Shown in pieces: positions 1 to 64,000 of a stretch of DNA of 64,000 nucleotides (position 1 is its first letter; every line of letters starts with the position of its first letter). Position numbers and translations under genes: made by a program. The notes beneath the pieces are model-generated. The model was given only the letters and a program-made list of their open reading frames with translations, did not search any database and was not told where the DNA came from. The stretch is from Candidatus Thalassarchaeaceae archaeon (GTDB lineage Archaea > Thermoplasmatota > Poseidoniia > Poseidoniales > Thalassarchaeaceae): positions 66,386 through 130,385 of the forward strand of contig JBJLBJ010000021.1 of assembly GCA_045568235.1 (NCBI GenBank), written 5' to 3'.

Positions 1-903
1 ATGATGGGAGTAGAATTAGTAGCTCACATGGGCCATAGTCAAATGAACATAGACTCAGGTATGCCTACTCATTTCATTCCTGTTACTTATGATGGCGATC
101 CCGATATAGAACCAATAATAGAAATTTTACTGAAACATAAAGCAATGGCGGAGCATAGATTGATTGTAACTGAAAATGATATAAATCCAGTAATTACCGA
201 GAATGAAGGAAAGGCTCGCTTTCTTGATGCAGTGGGAAGAATTACTCCTTTGGAAGGGAATAAACTTGGCTTAGTTGGCTCGATACAACATCTCCACCTA
301 CTAGAAGAATATAAAGAAAAGATAGAAAAAATTGGTTTTGAAGTTATAATCCCTGTTGGAGGAGAAAGGCTGACTTTTCCTGGTCAAGTTTTAGGGTGTA
401 ATTATTCTGGAGATAGGGACGATATTGGGCATTACCTATTCTTGGGATCTGGAGATTTTCATCCAATAGGTTTGGTCATGCATACAGGGAAACCATTGGC
501 ATTACTTGACCCATACAATGGAGAAGCCAGTGAAATGTCTTTAGAAAGAATAGAAAGAATTTTACGGCAAAGATTTGGTTTAATAATGGCGATAGATAAA
601 TCAAATAGTTTTGGTATATTAATTGGGGAAAAGCCTGGTCAGATGAGGAGAAATCTTGCTATTCGCATGAAGAGATTATTAGAAAAACACAACAAAAGAG
701 GTTATCTTCTTGCACTAGATCATGTTAGCCCTGATTTGATTGACTTTTATCCTGTTGATGCATTTGTAAATACTGCATGCCCAAGAATTGCAATAGATGA
801 TTCAGTGAGATATGCTAAGCCATTAATAACTCCTTTTGAATTGGAAGTTGCACTAGGTGAAAAGAAATGGGAAAATGGCTATCAATTCGACGAAATACCA
901 TGA
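1..903 (+). CDS. dph2: Diphthamide synthesis protein Dph2 (2-(3-amino-3-carboxypropyl)histidine synthase), probably 5'-truncated by the window edge
   Basis: 300-aa ORF running from nt 1. The C-terminal 'VDAFVNTACPRIAIDD' Cys motif and overall layout match archaeal Dph2. TGA stop at 901-903. Confidence 0.75.
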   Translation: MMGVELVAHMGHSQMNIDSGMPTHFIPVTYDGDPDIEPIIEILLKHKAMAEHRLIVTENDINPVITENEGKARFLDAVGRITPLEGNKLGLVGSIQHLHLLEEYKEKIEKIGFEVIIPVGGERLTFPGQVLGCNYSGDRDDIGHYLFLGSGDFHPIGLVMHTGKPLALLDPYNGEASEMSLERIERILRQRFGLIMAIDKSNSFGILIGEKPGQMRRNLAIRMKRLLEKHNKRGYLLALDHVSPDLIDFYPVDAFVNTACPRIAIDDSVRYAKPLITPFELEVALGEKKWENGYQFDEIP

Positions 904-945
904 TTATATGTACATAGAAGTAGAGTCATAAAACATATAACAAAA

Positions 946-1242
946 TTATTCTTCTTCGTCATCATCGTCAGCGAGTAGTGATTCCCAATCTAATTCGTCT
1001 TCTGCAGACAAATACCAAAGAGCACCCATTACTGCTGCCAAAAGGAATCCAACAATATCTTGAGTACTAAACCCTGTATCTGCCCTAAATGCTTCATATT
1101 CTGTTGAAGTTATGAGATCTATCAAAAATAATTTTTGTCCATCGAATACTATACCAGTCATATTTACTAATTCAAATATTACTAAAATTACTGTTGAAAT
1201 TAACAATATCTGTCTAACGTTGTCGGGTAGTTCCAAATCCAT
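946..1242 (-). CDS. Small two-TM membrane protein with acidic tail (DDDDEEE); paralog of the N-terminus of the next gene
   Basis: 'ILLISTVILVIFELVNMTG..GQKLFLIDLIT..STQDIVGFLLAAVMGAL' aligns with 'ILSIIILLSLISLEIVNILN..GEKLFLRELLT..SSQDVIVLIIIVILAL' of ORF 1312..2415. Confidence 0.5.
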   Translation of the reverse strand: MDLELPDNVRQILLISTVILVIFELVNMTGIVFDGQKLFLIDLITSTEYEAFRADTGFSTQDIVGFLLAAVMGALWYLSAEDELDWESLLADDDDEEE

Positions 1243-1311
1243 ATCAATATCGAGCCAAAGGTCTTATATTAACTATGCCACTAAAAATACGAAAGATACT
1301 GAATTATTTGA

Positions 1312-2415
1312 TTATTTATCATTTTCTAGGATTTTTTTGGCCATGTCCGACCAAGAGTCTAATTTCTTTGAATTAATGATATCCATAATTTCTGAATCAT
1401 TCATTTTAGAAACTTGTTCTATTGTAGATATTCCTTTCATATTGAGTCTTTTTGCGCTAACTTTGCCAATCCCTGGAATAAGAGTTAGATCCTCATTATC
1501 AAAAGCAGTTGGAGTTTCGGAGTCTGCAGAAGTAGCATCTGAACCTGCACTGAAATTTAAAATTCCATCATCCAATAAATCTGCCAATATATCTTCCATC
1601 TTTCTTCCTGTTTTCTCAGCTATTAATTTAGAATCTAGCCTGTCAGCGTGTTCTTTCGCAATCTTACTCTTGTCAGATTCGCCCATTAGATCCAATACTT
1701 GGGATAAACCTCTCCAATATTCGGAGACATCCCCATTGTTAATAGTAGCCTTCTTCCAAACATCCAAAGCGCCTACGAGATTTCCTTGGGCCATTAATCT
1801 GTTTGCCCTAGTAGAGATATCTTCGGACTCTGAAGCCTGTTCTAGAAGAGAATCTAATTCTATATCTTCAGATTTTGGTGTAGTAGAGGTTTGTTCGGGT
1901 TCTTCCTCGGGTTCTTCCTCAGGTTCTTCCTCAGGTTCTTCCTCAGGTTCTTCCTCAGGTTCTTCGTCATCGAAGTCATCGAAGTCATCGAAGTCATCGA
2001 AGTCAAGTTCTTCTTCGACTTCTGCAGTTTTTTTCTCTGCTTCAGCAACTTTCTTTTCAGCTTTAGCAACTTTCTTTTCAGCTTTAGCAACTTTCTTTTC
2101 AGCTTCTGCCGCCTTTTTCTCAGCGACCTTTGCTTTCTGTACTAATTTAACTGCCACTTGCTCAGGGATAACTGTAGTCTTAACTCTTCCAGAAAGAAAT
2201 AGTTGGAGTGCTAAAATAACTATTATTATGAGAACTATAACATCTTGGGAGCTTATATCAGGTCCGGGACGTAAATAGTCTCCTCCAGTCAATAATTCCC
2301 TCAAAAACAATTTTTCACCCAATAAATTGAGGATATTTACGATCTCTAAAGAAATCAATGATAAAAGGATGATTATAGATAGAATTTGTATCGTATTACT
2401 TTTCTTAGTTGACAT
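1312..2415 (-). CDS. Membrane-anchored repeat protein: N-terminal TM hairpin, (AEKKVAK)n, (FDD)n and (EEPE)n repeats, a TPR-like helical segment and a C-terminal helix-hairpin-helix
   Basis: The maximal ORF extends to 2469, but Met at 2415 (MSTKKSN..) lies just before the TM hairpin. C-terminal 'LTLIPGIGKVSAKRLNMKGISTIEQV' is a classic HhH motif. Confidence 0.6.
   Translation of the reverse strand: MSTKKSNTIQILSIIILLSLISLEIVNILNLLGEKLFLRELLTGGDYLRPGPDISSQDVIVLIIIVILALQLFLSGRVKTTVIPEQVAVKLVQKAKVAEKKAAEAEKKVAKAEKKVAKAEKKVAEAEKKTAEVEEELDFDDFDDFDDFDDEEPEEEPEEEPEEEPEEEPEEEPEQTSTTPKSEDIELDSLLEQASESEDISTRANRLMAQGNLVGALDVWKKATINNGDVSEYWRGLSQVLDLMGESDKSKIAKEHADRLDSKLIAEKTGRKMEDILADLLDDGILNFSAGSDATSADSETPTAFDNEDLTLIPGIGKVSAKRLNMKGISTIEQVSKMNDSEIMDIINSKKLDSWSDMAKKILENDK
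1897..2106. repeat. Composite in-frame tandem repeats: 12-bp unit x6 (1897-1968), 9-bp unit x~4 (1966-2004), 21-bp unit x3 (2044-2106)
   Basis: Read directly: gggttcttcctc/aggttcttcctc repeats, gtcatcgaa repeats, agcaactttcttttcagcttt repeats. On the minus strand they encode EEPE, FDD and AEKKVAK. Confidence 0.9.
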
Positions 2416-2489
2416 ATTTGGCACACTCAGCATGACATGGAATGAGCATTTATATATTAAATAAACCACTAGAAATAAAGATATTAGGA

Positions 2490-3410
2490 TTAATTCTGAA
2501 GAGATAATGCATAATCTCTACATTCTTTACTTCTACCTATCATCCCTAAATTATCATAATAATCTGCCAATTCTAGCCATTTTGAATAGTTTGAGTTTTC
2601 TTTTCCAATTGCTTCTAGCAAATCATCGAATGAACTTACTGTATCAGCAAGGTTTTCTGAGGTTTTTTGTATTGGATATTTTTTATAGACGGCTTCTAAC
2701 AATTTTTCATATCTGCCTTCGAATTTATCTAGTAATTTTTCTATACCAGCTATCTTTTTATCTGGATCATCTAGATTTTGCCTGTAAGCTTCTTCGATTA
2801 AAACTGAAGCACGTACTCTAGTCAATTCACCTTCTGTTAATTCTATATTAACATTCGAGTCCTCGATTTGGGATTTATCATCAGAATCTTCTTCTTCCCA
2901 ATTCAAAGAATCTTCATCTGATTCTTCCTCAGGCTCTTCCTCCGGTCCTTCCTCGGTTTCTTCCTCCGGTCCTTCCTCGGTTTCTTCCTCAGGCTCTTCC
3001 TCAGGTCCTTCCTCAGGCTCTTCCTCAGGCTCTTCCTCAGGTCCTTCCTCGGTTTCTTCCTCAGGTCCTTCCTCGGTTTCTTCCTCAGGTCCTTCCTCGG
3101 TTTCTTCCTCAGGTCCTTCCTCGGTTTCTTCCTCAGGCTCTTCCTCAGGCTCTTCCTCGGGTTCTTTATACTCTTTTTTGGGCAGACCTTTTTCAACACT
3201 AGCATAATCTGCAAGAGAGTTATCTGAAGGTTTTGTGTCAGGATATTTCTTTTTTAATGAAGCAACCATTTTGTCATATTTACCTTCAAATTTATCCAAA
3301 AGTTTTGGTATATTTGTAATTTTTTTTGCTAATTCAGTACCCTCAAAATTATCTTTATACACATTCTCTAGAATTTCGGCAGTTTCTTCCCGTGTTAAGA
3401 CATCAGCCAT
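2490..3410 (-). CDS. Acidic repeat protein with a duplicated ~45-aa helical module and a long (EEPE/TEEGPEEE)n tract
   Basis: 306-aa ORF. The internal duplication is 'IPKLLDKFEGKYDKMVASLKKKYP' versus 'IEKLLDKFEGRYEKLLEAVYKKYP'. No TM segment seen. Confidence 0.55.
   Translation of the reverse strand: MADVLTREETAEILENVYKDNFEGTELAKKITNIPKLLDKFEGKYDKMVASLKKKYPDTKPSDNSLADYASVEKGLPKKEYKEPEEEPEEEPEEETEEGPEEETEEGPEEETEEGPEEETEEGPEEEPEEEPEEGPEEEPEEETEEGPEEETEEGPEEEPEEESDEDSLNWEEEDSDDKSQIEDSNVNIELTEGELTRVRASVLIEEAYRQNLDDPDKKIAGIEKLLDKFEGRYEKLLEAVYKKYPIQKTSENLADTVSSFDDLLEAIGKENSNYSKWLELADYYDNLGMIGRSKECRDYALSLQN
2920..3165. repeat. About 20 copies of a 12-bp unit (aggctcttcctc / aggtccttcctc / ggtttcttcctc), higher-order 24-bp period
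   Basis: Read directly from the sequence. Same unit family as the 12-bp repeat at 1897-1968 in the neighbouring gene. Confidence 0.9.
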
Positions 3411-3451
3411 AAATATAGAACTCCCATAATTGTCTAATTGGATTTTGGTTA

Positions 3452-4405
3452 TTATTCTTCTTCTTCAATTCCTGCATTGAAATTACCTATGTCCGATAAA
3501 GAATCAGAAAGGCCCATCCATTTCTCTGCTTCTTTTCCTTTTTCTGCCGTAAGCATAGACCAACGATCAAATGATGTTTTAACATCTCCATCTTCTAACG
3601 CAGTTGCTGCAATATTCATTGACGCTGAGGCAGATAGAAGATCTATCAATTCGGAAAATGCCTTGTTCACTAGAGGTAATGATTTATCTGACTTGACCAT
3701 TCCCAATGAAATAGCTTCATCAGTATTCTTCCAAACTCTCTCGATAGAAGTTAAATTATCCTCTCTAATTATTTTTGGGAGAGTTATTTTGAATGCTTTC
3801 CTTAGACAAAAAGATACTAATACTAATGCCAATAATATATCCAAATAATCGAATAAGGACATGTCTGGCAAAGGTTCTATCCAACGAGGATCTTTCCAAG
3901 GAGAGTTGAGTCGCGCCCCATTCGGAAAACTAACAAGGCCAGTTTTTGAATATACTCCTGCCAATTTACCATATTTATTAACGATAAATAGTACTACTCC
4001 AATGAATGAAATGAAAGATAATAGAAACCATCTACCAGAATTAATAGTGATTATCTTAGGTTTTTTTCTTTTATTTGATGACTTAGAAGGTCGGTGTAGC
4101 CAAATCCTAAAAATTACAAATGATAAATACGCACCAATAACATAATCTTGGTCATGAAATTTCAAGTCTGCCCATAAGGAAATTGGAAAATCAGAATACA
4201 TAACAGAGGCCATTTTCCATGAAGTAGGTATGAAAATTAGTTTTTCTTTGCCCTCTAAAATACTAAACTCAGGAAGTATTTGCAAATTATTTACGGCCAG
4301 TATAAATGAATCCATGTAGCCTGTAATATTAATTAATTCAAATAATGCTAAAACTGTTGCAAAGGCGATTGTTCGAGAAGTTGGTTCAGAAAATATGCTT
4401 GCCAA
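3452..4405 (-). CDS. Multi-pass membrane protein, probable third member of the local family, with a helical soluble C-terminus and acidic end
   Basis: The N-terminal 'ATVLALFELINITG' resembles 'VILVIFELVNMTG' of ORF 946..1242. Several hydrophobic segments. C-terminus ends in 'W.GLSDSL..IG' followed by 'IEEEE'. Confidence 0.5.
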   Translation of the reverse strand: MASIFSEPTSRTIAFATVLALFELINITGYMDSFILAVNNLQILPEFSILEGKEKLIFIPTSWKMASVMYSDFPISLWADLKFHDQDYVIGAYLSFVIFRIWLHRPSKSSNKRKKPKIITINSGRWFLLSFISFIGVVLFIVNKYGKLAGVYSKTGLVSFPNGARLNSPWKDPRWIEPLPDMSLFDYLDILLALVLVSFCLRKAFKITLPKIIREDNLTSIERVWKNTDEAISLGMVKSDKSLPLVNKAFSELIDLLSASASMNIAATALEDGDVKTSFDRWSMLTAEKGKEAEKWMGLSDSLSDIGNFNAGIEEEE

Positions 4406-4515
4406 TGCCTCCGCCCTCGTCTATCGGAACACTGTATAGTCTATGAAAACACCGAAAAAAAAGAAACTGACAATAATGTCTGAATAGGACTAATAACGAG
4501 GTTGTAAAGAATAGT

Positions 4516-5694
4516 TTGATGGCGGATTATTTGGATCGTATAGGTGCCGGTAAGATCTTAATAGACAAAGACCCATTTTCATTTGATTGGACGCCTCCAA
4601 GAATAGTTGGTCGAGATAAAGAATTGAATGAAATGGCGATAATATTCCATGGAATAGATGGTCATAATATAAGTTGTAAATCTGTAATTATTGGCCCTGT
4701 TGGCTCAGGCAAAACAGTCCTTGCGAATACATTCAGTAAAAAATTACGTGAAAAGTTAGAAGGTGTCAGAGATATATCTTTAGCACATATTAATTGTAGA
4801 AATTATTCTAGTACTATGCAAGTATTACAAAGAATAGCAACGACATTAGATCCTCGACATCCTGAGAGAGGATTTAGTTCAGGAGAAATAATTCAAACCA
4901 TTAGAAGGAATTTGATAACTCATGGGAAGCATCTATTATTGATACTAGATGAAGTTGATGTATTAGTTCGGAAAGACAGTGCAGACTTAATTTACAGACT
5001 ATTAAGAATTGATGAAGGAAGAGAAGAAAAAGGAACTATCTCCTTGATAATGGTAAGTCAAGAAGGCAATCTTATGAGTAGATTTGAATCTGCAATAATA
5101 TCAAGACTGGGGCTAAGTAATGTACTAAAACTAACACCTTATAATGAAAAACAATTGGTAAACATTGCTCGACAAAGGGCTGAATTGGCATGCCGGAAAG
5201 GATCTATATCTGAAGAAGTTTTAGCAAAAGTAGGAAGATATTCGGCGGTAATTGGAGATGCTCGCTTGAGTATAGAATTATTAGAAGCGGCAATTCGTAG
5301 GGCAGAAGTTGATGGTAGAGATGAGGTATTGATTGAAGATATAGAGCCTAGTGAATTTAGAGTAACATCGATAGAACCTAGTCAAGTAGATATTTTATCA
5401 AGACATCAAAGATTGGTATTACTTGGTATTTGTAGAAGGCTGAAAAAGAAAGATGTGGTGTCAAGTGGTGATGCAAAGAAACTGTATGTATTAGTTTGTG
5501 AAGAATATGGAGTAAAAGCCAAGGGGCATACTACATTTTGGAAGCATCTGAAAACTCTTGAAGTTGAAGGACTAATAGATACAAAAACCGCAAATTCTGT
5601 TAACGGAAGAGGTCGGACGCAACATATTACGATAACAAATGCATCTCCTGGAGAATTAGAAAATAGGATTGAGAAAGTTTTGCTCAGGGAGTAA
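4516..5694 (+). CDS. cdc6: Orc1/Cdc6 replication initiator (AAA+ plus C-terminal winged helix)
   Basis: 'PPRIVGRDKELNEM', Walker A 'GPVGSGKT', Walker B 'LILDEVD', and a C-terminal WH 'NSVNGRGRTQHITI'. ATG at 4519 is the likely start. Confidence 0.9.
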   Translation: MMADYLDRIGAGKILIDKDPFSFDWTPPRIVGRDKELNEMAIIFHGIDGHNISCKSVIIGPVGSGKTVLANTFSKKLREKLEGVRDISLAHINCRNYSSTMQVLQRIATTLDPRHPERGFSSGEIIQTIRRNLITHGKHLLLILDEVDVLVRKDSADLIYRLLRIDEGREEKGTISLIMVSQEGNLMSRFESAIISRLGLSNVLKLTPYNEKQLVNIARQRAELACRKGSISEEVLAKVGRYSAVIGDARLSIELLEAAIRRAEVDGRDEVLIEDIEPSEFRVTSIEPSQVDILSRHQRLVLLGICRRLKKKDVVSSGDAKKLYVLVCEEYGVKAKGHTTFWKHLKTLEVEGLIDTKTANSVNGRGRTQHITITNASPGELENRIEKVLLRE

Positions 5695-5763
5695 ATAGAC
5701 ACCATACTCATCCGAACCGCTCTTATAGGAACCTTATGTCGCAATGGCGTCCGAGGAGTTCTT

Positions 5764-6225
5764 ATGGCAGGCGAGCAGGCATTCAAAGCTATAATTAATG
5801 ATACTAATCCTTCTTTTAATGGTAGGTCTTTTCCAATGGACATATCAGGCTCAAACTATAACCATTTCATTGGGAAAAAAATAGGTGATTCTGTAGATGG
5901 AAGTTTTGTAGGAGAAGGAGACAAAAATTTAACCGGTTATAAACTACAAATAACCGGAGGTTCAGACGTTACAGGAAGGCCTATGCGTCCAGACTTAGAT
6001 GGAGGTGCCATAAAATCCGTATTGGTGACAGCTGGTACTGGCTATAAAGGTAAAAAATATGTAAAGAAAAATGGAAAAGTTTACATTTACAAAAAAGATG
6101 GTTTGAGAAGAAGAAGAAGGATTCGTGGAAATGTCATTAGTCAAGATACTCGTCAAATAAATTTGAAAGTCGTTGAAGTTGGTAAAAGAACTCTAGGGTC
6201 AATATTCGGATTAGAAGAGGAGTGA
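5764..6225 (+). CDS. rps6e: 30S ribosomal protein S6e
   Basis: 'FKAIINDT..GRSF', 'GYKLQITGGSDVTGRPMRPDL', 'GLRRRRRIRGN'. Conserved position upstream of aIF2-gamma. Confidence 0.85.
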   Translation: MAGEQAFKAIINDTNPSFNGRSFPMDISGSNYNHFIGKKIGDSVDGSFVGEGDKNLTGYKLQITGGSDVTGRPMRPDLDGGAIKSVLVTAGTGYKGKKYVKKNGKVYIYKKDGLRRRRRIRGNVISQDTRQINLKVVEVGKRTLGSIFGLEEE

Positions 6226-6287
6226 AATGTCAGGAGTGATGAAAGCTGACAAAATCACATCTCAAACAACCTGAAGTTAATATTGGC

Positions 6288-7487
6288 ATGGTTGGACATG
6301 TTGATCATGGGAAAACAACCTTAACAAAGGCACTATCTGGAACATGGACTGATACTCATTCAGAGGAAATGAAAAGAGGAATAAGTATAAAATTAGGATA
6401 TGCAGATACTGCCTTCTATTCGACTAAGAAAGGCGATTATTATACCAAAGGAAAGCATCCAAATGGTAAAAATGATATTGAAGAAGAGTTCTTAAGAGCG
6501 GTTTCTTTTGTAGATGCCCCAGGCCATGAAACATTGATGGCAGTAATGATTTCTGGGGCTTCAATTATGGATGGTGCTTTACTTTTGGTCTCGGCGACTG
6601 AAGTTTGCCCTCAGCCACAAACTAGAGAACACCTAGCTGCATTGGAGATTGCAGGGATATCTAACATAGTGATTGTACAGAATAAGATAGATATTGTCAC
6701 AAGAGAAAGGGCTATTGAATCACATAACGAAATTAAGAACTTTGTTAAAGGTACTATAGCAGAAAATGCACCCATAATTCCAGTTTCTGCCCATCATGAT
6801 GTGAACTTGGATATGTTGATAAAGGCGATACAAGAAACAATTCCTACACCTGTTCGCTCTGTGGAAGACAAAGGATTGATGTATGTTGCACGTTCTTTTG
6901 ACATAAATAGACCAGGGACTAGGCCAAAAAAGCTCAAAGGAGGAATAATTGGCGGTAGTGTAGTAGAAGGATCTTTTAGTATAGGAGATAAGATATTAAT
7001 TGCTCCTGGAAGGAGAATTAAAGAAGGTAATAAAATCAGATGGGAGCCGCTAAAAACGATTATTGAAAGCGTTAAAGGAGGCGGTTTAGATTTGGAAACT
7101 ATACATGCAGGAGGACTCTGTGGAATTGCAACACCTATGGATCCAGTATCTACCAAGGCCGATGAATTATCAGGACAAGTGATGGCTAGAGAAGGCGAAT
7201 TACCGCCGATATGGAATGAATTGAAAATTGAATTAGAGCTACTTGAATTCATGGTATCGGGATCAGATGAGAAGTCAAACAAAGTACGACCACTGCAGCC
7301 TAATGAGATGTTAATGGTGAATTCAGCAACAGCGACTAGTGTAGGAACAGTATCTGCAATTAAAGGGAAAAAGGCAAGTATTAATCTCAGATTACCAATA
7401 TGTGCTAAGTCAGGAAGTAGGATAACTCTGTCTAGAAGGATTGGGACGCGATGGCGTTTAATTGGCCATGGGTCAATAAAAGGGTGA
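6288..7487 (+). CDS. eif2g: Translation initiation factor aIF2 gamma subunit. The N-terminus probably extends upstream (see finding).
   Basis: 'GMVGHVDHGKTTLTKAL', 'DAPGHE', 'NKID', C-terminal 'GTRWRLIGHG'. The in-frame codons upstream read 'KQPEVNIG', the conserved N-terminal motif. Confidence 0.9.
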   Translation: MVGHVDHGKTTLTKALSGTWTDTHSEEMKRGISIKLGYADTAFYSTKKGDYYTKGKHPNGKNDIEEEFLRAVSFVDAPGHETLMAVMISGASIMDGALLLVSATEVCPQPQTREHLAALEIAGISNIVIVQNKIDIVTRERAIESHNEIKNFVKGTIAENAPIIPVSAHHDVNLDMLIKAIQETIPTPVRSVEDKGLMYVARSFDINRPGTRPKKLKGGIIGGSVVEGSFSIGDKILIAPGRRIKEGNKIRWEPLKTIIESVKGGGLDLETIHAGGLCGIATPMDPVSTKADELSGQVMAREGELPPIWNELKIELELLEFMVSGSDEKSNKVRPLQPNEMLMVNSATATSVGTVSAIKGKKASINLRLPICAKSGSRITLSRRIGTRWRLIGHGSIKG

Positions 7488-7491
7488 TATT

Positions 7492-7857
7492 TTGGTAGGC
7501 GTCCTGGTTGACGCTTGTGGATGGATAGCATTGATAGAGGCTGATTTAAACATAGATAATGCAATGATAGGAATTTTAGGAGAATTTGAATTAAAGGTTA
7601 TTGAAAGTGTTAAGAAAGAGATAGAAAGATTGCCTCTAAAGAAAAGAAAATTATCTTTACAATTACTTGAAAAAAAAGGTGAAATTATTCCAGATATCGA
7701 GAATATGAGCCATACAGATGATATGTTAATTAAAATTTCAACTGAAAATTCTTGGCCAGTATTAACTGTCGATAAAGGATTAAAAGAAAGGCTGGCGAAA
7801 TCAGGAGGGTCTTATATAGAAGTTACTTCAAGAAGAATATTAAGGCTAATTGATTAA
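7492..7857 (+). CDS. PIN-domain protein (the type conserved next to aIF2-gamma in archaea)
   Basis: Acidic PIN residues in 'LVDACGWIAL', 'HTDDMLI' and 'VLTVDKGL'. TTG start as given in the ORF track. Confidence 0.6.
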   Translation: MVGVLVDACGWIALIEADLNIDNAMIGILGEFELKVIESVKKEIERLPLKKRKLSLQLLEKKGEIIPDIENMSHTDDMLIKISTENSWPVLTVDKGLKERLAKSGGSYIEVTSRRILRLID

Positions 7858-8159
7858 GGAAGTGTGAATAAAATATCATCATCATGGCCATCTAGAAAAC
7901 CGATTTTTACTGCCGCATCAATCCATGCATGGGCATAATTAATTGCCCCAAATGCATCTATTAGATTCCCAGAGTCAAGGAAATGGCGTGCATCAGAAGT
8001 GTAATCATCACACATTCTTAGCATGATAGAAAGTTTCTTTTCTTCATCTTTATTTACAGTAATTGGTGTTGCCTTTGTCCTAGCTTTTGATGTAATCAAT
8101 AAATATCTTTCAATTTTTTCAACAGTTAATAAAGCATTTTCCATATAATACACCGTCAA
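7854..8159 (-). CDS. Small helical protein, DUF357-like
   Basis: 101 aa. 'AINYAHAWIDAAVKIGFLD' resembles the DUF357 signature as I remember it. Overlaps both neighbours by 4 nt. Confidence 0.4.
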   Translation of the reverse strand: MTVYYMENALLTVEKIERYLLITSKARTKATPITVNKDEEKKLSIMLRMCDDYTSDARHFLDSGNLIDAFGAINYAHAWIDAAVKIGFLDGHDDDILFTLP

Positions 8160-10075
8160 AAATAAGATTGGGCCGATTTACTAATCCTAAAAAGTCTAGA
8201 ACGGCCTTTCTTTCTAACTGAAAGAATTCCGACTTTATTTAAAGCATTATATATCTGCGAAAGTCTTGGCCTACCAACTTGGAGTAATGCTTGTAATTCA
8301 CTATCAGAAGGAGAGATTTCTCTCTCCATTGCCTTAGAAACAATAAGAATCTCAGTATCCGATAATTGTGATGCATATTCTGAGTTGAAAGGTTCATCGG
8401 CATCCCATTTTGGACTTAAATTGATTTTAGATTTTATTATGCTACTTTTTTCGATAACATTTTCAACTTCATAATTAACGTCTGATTCAATTGGATTTTT
8501 CTCAGGAATTATTGTTTCAAATATAGATTCATCAATGGCAGGTTCTTGCAATATGCTATCTTGAGATGTCATCTCCTCATTAGAATAGGGATTTTTAAGA
8601 AGTGTTTGCTCATTTTTCTTATCTACTGTCCATACTTCTCCTTCAGTATCGAAAACTAATTTGTCATCATACTTCTCAATTTTTCTTTGTTCATGAAATT
8701 TATTATTATTTTTAACTTCTTCAGAAACAAATGTATCTTTCACCATACTCTCTTCAATAACATTAATACTTGCATCGATATATTCTTCATTAGCTATTTC
8801 ATCTACTTTTGAATATTTTTTTGGTACCTCTCTTGATCTGGAAATCATCCCTCCAAATGCTCCAAAATGATCTTTATTTGAATTATCAGAAAATTCTTGG
8901 AGTATGTTTTCTTTTTCTTTCCATGTACCATCAGAATAATCTCTCATATCAGAATTGCTATCTTCTTGTGTTTCTATTGTCTCATCTTCGTATTCTATTT
9001 TTTCAAAATCTTCACTCCAATTAATCAGTGTAAAGTCATCATTTTCTGTATTTATCTTTTCTAAGACTTCAAGCTCTTGTGTGTTCGATTTAACATTATC
9101 TTCTGTATCTTCTTCTATTTCTTGAACATTAAAATGGTCAGAAATTTCATCTGGAGCAACTATATTTTTATCTTCTAACATATCATTTTCATCTATTTCT
9201 TGAACATTAAAATAATCAGAATTTTCATCTGAAGTAACTATATGATTATTCTTGATAAAGGTGTCTTCTTCCTTGCTATTATCTTCCTCGATATTATCTT
9301 GGTATTTCCAACCTAGTAATCTTTCTAGAGAACCTGTTGCACCAACACCTCTATGTTCATCAACTAGATTCTGTAATATATTTATTAGTTCTCGAGGATT
9401 ACCAGAAGTATTATCATATAATAACCTTAATATTTTTTCACTTAACAACCATCTCTGTTTGGCTTTCTTTTGGACTCTTTTATCTACTAAAGATTGGATA
9501 TTAGTTTTTTCTAATCCATTTAGATAAATGGGGGAGTCAAATACATCTAAAATATCTGTTTCTAGATTAGAAAACTGTGAAGGAGTCAAAGAAACTATTA
9601 CAAAGGCCCTCAATCTCTGTAAAATTGGTATTATTCTAGGTAGGAACTGACTCATGTTAACATTTGAAGGGAAATCGAGGGCAATTAAAGGCAAAGGCCC
9701 TGATTTAGATTCTAAAGAACGTATTAACAACTCAGAAATTTGATGAACTGTGGAGGGTATTTCAAACCCTTCTAATGAAACAGATATTTCATGTAGAACT
9801 TTAATTAATTGATTTTCTTCAGGCCAATACTGGCAAACAATACTATTCTGAGTAGTAGTACTTACAGCATTGATAACAGAAGTCTTGCCTGAACCTTTCT
9901 CGCCAACTAATAATAGCATTCTTGGAGATCCGGACCTTATTAGTTCTGCCCAAGACGATAGTAGATTATCGCGACCAACTATTTCATTCGCCCTAGATGA
10001 TTCAATCGGTCGGCCATCGAAAGGGTTTCCACGTAGTGAAGGTATAGAAAGTTCATATTTGTCTTCTAACACCAT
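8156..10075 (-). CDS. P-loop NTPase (AAA/archaeal-ATPase-like N-terminal domain) with a ~300-aa acidic low-complexity insert and a C-terminal winged helix-turn-helix
   Basis: Walker A 'LLLVGEKGSGKTS', putative Walker B 'LIALDF', C-terminal 'RLSQIYNALNKVGILSVRKKGRSRLFRISK'. Confidence 0.6.
   Translation of the reverse strand: MVLEDKYELSIPSLRGNPFDGRPIESSRANEIVGRDNLLSSWAELIRSGSPRMLLLVGEKGSGKTSVINAVSTTTQNSIVCQYWPEENQLIKVLHEISVSLEGFEIPSTVHQISELLIRSLESKSGPLPLIALDFPSNVNMSQFLPRIIPILQRLRAFVIVSLTPSQFSNLETDILDVFDSPIYLNGLEKTNIQSLVDKRVQKKAKQRWLLSEKILRLLYDNTSGNPRELINILQNLVDEHRGVGATGSLERLLGWKYQDNIEEDNSKEEDTFIKNNHIVTSDENSDYFNVQEIDENDMLEDKNIVAPDEISDHFNVQEIEEDTEDNVKSNTQELEVLEKINTENDDFTLINWSEDFEKIEYEDETIETQEDSNSDMRDYSDGTWKEKENILQEFSDNSNKDHFGAFGGMISRSREVPKKYSKVDEIANEEYIDASINVIEESMVKDTFVSEEVKNNNKFHEQRKIEKYDDKLVFDTEGEVWTVDKKNEQTLLKNPYSNEEMTSQDSILQEPAIDESIFETIIPEKNPIESDVNYEVENVIEKSSIIKSKINLSPKWDADEPFNSEYASQLSDTEILIVSKAMEREISPSDSELQALLQVGRPRLSQIYNALNKVGILSVRKKGRSRLFRISKSAQSYF
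9114..9242. repeat. Two 51-bp copies (9114-9164, 9192-9242) with a 78-bp period inside the ATPase gene
   Basis: tctatttcttgaacattaaaatggtcagaaatttcatctggagcaactata versus tctatttcttgaacattaaaataatcagaattttcatctgaagtaactata. They encode 'SD(Y/H)FNVQEI(D/E)E'. Confidence 0.85.
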
Positions 10076-10106
10076 AAACGCTCAGTAAGAGGATAAACAT
10101 ATAATA

Positions 10107-10272
10107 TTGACGCTTACTAACGGTATCAAAGTCACTAATTTACGGGTTATTTTCCTATGCCGGGAGTTTTTTGTAACAACAATTATTCTCAGTATCATGT
10201 TTTTAATAAAAAATAATTAACGCTTCATTAACGCTTCATTAACGTATAATTAAAGCGTTAATGAAGCGTTAA
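10107..10272. promoter_or_regulatory. Array of a 17-bp motif TTAACGCTTCATTAACG. Two overlapping direct copies (10217-10244) face two inverted copies (10255-10272), and a degenerate copy lies at 10107-10123.
   Basis: Read directly: ttaacgcttcattaacgcttcattaacg tataattaaa gcgttaatgaagcgttaa. A 17-bp perfect stem is possible (10228-10244 with 10256-10272). It lies in the 284-bp divergent intergenic region, next to an A/T run at 10201-10216. Confidence 0.55.
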
Positions 10273-10359
10273 TGGAGATTGATGGCAAAAATAGGACAGA
10301 AGTTACAATATATTATTCGCAAATATTAGAAGTACATACCATTAGGAACACTTGATAAT

Positions 10360-11664
10360 ATGCCAGTAGACAATAGTCGCCTAGAAGGTTTTTACAAACT
10401 CTCTGTATCAGAAAGAAGAATGAAATTAGCAGAAATAGCAAATCTTGACGATGGGCACGTACAAGCTTGGGCTGCAAGTGGAGAACTTAGTGAAGATGCT
10501 GCAGATAGAATGATAGAGAATGTAATAGGAACATACTCACTACCAATTGGCGTTGCAACAAATTTCATCATTGATGGAGACCATTACTTGATTCCTTTTG
10601 TATTAGAAGAACCTAGTGTGGTAGCTGCTGCAAGCAATATGGCCAAAAGATGTATTGCTAATGGTGGCTTTAGATCTAACAACGATGAACCAGTAATGAT
10701 TGGCCAGATACAGATAGTAAATTGCGAAAACCCGGATATAGCTAAGGAGAATATTTTATCATCTAAAGAAGAATTAATTCAGAAATGTAACGAGGTTGAT
10801 CCTATTCTTGTTAAGTTTGGAGGAGGATGTAGGGATATAGAAGTTAGAATAATCGATACAGAATCTGGTCCGATGGTCATTGTACACTTATTAGTTGATT
10901 GTAGAGATGCAATGGGTGCTAATGCCGTAAATACTATGGCAGAAACAATAGCACCATTACTTCAAAATATTTCTAAAGGAACTCCGATATTAAGAATAAT
11001 TAGTAATCTTGCAATTCACAGATTAGCAAGAGTAAGTGCTACATTTACTCCTGAAGAAATGTCAGACAAAGGAAATGATAGAGATAAAGGGGCGCAGATT
11101 ATCAAAGGTGTCCTTCAGGCATATCATTTTGCAAAGGCTGATCCTTTTAGGGCTACAACACACAATAAAGGAATCATGAATGCTATTTCGTCGGTTGCGA
11201 TTGCTTGTGGGCAAGATTGGAGAGCCATAGAATCAGGAGCTCATAGTTATGCATCTTACAAAAATAGTCATAAATATGGCTCGCTAACACATTGGGAGAA
11301 GGATTCAGAGGGCAATCTAGTAGGAACTATTGAGCTTCCTATGGCCGTTGGATTAGTAGGTGGTGCAGTAAGAGTTCATCCAGCTGCTCAAGCTAATGTG
11401 GCATTAATAGGAGTTCAAAGTGCTAATGACTTATCTAAAGTAATGGCAGCTTCAGGATTGGTACAAAATCTGGGTGCATTGAGAGCCTTAGCCACTGTAG
11501 GGATACAAGCAGGACATATGAAATTACACGTTAGAAATATGGCCGTTACTGCGGGCGCAGAAGGAGAAGAAGTAGATATTGTTGCCTCGCGACTGAGGGA
11601 AAAGGGAATTAGAATAACACAAGCGGCAGTGATAGAAGAAATAGAACAATTGAGAATGGAATAA
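10360..11664 (+). CDS. hmgA: HMG-CoA reductase, class II (bacterial/Thermoplasma/Archaeoglobus type)
   Basis: 'IENVIGTYSLPIGVATNF', 'EEPSVVAAASNMAKR', 'DAMGANAVNTM', 'GHMKLH'. These match my memory of the Pseudomonas mevalonii class II enzyme. Confidence 0.9.
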   Translation: MPVDNSRLEGFYKLSVSERRMKLAEIANLDDGHVQAWAASGELSEDAADRMIENVIGTYSLPIGVATNFIIDGDHYLIPFVLEEPSVVAAASNMAKRCIANGGFRSNNDEPVMIGQIQIVNCENPDIAKENILSSKEELIQKCNEVDPILVKFGGGCRDIEVRIIDTESGPMVIVHLLVDCRDAMGANAVNTMAETIAPLLQNISKGTPILRIISNLAIHRLARVSATFTPEEMSDKGNDRDKGAQIIKGVLQAYHFAKADPFRATTHNKGIMNAISSVAIACGQDWRAIESGAHSYASYKNSHKYGSLTHWEKDSEGNLVGTIELPMAVGLVGGAVRVHPAAQANVALIGVQSANDLSKVMAASGLVQNLGALRALATVGIQAGHMKLHVRNMAVTAGAEGEEVDIVASRLREKGIRITQAAVIEEIEQLRME

Positions 11665-11670
11665 TTGATT

Positions 11671-12282
11671 TTATTCGCTCTCTTGAGATTCTGAATTACT
11701 TTCAGAGAATTCTGAAATAGTCATTTGTTCGTCAGGTGCTAGTGAAGCTGCCAATTGTGCACTAGTTAGTCCCATATTATTTGCTTCTTCTCTAAACCAT
11801 GTTCGAACTTTACGAAATTCTACTTCCGGACAACCGAAATATTCGGCAAACCTTCTAGTTGTAGTTAATCTCCTGGTTAATCCATCTCTTCTTCTATCTA
11901 TTAGGCCTCTATTAGATAATTCTCGTACATGATCATATGCACGTTGACCCAACATATCTACAAGTTGTGCCTGACTCATCGGTTGATGATAAGCAATTAA
12001 AGCGGCTGCTGGCAGTAATCTTTGAGGAATATCGGCTCTGAATGAATCTGGAAGGAATGGTGAAAGTCCAGTTTTTACTTCTAATATCCAACGTCCTGAA
12101 ACTTCAGTTAGTTGTAAAGCGCCATCTTTACGCCTCTTTATTGTCAAACGTAAGTTATTCAAAGCTTCCTCGACCTCTAAACTAGACTTATCTACTAATT
12201 CAGATAATTCAGGAACGGACATTGATTTACCTGCACCAAAAACTATAGCTTCTAAAATAGTATTCAAATTTGGTTCAGACAA
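11671..12282 (-). CDS. scpB: Segregation and condensation protein B
   Basis: 'LEAIVFGAGKSMSVPELSELV' and two WH-like halves. Overlaps scpA by 8 nt. Confidence 0.8.
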   Translation of the reverse strand: MSEPNLNTILEAIVFGAGKSMSVPELSELVDKSSLEVEEALNNLRLTIKRRKDGALQLTEVSGRWILEVKTGLSPFLPDSFRADIPQRLLPAAALIAYHQPMSQAQLVDMLGQRAYDHVRELSNRGLIDRRRDGLTRRLTTTRRFAEYFGCPEVEFRKVRTWFREEANNMGLTSAQLAASLAPDEQMTISEFSESNSESQESE

Positions 12283-13273
12283 TTTTATTATCCTCCAGAA
12301 TTGATTTGGGGTGTAGTTGTTTGGTCAAAGTAGAGAAATCCTGAGCATCCTTCCATAAATTTTCGAGTACTATTTTTCCATCACTTCCTTCTTCCTGAGA
12401 TATATTGACATATCCTCTATTGGTCAGGAATAGGGCAGAAACTAATGCAGTTACTTGGGCTTCTGCTTTTGCTTCTTCTTCATTCATTCCTGATTTCAAT
12501 GATGTTTGATTTAAAGTGGAAACTATATCTCCTAGTTCGGCAGATTGCGAGATTTCATTTGTATTATTTTTGAGAGCATTCCAAGTACGTTTTAAATCAT
12601 TTTCTAAGTTTTCTACATGTAGGCTACCACTAAATCTTGCCCTTGCACGTTCATTAGATTCTCTGCGTTCTTTTGCAATAGTTTCTCTTAATCTTTGTTC
12701 TTCCGCTAATTTTCCGGCAGATTGCAGGCCCATGAGTAACTCAACGAGAGTAACTGGCCTACTTTCATCGCGATGTATACGGCCTTCAAACATAGAAGGT
12801 AATTTCTCATCGGCAGCACCAGACAAAACTCCTAAAGAAAAATTATAATCTTCATCGTCAAATTCAGTTTCCCAACCGCCTTCAAAATCCCATACTTCTT
12901 CTTCATAATGAAGTGATTTTTCTTGCCTCTCTATTAATGAAGATGCTTGATTTCTTAAAATTGACCAAGCCATTCTAACTAATTTACCACATGTTGGTAA
13001 ATCAATATTTTCAGTTTTTTCAATTCTTTCATTGAACATCTCCAAAAAAATAGTAAGATCTACATCCCACGGATCTAAATCTGAAGAGTTGAATAATTGG
13101 AATACTAACGCAACTGAACGATCGAATGGATCTATCAAGAACTGGTGTTCAGCTTCTTCAAGAGAAGCCAGTTCAAGTAATCTATCCAAATAACGGCTAG
13201 TCTCTAAATCGATTTCTTCACCAAGTAATTTTGCAACAATATCCTCTCGCATATCAGTCTCGAAAATAGACAA
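12275..13273 (-). CDS. scpA: Segregation and condensation protein A (kleisin)
   Basis: 'DLDPWDVDLTIFLEMF' N-terminal kleisin motif. Starts 2 nt after the smc stop. Confidence 0.75.
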   Translation of the reverse strand: MSIFETDMREDIVAKLLGEEIDLETSRYLDRLLELASLEEAEHQFLIDPFDRSVALVFQLFNSSDLDPWDVDLTIFLEMFNERIEKTENIDLPTCGKLVRMAWSILRNQASSLIERQEKSLHYEEEVWDFEGGWETEFDDEDYNFSLGVLSGAADEKLPSMFEGRIHRDESRPVTLVELLMGLQSAGKLAEEQRLRETIAKERRESNERARARFSGSLHVENLENDLKRTWNALKNNTNEISQSAELGDIVSTLNQTSLKSGMNEEEAKAEAQVTALVSALFLTNRGYVNISQEEGSDGKIVLENLWKDAQDFSTLTKQLHPKSILEDNKIV

Positions 13274-13275
13274 AA

Positions 13276-16200
13276 TTAATCCTCCTCAGAACTTATTGTT
13301 AGTTCTTCGATTTCTTCTTCATGTATAATTTGGGCATTTTCTTTTTGTTCGATCTCTTCAGATAATTCATCAGTTCTTTCCCTTAGAGAATCTAGTCCAT
13401 TGCCAACTATTTTTTCATCTTTAGTTTGTATTCCAGCCCTATCTGACAATCCACCAAGGCTCTTGGGAACTCCCAATGGTTCTGGAGTACGGGGCATATT
13501 TTCTGCAATGGGCAATTCAGGCATTGCTGCCTTTTCTGCTTCCGAAGCGGCTCTAGCTTTTTCTTCTGCTTCTAAATCTTCTCCGAGTTGTAAAGCAGCA
13601 GCTCTATCGAAATCCGTTATTCTTCGACTGCATCCATCGCCTGCATGAGTAATTCCAATATGGTGATCTGCTAAAGTTAAACTTACCTTCCTCAAAGTTA
13701 CCATAATAAATTGTGCTCTCTGACTTCGTAGCCTACAAAGTGTTGCGATTCTTTCAGAATTAAATGGATCAAGATTTTGATCTACCTCATCGAAATAATA
13801 AAATGGAGATGGTTCATAATCTTGTATTGCAAATATTAAAGCGAGTGCAGCCATGGATTTTTCTCCACCAGACAAAGCAGTTCTCCTTGTATTATGACTC
13901 TTACCAGGTGGAACGCATGCCATTTCTAAACCTCCTTCAAATGGATTTTTCATATTTTCGAGTTTCAATGAACCTGAGCCTGTGGGTTGTAATATTTCAT
14001 AAACTCTACTAAAATTATTATTTACGTGCGAGAATACGGAAAGAAGGCGAGTTTTTCGCTCATTTTCTAATTGTTCTGCGATCATTATGAGATGTTCGCG
14101 TCTTTCCCTTAATAATTTACCATCGGAAATTAGATCTGCAATACGTTCAACGGCAATATCATATTGCTCTATTGCCAACATATTCACATCTCCAAGATGA
14201 CTGAGGCGGCGTTCAAGTCCCTGCACACTTTTTTCCGCCTCAGACACGGTTGGAAGGTGAATATCTCCAGAAGGTAAAGTAATTTGTGAATCTTTTAGTT
14301 CTTCAGCCATTTCATTAACAATAATGCCTTTTTGTTTAATTTGGGAATTTAACTCATCTACTCTTGAGGATAATGTCTGCCTATCTTGAGATAATTTTGC
14401 GACATGGGCCCTTAAACTAGCACGTTCCTCTACAATAACGTCTCTACGATCGTGGAGGATTTGCTGTTCCTCATCAAATTGCGATGATTTTGCTTTTAAT
14501 TCTATTAATTCTGTGTCAGCATTTTTTATAGAATGAGTAAGATTCTCTATTTCTATTTCAGATGATTTAATTATTCCTTCCTGTAATAAAATTTGACGTG
14601 AAATTTCATCTACTCTGGTTTTTAATAATTCTAATGTATGTTTCCCGGTATGTATTTCGGCATCATAAGCAAGTCTTGACCTTTCGGCTTCAGTTCTTGT
14701 AATTTCTGCATTCCTTAATATCTCCGATAAATGGTCAGGAGTATGTTTTTGGAGATTTTCGGCACAATTTATACGTTCTTTCTGACATTGTTCCAACAAA
14801 ATAAGATTATTCTCACGTGTCTTAGATAATTTTTGCCTTCCAATATTGAGATTGTCATATTCTTTTTTGACTTGCTTAAGTTTATTACTGACATCTTTTA
14901 CTAGTTTTTGTGACCTTTCCATATCGGCTTTCCAATTACGAAGTTTTACAGAATGATCACTGTCATCTAAGCCATGAATCTGGGCCCTTAGCAACTGCTC
15001 ATTAGTTCTCAATTGCCTTAGGGCGGCATCCACAGTAGAATATATCAGGCTTGCCTCGTCTACCGCACGTTCATATTTGTCTAAATTGGAAATAGAGCCA
15101 CCACCTCCAAAGGAGAGTTGGTCATTTCTAATTTTAGAGCCGCCAGTCATGGCTCCTGAACTTTCTATAACAGAGCCATCTACAGTGACCATGCGTACTC
15201 CTCCCATATTTTTCCTAGCAATACTCATATTTTGGACAATTAATGTATTTCTTCCAGCATATTTTATCGCTATTTCAATTTCCGTATCATAGTCAAGTAA
15301 GTCGTGAACAAAACCAATTATACCAGGATTTCTAGCCACTAATAGAGTTCTTCCTTGTGGCCTATTGATGATTAGTTTGTTTAAAGGAAGGAAAGTGGCT
15401 CTTCCTCCTCCGTTTTTACTTAACCAAGATATACACTGCGATGCAACATTATCATCTTTTACTACTATGCTTCTTAATCCGTTACCTAATGCATGAGCTA
15501 AAGCACTTTCATGAGAAGAGTCTTTTGGAGTTGCTAATTCTCCAAGTGTCCCTAAAATACCACTAATCTCGCCACTTTGCCTTAGTTTTGATACTGCTGC
15601 AATTGTCGATGCAGAACCAGGACGAGAAGATTTAGCCTCTTGCCTTGCACGAGCCTTTTCCAATTCACGTTCAGCATCCCTCAATTTAGCCTCTGATTTA
15701 TCTCTGTCTCCACATAAAAGTGCATCTTGTTTTTGGATTTTTCTTAATTCTTCGGCTAGAGAAGTTCTATCAACAGAAGGTGATGCTTGTTGGATATCTT
15801 CTCCTAATAATTCTTGATCATCTCTATCTAAAGTAGCAGATTCATATTCCGATTCTAAGTCAGCCAATTTATCGGAAGCTATTTGGCATAATTGTTCTGC
15901 TCTATCATAATCCAATTGAGATTTTGCATATTTTGATTGAGCGGCGTTTTCAGATTCAGTTGCCTGTCCTAATCTCCTATTCAAATCACGACCGTGTTTA
16001 TCTCCTGACTGTATGGCCTTTCTAGCTTCCTTTTCTTTAATATCAGCATTTTTTAAAGATTCCTGGGCATCGGAAACTGCTTTTTTTGCCTTTATTAGAT
16101 TATTTTCTGCATCTTCTCGTGCCTTTTCTGCTTTAATTAATTCCTTTTTAGAAATCGATATTTCCTGCTTTGCAAGAATTATTTTTTTCTCTTGATCACC

Positions 16201-17163
16201 TATTCTATCAGCACCTGACTCGATTAATATCTCAAATTCTTTGATGCTGTCTAAAATGTCTTTTGCATCTCCTCCTAACATTTCTTCAAGACTATTGGAA
16301 ACTTTCACCATTTCTTCATCGAATTCATTTACCTTTTTTGCACTGATAGAAAGATCAGAGGAAATTATTTCCTTTTCATCGATGTATCTAGATCTTTCAT
16401 CTCCAAGAAGTTTTAAATCATCAATTTTATTCTTGAATCTAGATTGTTGTAAAATTATTTTTGATTTATCTAAATCGTCTTTGAAATCTTTAAATTTTAA
16501 TGCCTGTTCTCTTTCCTTCCCCAAATCTTTGAGTCTTTTCTTTTGATCGTCCTCAAAAATATCGATTGTCTCTATACTATTATCTACCTTCTTTCTTTGG
16601 TTATTTGCCTTTCGAATTTCTTCATCATAAGCAGTAACACCCGCTACTTCTTCTAAAATACCTCTTCTCTTATGAGGAGTCATAGTTGCAAGATTGGTAA
16701 CATCTCCTTGTAGAACGATATTATATCCATCTCCTCTCAAACCTGCTTCGGCCAATATTCTACGCATTTCTGTAGCAGTACAAGGATTTTGATTTATGGA
16801 GTATGATGAAATAGGGTCTCCTTTTCTATTCAAACGCACTGATCGAGTAAAGGATACTTCTTCGGTTTCTATTCTAAGTCGCCTTCTTCCATCTGCCTCT
16901 GGAGCATTTCAAAAAACTAATGTTGCGCTCATATTCTTGGCTGGTTTTCCAGTCCCTCCTCCGTTAAATATCAATTCTGTAACATTGGAAGCCCTCAAAG
17001 CCCTGGTAGATTTAGGGCCTAAAACAAATTGTATGGCGTCTCCACAGTTGCTCTTTCCTGAACCATTGGGCCCGGTGATGCCAGTAAATCCCTCTTCCAA
17101 AGGAATGTTAACAATTCCTCCAAATGATTTGAAATTTTCTAACTCTATTCTATTGAGATGCAT
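13276..17163 (-). CDS. smc: SMC chromosome segregation ATPase, interrupted by a single in-frame TGA at 16909-16911. The N-terminal head fragment is 16912-17163 and the remainder is 13276-16908.
   Basis: N-terminal 'IELENFKSF..ITGPNGSGKSN', hinge 'GILGTLGELA', C-terminal 'LSGGEKSMAALALIFAIQ..FYYFDEVDQNLD'. My translation across the gap stays in frame: ..ATLVF*NAPEADGRRRLRIETEEVSFTRSVRLNRKG. Confidence 0.85.
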
Positions 17164-17368
17164 CCCATCACCTTATTCATCTACGAAAAATCGCTGACGA
17201 CATTTATCGTCTCGTGCCCTTGAGGATTATGAAGGTTGAGGAGGACTTTGTTTACTCAATGCGATTATTGGACGATTGGGAAAATGCCAGAAGTATTCAG
17301 ATTGGGCAGTACGAAGATTCTTGATTGAGTGCCATTAGGAGCCTTTATGCTAGCACCTCAATCCATTA

Positions 17369-18988
<1,620 letters not shown>

Positions 18989-18994
18989 ATAAAA

Positions 18995-19606
18995 TTATTC
19001 TGACCAAGGAAATTTATATGACCAGATAATAAAATCATTCAAAATACATTGGATTCCTAGTGCGATAGCCCCCAACAACATGTAGATAGAACTAGAAATA
19101 TCATCTTGATAGGCAGAATAAGCAATTAAACCCAACATCACATTGCCGACTGACGCTAAGAATAATAATCCAATGACCAAAAATGGAGTCCATGAGTAAT
19201 CGTTCTCAATATGAAAAATTGTACTTTCGATCCAAAGAGCAGAGGGTATCAAGATTAAGAGAAAGGAGAATAATAATCTAGAATTTCCTTTACCATCAGA
19301 CTCACTCCAAGGCCATCTAAATGATTCAACAGTTAGTGCGTCGAGGTGATAGAATACAGTCCACCAATAAATAATATAACCTAAAGCGGCAATAAACATG
19401 AAGGGTACGATATATCTCTGCCATGAAACTGGTATTCCCCCCCAAAGCCCAGAGGGATTTTGAGAGTGTGAAATGCCATATACATAAGATGCTAGAACTA
19501 TAGGACCTAATATGAATGTAATTATCTTAACGAGTTCTCTTGTAATCTCCATGTAAATATCCACTATGACATTACTCATAATACTCTGCATTAAATAATG
19601 GCACAA
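18995..19606 (-). CDS. Multi-pass membrane protein of unknown function (appears intact)
   Basis: 203-aa ORF with about six hydrophobic segments. No recognisable motif. Confidence 0.45.
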   Translation of the reverse strand: MCHYLMQSIMSNVIVDIYMEITRELVKIITFILGPIVLASYVYGISHSQNPSGLWGGIPVSWQRYIVPFMFIAALGYIIYWWTVFYHLDALTVESFRWPWSESDGKGNSRLLFSFLLILIPSALWIESTIFHIENDYSWTPFLVIGLLFLASVGNVMLGLIAYSAYQDDISSSIYMLLGAIALGIQCILNDFIIWSYKFPWSE

Positions 19607-19610
19607 AAAT

Positions 19611-20367
19611 CAGATTCCTGATAATTTTTGCATTCGTGTACGTACCATGGCTGAACCAAAGTCGTGACTCTCTAATATGTCAAAACCATAGAGCCCTTGC
19701 ATTGATCTTAGTATACCATAATTAGCAAAGTCTGCACCGTTAGGGAATATCTACCTCCAAAAAATTCTCCTTCAAATCCTTCAGCCATATTATCTAATTG
19801 GAATTTTAGATTATCTCGTGGCTTCAGTGGGAATTTTTTTGCTCGACTCCGGCCGACAAAAAACATTATTATTGCACCTAGCCACTTATTTATTATACGA
19901 CTAGATGAATGAGAAATTATCAACCTTAGTAACATAATCAAGTGCTTTAAGGGAAGTGAAATATGAAGAATATATGACGGCAACTATGGATTTTCCCAAT
20001 ATGGAATTAGAGAAATCCATCCATTCATCTTGTTTTTCATCCACTCCCGTGTCTGGGGAATTTATTGTCTCCCTTCTCATCTATGTAATGCAAAATGAAG
20101 TTGGAGTCATTTACTTGAGTTCCGTCCGAATCAATAAAAACAGGAACTTTCTCTCCAATTAGACCACTGTAATTCAGTGTGTTTCATAGGATTTACTTCA
20201 ACCTTTGAATATTTTATCCCTCTTGAACCGAGCAGCGCTTTGACCTTGAAACAAAATGGGCATGTTTCATAACAATACAAAGTGGGTAAATTATCTACTA
20301 ATTTATCCGGGACTCTCTTGCCCTCCTGTATTCCCGAGGTTGGTTCGTCCGTAATTGAATCGGCCAT
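19611..20367 (-). pseudogene. Glutaredoxin-2 / GST-like (PGES2-like) protein with frameshifts
   Basis: 'LYCYETCPFCFKVKALLGSRGIKYSKVEVNP' continues in another frame as 'SGLIGEKVPVFIDSDGTQVNDSNFILHYID'. The GST-C-like part ('FFGGR', '..YGILRSMQGLYGFD') is again split between frames. Confidence 0.6.
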
Positions 20368-20486
20368 ATTAATTGGGAAGTACTCAATACTTAGTGAAAT
20401 ATTCGGTTAAAAAATCTGAAAAAAAATTATTTTATGGTACATTTAATTCCCATTTCTTAGGTAATTTTTCTCAGCTGAAGTGATAA

Positions 20487-21418
20487 TCATATCCATCCTT
20501 TCGTTTCAATGCAGGAGTTTTGATATCCCATCATTGAAGCGTATAATTTAGACTCTCTAATCTCATCTGGTATGCAGATTTTCCCAGAGGTGGTTTCAAA
20601 ATCTATTGCGCGATCTAAGTCTAGTGCATGGCGATTTAGATTATTCAATAAACTATTTGATAGTCTAGTTATTGTAGCAAATAAAAACAGAATTATTAGG
20701 AAAACGGCAATAGTCCCCAATGCCGTATCTCCTAAAGCATCCATAACAAGTATGCCCAGTAGGAATACAATTGGAGCGGTGAAGGTGAATAGGAAGCGAT
20801 TTTCAGTTATTGGCTTTTTATTTTTCATTCTCTTCATTATTTCCCATCTAGAATCTCGATTTGTCCCTAGGGTTAAAAATTTCACTACTTTCCATCTTTG
20901 CAGCCTTTTCAACCATCTGTCTGACTGATTGCATACGTAATAGTTGTTGATTAGCGGGAGCGTCCATTTCTTCACCGAATAATTCATCAAGTTTTATTGC
21001 ACAATCTTCATAATAACCCATTCTAGCTAATATCCCTATCTGCTCAACTAGAGGGTGTTACTTGATAGTGGTTCGTTTTTTCTACGATTCTCCCACCATT
21101 CTAAACCATGCTCCAACATGCCAAGATGATCTATAAGGAGAGCCCCTCCTAGTTCCCACGCAAGATCATTATCAGGATCGTACTGGATAACTTTCTTCAA
21201 TGCAGCCATCGCCCTTGAACATTGTTTCAAATCTGGCATTAATGGTTTACCTCTAGTTAAGTGGAGGGAGATTAAGTCTGAGCTATTGCCATCCACGCAT
21301 CTGCATGTTTTTCATCCATTTCTACAACTGATCTGGCCTGTAATAATGCATTTTCTCTGTCTCCTTTTTCTTCTAAGTCCAAAACATCTAACCAAACCAT
21401 CTCAGGGCTCTTGGCCAT
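20487..21418 (-). pseudogene. TPR-like protein with a C-terminal membrane segment, fragmented into at least three frames
   Basis: The pieces are 'MAKSPEMVWLDVLDLEEKGDRENALLQARSVVEMDEKHADAWMAIAQ', the 21048..21296 ORF, 'LVEQIGILARMGYYEDCAIKLDELF', and the TM part of the 20487..20990 ORF. Confidence 0.35.
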
Positions 21419-21478
21419 ATTTCATCGGAGACACTCCTCAGAGAAGAAGGCTGGGGTCATTAACGATTCGAATGACGT

Positions 21479-21778
21479 CTAGGAGTTCGATTTTTTCGAT
21501 TTTTTCGGAGACCAAGTCGCTCTTGGGCTTCTAGAACGGGGTCTTTTTTTCGTCGTTTTTGAGCCAACTCCTTGCCTCGGTTTCCTAGTATCACAACTGG
21601 AGCGGTTGCATATTTCCTTACTTGCATAATTATGATTTTTGCACTTTGGGCATATCCAGTCACCGGGCCTTATTTTTGTATCACGAGTATTTTTATCATT
21701 ATTCTTCTTGATTACTACGACGATTAATATTTCGCCCTTTGTTCTTGTTGGGCTTTGGGGTTCTATCCCTTGGGGCAA
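21479..21778 (-). CDS. RanBP2-type-like zinc-finger protein with a basic Arg/Ser/Lys-rich tail. The 5' end is uncertain and it is possibly fused to the upstream gar1 remnant.
   Basis: 'GDWICPKCKNHNYASKEICNRSSC' (about nt 21593-21664) fits W-x-C-x2-C-x3-N-x6-C, except that the last pair is C-x4-C. The tail reads 'RKPRQGVGSKTTKKRPRSRSPRATWSPKKSKKSNS'. Confidence 0.4.
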   Translation of the reverse strand: MPQGIEPQSPTRTKGEILIVVVIKKNNDKNTRDTKIRPGDWICPKCKNHNYASKEICNRSSCDTRKPRQGVGSKTTKKRPRSRSPRATWSPKKSKKSNS

Positions 21779-21779
21779 T

Positions 21780-22008
21780 TTCTATGCTAGCACCTACTGC
21801 ACTTGTCGGCAACGAACTCCTCGAGATAATGGAAAGATATGAATCATGGGATTTTCAACACTGCCAATTACACGCTTTGAACTCTGCCAATATTTTTCCC
21901 GCCACCTATGATCCTTATATTCGTACCAAGACTAGGTGGTTTGCCCTCGAATGATGCTAAAATACCTCCTTCATGAGATGTTTTGGAGACTGTCCCCGAG
22001 AAACTCAT
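21780..22008 (-). pseudogene. gar1: H/ACA RNP protein Gar1-like, frameshifted
   Basis: 'MSFSGTVSKTSHEGGILASFEGKPPSLGTNIRIIGGGKNIGRVQSV*' (21868-22008) continues in another frame as 'IGSVENPMIHIFPLS'. This matches the archaeal Gar1 pattern (LG.V.h..G.l.v....PSL...v....iG.V.dvfGPv.nPY..v.P), and a basic tail follows. Confidence 0.45.
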
Positions 22009-22011
22009 GAT

Positions 22012-24035
22012 TTAATCGCGACGTGTTGTGTACATGAGAGCACCGGCTATAGAAATAAATATCAAATATAAATTAGCAAAAGGAAATTGATCTTTCGTCA
22101 TTAGAGTCCTGAGGAGAGTGGTTGTACTAATTCTTCGGCATATAAGTGGCTGTTATTTACTTCAAATAAGATTGATTGTACACATACTCCCGATTCATCG
22201 CAGCCCTCTAGTTTAATCTCGTATTCACCTTCTGGCCATAAATTAAAGTTTATTTCCGGTATTTCCCAAGTATTCCCCGATGGGTCTATTGTACCCATCA
22301 AAGAATCATCGATAGAAGAATGAAAAGGAGACTTCCTCTCCATCAGGATCACTAAATTGGCCTCGGGCCGACCAGTGAGAAGGTTCGGAAGTTGAGAATC
22401 CCCATTGATGATGCCACTGAGGAATGGAGGAGAGCTGTCTTTAATTATTCCTAAATCATAAATACCTCATCAATTGGTAAACATTTTCTCCATCAACCAT
22501 CATTTTGACTTTCACGTCCCCTGGAGTTAATCCAACTGAAGAAATATTAACATAGATGTCGAAGATTCAACTAAAAATTCCGAAAATATTGGCTCTCCGT
22601 CTTGGTACAAAGATATCGATACTGACAAATGTAGGCCAATTATCAGATACTTGGATGTATATTGGGTGAGGGTTTTGAAGTGATTGGAGAAGTAGTGGAT
22701 AATGAAATTGGCATACCAACATTCCATGTCCTATTGCCTGATGTTTGTCCTGATCGAGTCTCTTGCTTCACAAGTAATTTCCTGTAAATGTTCAATATTT
22801 GCATATAAGGAACCATCAATACTTTGTCTGATATTCGAATTCAAATCACCAAAACAGGAAATATCAAGGTTTGAAACTCCTAATTCATCACTGAACCATG
22901 TTGAAATTTGTTCCCAATCCGCCCACATTATGTCTCCTGTTTCAGATAAGGGAAACCAAGTGCCATCAATAGGCGCATCTTCAGTCCATACGGGAGGATT
23001 ATCAATTGGCACAGGAAGAGTGGTGAAATCGGCAAAAATATCTTCACCACTAGGCCAGTTAATTCTATCTGAATTTGGAAATACAGTGTAACTCAAAATA
23101 TCATTGTTTGAGTCTAAAGAATAATTAGAAGATTGATCGCCAATACAACTACCTCTCAGAGGAGACACATAATTACTCCCGTGAATCTACGTCTAGGCCT
23201 ACATACCTGCCTTCACACTCTTCCCACATGTCTAATCTTAAATCATTACTTAGAGGGAAAGTAAAAGTCAATTCAGCATTGCTCATATTTGATGCATTCA
23301 GTGCTAGGGTAAATGATTCTGGATCACTAATTCCAGATAATTCCAAAGTGGAATTCAAGTATAAAACAAATCTACATTCATCCAATCCAAGAGAATTATC
23401 TATATCGGCATCACAATCTCTGTTTTCTGATGGGAATAACAGGTATTTCATAACAAGGAGTATTTGGATTATAAGATTCACAAGTTCTAATTTCGGAATG
23501 CCTAGAAGGTACACCGTTTACTTCATTCACGATTATGCTGCCTCCTTCCCAAGTTGTATTTTTCCAGTCAACACCTACTCCTCCTCTGTGGAGCTGGCCC
23601 GTCTCTAATCCCAATTCTAGTTATTGTGTGCTCTATACAATCAGCAGCAATTGACATCACTGCATCTCTCTCATCAGTAGATAACCAACCATCTCCTCCA
23701 CTTGGCACAAGTCCTTCCAAATAACTATCTAGTCTTTCCCTAACAACATCTGCCATTGACCAATTTATCCATGCTGTTGCAAATACTTCTGCGGATTGCC
23801 AGTCTTCATCGACTTGGAAATGAAATTCTGCCTTAGTATATTCAAATATATCTTCAAAAGTTATCTGACTACATCGCTCTTCGAAGCTAGCTTCACCCCC
23901 TCCTCCTCCGAATTGGTCCATCCGGATTAATTTATCTTCCAAATTGGAGTTGTGTGATAAAAGAGGCATGAAACTGATAAAAATGAAAATGAAACAAATA
24001 CAACTCACCGATAGAGTTGAGTTTTTTCTTCGCAC
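22012..24035 (-). pseudogene. Secreted, C-terminally membrane-anchored protein split into at least seven ORF fragments
   Basis: Signal peptide in the 23568..24035 ORF. The next fragments are 23411..23614, 23173..23514, 22731..23168, 22527..22727 and 22101..22352. The last is a TM anchor, 'MTKDQFPFANLYLIFISIAGALMYTTRRD' (22012-22101), which overlaps the preceding stop as TAATG. Confidence 0.5.
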
Positions 24036-24085
24036 GCCCCTAACAGGGGCCGATAGGTCATTACTATATCGTACAAATGTTTACT

Positions 24086-24115
24086 CTTAAATTGGATAAT
24101 AATACTTAATTTAAG
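24086..24115. promoter_or_regulatory. Perfect 8-bp inverted repeat CTTAAATT-N14-AATTTAAG, about 117 bp upstream of the transferrin-like gene
   Basis: Read directly. The AT-rich context makes chance occurrence plausible. Confidence 0.2.
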
Positions 24116-24231
24116 CGCCTTTCGTTGACCAAGAAGCAACATAATACTGTAAAGAAAAAAACTCACATTGAAAAACCATGTAAAGTACGCGGTGTACAGA
24201 TATTGGTAATTTTCATTAAAGGAGAGGCGAT

Positions 24232-26334
24232 ATGAGAAAGAAGTCGGTTACATTATTTATTAGCATTATTCTCTTAACCAGTATCTTTTCTGGGTGTTTA
24301 GGAGATGAAAATGATGAAAGAACCTTGGGAAAATTAATAATTGCTTATGAAATAAAAGATAATTCTCAAGAAGTTGATGGTAATCCCGAAATATTGGCAA
24401 ATTATCTCACTGAGAAACTAAATTATGATGTTAGTATATTCAGTGTTGATTCAGAAGGAGCAATGATAGAGGCACTAAGATTTGGGAATGCAGATATTGC
24501 AATAATGGATGCTGGATCTGCATGGATAGGTTGGCAACAATACGATCTGGGAGTCCTAGCTGCTGATCTGAATGTAGATGATAGGACATATTACAATGCA
24601 AATGCTTGGGTTCGTTCTGAGAGTGATATTGCGAAGGCTTTTTTGGATGATGATCCATATTCAGATCCATTTGCACTTCTTTCGGGGAAGGCGTCTTGTC
24701 ATACTGGTTGGCTAAATTCAGTAGGCATGTTACTACCAATGGGTTTCTTGATTGGTCATGGATATGCAAATGTCATAGGAGATCCAAATGATGTAGAAAC
24801 AATAAGAAATACTATTTATGCATTTTTCGACATCAATTCAACTATCCCTGAAATAGGGACGCCTTACTATGGCGATTCAGGTGCTCTGAAATGCTTATCC
24901 GAAGGAATTGGAGATGTTGCATTTATTGAAGAAAATACAGTTGAGATATTTTGTAATAATGATTTGGAAGATGATAATCAGCTTTGGTGCTTGGAAAAGG
25001 AGGAATACGTTGCATTACCTGCATTTGGGCAATCTCCCAGTAACTCAGTAGTTTATAACCCATCAATATTACAATATAGTCTAACCAATGATATTGCAGA
25101 AGTACTTGTTAATATGAAAAATGATCCTACTGCTTTCGATATACTCAATAATATCCTTAATACTCCAGGTTTTGAAGCAGTCAATACTACTTCACATTTG
25201 AGTAGTTATTCGAAATTAATTTCTAATATACCTGGAATTTCAGCATATTATAATGATAAATACACATTGAATAGTACTCTTTCTTCTTCTATGGAAAAAG
25301 TTATAATTGCTATTAAAAATGATATCGGTAGCAATAATAATTCACAAATAATTTCAGATTATTTACAGGACATTTTAGGTGTAGAAGTTAGTATATATGA
25401 TGTAAATTCTGAAGGTGAGATTATTGGGGCATTAAAAGATGGTAGTGCAGATTTAGCAATTTTAGATAATTCTATCGCTGTATGGATAGCTTGGAAGGAG
25501 TTTGGATTAACTGCTATGGCTGCGATGCAAGGAATGGATGAGCGAACACATTTCAATACTGCTGCTTATGTAAAAATAGATAGTAGTATAGCATCTGCTT
25601 ATCTAGATGGTGATATCGATACAAATCCTTATTCTCTATTAGAAGGAAAAACTTCCTGTCACTCAGAATGGATGAGTTTGGCAGGGATGGTTATGCCTGT
25701 TGGATATCTAATTGATGAGGGATACATGAATAATGTCAATGATTCAAAGAATATTGATGATTTGAATAATACAATATTAAGCTTTTTTAATCCAAATTCT
25801 TCAATACCTGAGAATGGTTCATCATATCATGGGAATTTAGGTGCTTTGAAATGCCTTTCTGATGATTTTGGAGATATTGCTTTTGTTGAAGAAGGTTATT
25901 TAGAATCTTATTGTGGAAATGAAAATGAAGAAGATAATTTAGATTGGTGTCTTAGTTCGGATGAATATATTTCTCTTCCATTTGATATTAAGATACCAAC
26001 AAGTACGGTAATTTATAATCCTGAAAATTTGGATGTACAAAGTAGAACTGCAATACTAAATGCTTTCGTCTCTCTTAATTTTGAAATGTATTTGGAAAAT
26101 TATTCTTTTTCAGGTAAAACACATACAGGGTGTTATGATATTTCCATTCATGTTATTGATGAAGGGTCCGATAAGGAAACTTGTGGTTCTGAAATTCTAA
26201 AAAATATTTTTAGTTCTTCTGGCGTTGTAAGAATTACTTCCCAAGAACATCTAAGTCATTTCTCCAACTTAATCAACAATATTCCCGGGATAAATGAATA
26301 TTACATAGAATATTTTGAAATTTTTAATGAATAA
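24232..26334 (+). CDS. Bilobal transferrin-family / PhnD-related substrate-binding lipoprotein (two tandem ~330-aa lobes)
   Basis: Lipobox 'LTSIFSGC'. Lobe 1 has 'IMDAG', 'TYYNANAWV', 'GKASCHTGWLNSVGMLLPMGFL' and 'GALKCLSEGIGDVAFIEENTV'. Lobe 2 has 'GKTSCHSEWMSLAGMVMPVGYL' and 'GALKCLSDDFGDIAFVEEG'. Lobe 2 starts near nt 25291. Confidence 0.85.
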   Translation: MRKKSVTLFISIILLTSIFSGCLGDENDERTLGKLIIAYEIKDNSQEVDGNPEILANYLTEKLNYDVSIFSVDSEGAMIEALRFGNADIAIMDAGSAWIGWQQYDLGVLAADLNVDDRTYYNANAWVRSESDIAKAFLDDDPYSDPFALLSGKASCHTGWLNSVGMLLPMGFLIGHGYANVIGDPNDVETIRNTIYAFFDINSTIPEIGTPYYGDSGALKCLSEGIGDVAFIEENTVEIFCNNDLEDDNQLWCLEKEEYVALPAFGQSPSNSVVYNPSILQYSLTNDIAEVLVNMKNDPTAFDILNNILNTPGFEAVNTTSHLSSYSKLISNIPGISAYYNDKYTLNSTLSSSMEKVIIAIKNDIGSNNNSQIISDYLQDILGVEVSIYDVNSEGEIIGALKDGSADLAILDNSIAVWIAWKEFGLTAMAAMQGMDERTHFNTAAYVKIDSSIASAYLDGDIDTNPYSLLEGKTSCHSEWMSLAGMVMPVGYLIDEGYMNNVNDSKNIDDLNNTILSFFNPNSSIPENGSSYHGNLGALKCLSDDFGDIAFVEEGYLESYCGNENEEDNLDWCLSSDEYISLPFDIKIPTSTVIYNPENLDVQSRTAILNAFVSLNFEMYLENYSFSGKTHTGCYDISIHVIDEGSDKETCGSEILKNIFSSSGVVRITSQEHLSHFSNLINNIPGINEYYIEYFEIFNE

Positions 26335-26412
26335 TGACAAAATAAATCCCCGACAATACCAAATAATGGTTTAGGCTCGCCTAAACTTTCCACTAACCTA
26401 GGTGATTGTTAC

Positions 26413-27201
26413 ATGAAACACGTCATTGCAGAAACCGAAGTTAATGAAAAACCAATAGTTAAATTAGTTGATGTGGAAATAGGATATAAAAATAATGAAA
26501 CATTGGTAAAAATTCCGGATCTGGAAATATTTCCGGGAGAGATTGTAGCTATCGCTGGCCCATCGGGTGTTGGAAAAACTACGTTATTGCGAACTATTGC
26601 TGGATTGGTAAAGTCTATTTCTGGAAAAGTAGAAGTTTGTGGAAAGGTGATTCCTCATAGGCCTAAAAGAGGAAATTTGGGATATATTCCTCAAAGATTA
26701 GGTCTAGTTCGTCATGCAAGTGTGATGCATAATGTAATGTTAGGAGCTAATGCTGGTCAGAAAAAGGAAGTTTTTCATAAAAATAAATTTATCCAGATGA
26801 TTGGTAATTCCCTGACATCATTACTTCCTTCTAAGGATGCGAAAATAAAGTCGCTAGATGCGATTGAAAAAATGGGTTTAACTGATAAAATTAGAGAACC
26901 TGTTCGAAAGTTATCAGGAGGGCAGCAAAGAAGAGTAGCAACAGCAAGGACATTGGCACAAGAACCTGTGTTAGTTCTGGCAGATGAATTTCTTAGTGAA
27001 TTAGATGAGGAAACTATGGAAACGGTTTTGAGAGGTGTTGTAGAATATATCAGAAATAATAATGCTGCATTGCTTGTCATAGAGCATGACGTATCAAGAG
27101 CCAAGTCTATGGCAGATAGGTTGTTAGTAATTGACGATGGTAGGCTGAATCCGTTCATTACTGAAGTTACTATGTTAGAGGTGAAAGAATGGTTACGCTG
27201 A
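26413..27201 (+). CDS. phnC: ABC transporter ATP-binding protein, PhnC-type
   Basis: Walker A 'GPSGVGKTT', signature 'LSGGQQRRV', Walker B 'LVLADEF'. It also has the PhnC-like insertion between the Q-loop and the signature motif. Confidence 0.8.
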   Translation: MKHVIAETEVNEKPIVKLVDVEIGYKNNETLVKIPDLEIFPGEIVAIAGPSGVGKTTLLRTIAGLVKSISGKVEVCGKVIPHRPKRGNLGYIPQRLGLVRHASVMHNVMLGANAGQKKEVFHKNKFIQMIGNSLTSLLPSKDAKIKSLDAIEKMGLTDKIREPVRKLSGGQQRRVATARTLAQEPVLVLADEFLSELDEETMETVLRGVVEYIRNNNAALLVIEHDVSRAKSMADRLLVIDDGRLNPFITEVTMLEVKEWLR

Positions 27202-28073
27202 AATCTAAAGTAATTTCTATTTGTTTTATTTTGATAATATTTTCTTTCTCAATATTGAATGGAATGGTAGATGATTGGGGAAGATTATCAGGTGGTTTAT
27301 CGAATTTATTCATTTTCTTCAGTGAATCTTTATGGCCTCCTAACTGGAGCGTGATTGAACCTCAAGTATATCCGGTATGTACGACTTATCCATTGTTTGA
27401 TTTTACTTGTTCTACTGCTTGGATTGGAATGAGTGAAACTATCAAAATAGCCTTCGTCTCAACAATTTTTGGCTCAATTATTTCTTTACCAATTTCGATC
27501 CTAGCTGCAAGAAATCTGAGCCCCCTAGGAGTCTCATATTTAGCAAGAATTTTTTTAGCTGCTGCACGTAGTTTACCAAGTATAATTTGGGCTATATTTT
27601 TTGTAATCCTAGTTGGTTTTGGACCTCTTTCTGGAGTTCTAGCAATGACAATCTATACTGTTGGATACCTAGGTAAACTTCAATATGAGTCAATAGAAGG
27701 AATGAATAGTATACCACTTGAATCGGCAAGATCGATGGGCCTTTCAAAAGTAGAAATTGCTACAGGAGTGGTGATACCAGAAATGGCAAATAATTTAATT
27801 TCTCAGATAATTTTTATGTTTGAGTATAATGTTAGGCATGGGACTGTGATTGGGATTGTAGGTGCCGGAGGTATTGGTTATTACATCAACTTATATCTCA
27901 AATTTCTTCAATATGACAAAGTTATTTCATACCTAATAATTATATTCATAGTAGTACTGATAATTGATTTCTTATCAATTAGCGCTAGGTCTTATTTCAA
28001 TGAAGAAGGAGACATATCTAAACCTTCATGGTGGGATGTATTGCCATTCTCATTTTTGAAGAATCCGAAATGA
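27189..28073 (+). CDS. phnE: ABC transporter permease, PhnE-type
   Basis: 'ESARSMGLSKVEIATGVVIPEMANNLISQIIFMFEYNVRHGTVIGIVGAGGIGY' matches the PhnE EAA-loop/NVR/GAGGIG pattern. Overlaps phnC by 13 nt. Confidence 0.8.
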   Translation: MVTLKSKVISICFILIIFSFSILNGMVDDWGRLSGGLSNLFIFFSESLWPPNWSVIEPQVYPVCTTYPLFDFTCSTAWIGMSETIKIAFVSTIFGSIISLPISILAARNLSPLGVSYLARIFLAAARSLPSIIWAIFFVILVGFGPLSGVLAMTIYTVGYLGKLQYESIEGMNSIPLESARSMGLSKVEIATGVVIPEMANNLISQIIFMFEYNVRHGTVIGIVGAGGIGYYINLYLKFLQYDKVISYLIIIFIVVLIIDFLSISARSYFNEEGDISKPSWWDVLPFSFLKNPK

Positions 28074-28298
28074 TCAAATATCAGAGGCGATTATTCTTAT
28101 TGATCCATCTTTATATGAAATCTGTATATTGTCTTTTACTTTGATAGTTAATGCAGACAATGCCTCATATACTTCTTTTTCTGTTACTTTAAATGCTTCA
28201 GCGGCACGCTTAGTTGACCATGGTACTTCAACAAAATTAGATGATGAAAGCCACTTTAATAGACGTTTTTCAAAATCGGTTAGATCTGAAGCAGACAT
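28074..28298 (-). CDS. Small (74 aa) protein, possibly winged-helix-like, co-transcribed with gpsA
   Basis: ORF 4 nt downstream of gpsA. The helical N-half 'FEKRLLKWL..KRAAEAFKVTEKEVYEAL' is followed by a beta-like C-half. Confidence 0.3.
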   Translation of the reverse strand: MSASDLTDFEKRLLKWLSSSNFVEVPWSTKRAAEAFKVTEKEVYEALSALTIKVKDNIQISYKDGSIRIIASDI

Positions 28299-28302
28299 TT
28301 TC

Positions 28303-29319
28303 TTAACTCCTATAAGACTCGACCATTTTTCTTACTGCATCCTCTACTTCTAATTCTCCTTCTAGTAATGACCACAGAGCAGACAGGAAAGGAGTTGGGG
28401 CATCTATCTTTTTTGAATAATCTAGGAATGATTTGGTAGCACGGACACCTTCTGCAACCATGTGCATTTCTGACAATGCACTATCTAGACCCATTCCTGA
28501 AGCTAATTTCTCTCCCAATGAACGATTACGGCTACGAGGGCTGGTAGCAGTCACGTAAAGGTCACCAATTCCTGCTGGACCAAAAGCTGTACTTTCATCT
28601 GCTCCCATTTTTTCAAGAAGGTAGATGCCTTCACTATAACCTGCAAGTACTAAAGCCGCTTTCAAATTATCTCCCCCTATACTATCTCTCAGCCCATCAA
28701 CCAAACCACATGCTAATGCAACAGTATTTTTGTATGCACCCCATAATTCGGCTCCGATTGGATCTATAGCCGGAGTGAGGACCAATGTCCCTGTCGATAA
28801 TCTCTCTGAAATGCGTTCTGCAACAGATTTGTCATGACAAGCGACCAAAGCATTAGTAAGGACTCCTCTAGCTACTTCGGGAGCTATTGTTGGGCCCGTC
28901 ATTACAACTACTGAGTTACTTTTTCCAGCAATAGATAATTTCTTTTCCAGAACTTCTGAAATTAATTCAGAATCTTCATTTTCTGGAGCTAGTCCCTTGG
29001 CTAAATCTACAATTACATGTGAAGGCCGTAAATTTTCTACCATTTTATCAAAAACAGAAATTATTACAGAACTTGGAAGTGCCATAATAATTAATTCACA
29101 GTCTTCTAAAATATCATTAATTTCCATAGTTGGGTGCAAACCAGATAAATCATGACCTGGGAGATATTTATGATTCATACTTTCTTCCATTAATGACTTA
29201 TACACATCATGTTCAATTGTCCAACCAGATACATTATGGCCATCATCTAACCATATCTTGGCAAGAGCAGAGCCCCAATTACCTAATCCCACTACACCTA
29301 TTCGGGCCATATTAGTCAT
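28303..29319 (-). CDS. gpsA: NAD(P)H-dependent sn-glycerol-3-phosphate dehydrogenase (bacterial GpsA type)
   Basis: 'IGVVGLGNWGSALA' Rossmann motif, 'GPTIAPEVA', 'YKNTVALACG', 'GDLYVTATSPRSRNRSLG', 'MVAEGV'. Confidence 0.85.
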   Translation of the reverse strand: MTNMARIGVVGLGNWGSALAKIWLDDGHNVSGWTIEHDVYKSLMEESMNHKYLPGHDLSGLHPTMEINDILEDCELIIMALPSSVIISVFDKMVENLRPSHVIVDLAKGLAPENEDSELISEVLEKKLSIAGKSNSVVVMTGPTIAPEVARGVLTNALVACHDKSVAERISERLSTGTLVLTPAIDPIGAELWGAYKNTVALACGLVDGLRDSIGGDNLKAALVLAGYSEGIYLLEKMGADESTAFGPAGIGDLYVTATSPRSRNRSLGEKLASGMGLDSALSEMHMVAEGVRATKSFLDYSKKIDAPTPFLSALWSLLEGELEVEDAVRKMVESYRS

Positions 29320-29411
29320 ATCGATGGCGTAAACTCAACGTTATCATACTATGGGAAATGAACATGTAAAGCGTTGCCTTCTTGACTATTGAGCGCTCGC
29401 GCATAAAATAA

Positions 29412-29496
29412 GCAGGGGTACCCGAGTGGTCAAAGGGGCTGGGTTTAGGTCCCAGTGCGTAGTGCTTCGCAGGTTCAAATCCTGTCCCCTGCACCA
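29412..29496 (+). tRNA. tRNA-Leu (anticodon UAG), type II with a long variable arm and encoded CCA
   Basis: Acceptor GCAGGGG/CCCCTGC. Anticodon stem CTGGG/CCCAG with loop TTTAGGT. Variable arm TGCGTAGTGCTTCGCA. T-loop TTCAAAT. Discriminator A followed by CCA. Confidence 0.9.
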
Positions 29497-29500
29497 TTAA

Positions 29501-32500
29501 TTATTCTAATCTTATCCTCTTGGAACGGAATTTGGCTAATTTTGACTTCTGCCAATTTATTAATCTAAGTCCCATTAAACTCAAGAATGCCATACTCAAT
29601 ATACTGACAATATAAACTGAAGGTGGGAATGGTCTATTTTCATCTAAAGGCCACTTATCTTCAGTATCGAGAACGCCGTCTCCGTCATCATCAGGATCTT
29701 GGTAATTTGGAATCGTGTCATTATCAATATCTAAAAAGTCAGTATCCACATATACTGGGAGAACAGGTGCTGGTTCTTCTACAGCTCCTAAATTAGGATC
29801 TGCAATGCACCCAAGTAAATTACCAATTGCTAAGAGATGTGCAAAATTTTCGTCAGATGGATTTAAACCTGGAACGAAAATACACTGATCGGCATTATTT
29901 CCGACTGAATCGCCATCAGAATCCGCCCACTCAAGTGGGTCATTATCAAATAAATCGAAATTGTCTCCTATGTTATCTCCATCTGTATCATTCCACTCAG
30001 ATGGATCTAGTTCAAATGCATCAATTGAATCATTATATCCATCGTTATCATCATCTACATCTAAATTATTACCTAATGTATCTCCATCAGTATCTAGATA
30101 TTCAGAAGGATCTAATGGGAATGAATCTCCCAATAAATTACAATTATCCAATACTATATCATAGCTTGGATGACTATTAGTGAGATTAACTAAATCAGAA
30201 GGATAAATAAGTGGATAAGAGAGAGGGAGATATGCCAATACAGAAGGGTGATTTATTGGCACAGAAACTCCATTGAGATTTGTAATAATAACAGAACCTA
30301 TATCATGATTCTGACCATAATTTAGATCAGAATTATCCCTGAATGAAGTTCCCCCATTAGTATCACAAACCCCATCACCATCATCATCAGCATCAAAATT
30401 ATCTCCTAATTTATCACCATCATAATCTGCCCATTCATATTTATTATTTGGAAATGTATCAAAATTATCAGAACGCCCGTCATTATCGTCGTCGTTGTCA
30501 GTATTGTCGCCAATACCATCCGAATCAGTATCTGCCCATTCAAATTGGTTCAGAGGGAATAAATCTAATGGACGTAACTCGTATACGATATTTCCACTAG
30601 AATCAAGAACAGGTGCTAAGAAAGTATCATTCACTCCATCATTATCATCATCAGGATCTAGGTTGTCAGGTATATTATCTCCATCTGTGTCAGCAAAAAC
30701 TTCTGGGTCGAGAGGGTCATAATCATTCGCATCATCTACTCCATCTCCATCATCATCATTATCGACATAGTCTGGTATAAAGTCACCATCTGTATCTAAA
30801 ATACAATCTGTTAAAGAATTAGAGGCGAGTTCAATGGTTGAAGTTGATTCAGGACAGGCGATTTGGTCAGTTGCCTGATCTGAGTCAACATAGAATCCCT
30901 TTGCGGCAGGAAGACAGTTTGCTTGACCTATTATATTTGTATAATATCCAACTGTACACGAAGTCTGTTGTAGGGATGCAGTTTCTGGTGCGCTGAATCC
31001 TTTGGATGCTGAGATACAAGATGTTTGGCCAGAATCCGGTTGGTAAGTTCCCGGATCACAGGCCGTTTGAGTTCCTGAACCATGGTTTAAATCGATTAAA
31101 TCTGGAGAATTACTATCTAATAATCCACCATTACCTAATTGCCCATCTGAATTCATCCCCCAACAATATAATGTAGCATCATCAAGAACTGCGCAAGAAT
31201 GGCTATTCCCAACTGACAATGATATAGCAAACCTCCCAGGAGGAAGATTAACAGGTTCGGGATTATTTCTACTTATTAATGAAGAATCTCCAAGTTGACC
31301 TCGAGAGTTATCTCCCCAGCAAATTACATGACCATTATCCATCAGAGAACAAGTATGATGGAAGCCTGAACCAACATAAGAAGGTATATCTGATTCAGAT
31401 AATTGTATCAATAGAGGCGTATTAGAACTATATAATTCGGAATTACCTAATTGCCCTCCTGAATTGAAACCCCAGCAATAAATTGAATTATTAATTAATA
31501 TAGCACAAGTGTGGAAAGAACCACTTTCTAAAAATATGGTTTCATATTCAGATTCGAATAAAACACTAATAGGTTCTAAGTTTCTAATATTTGTACCATC
31601 TCCTAGTTGACCATGCCAATTATCACCCCAGCAACCTACTGAAAGGTTTTCTAAAATAGCACATGTATGATAAGATCCGGAAGATACTGAGATTGCTGTT
31701 TGCTCTCCTTGTAACGTAACAGACTTTGGAGTATTGCTGTCTATAGTAGTACCATCTCCTAGTTGGCCGTTGGAATTACTCCCCCAGCACTTTATAGTAT
31801 CATCATTCAAGAGGACGCATGAATGAGTTTGGCCCAATGAAATACTTTTTGCAAATTTGTCAACCCCTAGATTAACAAGAGTAGGAGTTGTTCTCTCGAT
31901 TAGAGTACCGTCTCCTATCTGGCCATTGGAATTACTTCCCCAACACCTGAGAGTTCCATCATCAAATATGGCACAAGTATGTTTGGCACCTGTTGATACC
32001 GAAACAGCAGATTTGCCCAAAGGAGTAGAAGCAAGAATAGGAGAAAGACTATTTGTCCTAGTTCCATCTCCTAGTTGACCATTTTCATTATCTCCCCAGC
32101 AGCGCACCGAGCCATCATCCAGTATTGAACATGAATGAGTATTTCCTGAATTTATTGAGTTAATTATTGGAACATTAAATCCTGCATCGGAGCCGATACA
32201 TGCCGAAGAGCTCTGTGAGCCAATATCTGGATTATATGTTCCTCCCGAACAAGCAATCTGGGAACTTGAACCTGGAGAATCTACATAATAACCAGGATTG
32301 GCATCGTTACATTTGTCCATACCAGATAATGGTTGAAATGTTCCAATGTTGCAAAGCTCTTGCGACGTAGCGCCATCACTAGAGACATAGTGTCCTGGGC
32401 TGGCAGGAATCTTGATTATACTACCAGGAGTATCTACATAAAAACCAACAGTTGCTGGCTGACAAGAATATCTTCCATATTCTCCAACGGCACAAGATAC

Positions 32501-35500
32501 TGCTATTGCAGGATTGTTATCATCTACATCTTGACCCGAAGTGACTCCATCGCCATCGCCATCTCCCGCTATATGAGTATCAAAGATATTTAACTGGGAA
32601 TCATCATCTAAGTCTCTTTCTGCCGCATTAATGTAGGACCAACGGGATATGGGCAAACTAGTCGGAGATGAGGACATGGAAATAGAACTACTTGAATCTC
32701 CCCCCCAGCAAGATAACAGATCATTATTCGTAGACGAACAAGTATAATTCTCGCCAGATGCGATAGTGATTGGGAAACGTGCGCCTGCAAAAGTAACTTG
32801 ATTTGGAGATATTTGATCCACTGTAGATCCAATGCCCAATTGACCTTCTGAATTATCTCCCCAGCAATTTAAAACATTAGAATTATCTAGCGAACAAGTA
32901 TGCATACTTCCTAAAGAAATTGAATTTGAGCCAGAAATTATGGATACTGGAGAATTGGAATCGGTATTTGTTCCATCACCTAATTGACCTTCTGAATTAT
33001 CTCCCCAGCATTTCAAACTTGTATCGGACAATATTGAACATGTATGTGAGTCTCCAGAAGAAATAGCAACAGGATTAGGGCTTAGCGATATTGTAACAGG
33101 AGTTAATCGGCCGATATTTGTTCCATCGCCTAATTGGCCTTCTGAATTATCTCCCCAGCATTTTAAGAGTGGATCATTGATTATTGCGCACGTATGATAT
33201 GCACCAGTAGAAATTGCTATTACTTTGCTTGAACCCAGATTTACACTAGAGGGTAGAGTAGAATCTGTAGTAGAGCCATCTCCAAGTTGTCCTTCTGAAT
33301 TATCTCCCCAGCACTTTATTGAAGCAGTAACTAAAACTACACAAGTATGTTTCAATCCGACAGATACAGAAATAGGGATTTCAGAACCTAAATCTACATC
33401 TACAGGCGTAGATGAATCGAATGTAGTACCATCGCCCAATTGACCTTCTGAATTATCTCCCCAACATTTCAAACTAGCATCATCAAGTATTGCGCAAGTA
33501 TGGCCTTGCCCTGCAGAAATAGAAATAGCGGTTCGACCGATGCCTAAATCCACTGCAGTCATCGTCTGACGCTGTACAGTAGTCCCATCACCCAACTGTC
33601 CTTTGTAATTATCTCCCCAACAACTCATTGAAGAATCATCAAGTATTGCACACACATGATCTGAGCCGACAGCAATTGTAGTCTCGGTGAATATTGATCC
33701 TTCTTGGAATCCAGCCTCTTCTAAGTTACCAGAAACTGGCTGACTCATGTCCATTAACATATAATTGCCACTAGTCGCTATGGAAAAATTTTGAGGCCCT
33801 TCAGGGACATTTGTGCCAGTAACTATTATCTCCCAATCTCCTGCATCTGGACTAGTAACTGTCATACCGAGTAGATTATTTGTGTCACCATTTTCTTCTC
33901 CCCAAACATTTCCAGAAGGATCTTTAAGTGTGAAATCTAAATCATTAACCAAACACTGAGTAGCACAAGATGTAACTGCAATATTTGGACTATCCGTCCA
34001 TGAAAGTACCACTCTAAATTCTGGAGTACCAATAGGTATCGTCAATCTCATAGATTTTGTTTCAGAGGTTTCAATATCTAGACGATCTATAAATGAGCTA
34101 TTAATTGCTTGAGATACATCTATCCTGCCCCATCCTTCATGGTTGTTCGGTATTGCTTGAGCAGCGGCATTGAGCGGGACTGACGACGTGGGATCGTATT
34201 GACCCGCCATATCTACAGACGTAGCAGAGAATATTCCCTTAATCAAAGCAGAACTAGGAGAAGGGTATCCAATGTTATTCAGGTACTGTATCAATTGGGC
34301 TGAGGCTCCTGCGACCATAGGAGTAGCCATTGAAGTTCCAGATTTGTAAGTGTAATCTCCATTTGAAGGAAGAGGAATATTGGGAGGATCGCTGATGTCA
34401 TCTTGTGAGTAAACTGAAATCATTCGAGTCCCGGGTGCAACTAAATCAGGCTTTATTCTACCATCTTGTGTAGGCCCTCTGTTTGAATTACACCAAACAC
34501 CTTCTATATTATTTGACTCATAATCACTTGTTATCGGCTCCTCAGGAAACTTGTCCCCATACATGCCACAGGTTACTCCCAAAGAAGGACGCCAATTTTC
34601 AGAAGCCCCAATTGCGAAACTATTTTTTGCGGTAGCTTGGAGTTGCAACCATGAAGTATCAACTTCTCCATTTGAATTTGAGTCTTTACCCTCATTACCC
34701 ATAGCAAAAAGGATTACAAGATCATCATATTGATAAGCTCCTTCATCAATTTGTTTACTGTATGAAGTATAATAATTAGGACCATATAGGTTGCCTTGAT
34801 AATTAAATGGGTTGAGGAATGGGTCTGTACCCCATGAGTTTGTTTGTACTCTTGCACCTGCTTCATATGCGGGACCAAAAAGTGTATTGATAATATCTCC
34901 AGGCGTTCGAAGTTCATTTCCGCTTGTACAAGGATTTTCATTATTCATCGCGTAAAACCACAGTTCGGCCTCATATGCCATTCCTTTGTATAGGCCCGCC
35001 GAATTATCTCCCGAACCTAAAGCAGTTCCTGCAACATGAGTACCATGTCCAGTAGGGTCATGAGGATCATCGTCGGGGCAAATATTATTGCGATCGGTTG
35101 ATGCTGAAATAATGGTTTTTATTCTACCTTGAAAATCGGCATTTATTGTTGGGTTTGCAGCATTGCATGTCTCTATAGAATCACATTCATTTGAATTATC
35201 TAAGCCCCCGTCTGCTATAGCTATTACCATACCATCGCCAGTTAGAGTATTCGCTGAACCGTCCATGAAAATTGAATCCCATAATAAATCAGAGTGGACT
35301 ACATCAGCAGCTTGATCGTCATAAGTTACATCTGGGTATGTGGGTTCAATCCACTCAACAAAGGATTGATGAGAAAGCCATTCAATTTGCTTCTCATCGG
35401 CCACAACAGAAGAATATATTCCAGAAAGCATAGTTACTTCAATTCCCTCAGAAAGTAAACTATTTCCTTCGTCATCTCCTGATAGTACTAAATTAATTAG

Positions 35501-36070
35501 ATATCTATCTTTGTCCATCAATTGACCAAAATTAACACCATTAAGTATTGGGATAATATCTGGAGCCAATTTGTCAGTATTATCTAGACGGAAAGCCCCT
35601 ATTACGCCATAATCTGATAGAATCATTGGAGATATCTTAGGAACATTACAATGGAAACCTTGAGGAGGAAGATATGAAAAACAATCTATGCCAATAGATT
35701 TCAGTTGCTCTTTCCAATCAGAGGGAACAGGATATTCATGAGCAAGAACATGCCACCCATTGATAATGGATTCATCGGTTATTTCTTCCCAATCATGAAT
35801 TGGGACATAATGGGCTGTTCTGTGAAACAGCCATGCCTCTCCCGCATCATCTTTGTCAAACCATCCATGAGACGGGTCAGAAGTATCTTGTAAGCCAATA
35901 ATGTGCTTTTCTGGCATGTATATCATTGATTCTTTAATTTTTGAATTTTGATTTTCTTCTTGTAGATTAGGATACTCGATAGATGTGGCTAATGTAAGTA
36001 TGGGAGGCACTAAAAGAATGAAAGTAATCAATAATGAGAGAGTGGATTTGGTCCTGCTCTCTCTACCCAT
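29501..36070 (-). CDS. Giant (2189 aa) surface protein. Domains in order: signal peptide, subtilisin-like S8 protease, RCC1-repeat propeller, Cys-rich linker, second RCC1 propeller, thrombospondin-type-3-like Ca-binding Asp repeats, C-terminal TM anchor.
   Basis: S8 triad contexts 'IADGGLD', 'HGTHVAGT', 'GTSMATPMVAG' (about 34.1-35.3 kb). About 14 'H(T/S)C.(I/L)..D....CWG.N..GQLGDG' repeats (about 32.69-33.69 and 31.09-32.15 kb). 'DTDGD..(G/P)D..D.DDDNDG' repeats (about 29.65-30.79 kb). TM 'VYIVSILSMAFLSLMGL' plus a basic tail. Confidence 0.9.
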   Translation of the reverse strand: MGRESRTKSTLSLLITFILLVPPILTLATSIEYPNLQEENQNSKIKESMIYMPEKHIIGLQDTSDPSHGWFDKDDAGEAWLFHRTAHYVPIHDWEEITDESIINGWHVLAHEYPVPSDWKEQLKSIGIDCFSYLPPQGFHCNVPKISPMILSDYGVIGAFRLDNTDKLAPDIIPILNGVNFGQLMDKDRYLINLVLSGDDEGNSLLSEGIEVTMLSGIYSSVVADEKQIEWLSHQSFVEWIEPTYPDVTYDDQAADVVHSDLLWDSIFMDGSANTLTGDGMVIAIADGGLDNSNECDSIETCNAANPTINADFQGRIKTIISASTDRNNICPDDDPHDPTGHGTHVAGTALGSGDNSAGLYKGMAYEAELWFYAMNNENPCTSGNELRTPGDIINTLFGPAYEAGARVQTNSWGTDPFLNPFNYQGNLYGPNYYTSYSKQIDEGAYQYDDLVILFAMGNEGKDSNSNGEVDTSWLQLQATAKNSFAIGASENWRPSLGVTCGMYGDKFPEEPITSDYESNNIEGVWCNSNRGPTQDGRIKPDLVAPGTRMISVYSQDDISDPPNIPLPSNGDYTYKSGTSMATPMVAGASAQLIQYLNNIGYPSPSSALIKGIFSATSVDMAGQYDPTSSVPLNAAAQAIPNNHEGWGRIDVSQAINSSFIDRLDIETSETKSMRLTIPIGTPEFRVVLSWTDSPNIAVTSCATQCLVNDLDFTLKDPSGNVWGEENGDTNNLLGMTVTSPDAGDWEIIVTGTNVPEGPQNFSIATSGNYMLMDMSQPVSGNLEEAGFQEGSIFTETTIAVGSDHVCAILDDSSMSCWGDNYKGQLGDGTTVQRQTMTAVDLGIGRTAISISAGQGHTCAILDDASLKCWGDNSEGQLGDGTTFDSSTPVDVDLGSEIPISVSVGLKHTCVVLVTASIKCWGDNSEGQLGDGSTTDSTLPSSVNLGSSKVIAISTGAYHTCAIINDPLLKCWGDNSEGQLGDGTNIGRLTPVTISLSPNPVAISSGDSHTCSILSDTSLKCWGDNSEGQLGDGTNTDSNSPVSIISGSNSISLGSMHTCSLDNSNVLNCWGDNSEGQLGIGSTVDQISPNQVTFAGARFPITIASGENYTCSSTNNDLLSCWGGDSSSSISMSSSPTSLPISRWSYINAAERDLDDDSQLNIFDTHIAGDGDGDGVTSGQDVDDNNPAIAVSCAVGEYGRYSCQPATVGFYVDTPGSIIKIPASPGHYVSSDGATSQELCNIGTFQPLSGMDKCNDANPGYYVDSPGSSSQIACSGGTYNPDIGSQSSSACIGSDAGFNVPIINSINSGNTHSCSILDDGSVRCWGDNENGQLGDGTRTNSLSPILASTPLGKSAVSVSTGAKHTCAIFDDGTLRCWGSNSNGQIGDGTLIERTTPTLVNLGVDKFAKSISLGQTHSCVLLNDDTIKCWGSNSNGQLGDGTTIDSNTPKSVTLQGEQTAISVSSGSYHTCAILENLSVGCWGDNWHGQLGDGTNIRNLEPISVLFESEYETIFLESGSFHTCAILINNSIYCWGFNSGGQLGNSELYSSNTPLLIQLSESDIPSYVGSGFHHTCSLMDNGHVICWGDNSRGQLGDSSLISRNNPEPVNLPPGRFAISLSVGNSHSCAVLDDATLYCWGMNSDGQLGNGGLLDSNSPDLIDLNHGSGTQTACDPGTYQPDSGQTSCISASKGFSAPETASLQQTSCTVGYYTNIIGQANCLPAAKGFYVDSDQATDQIACPESTSTIELASNSLTDCILDTDGDFIPDYVDNDDDGDGVDDANDYDPLDPEVFADTDGDNIPDNLDPDDDNDGVNDTFLAPVLDSSGNIVYELRPLDLFPLNQFEWADTDSDGIGDNTDNDDDNDGRSDNFDTFPNNKYEWADYDGDKLGDNFDADDDGDGVCDTNGGTSFRDNSDLNYGQNHDIGSVIITNLNGVSVPINHPSVLAYLPLSYPLIYPSDLVNLTNSHPSYDIVLDNCNLLGDSFPLDPSEYLDTDGDTLGNNLDVDDDNDGYNDSIDAFELDPSEWNDTDGDNIGDNFDLFDNDPLEWADSDGDSVGNNADQCIFVPGLNPSDENFAHLLAIGNLLGCIADPNLGAVEEPAPVLPVYVDTDFLDIDNDTIPNYQDPDDDGDGVLDTEDKWPLDENRPFPPSVYIVSILSMAFLSLMGLRLINWQKSKLAKFRSKRIRLE
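32844..33463. repeat. Five copies of the identical 20-nt core CCTTCTGAATTATCTCCCCA, spaced 144-153 nt apart (RCC1 blade period)
   Basis: Cores at 32844, 32988, 33138, 33291 and 33444, with extended similarity around each. They encode 'WGDNSEGQ' on the minus strand. Confidence 0.9.
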
Positions 36071-36195
36071 GTAACTCCTACGTAGTAGGAGGACATTAAA
36101 ATTACTGTTGAATTTATTTTTTTTAGTGATAATATTTTCAAATAGAGAAAAAAAAATATTTGCACGTTAGTAGTGCATTTAGGAGGCAATAATAT

Positions 36196-38376
36196 ATGTC
36201 TCGACTGTTACGGATAATCGTGAAAGAGGGCGAGGATTCTGAAACCTCTGAAAGAAAGATAGATTCTGAGTTGGAATATGAAAATGATTCAGAAAATATT
36301 GCTCTCAAAGAAAATGAGAATCAAGATATTGATAAAGAACTGAAAAAAATTCGAGATAGAAGATTGAATGCTGATAAAACATTTCTAGTAAACACGATTA
36401 GACCAAGAACTAGTGACGATTACACCTTAGTATTTGGCGTTCTTGTTGGAATTATGTTTTTTGGAGGTGTTTTTATTGCATCTTCGGGAATTGTTGCTTC
36501 GGATTCAATTGTAGTAGATAATACCCTATCAGGAACAATTTTGGATTCAGAAGATTGTATAGATAAAAGGGACGTGATGTATTTTGAAATATACTCAATT
36601 GATGAAAATGTAAGAATTAAGACCTATAATGTAAATCCTGAAAAAACTACAATAATGTCTGTGAAAATGCAAATTGACGAAAATAATACTGATAGATACT
36701 TTGGTGGACTTGGAAATCAAGAAGTTACTCTTTACTCAGAAAATATTGGAGATGGAAATTATAAACTAAATATGACGCTTTATATTTGGAATGAGAATGT
36801 TAATCTTTCACATTTGACAGAGGAACAATTATTGAATTACACAATACTTGGCAATCCTTCTGAAAATTTCTATAAAGAAGTTGAATTACATATGGAAAGT
36901 AGAATAACAAATGAGATTCCACTAATAAAATACATTACTATGGGGAAATATGGTAATTCTGAAATCCAAAAAATACCCGAAATTACTGATGAGGAAGATA
37001 GGGCTTGTATGTCAGTCCAACAATTGGGCATATGGGGATGGGCACTGATGGGATTAGAATGGGCAGGGGGAAGAGAAACTGCTATGCTGACAGGCGGAAG
37101 TGCAGGAGTACCTCCTTGGTGGTTAGCATCTGTTTCTCTGGGAATGTCAATATTTTTCTTGTGTGTTCAATATCCATTAATGCATAGGCTATATCATAGA
37201 GATGTGGATGATTTGCTATCGGCAAGGCAGATGAAAAGATTGATTCAAAGAACCGTACAAAAATCTGCTAAAGAATTACGAATAAAAATTGATCTAGAAG
37301 GGTTCAAGATACAAGATCGTAGTCTTTCGATTGATGCTTTAGTTCCCTATAAGACTAGCAGTAAAACCATAGTTGCACCCACAGAAGTAAAAACTAAGAT
37401 GATTACAGATATTCTAGAAGAGTTTGCAATATTTGGAGAAATGCGGCCAATACAATTAAAATCGGTTTGTATAGATAAAGCTGCTAGTGATGTAACAAAT
37501 ATTGTAATTGATTCAGAATTATTAGTGACTAATTTTGGAGAAATACCACTTTCTGAAGATTATGGTGATTTCTTTACATCGATAGGGAAATTTGGAAAAT
37601 TAGAAGAAGAATTTAGGCGTGTTATGAAACAATGGTTTAAGGGAAATAACTTGATTGATTATGGATCTGCAATAATGGTTGATAGTGATTCTGTTTTCAT
37701 TAGGATTATTTACAGGCCCCAACAGCGATTTGCATATTTCCTTTTCAAATCTAACTTCAATGAATTACAAAATGATTTATATAAATTATTAAGCAACAAA
37801 TTGGATGATTACATTGGTGAGAGATCTCTAATAGTTAGTGCTAGAAATGAAAAATCAACTTTAGCAGATTATGCGAATCCGGGCAGAGTTGAACAAGGAA
37901 GTGATGAGTTAACTGGAGAAGCTATGGTTGCTAAGAGAGGAGGCATCCCGGGAGCACTTTTGCAAAATCCTTTCATGGGAGATATACTTTCATCAGTGGA
38001 ATATGTAGCATTGAAAAACAGAAAGAGAATAGATAAATATGGTTTTTGGGGGTTAATCGTATTTGTATGGATACCATTCATGGCAAGTGGGGTATTGGTA
38101 GGAGCTATGCTTGGACTTGTAGCTCGAATGAGGTTTGAGAGAGTTTTGGCAGCTTGTTTATTTGGAGGAACAGCTGCATCGATAACTTGGGCTTACAGTG
38201 CTAAAGGAATCATAGAATTTATGGAAAAATACCATGCTGAAGCTTTTATTCCGTTCCTTATATTCTTAGTTTTTGCATTTACTATAATCCATTTAAGAAA
38301 TAATAAAAGGAGGAGAAGAGAAGAATTATTTAGAGATTCCATGGCATTTTTTGCAGGAAATACTGATTCAATTTGA
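36196..38376 (+). CDS. Large polytopic membrane protein of unknown function. The C-terminal TM bundle may relate to the small multidrug export (COG2426) family.
   Basis: 726 aa. Acidic N-terminus, a TM, a ~200-aa external domain, TM pairs, a ~300-aa soluble insert, and a C-terminal 'GFWGLIVFVWIPFMASGVLVGAMLGL'. A GGAGG motif lies 8-12 nt upstream of the ATG. Confidence 0.55.
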   Translation: MSRLLRIIVKEGEDSETSERKIDSELEYENDSENIALKENENQDIDKELKKIRDRRLNADKTFLVNTIRPRTSDDYTLVFGVLVGIMFFGGVFIASSGIVASDSIVVDNTLSGTILDSEDCIDKRDVMYFEIYSIDENVRIKTYNVNPEKTTIMSVKMQIDENNTDRYFGGLGNQEVTLYSENIGDGNYKLNMTLYIWNENVNLSHLTEEQLLNYTILGNPSENFYKEVELHMESRITNEIPLIKYITMGKYGNSEIQKIPEITDEEDRACMSVQQLGIWGWALMGLEWAGGRETAMLTGGSAGVPPWWLASVSLGMSIFFLCVQYPLMHRLYHRDVDDLLSARQMKRLIQRTVQKSAKELRIKIDLEGFKIQDRSLSIDALVPYKTSSKTIVAPTEVKTKMITDILEEFAIFGEMRPIQLKSVCIDKAASDVTNIVIDSELLVTNFGEIPLSEDYGDFFTSIGKFGKLEEEFRRVMKQWFKGNNLIDYGSAIMVDSDSVFIRIIYRPQQRFAYFLFKSNFNELQNDLYKLLSNKLDDYIGERSLIVSARNEKSTLADYANPGRVEQGSDELTGEAMVAKRGGIPGALLQNPFMGDILSSVEYVALKNRKRIDKYGFWGLIVFVWIPFMASGVLVGAMLGLVARMRFERVLAACLFGGTAASITWAYSAKGIIEFMEKYHAEAFIPFLIFLVFAFTIIHLRNNKRRRREELFRDSMAFFAGNTDSI

Positions 38377-38393
38377 AACTAAAGGGTGGAAAA

Positions 38394-39092
38394 ATGAGAA
38401 AATTATTACAAATGCAAAACTTGGAACGTCATTACAAAACACCTGCCGGAGTTGTTCGAGCACTTGATGGTGTGTCTTTTGAAATTTCAGAAGGTGAACG
38501 TGTCATACTCCTAGGCCCATCTGGTTCGGGAAAAACGACGCTTTTGAATTGTCTTTCAGCCCTTGACAGTCCTACTGGAGGAGACTATACATTCCTTGAC
38601 AACGAGGTTCCACGTAATAATTCCGAGAAAATGACTTCATTTAGGAGAGAAAATATAGGTTATGTATTTCAATTTTTTAATTTACTTCAGGATCTTACAG
38701 TTCTTGAAAATATACTATTGATTCAGGAATTAGCAGGTAATAAAAATCTCTCTCGGGCAAAGGAGTTATTGGAACTTGTCGGCCTTGAAGACGAAATAGA
38801 TCGTTTTCCGGGCGAGATTAGCGGCGGTCAGCAACAGCGAGTTGCTATTGCTCGTAGTATAGCAAAGCGACCTACGCTCTTGCTTGGTGATGAATTGACT
38901 GGAAACTTAGATACCGAAACTTCGAATAAAGTTATGGAAGTTTTAGTAGGGGCGTGTAAACAAGAAAATATTACTTCTGTTTTTGTTACTCATGATGAGG
39001 GATTAGTCAAGTATGCTACACGAGTTATTCGAATTGACAGTGGTAAAATAATTTCTGATGAAAAGATTAACATTTCAGAAGATGGTTTTTGA
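38394..39092 (+). CDS. ABC transporter ATP-binding protein, MacB/LolD/FtsE-like
   Basis: 'GPSGSGKTTLLN', 'FVFQFFNLL', 'ISGGQQQRVAIAR', 'LLLGDELTGNLD'. I prefer ATG at 38394 over the TTG at 38373 used in the ORF track. Confidence 0.85.
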   Translation: MRKLLQMQNLERHYKTPAGVVRALDGVSFEISEGERVILLGPSGSGKTTLLNCLSALDSPTGGDYTFLDNEVPRNNSEKMTSFRRENIGYVFQFFNLLQDLTVLENILLIQELAGNKNLSRAKELLELVGLEDEIDRFPGEISGGQQQRVAIARSIAKRPTLLLGDELTGNLDTETSNKVMEVLVGACKQENITSVFVTHDEGLVKYATRVIRIDSGKIISDEKINISEDGF

Positions 39093-39106
39093 TTGGAGGT
39101 TTTTGA

Positions 39107-41557
39107 ATGTCAAATCTACTTAATAAACGCTTAGCACGTAGTCTTTGGCGCACAAAAACTCGCCTCGTTGCTGTTATATTGATGGTGTTTGTCGGTGTTT
39201 TTGCAGGAATTACTTTCGGAGGTTATGCACACAATCTTGGCAATATGTATGATGCTATGCAAGCTGATGATGATGATGGTGCCAATCTTGCGGATCTTTG
39301 GATTGATAATCGTAGTACAATTTGGACTCCAGACCAGGTTAGAAGTTTCTGTGACTCCTTAGCCTATAATTGGGATTTAAACACCGTAACCACGTTCTCT
39401 CTTGATTCATGTGAAGGAAGGACCATTACTCAAGGAGCGATGTTTTACGGAGAGGAAGATGGTGAACGTGTCATTAATTCTCTGTGGCATGGAATCCCTG
39501 CTGATGCCAATACCGATAGAGTATGGATGCCTAAAGGAAATTCAGAAGGTCGTACTGCGGTTGCAGCTGATGAAATTGTCATAGATGCTCATGTAACTGA
39601 AGCCCTCAACCTCAGTATTGGAGATGTTGTAAGTATTGGAGCAGGAAATGTAACTGTAGAATTTACCCTTGTCGGAATTGGTTACCATCCATTGCATGTG
39701 CTTATGGCTCCTGAAGGTTCATTGTTTCCTCCTGAATCTGGCGAATATGTCGTTGGTTATCTTTCTGATATTGGAATGTCGAGACTTACTGGTAATGCGA
39801 TAGGCACTAGTAATACGATTGTCTTGGATGTTGAAAGAACACCTTCGTATGATTTACCCGATACTGAAAAATATGAAGGTATAGAAATTGATTCTGTGAA
39901 GATGATTGTTGAAGCTACTCTCAATGATACCGAATTGGATGCACGAATTCGGGATCGGGGGCAAAATGAACCGGTTGAAATCATGCGACAAGATTTGGCT
40001 GGTGCCGAACGGGCAACACTTCCCTTTACCGTAATGATTGCCTCAATTGCAGCTATCACTATTGTTTTGAGTCTGCAGCGTCTAGTACAAAGTCAGGCCA
40101 AAGAAATCGCAGTATTACGTACTCTTGGAGTCAGACGTTCATCACTTATGGTTGGCTATCTCATTGCCCCTTTGGTAATTGGAGGGGTCGGATGTGCTTT
40201 AGGTGCATCAGCTGGACCTTGGGGGATGAACGAAATGTTAGATTTCTATGAAGAACTTGTGGGCTTACCAATTGTTGAAAGAACAGTGCCACCTTCGATA
40301 TATCTTTCAGTCATAATTTTAACCATGTTAGTCGTTTTTATTTCTGGAGCATTTCCAGCGGTTAAGGCTAGTCGCCTTGAACCATTAAAAGTGTTAAGTG
40401 GGCAAAGTGAAATGCGTATTGGTTCTAACAATCTCCGTAAACTCACTTCATGGATGCCAACAACGCTCGGTCTTTCAATTAGATCCAGTGTTCGTAAACC
40501 CATTCGGCTAACAATGACATTTGTCGCAGTCGGAATTTCTCTGATGCTTTTTGGGTCAATTCAAATGATGTCTGCAGGAATGGAAGATAGTTTTCTTGGT
40601 GGACTTGAGGAAAATCAGGATTGGGATGTCCAAGTTTACATTATGCCAGATGCTGAAGCCCCTGTGTTGGATTGGGCAGAAAATAACTTGGCTGATTACG
40701 AAATTATTATCGAAATGCCTCTTGGTTTAGTTACTGATTCTGAAGATATTGATCGGAGTTTTAATCTTGTAGGTCTTGATTCTTTTCAAAGTGGGATGCG
40801 GCCAATCTCATTTAGTGAAGGAAAGATACCAAATGCTAACGGGGCGTTGCCGCAAGTAATGATGGATGAAGGAAGTATGGAATTTCTTGAATGGGACGTT
40901 GGAGAAAAACATACTGTAAAAATTAATGGTGCACCACAAGATATTGAAATTGTTGGTATTTCAACTGCTGAGCTTGCTCGAACAATGTATTTTCTACGTG
41001 AAGATTTGAGCGACATTGTTGGAGTCAATGCAACTTCTATTTACCTACAACTACCGGAAGGAGCGAGAGTTGATTCCAATTTAGGAGAGATATCGACCGG
41101 CATCGTAGAACGGCAAACTCTTCTCGATGGCATTAATGATTTACTTGATCAACAAACTACAATCTTCCAAAGCATGATGTATCTTGGCCTTCTGTTCACT
41201 GTAGTAGTAATGTTCAATACGATGATAATGAATGTTGCAGAACGTGATTTTGAACTGGCTACATTGCGAGTATTAGGAGCTTCTACGAAGAGTCTTGGTC
41301 TGATGCTTCTCTTTGAGAGTCTTTTAATTGGTATCATCGGAGGCATAGTTGGTGTCCTATTTGCCTATGGTGGAGCAATAGGCTTAGCTGCTTCATTTTC
41401 ATCTTGGCAATTTATAATACCTGTCACCATTGTTCCGAGTGTTGCTTGGCAGTTGATGGCAGGCGTAGTCCTTATCGCAGTAGTAATGACTCCAGTTGGA
41501 GTTTGGAGATTAAGACGAATGGATTTAGTAGAGAAAGTGAAAGACTTATCTCAATGA
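39107..41557 (+). CDS. ABC transporter permease with two FtsX-type domains (MacB/YbbP-like)
   Basis: 816 aa with two TM-ECD-3TM modules. 'EIAVLRTLGVRRSSL' and 'ELATLRVLGASTKSL' are FtsX cytoplasmic-loop signatures. Confidence 0.8.
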   Translation: MSNLLNKRLARSLWRTKTRLVAVILMVFVGVFAGITFGGYAHNLGNMYDAMQADDDDGANLADLWIDNRSTIWTPDQVRSFCDSLAYNWDLNTVTTFSLDSCEGRTITQGAMFYGEEDGERVINSLWHGIPADANTDRVWMPKGNSEGRTAVAADEIVIDAHVTEALNLSIGDVVSIGAGNVTVEFTLVGIGYHPLHVLMAPEGSLFPPESGEYVVGYLSDIGMSRLTGNAIGTSNTIVLDVERTPSYDLPDTEKYEGIEIDSVKMIVEATLNDTELDARIRDRGQNEPVEIMRQDLAGAERATLPFTVMIASIAAITIVLSLQRLVQSQAKEIAVLRTLGVRRSSLMVGYLIAPLVIGGVGCALGASAGPWGMNEMLDFYEELVGLPIVERTVPPSIYLSVIILTMLVVFISGAFPAVKASRLEPLKVLSGQSEMRIGSNNLRKLTSWMPTTLGLSIRSSVRKPIRLTMTFVAVGISLMLFGSIQMMSAGMEDSFLGGLEENQDWDVQVYIMPDAEAPVLDWAENNLADYEIIIEMPLGLVTDSEDIDRSFNLVGLDSFQSGMRPISFSEGKIPNANGALPQVMMDEGSMEFLEWDVGEKHTVKINGAPQDIEIVGISTAELARTMYFLREDLSDIVGVNATSIYLQLPEGARVDSNLGEISTGIVERQTLLDGINDLLDQQTTIFQSMMYLGLLFTVVVMFNTMIMNVAERDFELATLRVLGASTKSLGLMLLFESLLIGIIGGIVGVLFAYGGAIGLAASFSSWQFIIPVTIVPSVAWQLMAGVVLIAVVMTPVGVWRLRRMDLVEKVKDLSQ

Positions 41558-41567
41558 GGCAGATATC

Positions 41568-42356
41568 ATGCGGATTGTAACATGGAATCTGAATGGCATT
41601 AGAGCCGCACATCGTAAAGGACTATATGATTTTATGAATAAAATTAATAGTGATGTTTGGCTATTTCAAGAAGTTAGGGCTTTACCTGAACAGATGCCTA
41701 AAGATTGGCTCCCAATAGATGGTCATGAGATTATTTGGCATCCTGCTCAAAAAAAGGGTTACTCAGGTGTCTCAACTTGGTCAAGAGTAGGGATTGCAGA
41801 AGAGGGACGTGGTATTTCTACTAATATTGACATCGACGACTCTGAAGGGAGAGTGCTTCATACAAAACATGGCAAATTGCATTGTATAAACATATATTTG
41901 CCAAATGGAGGGGCGAATATTGAGAGGCAAGAGTTCAAAGATCAATGGCTAGAAGATTTATTGATATGGGCAAGAAAATTTACATCAATAGATGAGCCAG
42001 TAATTTTGTGTGGAGATTTAAATATCGCCCATACTGAAAACGATATATGGAATCCATCAGGAAATAAGAATACATCTGGTTTCTTGAAACATGAAAGAGA
42101 ATGGTTTAGTAGATTTTTATCATCTGGGTGGCATGATTTGTTAAGAATAGAATATGGAGATATGAAAGGGCCGTATTCATGGTGGTCTAATAGAGGGCAA
42201 GCCAGAGCGCTAAATAGAGGATGGAGGATAGACTATGTCCTTGCAAATGATGCCGCATTGAATATTTTTGAAAAAATAAGTGTACTCAGAGAAGGAGGTT
42301 TGGTCGTTTCTGATCATGCTCCTTTAATTGTTGATTTATCCATCAAAAGGCATTAA
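41568..42356 (+). CDS. xth: Exodeoxyribonuclease III (AP endonuclease)
   Basis: 'MRIVTWNLNGIRA', 'LFQEVR', 'CGDLNIAH', 'WRIDYVL', 'SDHAPL'. Confidence 0.85.
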   Translation: MRIVTWNLNGIRAAHRKGLYDFMNKINSDVWLFQEVRALPEQMPKDWLPIDGHEIIWHPAQKKGYSGVSTWSRVGIAEEGRGISTNIDIDDSEGRVLHTKHGKLHCINIYLPNGGANIERQEFKDQWLEDLLIWARKFTSIDEPVILCGDLNIAHTENDIWNPSGNKNTSGFLKHEREWFSRFLSSGWHDLLRIEYGDMKGPYSWWSNRGQARALNRGWRIDYVLANDAALNIFEKISVLREGGLVVSDHAPLIVDLSIKRH

Positions 42357-42414
42357 TGTGTTGAAAAAAAATTAATCATAAAAACGATACTTTTCAAGAA
42401 GGGAGTTCTTAGCC

Positions 42415-43218
42415 GTGTATATGTCCGAAGGTCTCGAAAGCCGTCTTGATAGAATTTTACCCGGAGGAAAGGGTGTTTGGATTCCCCTAGATCATGGAAT
42501 TTCACAGTATCCAGAAGAAGGTTTGGAGAATATGGATAAAATAATTGAACAACTAATTGATTCTCAAGTAGATGCTATAGTAATCCATAAAGGTGTTTTG
42601 AGTCATCAGAAGAAAATTAGAGATTGGAGGAACTTTATGTGTCATGTTTCTGCATCAACTGTACATGGAGGAAATAGATCAGGAGAAAAAGTAAGTATCG
42701 CCACAGCAGAAGAGTGTTTGGATAGAGGAGCAATTGGAGTTTCCGGACAAATAAATATGGGAGAAGATAATGAAGCAGAAATGATAATCGAAATGGGGGA
42801 CCTCACAACAGATGCATGGGCATTAGAGATTCCTGTACTTGGGATGATATATCCTCGAGGAGAAAATCTCATTATTTCAGAAGATGATGAAACAAATGGC
42901 ATAGCACATGCAGCTAGATTGGCATGGGAAATAGGATGTAATGTAGTTAAAGTTCCTTGGACAGGTTCAGTTGAGAGTTTTCATAAGGTTACTAGATCCG
43001 TACCAATTCCAGTACTTATTGCCGGAGGGCCAAAGAATATTTCTTTCAATGAACTACTAGTAATTGTTGAGCAGTCAATTCAAGCAGGAGGGAGTGGCGT
43101 ATGTATTGGGAGACAAGTGTTTGGCTGTAAAAATCCAGGTTCTAATGTTAGGGCTCTTCGTGCAATAGTGCATGAAGGAATGACTGCAACAGAGGCAAGT
43201 AAATTATTAGAGGAATAG
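42415..43218 (+). CDS. aroA': 2-amino-3,7-dideoxy-D-threo-hept-6-ulosonate (ADH) synthase, class I aldolase family (archaeal AroA')
   Basis: 'IPLDHG', 'MIYPRG', 'IAHAARLAWEIGCNVVKV', 'AGGPK', 'GRQVF' align with the M. jannaschii ADH synthase as I remember it. Adjacent to DHQ synthase II. Confidence 0.75.
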   Translation: MYMSEGLESRLDRILPGGKGVWIPLDHGISQYPEEGLENMDKIIEQLIDSQVDAIVIHKGVLSHQKKIRDWRNFMCHVSASTVHGGNRSGEKVSIATAEECLDRGAIGVSGQINMGEDNEAEMIIEMGDLTTDAWALEIPVLGMIYPRGENLIISEDDETNGIAHAARLAWEIGCNVVKVPWTGSVESFHKVTRSVPIPVLIAGGPKNISFNELLVIVEQSIQAGGSGVCIGRQVFGCKNPGSNVRALRAIVHEGMTATEASKLLEE

Positions 43219-43220
43219 AA

Positions 43221-44165
43221 ATGGAACTGTGGCTAGATTGTTCTAATGAATATTCTGAAAAAATTTCTATTTACGCCGACAGGATTTGGAAAGGTGATTT
43301 GCCTGATGTTGCAGAAATTTATCTAGAAGATGAGAGAAGCCAAGATGAGGCTTGTTCGATGATTGGCTTATCTCCCTGGATATTAGTTAGATGTAAAAAT
43401 TGGAAAATGATTCCATTAGAAAATTTGATATCAAAATCTTTAGGAACTGGTACGAAGATAGCAGTTTCTACAGATGAAAAGATTGAGATTGAAGGAGCTG
43501 CATACGCACTTGAGCATGGAGTAGACGCATTACTATTGCCTATCGATGAAGAAATTTGGAGTGAAGCATTAAAGATAAGAGAGAATAAATCAATTGGCAA
43601 TCGCAAAAAGAAAAATGATGTAAGTAGACTGAATGTAGCTAATGTAACCTCTATTCAATCGGGGGGTTTTGGAGAAAGAGTTTGTATAGATCTAATTGAG
43701 AGATTGGAGGAAGGAGAGGGAATAATGGTTGGCTCGACATCGAATGCATTATGCCTTGTCCATGGAGAGACCTTAGAATCTGAATTTGTTCCTTCTAGAC
43801 CTTTTAGAGTAAATGTAGGCGCAATACACTCTTACATACTGATGAAGGGAAATGAGACAAAATACCTTAGTGAGTTAATTTCGGGTGAAAAAGTAAAAAT
43901 TATCAATCATGATGGAAATGAAAGATATGCTTCAATAGGTAGAATAAAGATTGAAAGACGTCCTTTTTTGAAAATTTCCTATAGCAATGAACAAATAAAC
44001 GGCCAAATAATTCTCCAACATGCAGAAACTGTAAGATTACTAGACAACTTAGGCAGAGCAGTATCAGTAACTAATATCAAAATAGGAGATAAAATTTTAG
44101 TTATGCAGGACTCAAGAATGAGGCATATTGGTAATGCTATTGAAGGAGAGATGAGAGAAATATGA
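43221..44165 (+). CDS. aroB': 3-dehydroquinate synthase II (archaeal AroB')
   Basis: Size and position between aroA' and archaeal shikimate kinase. The motif evidence is weaker and the call is mostly by synteny. Confidence 0.6.
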   Translation: MELWLDCSNEYSEKISIYADRIWKGDLPDVAEIYLEDERSQDEACSMIGLSPWILVRCKNWKMIPLENLISKSLGTGTKIAVSTDEKIEIEGAAYALEHGVDALLLPIDEEIWSEALKIRENKSIGNRKKKNDVSRLNVANVTSIQSGGFGERVCIDLIERLEEGEGIMVGSTSNALCLVHGETLESEFVPSRPFRVNVGAIHSYILMKGNETKYLSELISGEKVKIINHDGNERYASIGRIKIERRPFLKISYSNEQINGQIILQHAETVRLLDNLGRAVSVTNIKIGDKILVMQDSRMRHIGNAIEGEMREI

Positions 44166-45013
44166 ACATCCTAGGAGAAGGAGAGGCAAGAGGTGGAGTT
44201 TCTATATTACATGCCCTTGGAACAGGAAAGGGATGTTCTGTAGGAGTAAATTTACTGACAAAAGTGAAATTAGTTGATAAAAAATCTGAAAATTTGCAAG
44301 ATAAACATAAACTTCTAGATTCAGTGATAAAATGCTGGAAAGCAGAAGGTTTTCCTCTTCCTAAAGAATATGGATGGGATATCTTCAGTGAAGTGCCGAT
44401 AGGACAAGGGCTAAAATCAAGTTCGGCTTTAGCATGTGCTGCAATTAAATCTCTTAACTCTGCATCTTGGATGAATTTAAATAATTTTGAAATTATTGAT
44501 TTGGCAGTTAAGGCTCAAAAAGGAGCAGGTTGCACTATTACTGGTAGTATTGATGACACATGGTGTGCAATGGCAGAAGGTTGGAAATTAATTGATTCAG
44601 CCAAGAATGCTTCTGAATCAGTACTATCTGAAGGAGAGATAGAAAATTCTTTGTGTGTACTAATTGCAATTAGAGAAAATAGGAAAAAGGACATAAATGT
44701 AGAATCTTTTACAGAATATAATACTCTATTTGATAAAGCATTAAAATCTATCGAAAGGAGAGAAATTTTTGAAGCACTGACTACTAATGGAATGGGCGTT
44801 GCTGCAGCAAATGACGACAATGAAGCAATAAAAATATGCAATCTATCTATGATTAACGGTGCAATAGCTGCAGGGATAACTGGCTCTGGACCGGCAATTT
44901 GTATAATCTGTTATGAAAAGGAAGTTGAAATTTTATCTGATATAATAAAAAAATATGATATGGATTTGATAAGAACTACATTTTACAGTTTTTCAAATGA
45001 GGAGGAAGTATGA
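44162..45013 (+). CDS. aroK: Archaeal GHMP-type shikimate kinase
   Basis: 'GGVSILHALGTGKGCSVGVNL', GHMP motif 'PIGQGLKSSSALACA', 'GITGSGPA'. 4-nt overlaps with both neighbours. Confidence 0.7.
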   Translation: MNILGEGEARGGVSILHALGTGKGCSVGVNLLTKVKLVDKKSENLQDKHKLLDSVIKCWKAEGFPLPKEYGWDIFSEVPIGQGLKSSSALACAAIKSLNSASWMNLNNFEIIDLAVKAQKGAGCTITGSIDDTWCAMAEGWKLIDSAKNASESVLSEGEIENSLCVLIAIRENRKKDINVESFTEYNTLFDKALKSIERREIFEALTTNGMGVAAANDDNEAIKICNLSMINGAIAAGITGSGPAICIICYEKEVEILSDIIKKYDMDLIRTTFYSFSNEEEV

Positions 45014-46113
45014 TGGGAATGGGACTTGGGGAAAAATTACGAATTACTTTATTCGGAGAAAGTCATGGAAAATGTGTGGGTGTACTAATAGAAGGTATGC
45101 CTCCAGGAACTAAAATTGATAATGAAAAGTTGGCAAACGATATTAAAAATAGGAGACCAGGGAGAAAAGGATTGTCAACTAGAAAGGAATTGGATGAATG
45201 TGAAATATTATCTGGAGTACATGAAGGTTTAGCAACTGGATGGCCTATATTACTACTTACAAAAAATTCAGATGTAAGGTCATCTGATTATTCATTTTTA
45301 CCAGATCAGCCTAGACCAGGACATGCAGATATGGTCGAATATGTACGCTCAGGAGGTGCTAATGACCCAAGAGGAGGGGGTTCACAATCTGCACGACTGA
45401 CATTTGGAATTGTCGCTGCTGGAAGTCAAGTGAGAAATATGTTAGAAAATGTGGGTTGGAAATGTGAAGCACATTTACTAAGAGTTGGAGAAATTTCTGC
45501 AAAACAATTATTCCAATTGAATAATGAAAATTTTCTAGATCGAACTAATAATATGGAAAAATTGAATTGTAAAGATAAAAAAGCAGCAGAAAAAATGTCA
45601 GATTATTTAGAAGAAATAAGAATGAGTAAAGATACAATTGGTTCTGTAGTTGAATTACTGATTGAAGGGTTGCCAATTGGAGTAGGAGAACCTTGGTTTG
45701 ATGGTTTGGAACCATCATTGGCACGTGGTTTGATGGCGATACCAGGGGCAAGGGCAGTGGAATTCTCTCACGGAGTAAATTCATCCTTAATGCGTGGTTC
45801 AGAGCATAATGATGAATGGATAAGTAGTGAAGAAAAACCCACTCTAAGAGATTCAGAAAAAGGCCTAGTTGATGGTTCTTTAGGAGGTCGATCGACAGGA
45901 GCCCCTATTAGTGTCAAAATTCATTTTAAGCCACCAAGTAGTATTCCCAAGGAACAATTTACTTTACACCTCCCTAGTAATGAAGTTCGATCTTTGAAAG
46001 TTGGTGGAAGACATGATCCAGTTTTAGGCCCAAGGGCAGTTCCTGTAGTAGAGGCAGTTGCAATGTTAATAATCGCTGATTTAGGAATTATTGGAGAATA
46101 CATTAGCCCATAA
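45010..46113 (+). CDS. aroC: Chorismate synthase
   Basis: 'LRITLFGESHGKCVGVLIEGMPPG', 'RPGHAD', 'GGRHDP'. Confidence 0.9.
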   Translation: MMGMGLGEKLRITLFGESHGKCVGVLIEGMPPGTKIDNEKLANDIKNRRPGRKGLSTRKELDECEILSGVHEGLATGWPILLLTKNSDVRSSDYSFLPDQPRPGHADMVEYVRSGGANDPRGGGSQSARLTFGIVAAGSQVRNMLENVGWKCEAHLLRVGEISAKQLFQLNNENFLDRTNNMEKLNCKDKKAAEKMSDYLEEIRMSKDTIGSVVELLIEGLPIGVGEPWFDGLEPSLARGLMAIPGARAVEFSHGVNSSLMRGSEHNDEWISSEEKPTLRDSEKGLVDGSLGGRSTGAPISVKIHFKPPSSIPKEQFTLHLPSNEVRSLKVGGRHDPVLGPRAVPVVEAVAMLIIADLGIIGEYISP

Positions 46114-47049
46114 TTAATTAGTTTTTTTATCTCTAAATTGTTGTATCCTAAGTGGTAAATTGACGGCAAAAGATCCTGCAATTATCATAAAAATAACCAT
46201 TGTACCTAAAGCAACACCGTAGACACTAGTTAATTCAACGCTTTCTCGAAGTCTGTTGGCCGAAACAGGATCTATAATTCCAATCATTGCAGGAATTATA
46301 CGATTAATGAATAAAGTAAGTAGAGCGACGATACCGGCTATTGAAGGAGCAATTAGCAAAGATTTATGATAACGAGAAGTAATTTTCTGTATGCCCATTA
46401 CGTATACTTCTCCAGTTCTTATTGATGTATCAAGCATAGAAAATCTAATTATTCCACTAGAAAGTTCAATAAACATAACCAAAAATATTGCATACAAAAT
46501 AAGTAGGAATTTTTGAGCTATTTCACCTTCTGGAAGGAAACTGAGACCGAATTCTACTTTGCTTCCTGCAAATCTTATTGTTACGATTATTAGCATACAA
46601 TAAGAAATCAATAGTGCTCTTTGATCTCTTTGAAAAACACCATACATTCCACCAATTAGTCCTATTCCAATTATTATGAAGTGCAATAGACCTCCAACAA
46701 ATCCTAATCCGATCATATTAGAAATTGCAAACCATGCTGTTCCCGTAACTGGAGTTATCATGAAGGTTAGGAAGCACAATAAAACCAATGTAATTGATGA
46801 AGATAATTGTAATGAAGTTACCATTCTATCTGGAGGGAGAAATTTCATTGAGCTTATCACTGGCCCTCCAAAGATTGATTCCACCCAACCAGGAACATGA
46901 ACCTCGGGAATGGCATCGATAGGAATTTCGGTGTTCTGTTTTTGACGGCCGGCAGCAGCCTTCCTACTTGGAGCTGAAGAACGAAGTGCGGTGCTATCAT
47001 ACAGATGTGCAGTATCACTAGTTTGAGTTTTATTTTCTTCGGCCATCAA
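46114..47049 (-). CDS. Polytopic membrane protein, last gene of the MoxR/DUF58 cluster
   Basis: 311 aa with about seven hydrophobic segments after a basic/Ala-rich N-terminus. 6 nt downstream of the DUF58 gene. Confidence 0.5.
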   Translation of the reverse strand: MMAEENKTQTSDTAHLYDSTALRSSAPSRKAAAGRQKQNTEIPIDAIPEVHVPGWVESIFGGPVISSMKFLPPDRMVTSLQLSSSITLVLLCFLTFMITPVTGTAWFAISNMIGLGFVGGLLHFIIIGIGLIGGMYGVFQRDQRALLISYCMLIIVTIRFAGSKVEFGLSFLPEGEIAQKFLLILYAIFLVMFIELSSGIIRFSMLDTSIRTGEVYVMGIQKITSRYHKSLLIAPSIAGIVALLTLFINRIIPAMIGIIDPVSANRLRESVELTSVYGVALGTMVIFMIIAGSFAVNLPLRIQQFRDKKTN

Positions 47050-47055
47050 ATCCCC

Positions 47056-48375
47056 TCAAAATCCTCTAGCCCCGGTAAGGGCAGTATTTAGCATCATATC
47101 TGGTTCCCAATCCATTACATATGCGCCCAATCCTCTTAACTCTGCCATCAAAATATCTCTTTCAGTCTTTAATACTTCATATCCAGTCCTATCCAGTCTC
47201 CTAGCATCAAATTCAAATTCTAAGCTACTAGGAGATAGTACTGTAACTTCAAAATTCCTTGATCTTAAATCTCTGACTGCATCAACTATAGTTGGATCTT
47301 CTTCAAGAGGAGATAGTAATATGACTGGACTACCTCTATTAATATGGGGCATTATTCGATTAGTGACGATCTTCAATGGAGTATTGCCTTTTGCCATTGA
47401 ACCCGCTAATTTAGTCAATAAAACATACAATTGTTTCTTACCGGTATCTCTATCTACAGAAGTTATTTCGTCTCCATATAATACTAAACCAACAGAATCT
47501 CTTCTGGATAAGAAGTATTGTGAAAGACTGGCTGCTGCCCTTGTACTATAAACCAAAGAATTCCTACTAACGGGCCCTGTTTCGCTTATCTTCCTACTAT
47601 CAACTATTATTATGATATCACTAACAGCATCCTTCTCAAATTCATTTACCATCATTTTGCCATCTTGTCTAGCAGTAGCCTTCCAATTTACTTTCTTCAT
47701 TGGATCTCCTGGAATATATTCTCTTAAGTTATAAAAATTTGAACCTTCTCCAGGATTCCTAATATTAACTGCACCAGTGAAAATCTTCGGAACTCTGCTC
47801 TTTATCATGGCATCTTTAATATCTTCCATTTTAGGAAAAACAAGGAAATCTTCATACAAATGTATTTCCTTTTCATTGTGAAATAATCCAAAAGCATCCT
47901 GTACCCTTACACATACAGGTCCAATCGTATAAAAACCCCTTAGCGGAGTTTCTATAGTATACGAAATTTCAGTTTCTCTTTGTGGACCTAATTCCATCAA
48001 TACATAATTAGCCCCCTTCTTTATTCTCATTACTTCCGGCACTCGATCTCGAACTTCCAAAACTTTAGAGGTATTTGACCTATTTTGAAGCCTTAAAGAT
48101 ACATCTATTTCACCATCTTCAAAAATTCTTGAAGAAGAAACTTTACGCATGGCCAAGATATTTTGTAATTCTACTCCTTCATCATTTTGTGCATCTTCTA
48201 TTCTTCTACCAGATGATGAAACATCTGCATGACTGGTGCGAAATGCCGCCCACGTCAAGAAAGAAAGTAAAACTACTGCAACAGTAACTAATTGTTGATT
48301 TCTCAATACTAAACCTAGGAGATATAGAGCCACCGCTAAAGATGCGAACATCGCGGATTTTCTACTCCATGCCAT
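47056..48375 (-). CDS. DUF58 family protein (vWA-like), MoxR partner
   Basis: Two N-terminal TMs and 'FYNLREYIPGDPMKKVNWKATAR', the DUF58 signature. Confidence 0.75.
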   Translation of the reverse strand: MAWSRKSAMFASLAVALYLLGLVLRNQQLVTVAVVLLSFLTWAAFRTSHADVSSSGRRIEDAQNDEGVELQNILAMRKVSSSRIFEDGEIDVSLRLQNRSNTSKVLEVRDRVPEVMRIKKGANYVLMELGPQRETEISYTIETPLRGFYTIGPVCVRVQDAFGLFHNEKEIHLYEDFLVFPKMEDIKDAMIKSRVPKIFTGAVNIRNPGEGSNFYNLREYIPGDPMKKVNWKATARQDGKMMVNEFEKDAVSDIIIIVDSRKISETGPVSRNSLVYSTRAAASLSQYFLSRRDSVGLVLYGDEITSVDRDTGKKQLYVLLTKLAGSMAKGNTPLKIVTNRIMPHINRGSPVILLSPLEEDPTIVDAVRDLRSRNFEVTVLSPSSLEFEFDARRLDRTGYEVLKTERDILMAELRGLGAYVMDWEPDMMLNTALTGARGF

Positions 48376-48399
48376 AATCCCACTAACTCCGTAGAATAT

Positions 48400-49455
48400 T
48401 CAAACAGTTGGAACTGGAACAGTTCTCAAAATTTCTTTGATTATGTCTTCAGTATTTACTCCCTTTATTTGATGTTCTGGTTTGAGTATTAAACGATGTG
48501 CTACTGCTAAATTGGCTATTGATTTTACATCATCAGGAGTTACAAAATCACGCCCTCTCATTGCAGCAGCAGCACGACTAGTTTTCAGCAAAGCTTGTGA
48601 ACCACGGGGCGATGAACCGACTAATACTTGATTATGTTCACGAGTTTGCGTAACTATTTCGACCATGTACATTCTAACTGCTGGATCTACATATACATCT
48701 TCTATTGCTTGCTGCATTGCAACTACGCGCGCTGGATCTGTAATGGTTTCGACTTCAACCGCGTCTTTCTTTCTTGCAATACGTCGTGCTAATATTTCAT
48801 CTTCATCAGAACGGCTAGGATAACCAACACTCATTTTGAACATAAATCTGTCAAGTTGAGCCTCGGGCAATGGGTAAGTACCTTCTTGTTCGACTGGATT
48901 CTGTGTAGCCATTGTCAAGAATGGTGCTGGCAATTTATGAGTTACCGTACCAATAGTTACCTGCTTCTCTTGCATGGCTTCTAAAAGGGCTGCTTGAGTC
49001 TTTGGAGGGGCTCTATTAATCTCATCAGACAAAAGGAGATTACAAAATATAGGCCCTGGTTTAAATGTAAATTCACCCTTTTTAGCATCATAGATATTTG
49101 TTCCTGTAATATCTGCAGGTAGTAAATCTGGAGTAAATTGTACTCTCTTGAAATCACAACCTAGTGCATCAGCGAATGTATTAGTCATTAGAGTCTTGGC
49201 AAGACCGGGATAATCCTCAAAGAGAAGATTTCCATTGGATAGGATATTAACCAATACGTTATCGATAACATGTGATTTTCCAATAATTACTTTCTGTACT
49301 TCTGAACCAATTGCTTGAGCTATTGCTCCAACTGCTGTTAACTTTTCATTTGTTTTCGATGACCCGCGGGCTTCTGCTGCCTTCTTTGCATAAGCAGCAT
49401 CTGTGGCATTTGAGGGCGGTGCTGGCGGTGCATCTGCTGGTGGTGTTGCATTCAT
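48400..49455 (-). CDS. MoxR-family AAA+ ATPase
   Basis: 'LFEDYPGLAKT', 'LLSDEINRAPPKTQAALLEAMQE', 'FLTMATQNPVEQEGTYPLPEAQLDRF'. Confidence 0.9.
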   Translation of the reverse strand: MNATPPADAPPAPPSNATDAAYAKKAAEARGSSKTNEKLTAVGAIAQAIGSEVQKVIIGKSHVIDNVLVNILSNGNLLFEDYPGLAKTLMTNTFADALGCDFKRVQFTPDLLPADITGTNIYDAKKGEFTFKPGPIFCNLLLSDEINRAPPKTQAALLEAMQEKQVTIGTVTHKLPAPFLTMATQNPVEQEGTYPLPEAQLDRFMFKMSVGYPSRSDEDEILARRIARKKDAVEVETITDPARVVAMQQAIEDVYVDPAVRMYMVEIVTQTREHNQVLVGSSPRGSQALLKTSRAAAAMRGRDFVTPDDVKSIANLAVAHRLILKPEHQIKGVNTEDIIKEILRTVPVPTV

Positions 49456-49473
49456 ATTTATATCTCCATTTCA

Positions 49474-51147
49474 TTAATTTTTCTTACCCCAACGACGAAT
49501 TGCCTGCATCATCTGGCGTAACTCCTTGGGCGTGTATGTACGGCTTTGGCTATAAGCCAATTCCACAAGACGTGGGTCTCCAATCATTGACTGGACTTCT
49601 GCCGGAGGTTTTGTTGCCATTTGATCACGAGACAAATCGTGATGGACTCTGATTTTAGTAAATAGTGCCTGTTGGACACGTGTCCTATATGTTTTAGGAT
49701 CTAGCTTCTCTGGCCTTTCAGAAAATCTAGTCAAATCGAAGACATGTCGCCAATTCTCTTTTTGTGGAACTACCATCATTGCTACTAACAATAGTAAACC
49801 GACATTGAGAACCACTAACCATTTCAGAAAGGTATTAGAAGTTAACAAAACGATTGTCCCCATAGTTTCAACAAATGGGGCTGAAATTACACCAGTTATA
49901 TGGCGGCTTTCATCAAATACTATTTGAAAATTTGATTTATCACCAGCAAAATTTCCATTCTTAATTTTTGCAGATAATTCTGAATTATCAAATTCCATCA
50001 TATCATGAATCAATGCATTGAAATAATTGCTATTGCCTAACCAATCACTATTGCTATTTATTTCCTGATTCCAACAGTTTTCAACAATACATGACTCTCG
50101 CAAACCTGTTTTCTTTGCTTCATCTAAGGTCCATAAACGATTTGAAAATGCTTCTTCATCTGCGACAAAGGTGATACTTCCAGAAACAGATAATTCACCA
50201 ACTCCTCCAGAAAGTGTACTTCCACTGCCACCACTACTCACTTGGTCTAGTACTGTTATATTATGGTAATCAAAACGCATAATTAATTTTAAATCTCCAG
50301 GTGCTGGATTCAGAGGGTCGCCAGGATCTCCATTACCTTGTGTATCAATAAAGGCAGAAGTAGATGCAGCGCCAAGTGTCATTATTTGCCTATGTTCTGG
50401 ATTAGTAACATCCTTATTTGAAGGTTCAAATTTTAGGCCGGTAGGGGCTCTTAACATAACTGGCATACGACAATCTATTGGTTTATTAGTACTCAGACTA
50501 AAGGCAGAACAACCTTGTCTTAATGCAGCTGTAGACATACTATCGATATCTTGACCAACAGAAGCGACGGTCCACACGTTTCTCCATGTCACTATCTCTC
50601 CACCATTTGCATCTCTTTTTACTTGACCAGATTCATCAAATTCAACCCAATGTTGATTTTCATCGAGTAGGCCTCCGACGAATTTCTTTTTATCTTCATC
50701 ATATTTATAGTCGAAATAAGTTACTCCAAATTTATTGGCTAAAAGATTTGCATTAGAATTATCAGATGCGACTATTACCTTTCCTCCCTTTTCAGTGACG
50801 AATTTGTATATCTCTTCTGCTTCTGTCTCATCGATTGGCTTTTCTGGACCAATTATCAGCAACATAGTCCTGTGAGGATCTTTCCAATCATTTACCAACA
50901 TGGGAGTAGACATAGTATTTGCAATGAAGTAGTGCTCTTCGTCATCAAGGCTATCTCGCATGTCTGTTAGTTGAGCCAATTGATAAATTTCAGTATCTCC
51001 TGTTGCATATGCAGAATATGCCGTTTCCTTACCTGCAACGAATAACATTGGCAAAATCAAAAGTAAAACTACTGTGACTGTAAGTGAACTGACGATAATA
51101 GTTGAGAATCTTTCCTCATCAGTTTTTTCTTCAGCCATCCTAATCAA
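49474..51147 (-). CDS. Membrane protein with a large external domain flanked by N- and C-proximal TMs (DUF4350-like by context)
   Basis: 557 aa with TMs near aa 15-40 and 440-470 and a basic cytoplasmic tail. Position upstream of MoxR. Confidence 0.45.
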   Translation of the reverse strand: MIRMAEEKTDEERFSTIIVSSLTVTVVLLLILPMLFVAGKETAYSAYATGDTEIYQLAQLTDMRDSLDDEEHYFIANTMSTPMLVNDWKDPHRTMLLIIGPEKPIDETEAEEIYKFVTEKGGKVIVASDNSNANLLANKFGVTYFDYKYDEDKKKFVGGLLDENQHWVEFDESGQVKRDANGGEIVTWRNVWTVASVGQDIDSMSTAALRQGCSAFSLSTNKPIDCRMPVMLRAPTGLKFEPSNKDVTNPEHRQIMTLGAASTSAFIDTQGNGDPGDPLNPAPGDLKLIMRFDYHNITVLDQVSSGGSGSTLSGGVGELSVSGSITFVADEEAFSNRLWTLDEAKKTGLRESCIVENCWNQEINSNSDWLGNSNYFNALIHDMMEFDNSELSAKIKNGNFAGDKSNFQIVFDESRHITGVISAPFVETMGTIVLLTSNTFLKWLVVLNVGLLLLVAMMVVPQKENWRHVFDLTRFSERPEKLDPKTYRTRVQQALFTKIRVHHDLSRDQMATKPPAEVQSMIGDPRLVELAYSQSRTYTPKELRQMMQAIRRWGKKN

Positions 51148-51310
51148 CTCTAATTAAAATAAAATAAGTAGGTAGCACCTACAATGCCTTTGCGACAATA
51201 GAATTACAATTATATGTTATTGCCCAAAGTTTCTTGAAAATTTTTTAATTGACAATCTTTAGTTTATTTTTTACATCTTCTTAGTATATCTTTTTTGATT
51301 TTTTATGTCT

Positions 51311-52267
51311 TTATTGAACGCTATTTCTTCTAGTAAAAACAAGTGCAGCAAGAACACAAGAAATTATTGAAAGAAGGCTTGCTGAAGGGAGGCTTGAACC
51401 AACAACTTCAGTAGTTGTTGTAGTATCATCTACGGAATCTACGAGACCTGTGTTATCAGATAAAGAAGGATCAATCGTAATTTGAACTTCAGCGATACTA
51501 ACAGTTGATGATGCTCCAGTATTCATAGCGCCATTAGAGGCTATAGAAACTTCTACTTTACAAGTTCTCTTAGGATGGCTTTCAGAAGCAGTTAATTCCA
51601 AATCTGCTTGTGCAGTTTGACCAGGATTAAGATTCTTAGTCATCAATGAATCTAGGCCATTATTTGGAGTTAGTAGTGGACAATTATCAGAAATATCGAT
51701 ATCCCCTACTCTATCTTCAATATTTCCAATATTTATTACAGAAACTCTCAAAGGAGTTGAAGTACCTGCATTCATAGGTCCAATGGGATCGGCTATTTCT
51801 AAATCTAGAGAATATACTATTGGTATAATCAATTTTCCTTCTGCATCTTTTGAAGAAGGCGAAAGTTGAGGAGTGCCTTGTAATGATACAACTTTAGCAG
51901 TTATTAGAAAATCTTCTTGAGTCTTAGCTGCATAAGCAAGAACATTAATGTTTGTTACTTCTAGTTTGAAGGATTCATTAGAATTGGCAGCAACTGTAGC
52001 ATCGGACGGACCAGTATAAGTACCTTGGAATGGGCCTTCAAATTCAAACTCTAAATCCATTGAAAGGAATCCATTATTAGATATTATGAATGTTACAGAT
52101 GCTTTTCCATCTTCAGAAATATCAAATGGCTCACTTGAATCGTCATTTTCGAAATCTATTTCAATGTCCCATGGATAAATATCGCCTTGAGACTGTACAG
52201 AAGGAATGGTATTGAAAAGAAATAAAACAATTATCATAAAACTGAAGTATTTGACTGCAGCCGACAT
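51311..52267 (-). CDS. Secreted beta-rich protein with a C-terminal TM anchor
   Basis: I prefer the start at Met11 (52267), which follows the upstream stop directly without overlap. Signal peptide 'FSFMIIVLFLFNTIPSVQS'. C-terminal 'LLSIISCVLAALVFTRRN'. Confidence 0.5.
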   Translation of the reverse strand: MSAAVKYFSFMIIVLFLFNTIPSVQSQGDIYPWDIEIDFENDDSSEPFDISEDGKASVTFIISNNGFLSMDLEFEFEGPFQGTYTGPSDATVAANSNESFKLEVTNINVLAYAAKTQEDFLITAKVVSLQGTPQLSPSSKDAEGKLIIPIVYSLDLEIADPIGPMNAGTSTPLRVSVINIGNIEDRVGDIDISDNCPLLTPNNGLDSLMTKNLNPGQTAQADLELTASESHPKRTCKVEVSIASNGAMNTGASSTVSIAEVQITIDPSLSDNTGLVDSVDDTTTTTEVVGSSLPSASLLSIISCVLAALVFTRRNSVQ

Positions 52268-52268
52268 G

Positions 52269-53249
52269 TTATATCTCCAGTAAGCCCTTGCTTGCACGTC
52301 TAGATAAAACTTTGACCATTTTTCTTCTGTAAGAGGGTTGAAACCAAGTATTCAAAACTGGTTTTACAGACTTTCTAATTGATTCTGCTAACTCTTCTAC
52401 ACTATCATTTCCAGACCATGATTTTATTATTTTCTGAGATTCTTCGAAGTGAAATCGCGGTATTGATTCTATTCCCGTAGTTGCAACACGAAGGTCAGAA
52501 GGTCCTTTGATTCCCTTCTTCCACAACACTGCTACTCCTGCTTCTGGGAAATCCCAAGAGTCGCGTTGAGTGAGCTTTTGATAGTCTCCTTCCCATTCAA
52601 ATACATCATCTGGCAAAGTAATATGTGTTACTAATTCATCCTCCAATAGAATATTTTTTGTGATACCGTCTAATTTGAAAAAATCTTTAATTAATACTGA
52701 GCGATTACCTTTTGGTGATGCCAAATGAATAGTGGATTCAAGGCCCATCAATACAGGAGCCATGTCGGCTTGATAAGTTGCAACACAAAGAGTATTTTGG
52801 TTTGGAATTACCCGACAATCAGCTCCTGTACCGCAATCACATTTATGGCAATAGTCAATAGATTCCCTCCATTCTTCTGATTGATTAAACCAGAAACAAC
52901 GTGTATCTAGACATATGTTACCACCTAAAGTGGCTGAACGCCTAATCATAACGCTAGCAACTAGACTAGCAGATTTTGCTATTAAAGGATGAATTTTAGA
53001 GGATTTCGAAATATCGTAAAGTCGGGCCATGGCACCAATATGATTTTTAGAAATCTTATGTAAATCTTCTATTTTCGATAATGAAATGACATTAGATTTA
53101 GTATTAATATGCCACTTATAATTGGGTATCAAATCTGTTCCTCCTGCTATCCAATCGTAGTCTAAATTCTTTCTCCTGAGTTCTTTTACAATCTCAAATG
53201 CTTCATCTAATGATGAGGGCGTATGTAATTTAAATGGAGGCATTTTCAT
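52269..53249 (-). CDS. FAD-binding medium subunit of a molybdenum hydroxylase (CoxM/XdhB/HcrB family) with a Cys-rich insertion
   Basis: 'GGTDLIP', then 'ATLGGNICLDTRCFWFNQSEEWRESIDYCHKCDCGTGADCRVIPNQNTLCVATYQADMAPVL'. Confidence 0.8.
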   Translation of the reverse strand: MKMPPFKLHTPSSLDEAFEIVKELRRKNLDYDWIAGGTDLIPNYKWHINTKSNVISLSKIEDLHKISKNHIGAMARLYDISKSSKIHPLIAKSASLVASVMIRRSATLGGNICLDTRCFWFNQSEEWRESIDYCHKCDCGTGADCRVIPNQNTLCVATYQADMAPVLMGLESTIHLASPKGNRSVLIKDFFKLDGITKNILLEDELVTHITLPDDVFEWEGDYQKLTQRDSWDFPEAGVAVLWKKGIKGPSDLRVATTGIESIPRFHFEESQKIIKSWSGNDSVEELAESIRKSVKPVLNTWFQPSYRRKMVKVLSRRASKGLLEI

Positions 53250-56032
53250 AATTGATCACTCCTTTTTCTTCTTTCTACGTGCCTCCAAGCACTTCCTGCT
53301 AATCGAGGATTAGAGAGATATTGATCATCGGGGATGACACGTATTTCCCATCTAGAATCTTGTTCTTCTCCTGGTATTTCAGGATTCATGCCAAATAATG
53401 CACCATTGTGATATGGTGTTTTTTCTTCCGATAAAATTCTTTGTAAATCTCTTTCAGAGTGTTGAGAAGCCCTATTTTCTAATACTTTTTGTAAATCAGA
53501 ATGGAGTAAAGAAGGATTGGGCAAGTTAAGAGGATTTTGTATTTTTAGCGTTCTGCACTTCTTCTCTATCTTTTTGTATAATCTATCGCCTGTTATAGGC
53601 AATTCATTTACTCTTATCCCTGATGCATCATAAACAGCATTACAAACTGCAGGAAGTATTGGTAACAATGGCCCTTCTCCTGCCTCTTTAGCACCGAAGG
53701 GCCCTTCTAAATCATTAGATTCAACTATTATCGGATTAACCTTTGGCATTTCATGGATACTTGGTATTTTATAATCCAATAAATCCGGATTTAGTAAGTC
53801 TCCACCACGGCTATATTTCATTTCTTCACTAAGTACTTGTCCAAGCCCCATATGGCAAGAGCCTATGATTTGGCCCTTAACAGAGAGAGGATTTAGTGCC
53901 TTTCCACAATCATGTGCTGCCCAAACTTCAACAACTTTGGTTTGTCCAGTTTCCATATCCACTTTTACTTCGGCAACATAAGCAGAGAAAGAGTAAGCAG
54001 GAGCTAATCCTGCAGCAGCACCTTTATGCGCCCTTCCCATAGGAGGCGTACGATATGAGCCTGAAGAAGTGAGTGCTCCTCTATCTTCTTGGGCTTTATG
54101 TAAAGCTTCAAGGTATGAAACTCCTATTGCAGGATCTTTTTTATCGAAAATTCTCCTATCTCCAATAACAAGTTTTTCTATTTCAGTGTCTGTTATAATG
54201 GAGGCTGCCTTAAGAAGATCTTTTCTTATTTCCATGGCTGCAGAGATTGCTGCATTGGCATTCATGAATGTAACTCGTGAAGAATAAGATCCTAAATCTA
54301 CAGGAGATGTATCAGTTTCTCTACTTCTTACACGTATCATATCCAGAGGTAGGCCAAGAACTTCGGCAACAGATTGAGCAACAACTGTATCAGAACCTTG
54401 GCCTATATCTGCAGCTCCTGTATGAATTGTTACTCCTCCATCCATATCAATTTTCAAGTGGACTGTTGCATGTGGAAATTTATTGGGGTCCCAGTGAATT
54501 GGTAGGCCACTACCGGATATGAAAAAACCACAACCTATGCCAATACCGTGTCCTAATGGTAATTGTCGAAATTTTTTATCCCAATCTGATGCTATTTTGA
54601 CTCTTTCTAAACATTCCCTCATGCCAATACTAGTTATTCTAAAACCAGTAATTGTTGCAGAAAAAGGAGGTAATAGATTAGCTAGACGGAGTGTAATTGG
54701 ATCTACAGATAATTGCTCAGCAATATCATCTAATCCGACTTCAACTGCACACCTAGAATTGACTGCCCCATGGCCTCTCATGGCACCACTTGCAGGTTTA
54801 TTTGTCCAAACTCTAGCACCCGTATAATGGAAGGCCCCTAATTCATATGGTGCAGTATGTAAAACTCCATTGTAATATGTAGTTACATGGCCAAAGGATG
54901 CAAAAGCACCACCATCAATCAAGGCGTCAGTTTGAACGCCACATAAACGGCCAACAGAATCTGCATGTATGTCCATTTCAATTCTAGAAGGGTGTCTTCC
55001 TCTGTTTACCCAAAATACTTCTTCCCTATCAAAGGTAATTCTTACTGGCCTGCCTGATTTTCTAGCCAATATAGCGGCACACATTTCATGAGGAAATGGG
55101 TCGGATTTTCCTCCAAAACCGCCACCTACGAAAGTTCTGTAAACATTAATCTGATGCATTGGAATTTCTAAGACATCTGCTAATGCACGATGGACGTAAT
55201 GAGGTACTTGTTGAGGAGTATATAATGTCAGCCTACCAGATGGGTCCCAATCGGCAACAACTGCATGAGGTTCGGTAAAACCATGATTAACACCAGCAAA
55301 TAGCCAATTTGATTTATGGTTCGCCACTGAGTTAGGAATCATTTCACCGATATTTCCAAATTCCTGAAACACTCTTTTTTGAACATTTGATTCTCCAATA
55401 TGATATTGCCCTCTATCATGTATTGGATTTTTAGAATCATCCAGTCCTTTACGCATATCATGGATACTATCTAAAATCTCATATTCAACCTCAATTAATC
55501 TGACTGCTTCTAAGGCTGTACTTTCATCAATCGCTGCAACACAAGCCACCAAATCCCCTTTATGACGGGTTTTCTCAATTGCCATTGCGTGTTCGTCTTT
55601 AGTTACCGGTAAAACTCCAAAGGAATTTTGTGCATCTGCACCAGTTGCTATTGCTATAACGCCTTCTAGTGCTACAGCTTTACTAATATCAATGGAAAGT
55701 ACGCGTGCATAATGATGTGGAGAACGTACGATTTTCCCAATTAATTCATTGTTTAATCTTATATCGTCTCCATAATTAGCTTTTCCAGTAACTTTCCATT
55801 TACTATCTACAAGTGCAGTAGATTTCCCTATTGATGTTCCGCTAATTAGTTCATCATGCCTATGGCTACCTCTGGGCTGGATTTTTTTACCTCCTTGGCT
55901 TTCTGGTATTAATTGGATATCACGTAACTCACTGAATTGATTTTTACCGCCCGAGCCGGGCCTTGAAAAAGGTAGCTTGCCCGGTTGTTGTCTGTAGCCA
56001 ACCATTTCATCATCATTAGACATAAAAAACAC
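53246..56032 (-). CDS. Molybdopterin-binding large subunit of an xanthine dehydrogenase/aldehyde oxidoreductase family enzyme
   Basis: 'FVGGGFGGKSD', 'GQGSDTV', 'EGPFGAKEAGEGP'. About 150-aa C-terminal extension. No CODH 'AYxCSFR' motif seen. Confidence 0.85.
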   Translation of the reverse strand: MFFMSNDDEMVGYRQQPGKLPFSRPGSGGKNQFSELRDIQLIPESQGGKKIQPRGSHRHDELISGTSIGKSTALVDSKWKVTGKANYGDDIRLNNELIGKIVRSPHHYARVLSIDISKAVALEGVIAIATGADAQNSFGVLPVTKDEHAMAIEKTRHKGDLVACVAAIDESTALEAVRLIEVEYEILDSIHDMRKGLDDSKNPIHDRGQYHIGESNVQKRVFQEFGNIGEMIPNSVANHKSNWLFAGVNHGFTEPHAVVADWDPSGRLTLYTPQQVPHYVHRALADVLEIPMHQINVYRTFVGGGFGGKSDPFPHEMCAAILARKSGRPVRITFDREEVFWVNRGRHPSRIEMDIHADSVGRLCGVQTDALIDGGAFASFGHVTTYYNGVLHTAPYELGAFHYTGARVWTNKPASGAMRGHGAVNSRCAVEVGLDDIAEQLSVDPITLRLANLLPPFSATITGFRITSIGMRECLERVKIASDWDKKFRQLPLGHGIGIGCGFFISGSGLPIHWDPNKFPHATVHLKIDMDGGVTIHTGAADIGQGSDTVVAQSVAEVLGLPLDMIRVRSRETDTSPVDLGSYSSRVTFMNANAAISAAMEIRKDLLKAASIITDTEIEKLVIGDRRIFDKKDPAIGVSYLEALHKAQEDRGALTSSGSYRTPPMGRAHKGAAAGLAPAYSFSAYVAEVKVDMETGQTKVVEVWAAHDCGKALNPLSVKGQIIGSCHMGLGQVLSEEMKYSRGGDLLNPDLLDYKIPSIHEMPKVNPIIVESNDLEGPFGAKEAGEGPLLPILPAVCNAVYDASGIRVNELPITGDRLYKKIEKKCRTLKIQNPLNLPNPSLLHSDLQKVLENRASQHSERDLQRILSEEKTPYHNGALFGMNPEIPGEEQDSRWEIRVIPDDQYLSNPRLAGSAWRHVERRKRSDQL

Positions 56033-56034
56033 CT

Positions 56035-56601
56035 TTAATTATTGAATCCAGGATGAGGATCACTTTTTGGAGAAGTCGAGTCTTCAATTTTTACATTATT
56101 AACCATTATTTCTGAAGCTGCTTTTACAGAATCAATTATTTGTTGATAACCAGTACATCTACACAGATTTCCTTCTATGGCTGTTTTTATTTCCTGATCA
56201 TTCGGTTTAGGGTTTTCATCCAGCAATGCCGAAATTACTACTAGAAATCCTGGCGTACAAAAACCGCACTGACTCCCTCCATACTCTGCAAAAGTTTCTT
56301 GAATTGGATGAAGATGATGTCCCAAAGATAACCCTTCGACTGTAGTTATTTCAGTACCTTCAACTTCCCTGGCCATAGTTAAGCATGATAATTTTGGTAT
56401 ACCATCAACTAAAACCGTGCAGCAGCCACATGTTCCTAAATCGCAACCTCTTTTGGTTCCAAGGCTTCCTCCTTTATTTCTCAAAACATCTAATAAAATA
56501 GAATTACTTGCTATAGTAGTAGAGAAATCGACATTATTTATTATTGATGTCCAAGATACTTCATCCGAGGCAGGAATCATTGGAAGTCTGAATCGGGACA
56601 T
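56035..56601 (-). CDS. [2Fe-2S]-binding small subunit (CoxS/XdhC-iron-sulfur type)
   Basis: 'CDLGTCGCCTV' and 'QCGFCTPG..', '..NLCRCTGY'. Confidence 0.85.
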   Translation of the reverse strand: MSRFRLPMIPASDEVSWTSIINNVDFSTTIASNSILLDVLRNKGGSLGTKRGCDLGTCGCCTVLVDGIPKLSCLTMAREVEGTEITTVEGLSLGHHLHPIQETFAEYGGSQCGFCTPGFLVVISALLDENPKPNDQEIKTAIEGNLCRCTGYQQIIDSVKAASEIMVNNVKIEDSTSPKSDPHPGFNN

Positions 56602-56606
56602 GTATG

Positions 56607-57308
56607 TTAATTCCCATCCGCCATAGTTCTTTGAGTATTTGGAATTAAATTATCTTTTTGTAGTTTTAATTCTTCAATAGCTTTACGTAAAATCATTAAC
56701 TCTGCTCTTTGAATATGTTCACCAAGAGTACTCCGAGCCATACCAAGTTCATCGGCCAAATCCTTTAGAGTAGCCTTAGACTCTGCACCATAATAGCCCC
56801 TGTAAGCAGCATAAGAAATTATTTCTTTTTGTCTGCTTGTTAAATCATCCGTCCAGCCATTTCCAATATCTCCTTTTATTGATTGAACACTAATCTTATC
56901 AGGAGGTATTAATTCTCTAACTAGTGATACGAACTTCCTGACTGAATCTGAAATTCCAGATATTCTCAATTCCATACCCATTTCTGAGCACAATTTATAT
57001 GGAGTTTGTAAGTGAATATTTGCCATTTCTATTCCCATAATTGCTAATGGATGTGTGCATAGTAAACTAACTAAGATACCGTCCTCATCTTCTTCATATT
57101 TGTCAATAACTTCGAAATAACTTAGTTTTGAAATATCTTCAAGAGATTTATTCTCAAGTAATTTTATCTCAGTTAATTGAGTTATTCCTTTTTTTGTAAC
57201 TGAAAGATGTCCGAGAATTTCAATACTATGGACGAGGCTAAGAATTTGAGAAATTTCATCTGAGCCTTGGAGTGAATTAATATTCCACCTTATGGCAACC
57301 TTACGCAT
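56607..57308 (-). CDS. HTH_10 (bacterio-opsin activator type) transcriptional regulator
   Basis: C-terminal 'LTSRQKEIISYAAYRGYYGAESKATLKDLADELGMARSTLGEHIQRAE'. I prefer the start at 'MRKVAIRW' (57308). Confidence 0.6.
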   Translation of the reverse strand: MRKVAIRWNINSLQGSDEISQILSLVHSIEILGHLSVTKKGITQLTEIKLLENKSLEDISKLSYFEVIDKYEEDEDGILVSLLCTHPLAIMGIEMANIHLQTPYKLCSEMGMELRISGISDSVRKFVSLVRELIPPDKISVQSIKGDIGNGWTDDLTSRQKEIISYAAYRGYYGAESKATLKDLADELGMARSTLGEHIQRAELMILRKAIEELKLQKDNLIPNTQRTMADGN

Positions 57309-57349
57309 ATTCAATGCAAGCAAGGAATATGTATTGAATCCTACGGAAA

Positions 57350-58570
57350 CTATGACCAATAAGACTCACGGATGGCCTGATTAGTTTCCATACATAGAAC
57401 TACATCGGATGGCCTATTAGGGATTTCAGCAGTACCATTAAGATGTTCAATGATTGGTAAAACATTACTCTCATTGACTACGCCCCAACCAACTTGAGTA
57501 CAAGGAGCAACGGGAGAAATAGGGGTTGTACCTGAGAGAGGGTCCCATGTAGAAAATGAAGGATACCAGGCTGAGAGGTTAAGAGCGTCTCTTAAATCAT
57601 CATTTGAGAATTTTATTTCAGTGCCATTGATTAGTTTTTTATCTCTTTTTTCTGGGTTTGCTCCAGATGAAAAATCGCCAAATTCTTCTCTTAAACTCGT
57701 AATTATTTTTGAAAGTAATCCGGCAGTTCTCGGAGTTGCGAATGATGTTCCAGAAGTTTCATGATAACCATCTATATCATTATGATTTGGTAGTATTTGT
57801 GTCCAATCCGCTGCCACATCAGGATATGATCCACTCATAGTTTCTTTCTGATCGTCTCCTTCTTCAGCATAACCAGAAATCCCTATACTCCAAGGAGGTC
57901 CAGCTGTTGAATCTTGTACCGCAGGAGATGGAGAATTGTCTGCAGCCCCAGTGTGTATTTTTCCTTTTTCTACAACTGCGACTTTTGTCGCATCTTCGAT
58001 CCCTGGGACTGGAATTGATCCTATTGGTCCAAAACTAGTAGTTATTATGTCAACAAGTGGTTGATTTGCTGCTGCCAAAACAGCAGCGTCACTAAAACCC
58101 TCAACAAAAAATATTACTGCATTGGGATTGGCGTTCAGTACTGCTCCTGTAACTGCAGTCCCGTGACCATCTTGAGGATCATCTAGAATTGGAATATCTG
58201 TATTATCATCAGGAGTTGTCCCAATTATCCTTGTACCTTTGAACCAAACAATATCTGTAGAAACGATTGTGTCCCAACATGATTCTTTATCTGAAGAATA
58301 TCTTTCTTCCCATGATCCATAATTAGTTATGTCACATACTTTAGTCACCCCTAGTCCATCCAATAGCCATTGAGGATAGTCTTCTTCCATGACAAAATGG
58401 TCATGATAGACATTTATGCCTGTATCTATAGGTGCAACTACGCTAAAAGCGCCAAAGTCATTCAACTCGGAATCATCTTGTAAACTAGATACTACTGTAT
58501 TACCATAACAACCACTGAAAGAAGATAATAGAAGTATCGATAAAGTGGAAAAAACATAAACTCTTGTCAT
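57350..58570 (-). CDS. Subtilisin-like S8 serine peptidase, lipoprotein
   Basis: Lipobox 'LLSSFSGC'. Triad contexts 'PIDTGIN', 'DGHGTAVTGA', 'SGTSFATPRTAG'. Confidence 0.75.
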   Translation of the reverse strand: MTRVYVFSTLSILLLSSFSGCYGNTVVSSLQDDSELNDFGAFSVVAPIDTGINVYHDHFVMEEDYPQWLLDGLGVTKVCDITNYGSWEERYSSDKESCWDTIVSTDIVWFKGTRIIGTTPDDNTDIPILDDPQDGHGTAVTGAVLNANPNAVIFFVEGFSDAAVLAAANQPLVDIITTSFGPIGSIPVPGIEDATKVAVVEKGKIHTGAADNSPSPAVQDSTAGPPWSIGISGYAEEGDDQKETMSGSYPDVAADWTQILPNHNDIDGYHETSGTSFATPRTAGLLSKIITSLREEFGDFSSGANPEKRDKKLINGTEIKFSNDDLRDALNLSAWYPSFSTWDPLSGTTPISPVAPCTQVGWGVVNESNVLPIIEHLNGTAEIPNRPSDVVLCMETNQAIRESYWS

Positions 58571-58585
58571 TTTTTATTTCTCCAT

Positions 58586-59434
58586 TTAATTAATTTCTGA
58601 AGATTTTTTCGCATCTAAAGATATTATCTCGGCGCAAATAGCAATTGCTATTTCTTCTGGAGTGTGTGCACCTATGGATAAGCCAATAGGGCATCTTGTT
58701 GAATCAACAATAGCAATAGGAATATTTGCATCCAATGCCGCTTCCCTAAATGCCGACCATTTAGTCTTAGAGCCTATGCAACCAACTCTTGGCCTTTGAT
58801 TTAACTCAATTTTAGATAAAATACCAATTAAAATTTCCTGATCTAGACTCCAATCATGGCCTAATAAGAAAATATCTGAGAATCTAGAAAGAGATTTTAT
58901 ATCTTCCGAGTCCAGAAATTCGGGAATAGAAGAAGTGTATATTTCTTCGGCATCCGGAAATCTTTCTTTGTTAGAGAATTCCTCTCGAACATCGAAAATA
59001 CTGTAAGTCCAACCTATAGAATCACAAACAAATGACAATGATTTTCCGACATGCCCTCCTCCAATAATTAGAATATTAGGAGAAGTATTTATTACTTCCA
59101 AAGATACTGTCAACTGACCACCACAGAGACTGTCCAAAGCGGTTACTTCTTTGCCTTTTCCATCCTTATATAGTAAAAAATTCTCTATCCTCCCTCCCTG
59201 TGTAGACATTCTATATGGTCTTTTAATTAATTCATAAAGTGCTGTCTCGATTTTGAGTTCTAATCCTGCTCCTCCAATTGTACCGAATTTTTCACCGTTT
59301 TTAATCATAGCCAATTTGGCGCCTGGTTTACCTGGTATACTGCCTTTTGAATCGATTACAGTAGCCAAGGCTACATCGTAACCTTCTGCTAACTTTTCTA
59401 AAATCCAAGAATGGACTCTACGAGTCATACTCAT
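58586..59434 (-). CDS. xdhC: XdhC/CoxI-family molybdenum cofactor insertion chaperone
   Basis: 'ALATVIDSKGSIPGKPGAKL..GTIGGAGLE' N-domain and the Rossmann-like 'ILIIGGGHVG'. Confidence 0.75.
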   Translation of the reverse strand: MSMTRRVHSWILEKLAEGYDVALATVIDSKGSIPGKPGAKLAMIKNGEKFGTIGGAGLELKIETALYELIKRPYRMSTQGGRIENFLLYKDGKGKEVTALDSLCGGQLTVSLEVINTSPNILIIGGGHVGKSLSFVCDSIGWTYSIFDVREEFSNKERFPDAEEIYTSSIPEFLDSEDIKSLSRFSDIFLLGHDWSLDQEILIGILSKIELNQRPRVGCIGSKTKWSAFREAALDANIPIAIVDSTRCPIGLSIGAHTPEEIAIAICAEIISLDAKKSSEIN

Positions 59435-59657
59435 CTCAGGAGAATCACATATTTGTTATTAATCTATGAAATAGTCGAAAGCGACATCCAAGACTATCAT
59501 AACTGCAACCTTCTTGAATCGGTTGATTAATGCATTAGGACTCTTTCGTAGATAATATGCGAGATGTCTCCGAACTATTCAGTGGCGGCACCTGCTCGTT
59601 TCAGAATCGCTCATATGATTCGCTCACGATTCCTAAAATTTTGAAGGAGTAAAGTCG

Positions 59658-60866
59658 ATGGTTAGTTCTAATGAAATTATTGAGGTAATTGTTGTCAGCA
59701 TGCGTGATGCTTTTCTTGCAGTCACCGTATTTGTTGCTGCGATGGTTTTTTTGTTCAGTTGGTTACAGTATATTACTGCAGGAAGATTTGTCGATACAAT
59801 TCGAACAAATACTAGATGGCAACCAGTAATTGGTTCTCTCATGGGCATAACTCCAGGATGTGGTGGAGCTATTGTAATGATGCCAATGTACGCGCGTGGT
59901 TATGTCACTTATGGCACCGTAATAGCAACACTGATTGCAACATTAGGAGATGCAGCATTCGTATTAATTGGTGCAGCAGTTACTGATTCATCATTTATAG
60001 CGCCTGTTATTGCTGTACATCTAATTTCATTATTTGTCGGAATTTTTTGGGGTTATCTTGTTGATATCTTGAAAATTACTCCCCGTAATCCCTTAGGAAA
60101 ATTTAGTCCGAATTTTCGAGATAATTTATCACCAGAGATTCTTATTGATGGGAAAAATCAAGATTCTAGAGAAGTATTCGATGACCTAGGAAGAGAAGAT
60201 GGAAAGGGTTGGGGATACATTCTACTTCACCAAGGATATACTGTTTGGTGGATCGTAACTTCTCTAGGACTCATATTCGCAATTATGTTGTTATTTTGGA
60301 GCGCCCAGGATGCAAATTTCGCTCTAGAGATAGATTATAATCCATTGACTTTACATGGATTTATTACTTGGATTGGTTTGATTGGAACTTCTTTATCTAT
60401 TATTCTATATATTTCACAGAAAAATTGGATTGGTGACGATACAGAAGCATCTATCGGCGACAAATTATATTCAATGCGTGAAACATTGATTCATTCTGCA
60501 AGTGAAACTGCATTCGTTACATTTTGGGTGATGTCTGCATATCTAATTTTTGAATTTTCCATGTTATTTTCAGGTATGGATGAGTCTGAACTAGCAATAT
60601 ATGGAGATGGGTTGATTGCAGTAATTATTGCATCATTAATTGGATTGATACCTGGCTGTGGCCCTCAAATAATTGCCATAACAGCATATACAAAGGATAT
60701 AATCTCATTTCCGGCACTCGTAGCAAATGCTATCAGTCAAGATGGAGATGCGCTTTTCCCATTACTGGCAAGGCATCGAGTAGCGAGTTTGTGGGCAACT
60801 ATTCACACCACTATCCCTGCCTTAATTGTCGGAGTTATGTTGATGTTTTTTTCTATTACATTCTAA
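59658..60866 (+). CDS. Polytopic membrane protein, putative 10-TM metal transporter (ArsP_2/DUF2899-like)
   Basis: Duplicated 'G(I/L)(T/I)PGCG' motifs ('GITPGCGGAIVMMP', 'GLIPGCGPQIIAIT'). The family assignment is from memory only. Confidence 0.4.
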   Translation: MVSSNEIIEVIVVSMRDAFLAVTVFVAAMVFLFSWLQYITAGRFVDTIRTNTRWQPVIGSLMGITPGCGGAIVMMPMYARGYVTYGTVIATLIATLGDAAFVLIGAAVTDSSFIAPVIAVHLISLFVGIFWGYLVDILKITPRNPLGKFSPNFRDNLSPEILIDGKNQDSREVFDDLGREDGKGWGYILLHQGYTVWWIVTSLGLIFAIMLLFWSAQDANFALEIDYNPLTLHGFITWIGLIGTSLSIILYISQKNWIGDDTEASIGDKLYSMRETLIHSASETAFVTFWVMSAYLIFEFSMLFSGMDESELAIYGDGLIAVIIASLIGLIPGCGPQIIAITAYTKDIISFPALVANAISQDGDALFPLLARHRVASLWATIHTTIPALIVGVMLMFFSITF

Positions 60867-60871
60867 ATTGC

Positions 60872-61465
60872 CTAATTACGGAAAGAAGATATGAATTCCA
60901 TAAGGATTGAGATATCTTTTTCTGTATCTACATTAAGATGTAAATAATCATCCATTACTTCAAATTTTTTTGGCTTTATTATATCGCGTAAAGGAGTTGT
61001 AGGATTCTGATTTAGAATTTTTTTAACATCTGATTTTGATAATAATAGAGGGTGCCCTCCTTTTCCATCTTTTTCGGGACAAAAGGTATCATCCAAAGAT
61101 ATTAATTTTGATAGGGTTGAAGAAGAAAATCCTGGTCTGTCAACTGGGACCACTAAGGCTTTGAAATTCTTCGAAAAATTTTCAAGAATAAAGTTTAGAC
61201 CGATTTGAAGAGAACCGGTCCTACCAGATTCAGGGTTGTTGTTAGGGATAACTTCTACCTCTTCTGTGAGGTTTTTTATTTCGGAAATTAATTCTTCTCT
61301 AGTTACAATTATGGTTGTAATATTATGTTTTTTAAGCCTTTTAACTAAAAAATTAATTAAAATATCATTATTTATTTTTAATAATGCTTTAGGCCTTCCC
61401 AATCTCTGACTTTTACCAGCAGCTAATATGACTGAAAAAATTGTTTCGTCATTTAAATCTGACAT
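60872..61465 (-). CDS. MobA/MocA-like molybdenum cofactor nucleotidyltransferase
   Basis: 'SVILAAGKSQRLGRPKALL' N-terminal signature and 'LVVPVDRP'. Confidence 0.7.
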   Translation of the reverse strand: MSDLNDETIFSVILAAGKSQRLGRPKALLKINNDILINFLVKRLKKHNITTIIVTREELISEIKNLTEEVEVIPNNNPESGRTGSLQIGLNFILENFSKNFKALVVPVDRPGFSSSTLSKLISLDDTFCPEKDGKGGHPLLLSKSDVKKILNQNPTTPLRDIIKPKKFEVMDDYLHLNVDTEKDISILMEFISSFRN

Positions 61466-61486
61466 AAAACCACTAATTATCCATAT

Positions 61487-62419
61487 TTAACTAAATAGTA
61501 AAGCCATATATGTTAGATATCCAAGAACCATACTAAATCCTACACCTCTCCCTATCTCTCTATTGTTAAGTAGCATTCCACAAACAAATCCAGATGAAAG
61601 TAATAACAACCAAATATCTCCATTAGCAAAATTTGACGATACTACGATTCCTCCTCCTACTATTGAAGCGATTCCTAGGATTCCTAAAATATTCATAACA
61701 TTGGATCCCAATACATTACCAAGGGCAACTCCTTTGTGTCCTCTTAAAGCTGAAATTACAGTGACTGCAAACTCAGGAAGCGATGTGCCAAGTGCGACTA
61801 TAGACAATCCAATTACTGATTCAGAAATACCATATTTATCCATTAGACCAGTTACTCCATCCATCAATAAGTCTGCACCTAACCATACCATTATTCCTCC
61901 ACCTAACAATACTAAAACAGCAAGAGAAAGTTTCTGAGAAAAGATTGAATCATCATCTTCTGAAGTTAAATTGTAATCTTTAGCATGATTGTATGAATAA
62001 GCATAAAAACCAATTAAGAGGATAATCATGAATACTCCTAAAAATTGTGAAATTGAGCCAAATAATGTTGCTCCGACTAAAATTAGTGAAGCGATTAATA
62101 CTGCTACTGCATCTCTTCTTATTCCCTTACCGGGATATTCAGAAGCCCCCAATAAGGCTGCTGAGCCTAATACTAACATCACATTTGAGATATTAGAGCC
62201 AATTATTCCTCCAATAGCAATATCATCTCCGCCTTCTGTATTTAGTGCTTCTAAGACAACCGCTAATTCTGGTAACGAAGTACCAAGTGCAACAATAGTA
62301 AATCCTATTAAAAGTGGAGGTACTTGAAATTTATTAGCTAATGATACTGCTCCTTGAACAAATCCTTCTGCGCCTAGAATCAGAAGGGTGAAACCTAGAA
62401 TGACATAAAGCTCATCCAT
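61487..62419 (-). CDS. Na+/Ca2+ exchanger family (CaCA, YrbG-like) antiporter
   Basis: Two alpha-repeats, 'LGTSLPELAVVLEA' and 'LGTSLPEFAVTVIS', each with 'GSN(I/V)(S/M)N'. Confidence 0.8.
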   Translation of the reverse strand: MDELYVILGFTLLILGAEGFVQGAVSLANKFQVPPLLIGFTIVALGTSLPELAVVLEALNTEGGDDIAIGGIIGSNISNVMLVLGSAALLGASEYPGKGIRRDAVAVLIASLILVGATLFGSISQFLGVFMIILLIGFYAYSYNHAKDYNLTSEDDDSIFSQKLSLAVLVLLGGGIMVWLGADLLMDGVTGLMDKYGISESVIGLSIVALGTSLPEFAVTVISALRGHKGVALGNVLGSNVMNILGILGIASIVGGGIVVSSNFANGDIWLLLLSSGFVCGMLLNNREIGRGVGFSMVLGYLTYMALLFS

Positions 62420-62461
62420 ATGGGTGCATGCGCGAAGGCATTACTCAAGACTATTTGCTAA

Positions 62462-64000
62462 TTATTCGTTACATAGTTGCTCAATATGTCTAACAACTAA
62501 ATCTGAAGTTGGTATAGTGTAATCTTCAAGTGGAGGGGAGAAAGGAACGGGAGTATCTAGTGCACCTATAACTACAGGAGGAGTTTCTAAGTTCCAAAAT
62601 GCTTCTTCAATGATTCTACTTGAAATTGTGTGTGCTAAACCACCCATCCACTGAGATTCCTGCAATATAATCAACCTAGTAGTTCTATTTACAGATTTAA
62701 TGCAAGTTTCAGCATCAAATGGGAGTAATGTACGGAGGTCAATGATCTCCACTTCCAAACCATTTTTAGCAACTTTATCAGCTGCATCAAGGGCGACATG
62801 AATCATAGCACCCCATGTCACTATTGTTATTTCCCTTCCTCCTCTGATTACTTTTGCTTTACCAATAGAATTTTTTCCCTCTGATATTCTTTTATGAACA
62901 GATTTTGTATCTACTAATTGATTTATATTATTTCCCCACCCAGTAGATCCTCCTCTTAATCCGTAAAGCCCTAAATGCTCTAAAAAAATCACAGGATCAG
63001 GTAAAGAATGACTTTCTATCAACATGTCAAAAGCATCCTGAGGAGTACTTGGAAATACTACAATTAAACCAGGATCGTTGATAAACCACGATTCAATGAT
63101 ATTTGCATGAAATGGCCCACTACGTGTTTTCCCTCCTAATGGGATTCTAATTGTAAGTGGTACATTAGCGCCCCATCTCCATCTTAATTGGGCTGCATTG
63201 TTCACTAAAGCATTCATGGCCAATGCAGCGAATCCTCCGAATTGTATTTCTGCTACAGGACGCATTCCTCCTAAAGCAGCACCGGTTGCTGAATTAATGA
63301 TTATAGATTCTGAAAGAGGCATGTCGAGTAATTTATCAGAATGTCCTTTTGCTTTTAATGATAAATTCATCCCAAAAGCCCCAGCAATTTCCATATCTTC
63401 ACCCATGAATACGATATTATCGCCATATTCTTCGGCCAATACTACCATAGCATTTTGAATCGCCCTACTAAATGTCCATGAATTAGGTGCATTTGAAAAT
63501 TCTAAATCTTGTTCCCCTGGTTTAAGAGTTTGAATAGGAAGAATATTACTTGAATTGATTCTATTTATTTGTTGAGAATGGGTTGTAGCATCATGTAATG
63601 ACGTGATTCCTTGAGTTACGCTGTTCCCTTCTGGCCACGGCATTTCTTCCATAATCTTTCTAGAAGAGTCCACATATTCTTTCTCTTCTTCCTGGATTTT
63701 AGATAGGATTTTGTTACTAACTCCTAATTCTATTAATTTATCATTGTGAGTCGATAATGGATCTTTTGAACTCCAATAAGTCAGAAGTTCTCTAGACACG
63801 TATCCAGGAGGATTTCCTGAAGCTGCTCCTAAGTACAGATCGTCATGGTGATGTGCATGGCCACAACCACGCATCGTTTCAACATGTATCAGAGTCGCCC
63901 CCCCGCCATTCAATGAAAACTCCCTTGCAACAGCGGTTGATGCAAAAAAGGCAGAAGGGTCAGACCCGTCTATTGACCATGAAGGTATTCCCATTGCATG
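62462..64000 (-). CDS. 2-oxoacid dehydrogenase E1 component, fused alpha-beta. The N-terminus lies beyond the window.
   Basis: The reading frame stays open to the window edge. The alpha-subunit C-terminal part ('ETMRGCGHAHHHDD') is followed by the transketolase-like beta part ('FMGEDM', 'DMPLSESIIINSATGAALGGMRPVAEIQF'). Confidence 0.8.
   Translation of the reverse strand, partial: HAMGIPSWSIDGSDPSAFFASTAVAREFSLNGGGATLIHVETMRGCGHAHHHDDLYLGAASGNPPGYVSRELLTYWSSKDPLSTHNDKLIELGVSNKILSKIQEEEKEYVDSSRKIMEEMPWPEGNSVTQGITSLHDATTHSQQINRINSSNILPIQTLKPGEQDLEFSNAPNSWTFSRAIQNAMVVLAEEYGDNIVFMGEDMEIAGAFGMNLSLKAKGHSDKLLDMPLSESIIINSATGAALGGMRPVAEIQFGGFAALAMNALVNNAAQLRWRWGANVPLTIRIPLGGKTRSGPFHANIIESWFINDPGLIVVFPSTPQDAFDMLIESHSLPDPVIFLEHLGLYGLRGGSTGWGNNINQLVDTKSVHKRISEGKNSIGKAKVIRGGREITIVTWGAMIHVALDAADKVAKNGLEVEIIDLRTLLPFDAETCIKSVNRTTRLIILQESQWMGGLAHTISSRIIEEAFWNLETPPVVIGALDTPVPFSPPLEDYTIPTSDLVVRHIEQLCNE

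Follow-up and report, generated by a model that had tools for sequence, protein, structure and literature searches.

The locus described here raises the question of what an archaeal relative of the transferrins, feeding a bacterial-style ABC transporter of the phosphonate type, is likely to import, and of how it is related to its eukaryotic namesakes. It is a three-gene operon within a stretch of 64,000 nucleotides (the window) from a Marine Group II (MGII; Poseidoniales) archaeon; no earlier description of such a system was found in the literature. An earlier note had read it as a two-lobed lipoprotein with transferrin motifs followed by a PhnC-type ATPase and a PhnE-type permease. Upon translation, the three ORFs, the quoted peptide motifs and their coordinates (SCHTG, 24694-24708; GALKCL, 24880-24897; SCHSE, 25654-25668; second GALKCL, 25840-25857) all proved correct, and the results below support its interpretation. 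The features to which we refer are as follows.

24036-24231, plus strand: upstream intergenic region (blastn against L001; upstream alignment)
24232-26334, plus strand: binding-protein gene, a transferrin-family two-lobed lipoprotein of 700 aa (ORF)
24232-24297, plus strand: signal peptide and lipobox, residues 1-22, ...IFSGC, with lipidated Cys22 (read from the sequence)
24319-25275, plus strand: lobe 1, residues 30-348 (HMM envelopes)
25285-26328, plus strand: lobe 2, residues 352-699 (HMM envelopes)
26131-26184, plus strand: Cys-hairpin module CYDISIHVIDEGSDKETC, inserted into the last lobe (regular expression and alignment)
26369-26386, no strand assigned: hairpin with a 7-bp stem between the binding-protein and ATPase genes
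26413-27201, plus strand: PhnC-like ABC ATPase gene, 262 aa (ORF; Pfam ABC_tran, NCBIfam, motifs)
27189-28073, plus strand: PhnE-type permease gene, 294 aa (ORF; NCBIfam PhnE TIGR01097)

The operon sequence is trustworthy, since positions 23700-28244 match two independent short-read metagenome contigs (L086 and L087) with only 2 mismatches, none of them in the binding-protein gene. All three ORFs are intact and identical in the two independent assemblies. An adjoining 6.8-kb stretch, which ends 590 bp before the binding-protein gene, is full of frameshifts; the genes upstream of the operon are intact in L086 and L087, so that poor sequence is the likeliest reason for the frameshifts. The binding-protein and ATPase genes are separated by 78 bp, whereas the ATPase and permease genes have 13 nt in common. 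The hairpin in the 78-bp gap may attenuate transcription; terminator-like sites showed no enrichment over shuffled sequence, and the hairpin has no statistical support.

The whole binding protein scored 95.3 bits with Pfam Transferrin (cutoff 20.3) and 89.9 bits with Phosphonate-bd (PF12974). Each lobe singly also passed the Transferrin threshold, with about the same score on Phosphonate-bd, so the profile result is not one of PhnD alone; E. coli PhnD matched only Phosphonate-bd. The NCBIfam PhnD models remained far under their cutoffs with the binding protein (54 against 261, and 74.6 against 112 bits), and a tblastn search of the related MGII loci with E. coli PhnD gave no match. In a single-sequence search of the PDB (phmmer), the 60 matches listed out of 96 all belonged to the eukaryotic transferrin family (best E 6e-17); in a profile search, the matches listed were transferrins only (best E 2.8e-34), at about 64 bits per lobe, a value read off single N-lobe chains and the per-domain scores of the top match. 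In the fold searches that had been proposed, run with Foldseek, the best 50 matches of the whole model were all of the transferrin family (best E 6.9e-29), and for lobe 1 the phosphite-binding protein PtxB (7.9e-15; TMq 0.63, apo) stood level with transferrin lobes (3e-14), apo-PtxB being on top. Judged by these searches, the protein is a member of the transferrin family that falls outside the curated models defining PhnD. A lobe profile matched 533 proteins among 1.84 billion; those listed and examined comprised SBPs of archaea, multi-lobe transferrins of holozoans, transferrins of vertebrates and a small number of PhnD-like SBPs. Relatives are present in 413 species genomes.

The architecture is likewise that of the earlier note. 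Residues G21 and C22 of the lipobox are invariant in 26 homologues, and residues 1-350 and 351-700 align with 39% identity over 342 aa (BLASTP, E 2e-84), which bears out an internal two-lobe duplication. AlphaFold2 modelled the whole protein with a pLDDT of 83 (an N-terminal helix at 3-20, then a low-confidence linker) and lobe 1 alone with a pLDDT of 86 and a pTM of 0.83; beta-strands were predicted at 618-643, in the Cys-hairpin region. The same Cys-hairpin module occurs three times in lobe 3 of one relative (P0011) and five times in the C-terminus of a Fea1 lipoprotein encoded next to the binding protein in relatives. Like serotransferrin, lactoferrin, ovotransferrin and melanotransferrin (PF00405), to which both of its lobes are significantly similar, the archaeal protein consists of two tandem type-II binding-protein lobes. 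It is, however, lipid-anchored, and its gene shares an operon with those of an ABC transporter, whereas they are secreted glycoproteins taken up by receptors; it has only part of their disulfide set, and it adds a lineage-specific C-terminal region with the Cys hairpin.

The two remaining genes are of the types proposed. The ATPase scored 93.9 bits on Pfam ABC_tran and carries Walker A (GPSGVGKT), signature (LSGGQ) and Walker B (LVLADE) motifs; its best NCBIfam model was PhnC (TIGR02315), at 142 bits and under the 266 cutoff. The permease passed the PhnE equivalog model TIGR01097 (218.4 bits, cutoff 216.7), on which its orthologues scored 226-238 bits, and is 95% identical to its counterpart in the related locus L001. 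We know of no transporter of the PhnCDE family (TC 3.A.1.9) that carries a metal. PhnD, PtxB and HtxB, which work with PhnC and PhnE, share with our system the Phosphonate-bd match, the gene order and coinciding ligand columns; the archaeal protein differs from them in having two lobes instead of one, transferrin-type residues and the SCH...KCL cysteines.

We then compared the six positions that form the metal and anion site of transferrins, using HMMER alignments to lactoferrin and melanotransferrin, a family HMM and a MAFFT alignment. All three agreed, and reproduced the residues read earlier by eye. Lobe 1 has D93, Y121, T158, N162, D215 and N271: Asp, Tyr and Thr are kept, and Asn, Asp and Asn replace Lys, Tyr and His (the Arg124, Tyr188 and His249 positions), leaving two of the four metal ligands and no basic anion residue. 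Its Cys156/Cys221 pair is the counterpart of transferrin Cys118/Cys194. Lobe 2 reads D, F, S, S, N, S, a degenerate site in which essentially only the Asp, one of four metal ligands, is left; it retains the Cys pair and is probably a non-binding lobe; lobes that have lost their site occur also in melanotransferrin, saxiphilin and the inhibitor of carbonic anhydrase. In the family at large, the complete set Asp-Tyr-Thr-Lys-Tyr-His with the Cys pair was found in 169 of 193 lobe 1 and 114 of 193 lobe 2 sequences, and also in single-lobe archaeal relatives and in ichthyosporean and vertebrate transferrins. Most family members share the Asp, Tyr, Thr, Lys/Arg, Tyr and His columns with eukaryotic transferrins, and every lobe keeps the pair equivalent to Cys118-Cys194. 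The subclade of the window, about 13 sequences, has D-Y-T-N-[H/D]-N in lobe 1, with three of the six residues consistently replaced, and in the nearest relatives the Tyr188 column holds His, as in PhnD. The window protein is, by its residues, an atypical and derived member with a remodelled site, and may no longer bind iron. At the corresponding columns of the alignment, the residues of E. coli PhnD are G, Y, T, S, H and D; the ligand residues reported from its structure (Y93, S127, H157 and D205) fall in columns that coincide with the transferrin ligand columns. The D/Y/T/Y/H residues could in principle hydrogen-bond an oxyanion, given that the corresponding columns bind phosphonate in PhnD, and D-Y-T-G-Y-H is found as well in PhnD-like proteins that lack the Cys pair (P0253, P0257 and P0243).

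The gene neighbourhood was surveyed in 80 retrieved loci, almost all from MGII/MGIII archaea. The order SBP–ATPase–PhnE is conserved among them, the ATPase gene lying downstream of the binding-protein gene in nearly all relatives. A Fea1 (ISIP2a-family) gene lies directly upstream in 21/80 loci; a flavodoxin, a Peripla_BP_2/FecCD transporter and a CREG+DUF2470 protein are encoded inside or beside the clusters of relatives; and DtxR-family repressors are found divergently upstream in 5 MGII/MGIII loci and within the operon in single-lobe systems (L088-L090). In all, 31/80 loci have at least one neighbour related to iron or another metal, and the neighbourhoods of relatives point to such a cargo. 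Against iron in particular, DtxR-family regulators include Mn sensors, and the best NCBIfam models for these neighbours were MntR, all under cutoff. No iron-related neighbour was present in the 64-kb window, and no PhnG-J (C-P lyase) gene in the window or in any retrieved locus. The metal-related neighbourhoods, the atypical window copy and the independent duplication discussed below go beyond the earlier note.

In the window's own genome, the Fea1 gene of its nearest relatives has been removed by a 1.84-kb deletion with its junction at 24104-24113: by blastn, the window up to 24113 matches L001 up to 6026, and from 24104 onwards it matches L001 from 7870, the interval 6116-7759 of L001 being a Pfam Fea1 gene (75 bits). 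Fea1 is absent also from L086 and L087; it is still directly upstream in the nearest three relatives, L001-L003 (D-Y-T-N-H-N/Q), with which upstream blocks at about 24108-24131 and 24157-24190 are conserved. Relative to L001, dN/dS was lowest in the permease, at 0.055; the ATPase had 0.13 and the binding protein 0.146 (0.10 in lobe 1 and 0.19 in lobe 2). The binding-protein gene is still under purifying selection.

What we observed is the homology and architecture of these proteins, their distribution and conserved residues, the context of their genes and the selection on them; we infer, with moderate confidence, that the family imports a metal, probably Fe3+ together with an anion, and that the window copy is a derived variant with a remodelled lobe-1 site; the probable ligand is one step further from the observations for this copy than for the family. 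The proteins would represent a prokaryotic branch grown out of PhnD-type binding proteins and still using a PhnE-type permease and a PhnC-like ATPase. An intact lobe would close over a hard metal cation, with Asp, two Tyr and His as ligands and with Thr and Lys holding a synergistic oxyanion such as carbonate; the loaded protein would then bind to the dimer of PhnE, import being powered by the hydrolysis of ATP. DtxR-family repressors would make expression respond to metal, together with that of flavodoxin and of iron-binding surface proteins of the Fea1 type. Because purifying selection persists, the window copy probably still delivers a cation-anion ligand through its remodelled lobe 1, lobe 2 being structural. 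The job proposed here, Fe3+ held by Tyr, His, a carboxylate and an anion and passed to an ABC importer, is that done by FbpA, HitA, SfuA and FutA with FbpBC; these belong to a different binding-protein family, to whose models the window protein has no Pfam match, and the window system differs in its two lobes and its PhnE/PhnC-type permease and ATPase. Marine surface binding of Fe3+-carbonate is proposed also for the phytotransferrin ISIP2a/FEA1 (PF07692). The Fea1-domain lipoprotein upstream in relatives shares the Cys-hairpin module of the binding protein, but there is no Fea1 domain in the window protein.

Were the transferrin likeness no more than a result of the ancestry common to the two families, the system could be a PhnCDE-type importer of phosphonate, phosphite or phosphate, its Tyr, His, Asp and Thr hydrogen-bonding the oxyanion directly. 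The Phosphonate-bd score, the PhnE and PhnC model matches, apo-PtxB as the top structural match of lobe 1, the coinciding ligand columns and the PhnD-like His of the nearest relatives all fit this reading, and phosphonate transport has been listed as a core MGII trait (PMC6336850). We consider it unlikely, in view of the low scores on PhnD models, the failure of E. coli PhnD to find anything in the loci, neighbours of the iron or metal type, with DtxR-family repressors, in place of pho, phn or C-P lyase genes, and a cleft that has two or three acidic residues and the exact transferrin quartet, unlike what PhnD and PtxB use. Consistent with this, no phosphonate-consuming archaea were seen in a single-cell genome survey (GORG-Tropics), 80% of whose archaea were MGII (10.1101/2020.11.04.368217). 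The 'phosphonate transport' label is most likely a misannotation. Somewhat easier to entertain, though still doubtful, is an iron-importing family in which the window's subclade has switched to another cation (Mn2+, Zn2+) or to a non-metal ligand: the consistent replacements in its lobe 1, the maintained selection, the loss of Fea1 in the window's population and the regulators of relatives, which score best on MntR models, would agree with it. Yet L001-L003 have D-Y-T-N-H-N/Q and retain Fea1, nothing points positively to another ligand, and Fe3+ could still be coordinated by Asp, Tyr and Asp/His with an anion; other transferrins and FbpA proteins include examples of non-canonical iron sites. 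That the window copy is a decaying, non-functional remnant is highly improbable: ligand residues are missing from both lobes, Fea1 is deleted and the frameshifted stretch adjoins, but the three ORFs are intact, dN/dS is 0.055-0.146 throughout and the sequence agrees with two independent assemblies.

The metal importer favoured here also bears on the origin of transferrins, for which the earlier note saw in such a protein the kind of intermediate between PhnD and transferrin that a published hypothesis predicts. This fits our results, because Pfam scores are graded from PhnD to vertebrate transferrin and the fold search ties PtxB with transferrin lobes. In a tree of single lobes, the archaeal lobes lay outside both the PhnD-like outgroup and the eukaryotic clade; the eukaryotic lobes formed their own clade (71% bootstrap), as did the MGII lobes (79%, with P0134), and on this tree the two-lobe duplication is independent of that of animal transferrins. 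It might instead be argued that an MGII ancestor acquired a eukaryotic transferrin lobe, later fused to a resident PhnCE transporter, a course to which the unresolved backbone (11-34% bootstrap) and the ligand set and disulfide cysteines common to archaeal and ichthyosporean lobes lend themselves. We think this very unlikely: besides the separate clades, Phosphonate-bd and Transferrin give archaeal lobes equally high scores while eukaryotic lobes become progressively transferrin-only, single-lobe forms, of which P0140/P0271 come from a Thermoplasmatota archaeon, occur in PhnCE operons with DtxR-family repressors, and PhnD-like proteins that have the ligand set but lack the cysteines fall just outside. 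The closest eukaryotic relatives are the transferrins of ichthyosporeans and corallochytreans (Chromosphaera, Creolimax, Amoebidium, Ichthyophonus, Abeoforma and Corallochytrium), which scored best among the eukaryotic matches to the profile of archaeal lobes (E as low as 2.9e-140), share D-Y-T-K-Y-H and still reach 92-111 bits on Phosphonate-bd. Unlike the archaeal proteins, they are secreted and lack an ABC partner; the number of lobes ranges from 1 to 5 or more, and these lobes group with metazoan transferrins, not with archaeal lobes.

The importer operon comprises three co-directional open reading frames at positions 24232-28073 (+) of the window:

24232-26334, + strand, gene for the substrate-binding protein (SBP), ORF of 700 aa
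26413-27201, + strand, ABC ATPase gene, ORF of 262 aa
27189-28073, + strand, permease gene, ORF of 294 aa

All the peptides quoted in the earlier note occur in the translation of the SBP, and the nucleotide coordinates it gave for the SCH and KCL motifs are right. The internal duplication it described was recovered as well, the two halves being 39% identical over 342 residues (E 2e-84). At the N-terminus is a sequence that closes with ...IFSGC, whose Gly21 and Cys22 are invariant in 26 homologues, as would fit a lipoprotein.

The relation to transferrins proposed in that note was borne out by profile searches, so that the match is not to generic PhnD only. Against the Pfam Transferrin model (PF00405; cutoff 20.3) the whole SBP scored 95.3 bits, lobe 1 (residues 30-348) 60.9 and lobe 2 (residues 352-699) 40.1. 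The SBP also scored 89.9 bits against Phosphonate-bd (PF12974; cutoff 27), and each lobe passed both models; PhnD from the annotated E. coli K-12 genome scored 268 bits against Phosphonate-bd and did not match Transferrin. A phmmer search of the PDB with the SBP returned 96 matches (best E 6e-17), the best 60 of which were all transferrin-family: transferrin, lactoferrin, ovotransferrin, melanotransferrin, saxiphilin and the transferrin-like inhibitor of carbonic anhydrase. With a profile built from eleven archaeal lobes, the best 60 PDB matches were solely transferrins (best E 2.8e-34, about 64 bits per lobe). The permease passed the PhnE equivalog model TIGR01097 (218.4 versus a cutoff of 216.7), and the best model for the ATPase was PhnC, at 142 bits, under its cutoff of 266. 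The system therefore resembles PhnD systems in that its SBP passes the broad PF12974 model and is encoded with a PhnC-type ATPase and a PhnE permease, but it differs from them in that the SBP falls below the cutoffs of the curated PhnD models (TIGR03431, 54 bits versus 261; TIGR01098, 74.6 versus 112) and does not have the full set of ligand residues of E. coli PhnD. No Pfam or NCBIfam profile of an FbpA-type binding protein matched the SBP, and the permease is of the PhnE, not the FbpB, type.

The fold was expected to separate the two families, and it failed to do so. In AlphaFold (AF2) models (pLDDT 83 for the whole SBP, 86 for lobe 1) searched with Foldseek, each lobe has a predicted two-subdomain type-II periplasmic-binding-protein fold, and the lobes stand in tandem. 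With the whole model the best 50 PDB matches were all transferrins (best E 6.9e-29); here only E-values and ranks are informative, the TM-scores being low (about 0.3) because of lobe orientation. With lobe 1 alone, apo-PtxB, a PhnD-family phosphite binder (7.9e-15, TMq 0.63), tied with transferrin lobes (about 3e-14, TMq 0.57-0.66). By fold, then, the SBP is intermediate between the PhnD and transferrin families; by sequence it falls with the transferrins.

We mapped the six positions that correspond to Asp63, Tyr95, Thr120, Arg124, Tyr188 and His249 of the human transferrin N-lobe, using HMMER alignments to lactoferrin and melanotransferrin, a family HMM and a MAFFT alignment including E. coli PhnD. 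All three agree with the residues originally assigned from the sequence; the six positions read D-Y-T-N-D-N in lobe 1 and D-F-S-S-N-S in lobe 2. The metal-ligand columns (Asp63, Tyr95, Tyr188, His249) thus read D, Y, D, N and D, F, N, S, and at the synergistic-anion columns (Thr120 and Arg124/Lys) lobe 1 has Thr158 and Asn162 and lobe 2 two serines, where relatives have Thr and Lys. The SBP consequently shares with eukaryotic transferrins the tandem lobes and the SCH...KCL cysteines, but not the full metal-ligand quartet. These cysteines, equivalent to Cys118/Cys194 and predicted to form a disulfide, are present in both window lobes and in all archaeal lobes tabulated. In the nearest relatives the two sites are D-Y-T-N-H-N and D-Y-S-S-N-S. 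Of the 193 two-lobed members of the family, 169 have the complete set D-Y-T-K-Y-H in lobe 1 and 114 have it in lobe 2; at species level both lobes are complete in 51 of 80 loci. The complete set with both cysteines also occurs in single-lobe lipoproteins, one of them from a Thermoplasmatota archaeon, in ichthyosporean/corallochytrean multi-lobe proteins and in one fish serotransferrin. Judged by these residues, the window SBP is a derived member, an exception in a family that otherwise carries the full transferrin site. E. coli PhnD has G, Y, T, S, H and D at the six transferrin columns; at the columns of its ligand residues Y93, S127, H157 and D205, the window protein has Y, N, D and N.

A protein search found at least 657 relatives of the SBP; among those listed, 120 in number, most are about 700 aa long and every one has both Pfam domains. 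Scanning one genome per species gave 413 stretches encoding a relative, and the 80 retrieved come almost entirely from Poseidoniales, with Thalassarchaeaceae and Poseidoniaceae both represented, and at least one is from an MGIII genome. Euryarchaeota archaeon TMED129 (L001) has the nearest relative, at 84% protein identity. The order SBP-ATPase-PhnE permease is conserved in essentially every related locus with room downstream, and in both MGII families the gene after it is the same one, for glycerol-3-phosphate dehydrogenase; the operon is therefore old and vertically inherited. The 'transport of phosphonates' counted among MGII core traits in genome papers (PMC6336850) very probably refers to this operon. 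Two contigs filed as alphaproteobacterial (L015, a Rhodobacteraceae MAG, and L067, a Rhodobiaceae MAG) carry the MGII-type operon with MGII neighbours and are probably binning contaminants.

In relatives, the genes around the operon indicate a link with iron or another metal. Directly upstream of the SBP gene in 21 of 80 loci is a gene for a Fea1-domain lipoprotein (550 aa) of the ISIP2a/phytotransferrin family. Such genes of MGII archaea, scoring 75-100 bits against Pfam Fea1, include:

L081, 7544-9199, Fea1-domain lipoprotein gene
L001, 6116-7759, Fea1-domain lipoprotein gene
L068, 3434-4894, Fea1-domain lipoprotein gene

A flavodoxin gene adjoins or sits within the cluster in five loci. Larger clusters in L068, L073 and L074 run, in order, from Fea1 and the transferrin-like SBP through a 786-aa protein, a Peripla_BP_2 binding protein, FecCD permease, ATPase, flavodoxin and a CREG-barrel/DUF2470 protein to the PhnC-like and PhnE-like genes; the set recurs upstream in L013. 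In five MGII/MGIII loci a divergent gene for a DtxR-family repressor (PF01325 and PF02742) lies just upstream of the two-lobed SBP gene, and in L088-L090, which are single-lobe systems with permeases that likewise pass the PhnE model, such a repressor is encoded inside the operon. Within the flanks examined, at least one iron- or metal-related gene was present in 31 of the 80 loci. A search for C-P lyase subunits (PhnG-J) found none in the window or in the flanks examined at 90 loci. No phosphonate-consuming archaea were found in the tropical single-cell genomes of GORG-Tropics, 80% of whose archaea are MGII (10.1101/2020.11.04.368217).

From these profiles, sites and neighbourhoods, we consider it likely that the family is a metal-regulated ABC importer. 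An SBP lobe would capture a hard cation together with a synergistic anion, Fe3+ being the likeliest cation, and the loaded SBP would pass the cation to the PhnE/PhnC-type translocator. The main rival is import of a phosphorus oxyanion, which would agree with the PhnE-type translocator, with PtxB being an equal structural match and with the ligand columns common to PhnD and the family; set beside the metal-related neighbours, we judge it unlikely. That iron is still the ligand of the window copy is less certain than the metal-import reading of the family, and we would lean slightly against it, given the substitution of half the site in lobe 1 and the probably structural role of lobe 2. A wider proposal joins two claims: that the MGII 'phosphonate transporter' is transferrin-based Fe3+ uptake with Fea1/ISIP2a homologues, CREG-like proteins, flavodoxin and DtxR-type control, and that the Thermoplasmatota SBP lineage is the prokaryotic stock of the transferrins of animals and their unicellular relatives. 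It is tentative, and we would sooner expect some part of it to fail than the whole to hold.

Several side observations concern these clusters. The CREG_beta-barrel (PF13883, 88 bits) and DUF2470 protein is archaeal and lies in the iron cluster at L068 13225-14052, and also in L013, L061, L065, L066, L072 and L073; a 2021 survey counted zero archaeal PF13883 genes (PMC7883536), and a diatom CREG1 homologue co-localises with phytotransferrin (PMC7972479). Adjacency to Fea1 is associated with loss of the second site (loci L001-L017, L025, L028 and L052-L057 versus L068, L073 and L074): lobe 2 is degenerate in 17 of the 20 Fea1-linked SBPs with a readable signature, and both sites are complete in all five DtxR-linked SBPs. 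The last lobe of the window SBP contains one copy (26131-26184) of a Cys-hairpin module, CY[ND]xx[ST]Hx(8-11)C; lobe 3 of the three-lobed protein P0011 has three copies (residues 1021-1106) and the C-terminus of the L081 Fea1 protein five (residues 339-494), which suggests a docking or anchoring module common to the SBP and the Fea1 lipoprotein.

The state of the window sequence itself was assessed with two independent short-read metagenome contigs (L086 and L087), collinear with positions 14174-28244. The SBP gene has no mismatch to either and the segment 23700-28244 only 2; the operon sequence is therefore trustworthy. The 6.8 kb at 16798-23642, on the other hand, contain 211 of the 213 mismatches to these contigs and all 50 small insertions, with no deletions, whereas the remainder of 14174-28244 is nearly identical. 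Every ORF in this stretch is broken, yet intact in L086/L087, including those for FAD-binding, GST-like and 646-aa proteins. A pseudogene reading of the broken ORFs at 22101-24035 was accordingly rejected, and 16798-23642 looks like a segment in which the source assembly is rich in errors and prone to insertions. Relative to TMED129, the window has a 1.84-kb deletion (L001 6027-7869) that takes out the Fea1 gene completely; its junction lies at 24104-24113, where the flanking blastn segments overlap by 10 bases. This absence is real, since L086 and L087 likewise lack Fea1. No homologue of Fea1, flavodoxin, FecCD, CREG or DtxR was found anywhere in the 64-kb window. The operon is under purifying selection relative to L001, with dN/dS of 0.146 for the SBP (lobe 1 0.10, lobe 2 0.19), 0.13 for the ATPase and 0.055 for the permease. 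Blocks upstream of the SBP gene are conserved among L001-L003; they were dropped as a regulatory motif, as their recurrence elsewhere in the window was no more than expected by chance. A scan for sigma-70 and terminator consensus sequences, which is not designed for archaea, gave no enrichment over shuffles.

The archaeal lobes fall outside ordinary PhnD, and in the lobe tree they are not nested among the eukaryotic lobes either. At E<=1e-3 the lobe profile matched no more than 533 of 1.84 billion representative proteins; the lobes therefore do not lie within the huge ordinary PhnD family. Bit scores against Phosphonate-bd and Transferrin, respectively, run from 268 and none in E. coli PhnD through 171 and 22 (P0253), 95 and 36 (a Heimdallarchaeota protein), about 86-112 and 55-91 (single-lobe archaeal proteins), 90 and 95 (window SBP) and 92-111 and 211-253 (ichthyosporean proteins) to 24-42 and 670-696 in vertebrate transferrins. 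The neighbour-joining tree (94 lobes, 257 columns, 100 bootstraps, rooted on E. coli PhnD; ISIP2a, of a different Pfam family, left out) recovered clades of eukaryotic lobes (71%), metazoan-type lobes (98%) and MGII lobes with one single-lobe relative (79%), with poor support (11-34% bootstrap) for how the archaeal single-lobe, MGII and eukaryotic clades branch relative to one another. Since MGII and eukaryotic lobes form separate clades, the MGII duplication took place independently of that in animals. We favour a prokaryotic origin on the strength of the score gradient and of the setting in an ABC operon, not of the tree, from which we read no direction of transfer. An origin of transferrins from PhnD-type proteins was proposed by McQuaid et al. 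2018, as summarised in PMC7676907.

Transferrin has so far been regarded as a eukaryotic invention, and a study of marine binding proteins excluded PF00405 from its count (PMC11485210). Here a transferrin-family protein is a core gene of a very abundant archaeal group of the surface ocean, still tied to the ABC machinery of its PhnD-like ancestors. We found no description of an archaeal or MGII transferrin-like protein, or of an archaeal Fea1, in full-text searches of the literature, the contents of McQuaid et al. 2018 and its trees aside. The proposed PhnD-to-transferrin origin becomes testable with living single-, two- and three-lobe intermediates, with and without the disulfide cysteines, and the ichthyosporean transferrins, as nearest eukaryotic relatives, bear on the route by which animals acquired transferrin. 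The genes for Fea1, CREG-like proteins and flavodoxin found alongside form an archaeal parallel to the toolkit of iron-starved diatoms. Should the ligand be iron, 'phosphonate transport' as a trait of MGII would be a misreading, and the iron economy of the group would need revision, possibly including a dependence on carbonate chemistry as in diatoms.

Lobe number and lobe similarity vary in the wider family. Three-lobed archaeal P0011 has 1156 aa, and in the eukaryotic proteins P0126 (from the ichthyosporean Chromosphaera), P0137 and P0149 (1894-2661 aa) the lobe profile matches 4 to 7 stretches; most of the scorable lobes retain the ligand set. Single-lobe PhnD-like proteins (P0253, P0257 and, from Heimdallarchaeota, P0243/P0272; Phosphonate-bd 61-171 bits) have D-Y-T-G-Y-H at the transferrin ligand columns without the SCH/KCL cysteines and may represent an earlier grade between PhnD and transferrin. 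Identity between the lobes of one protein is bimodal and ranges from 26% to 86%: it is 70-86% in P0012, P0058 and P0070, which have two complete sites and identical runs of up to 160 residues (the longest in P0012), and about 40-46% where lobe 2 is site-less. This pattern suggests gene conversion between lobes.

Downstream of the operon, the glycerol-3-phosphate dehydrogenase gene is separated from a 2189-aa ORF (29501-36070, -) by a tRNA-Leu gene (anticodon TAG; 29412-29496, +); no other tRNA was found in the window. The translation of this ORF has a subtilase-like GTSMATP motif, many RCC1-like CWGDNxxGQLGDG repeats, Asp-rich calcium-binding-type repeats and a C-terminal hydrophobic anchor; the ORF is missing at the corresponding position in L081.
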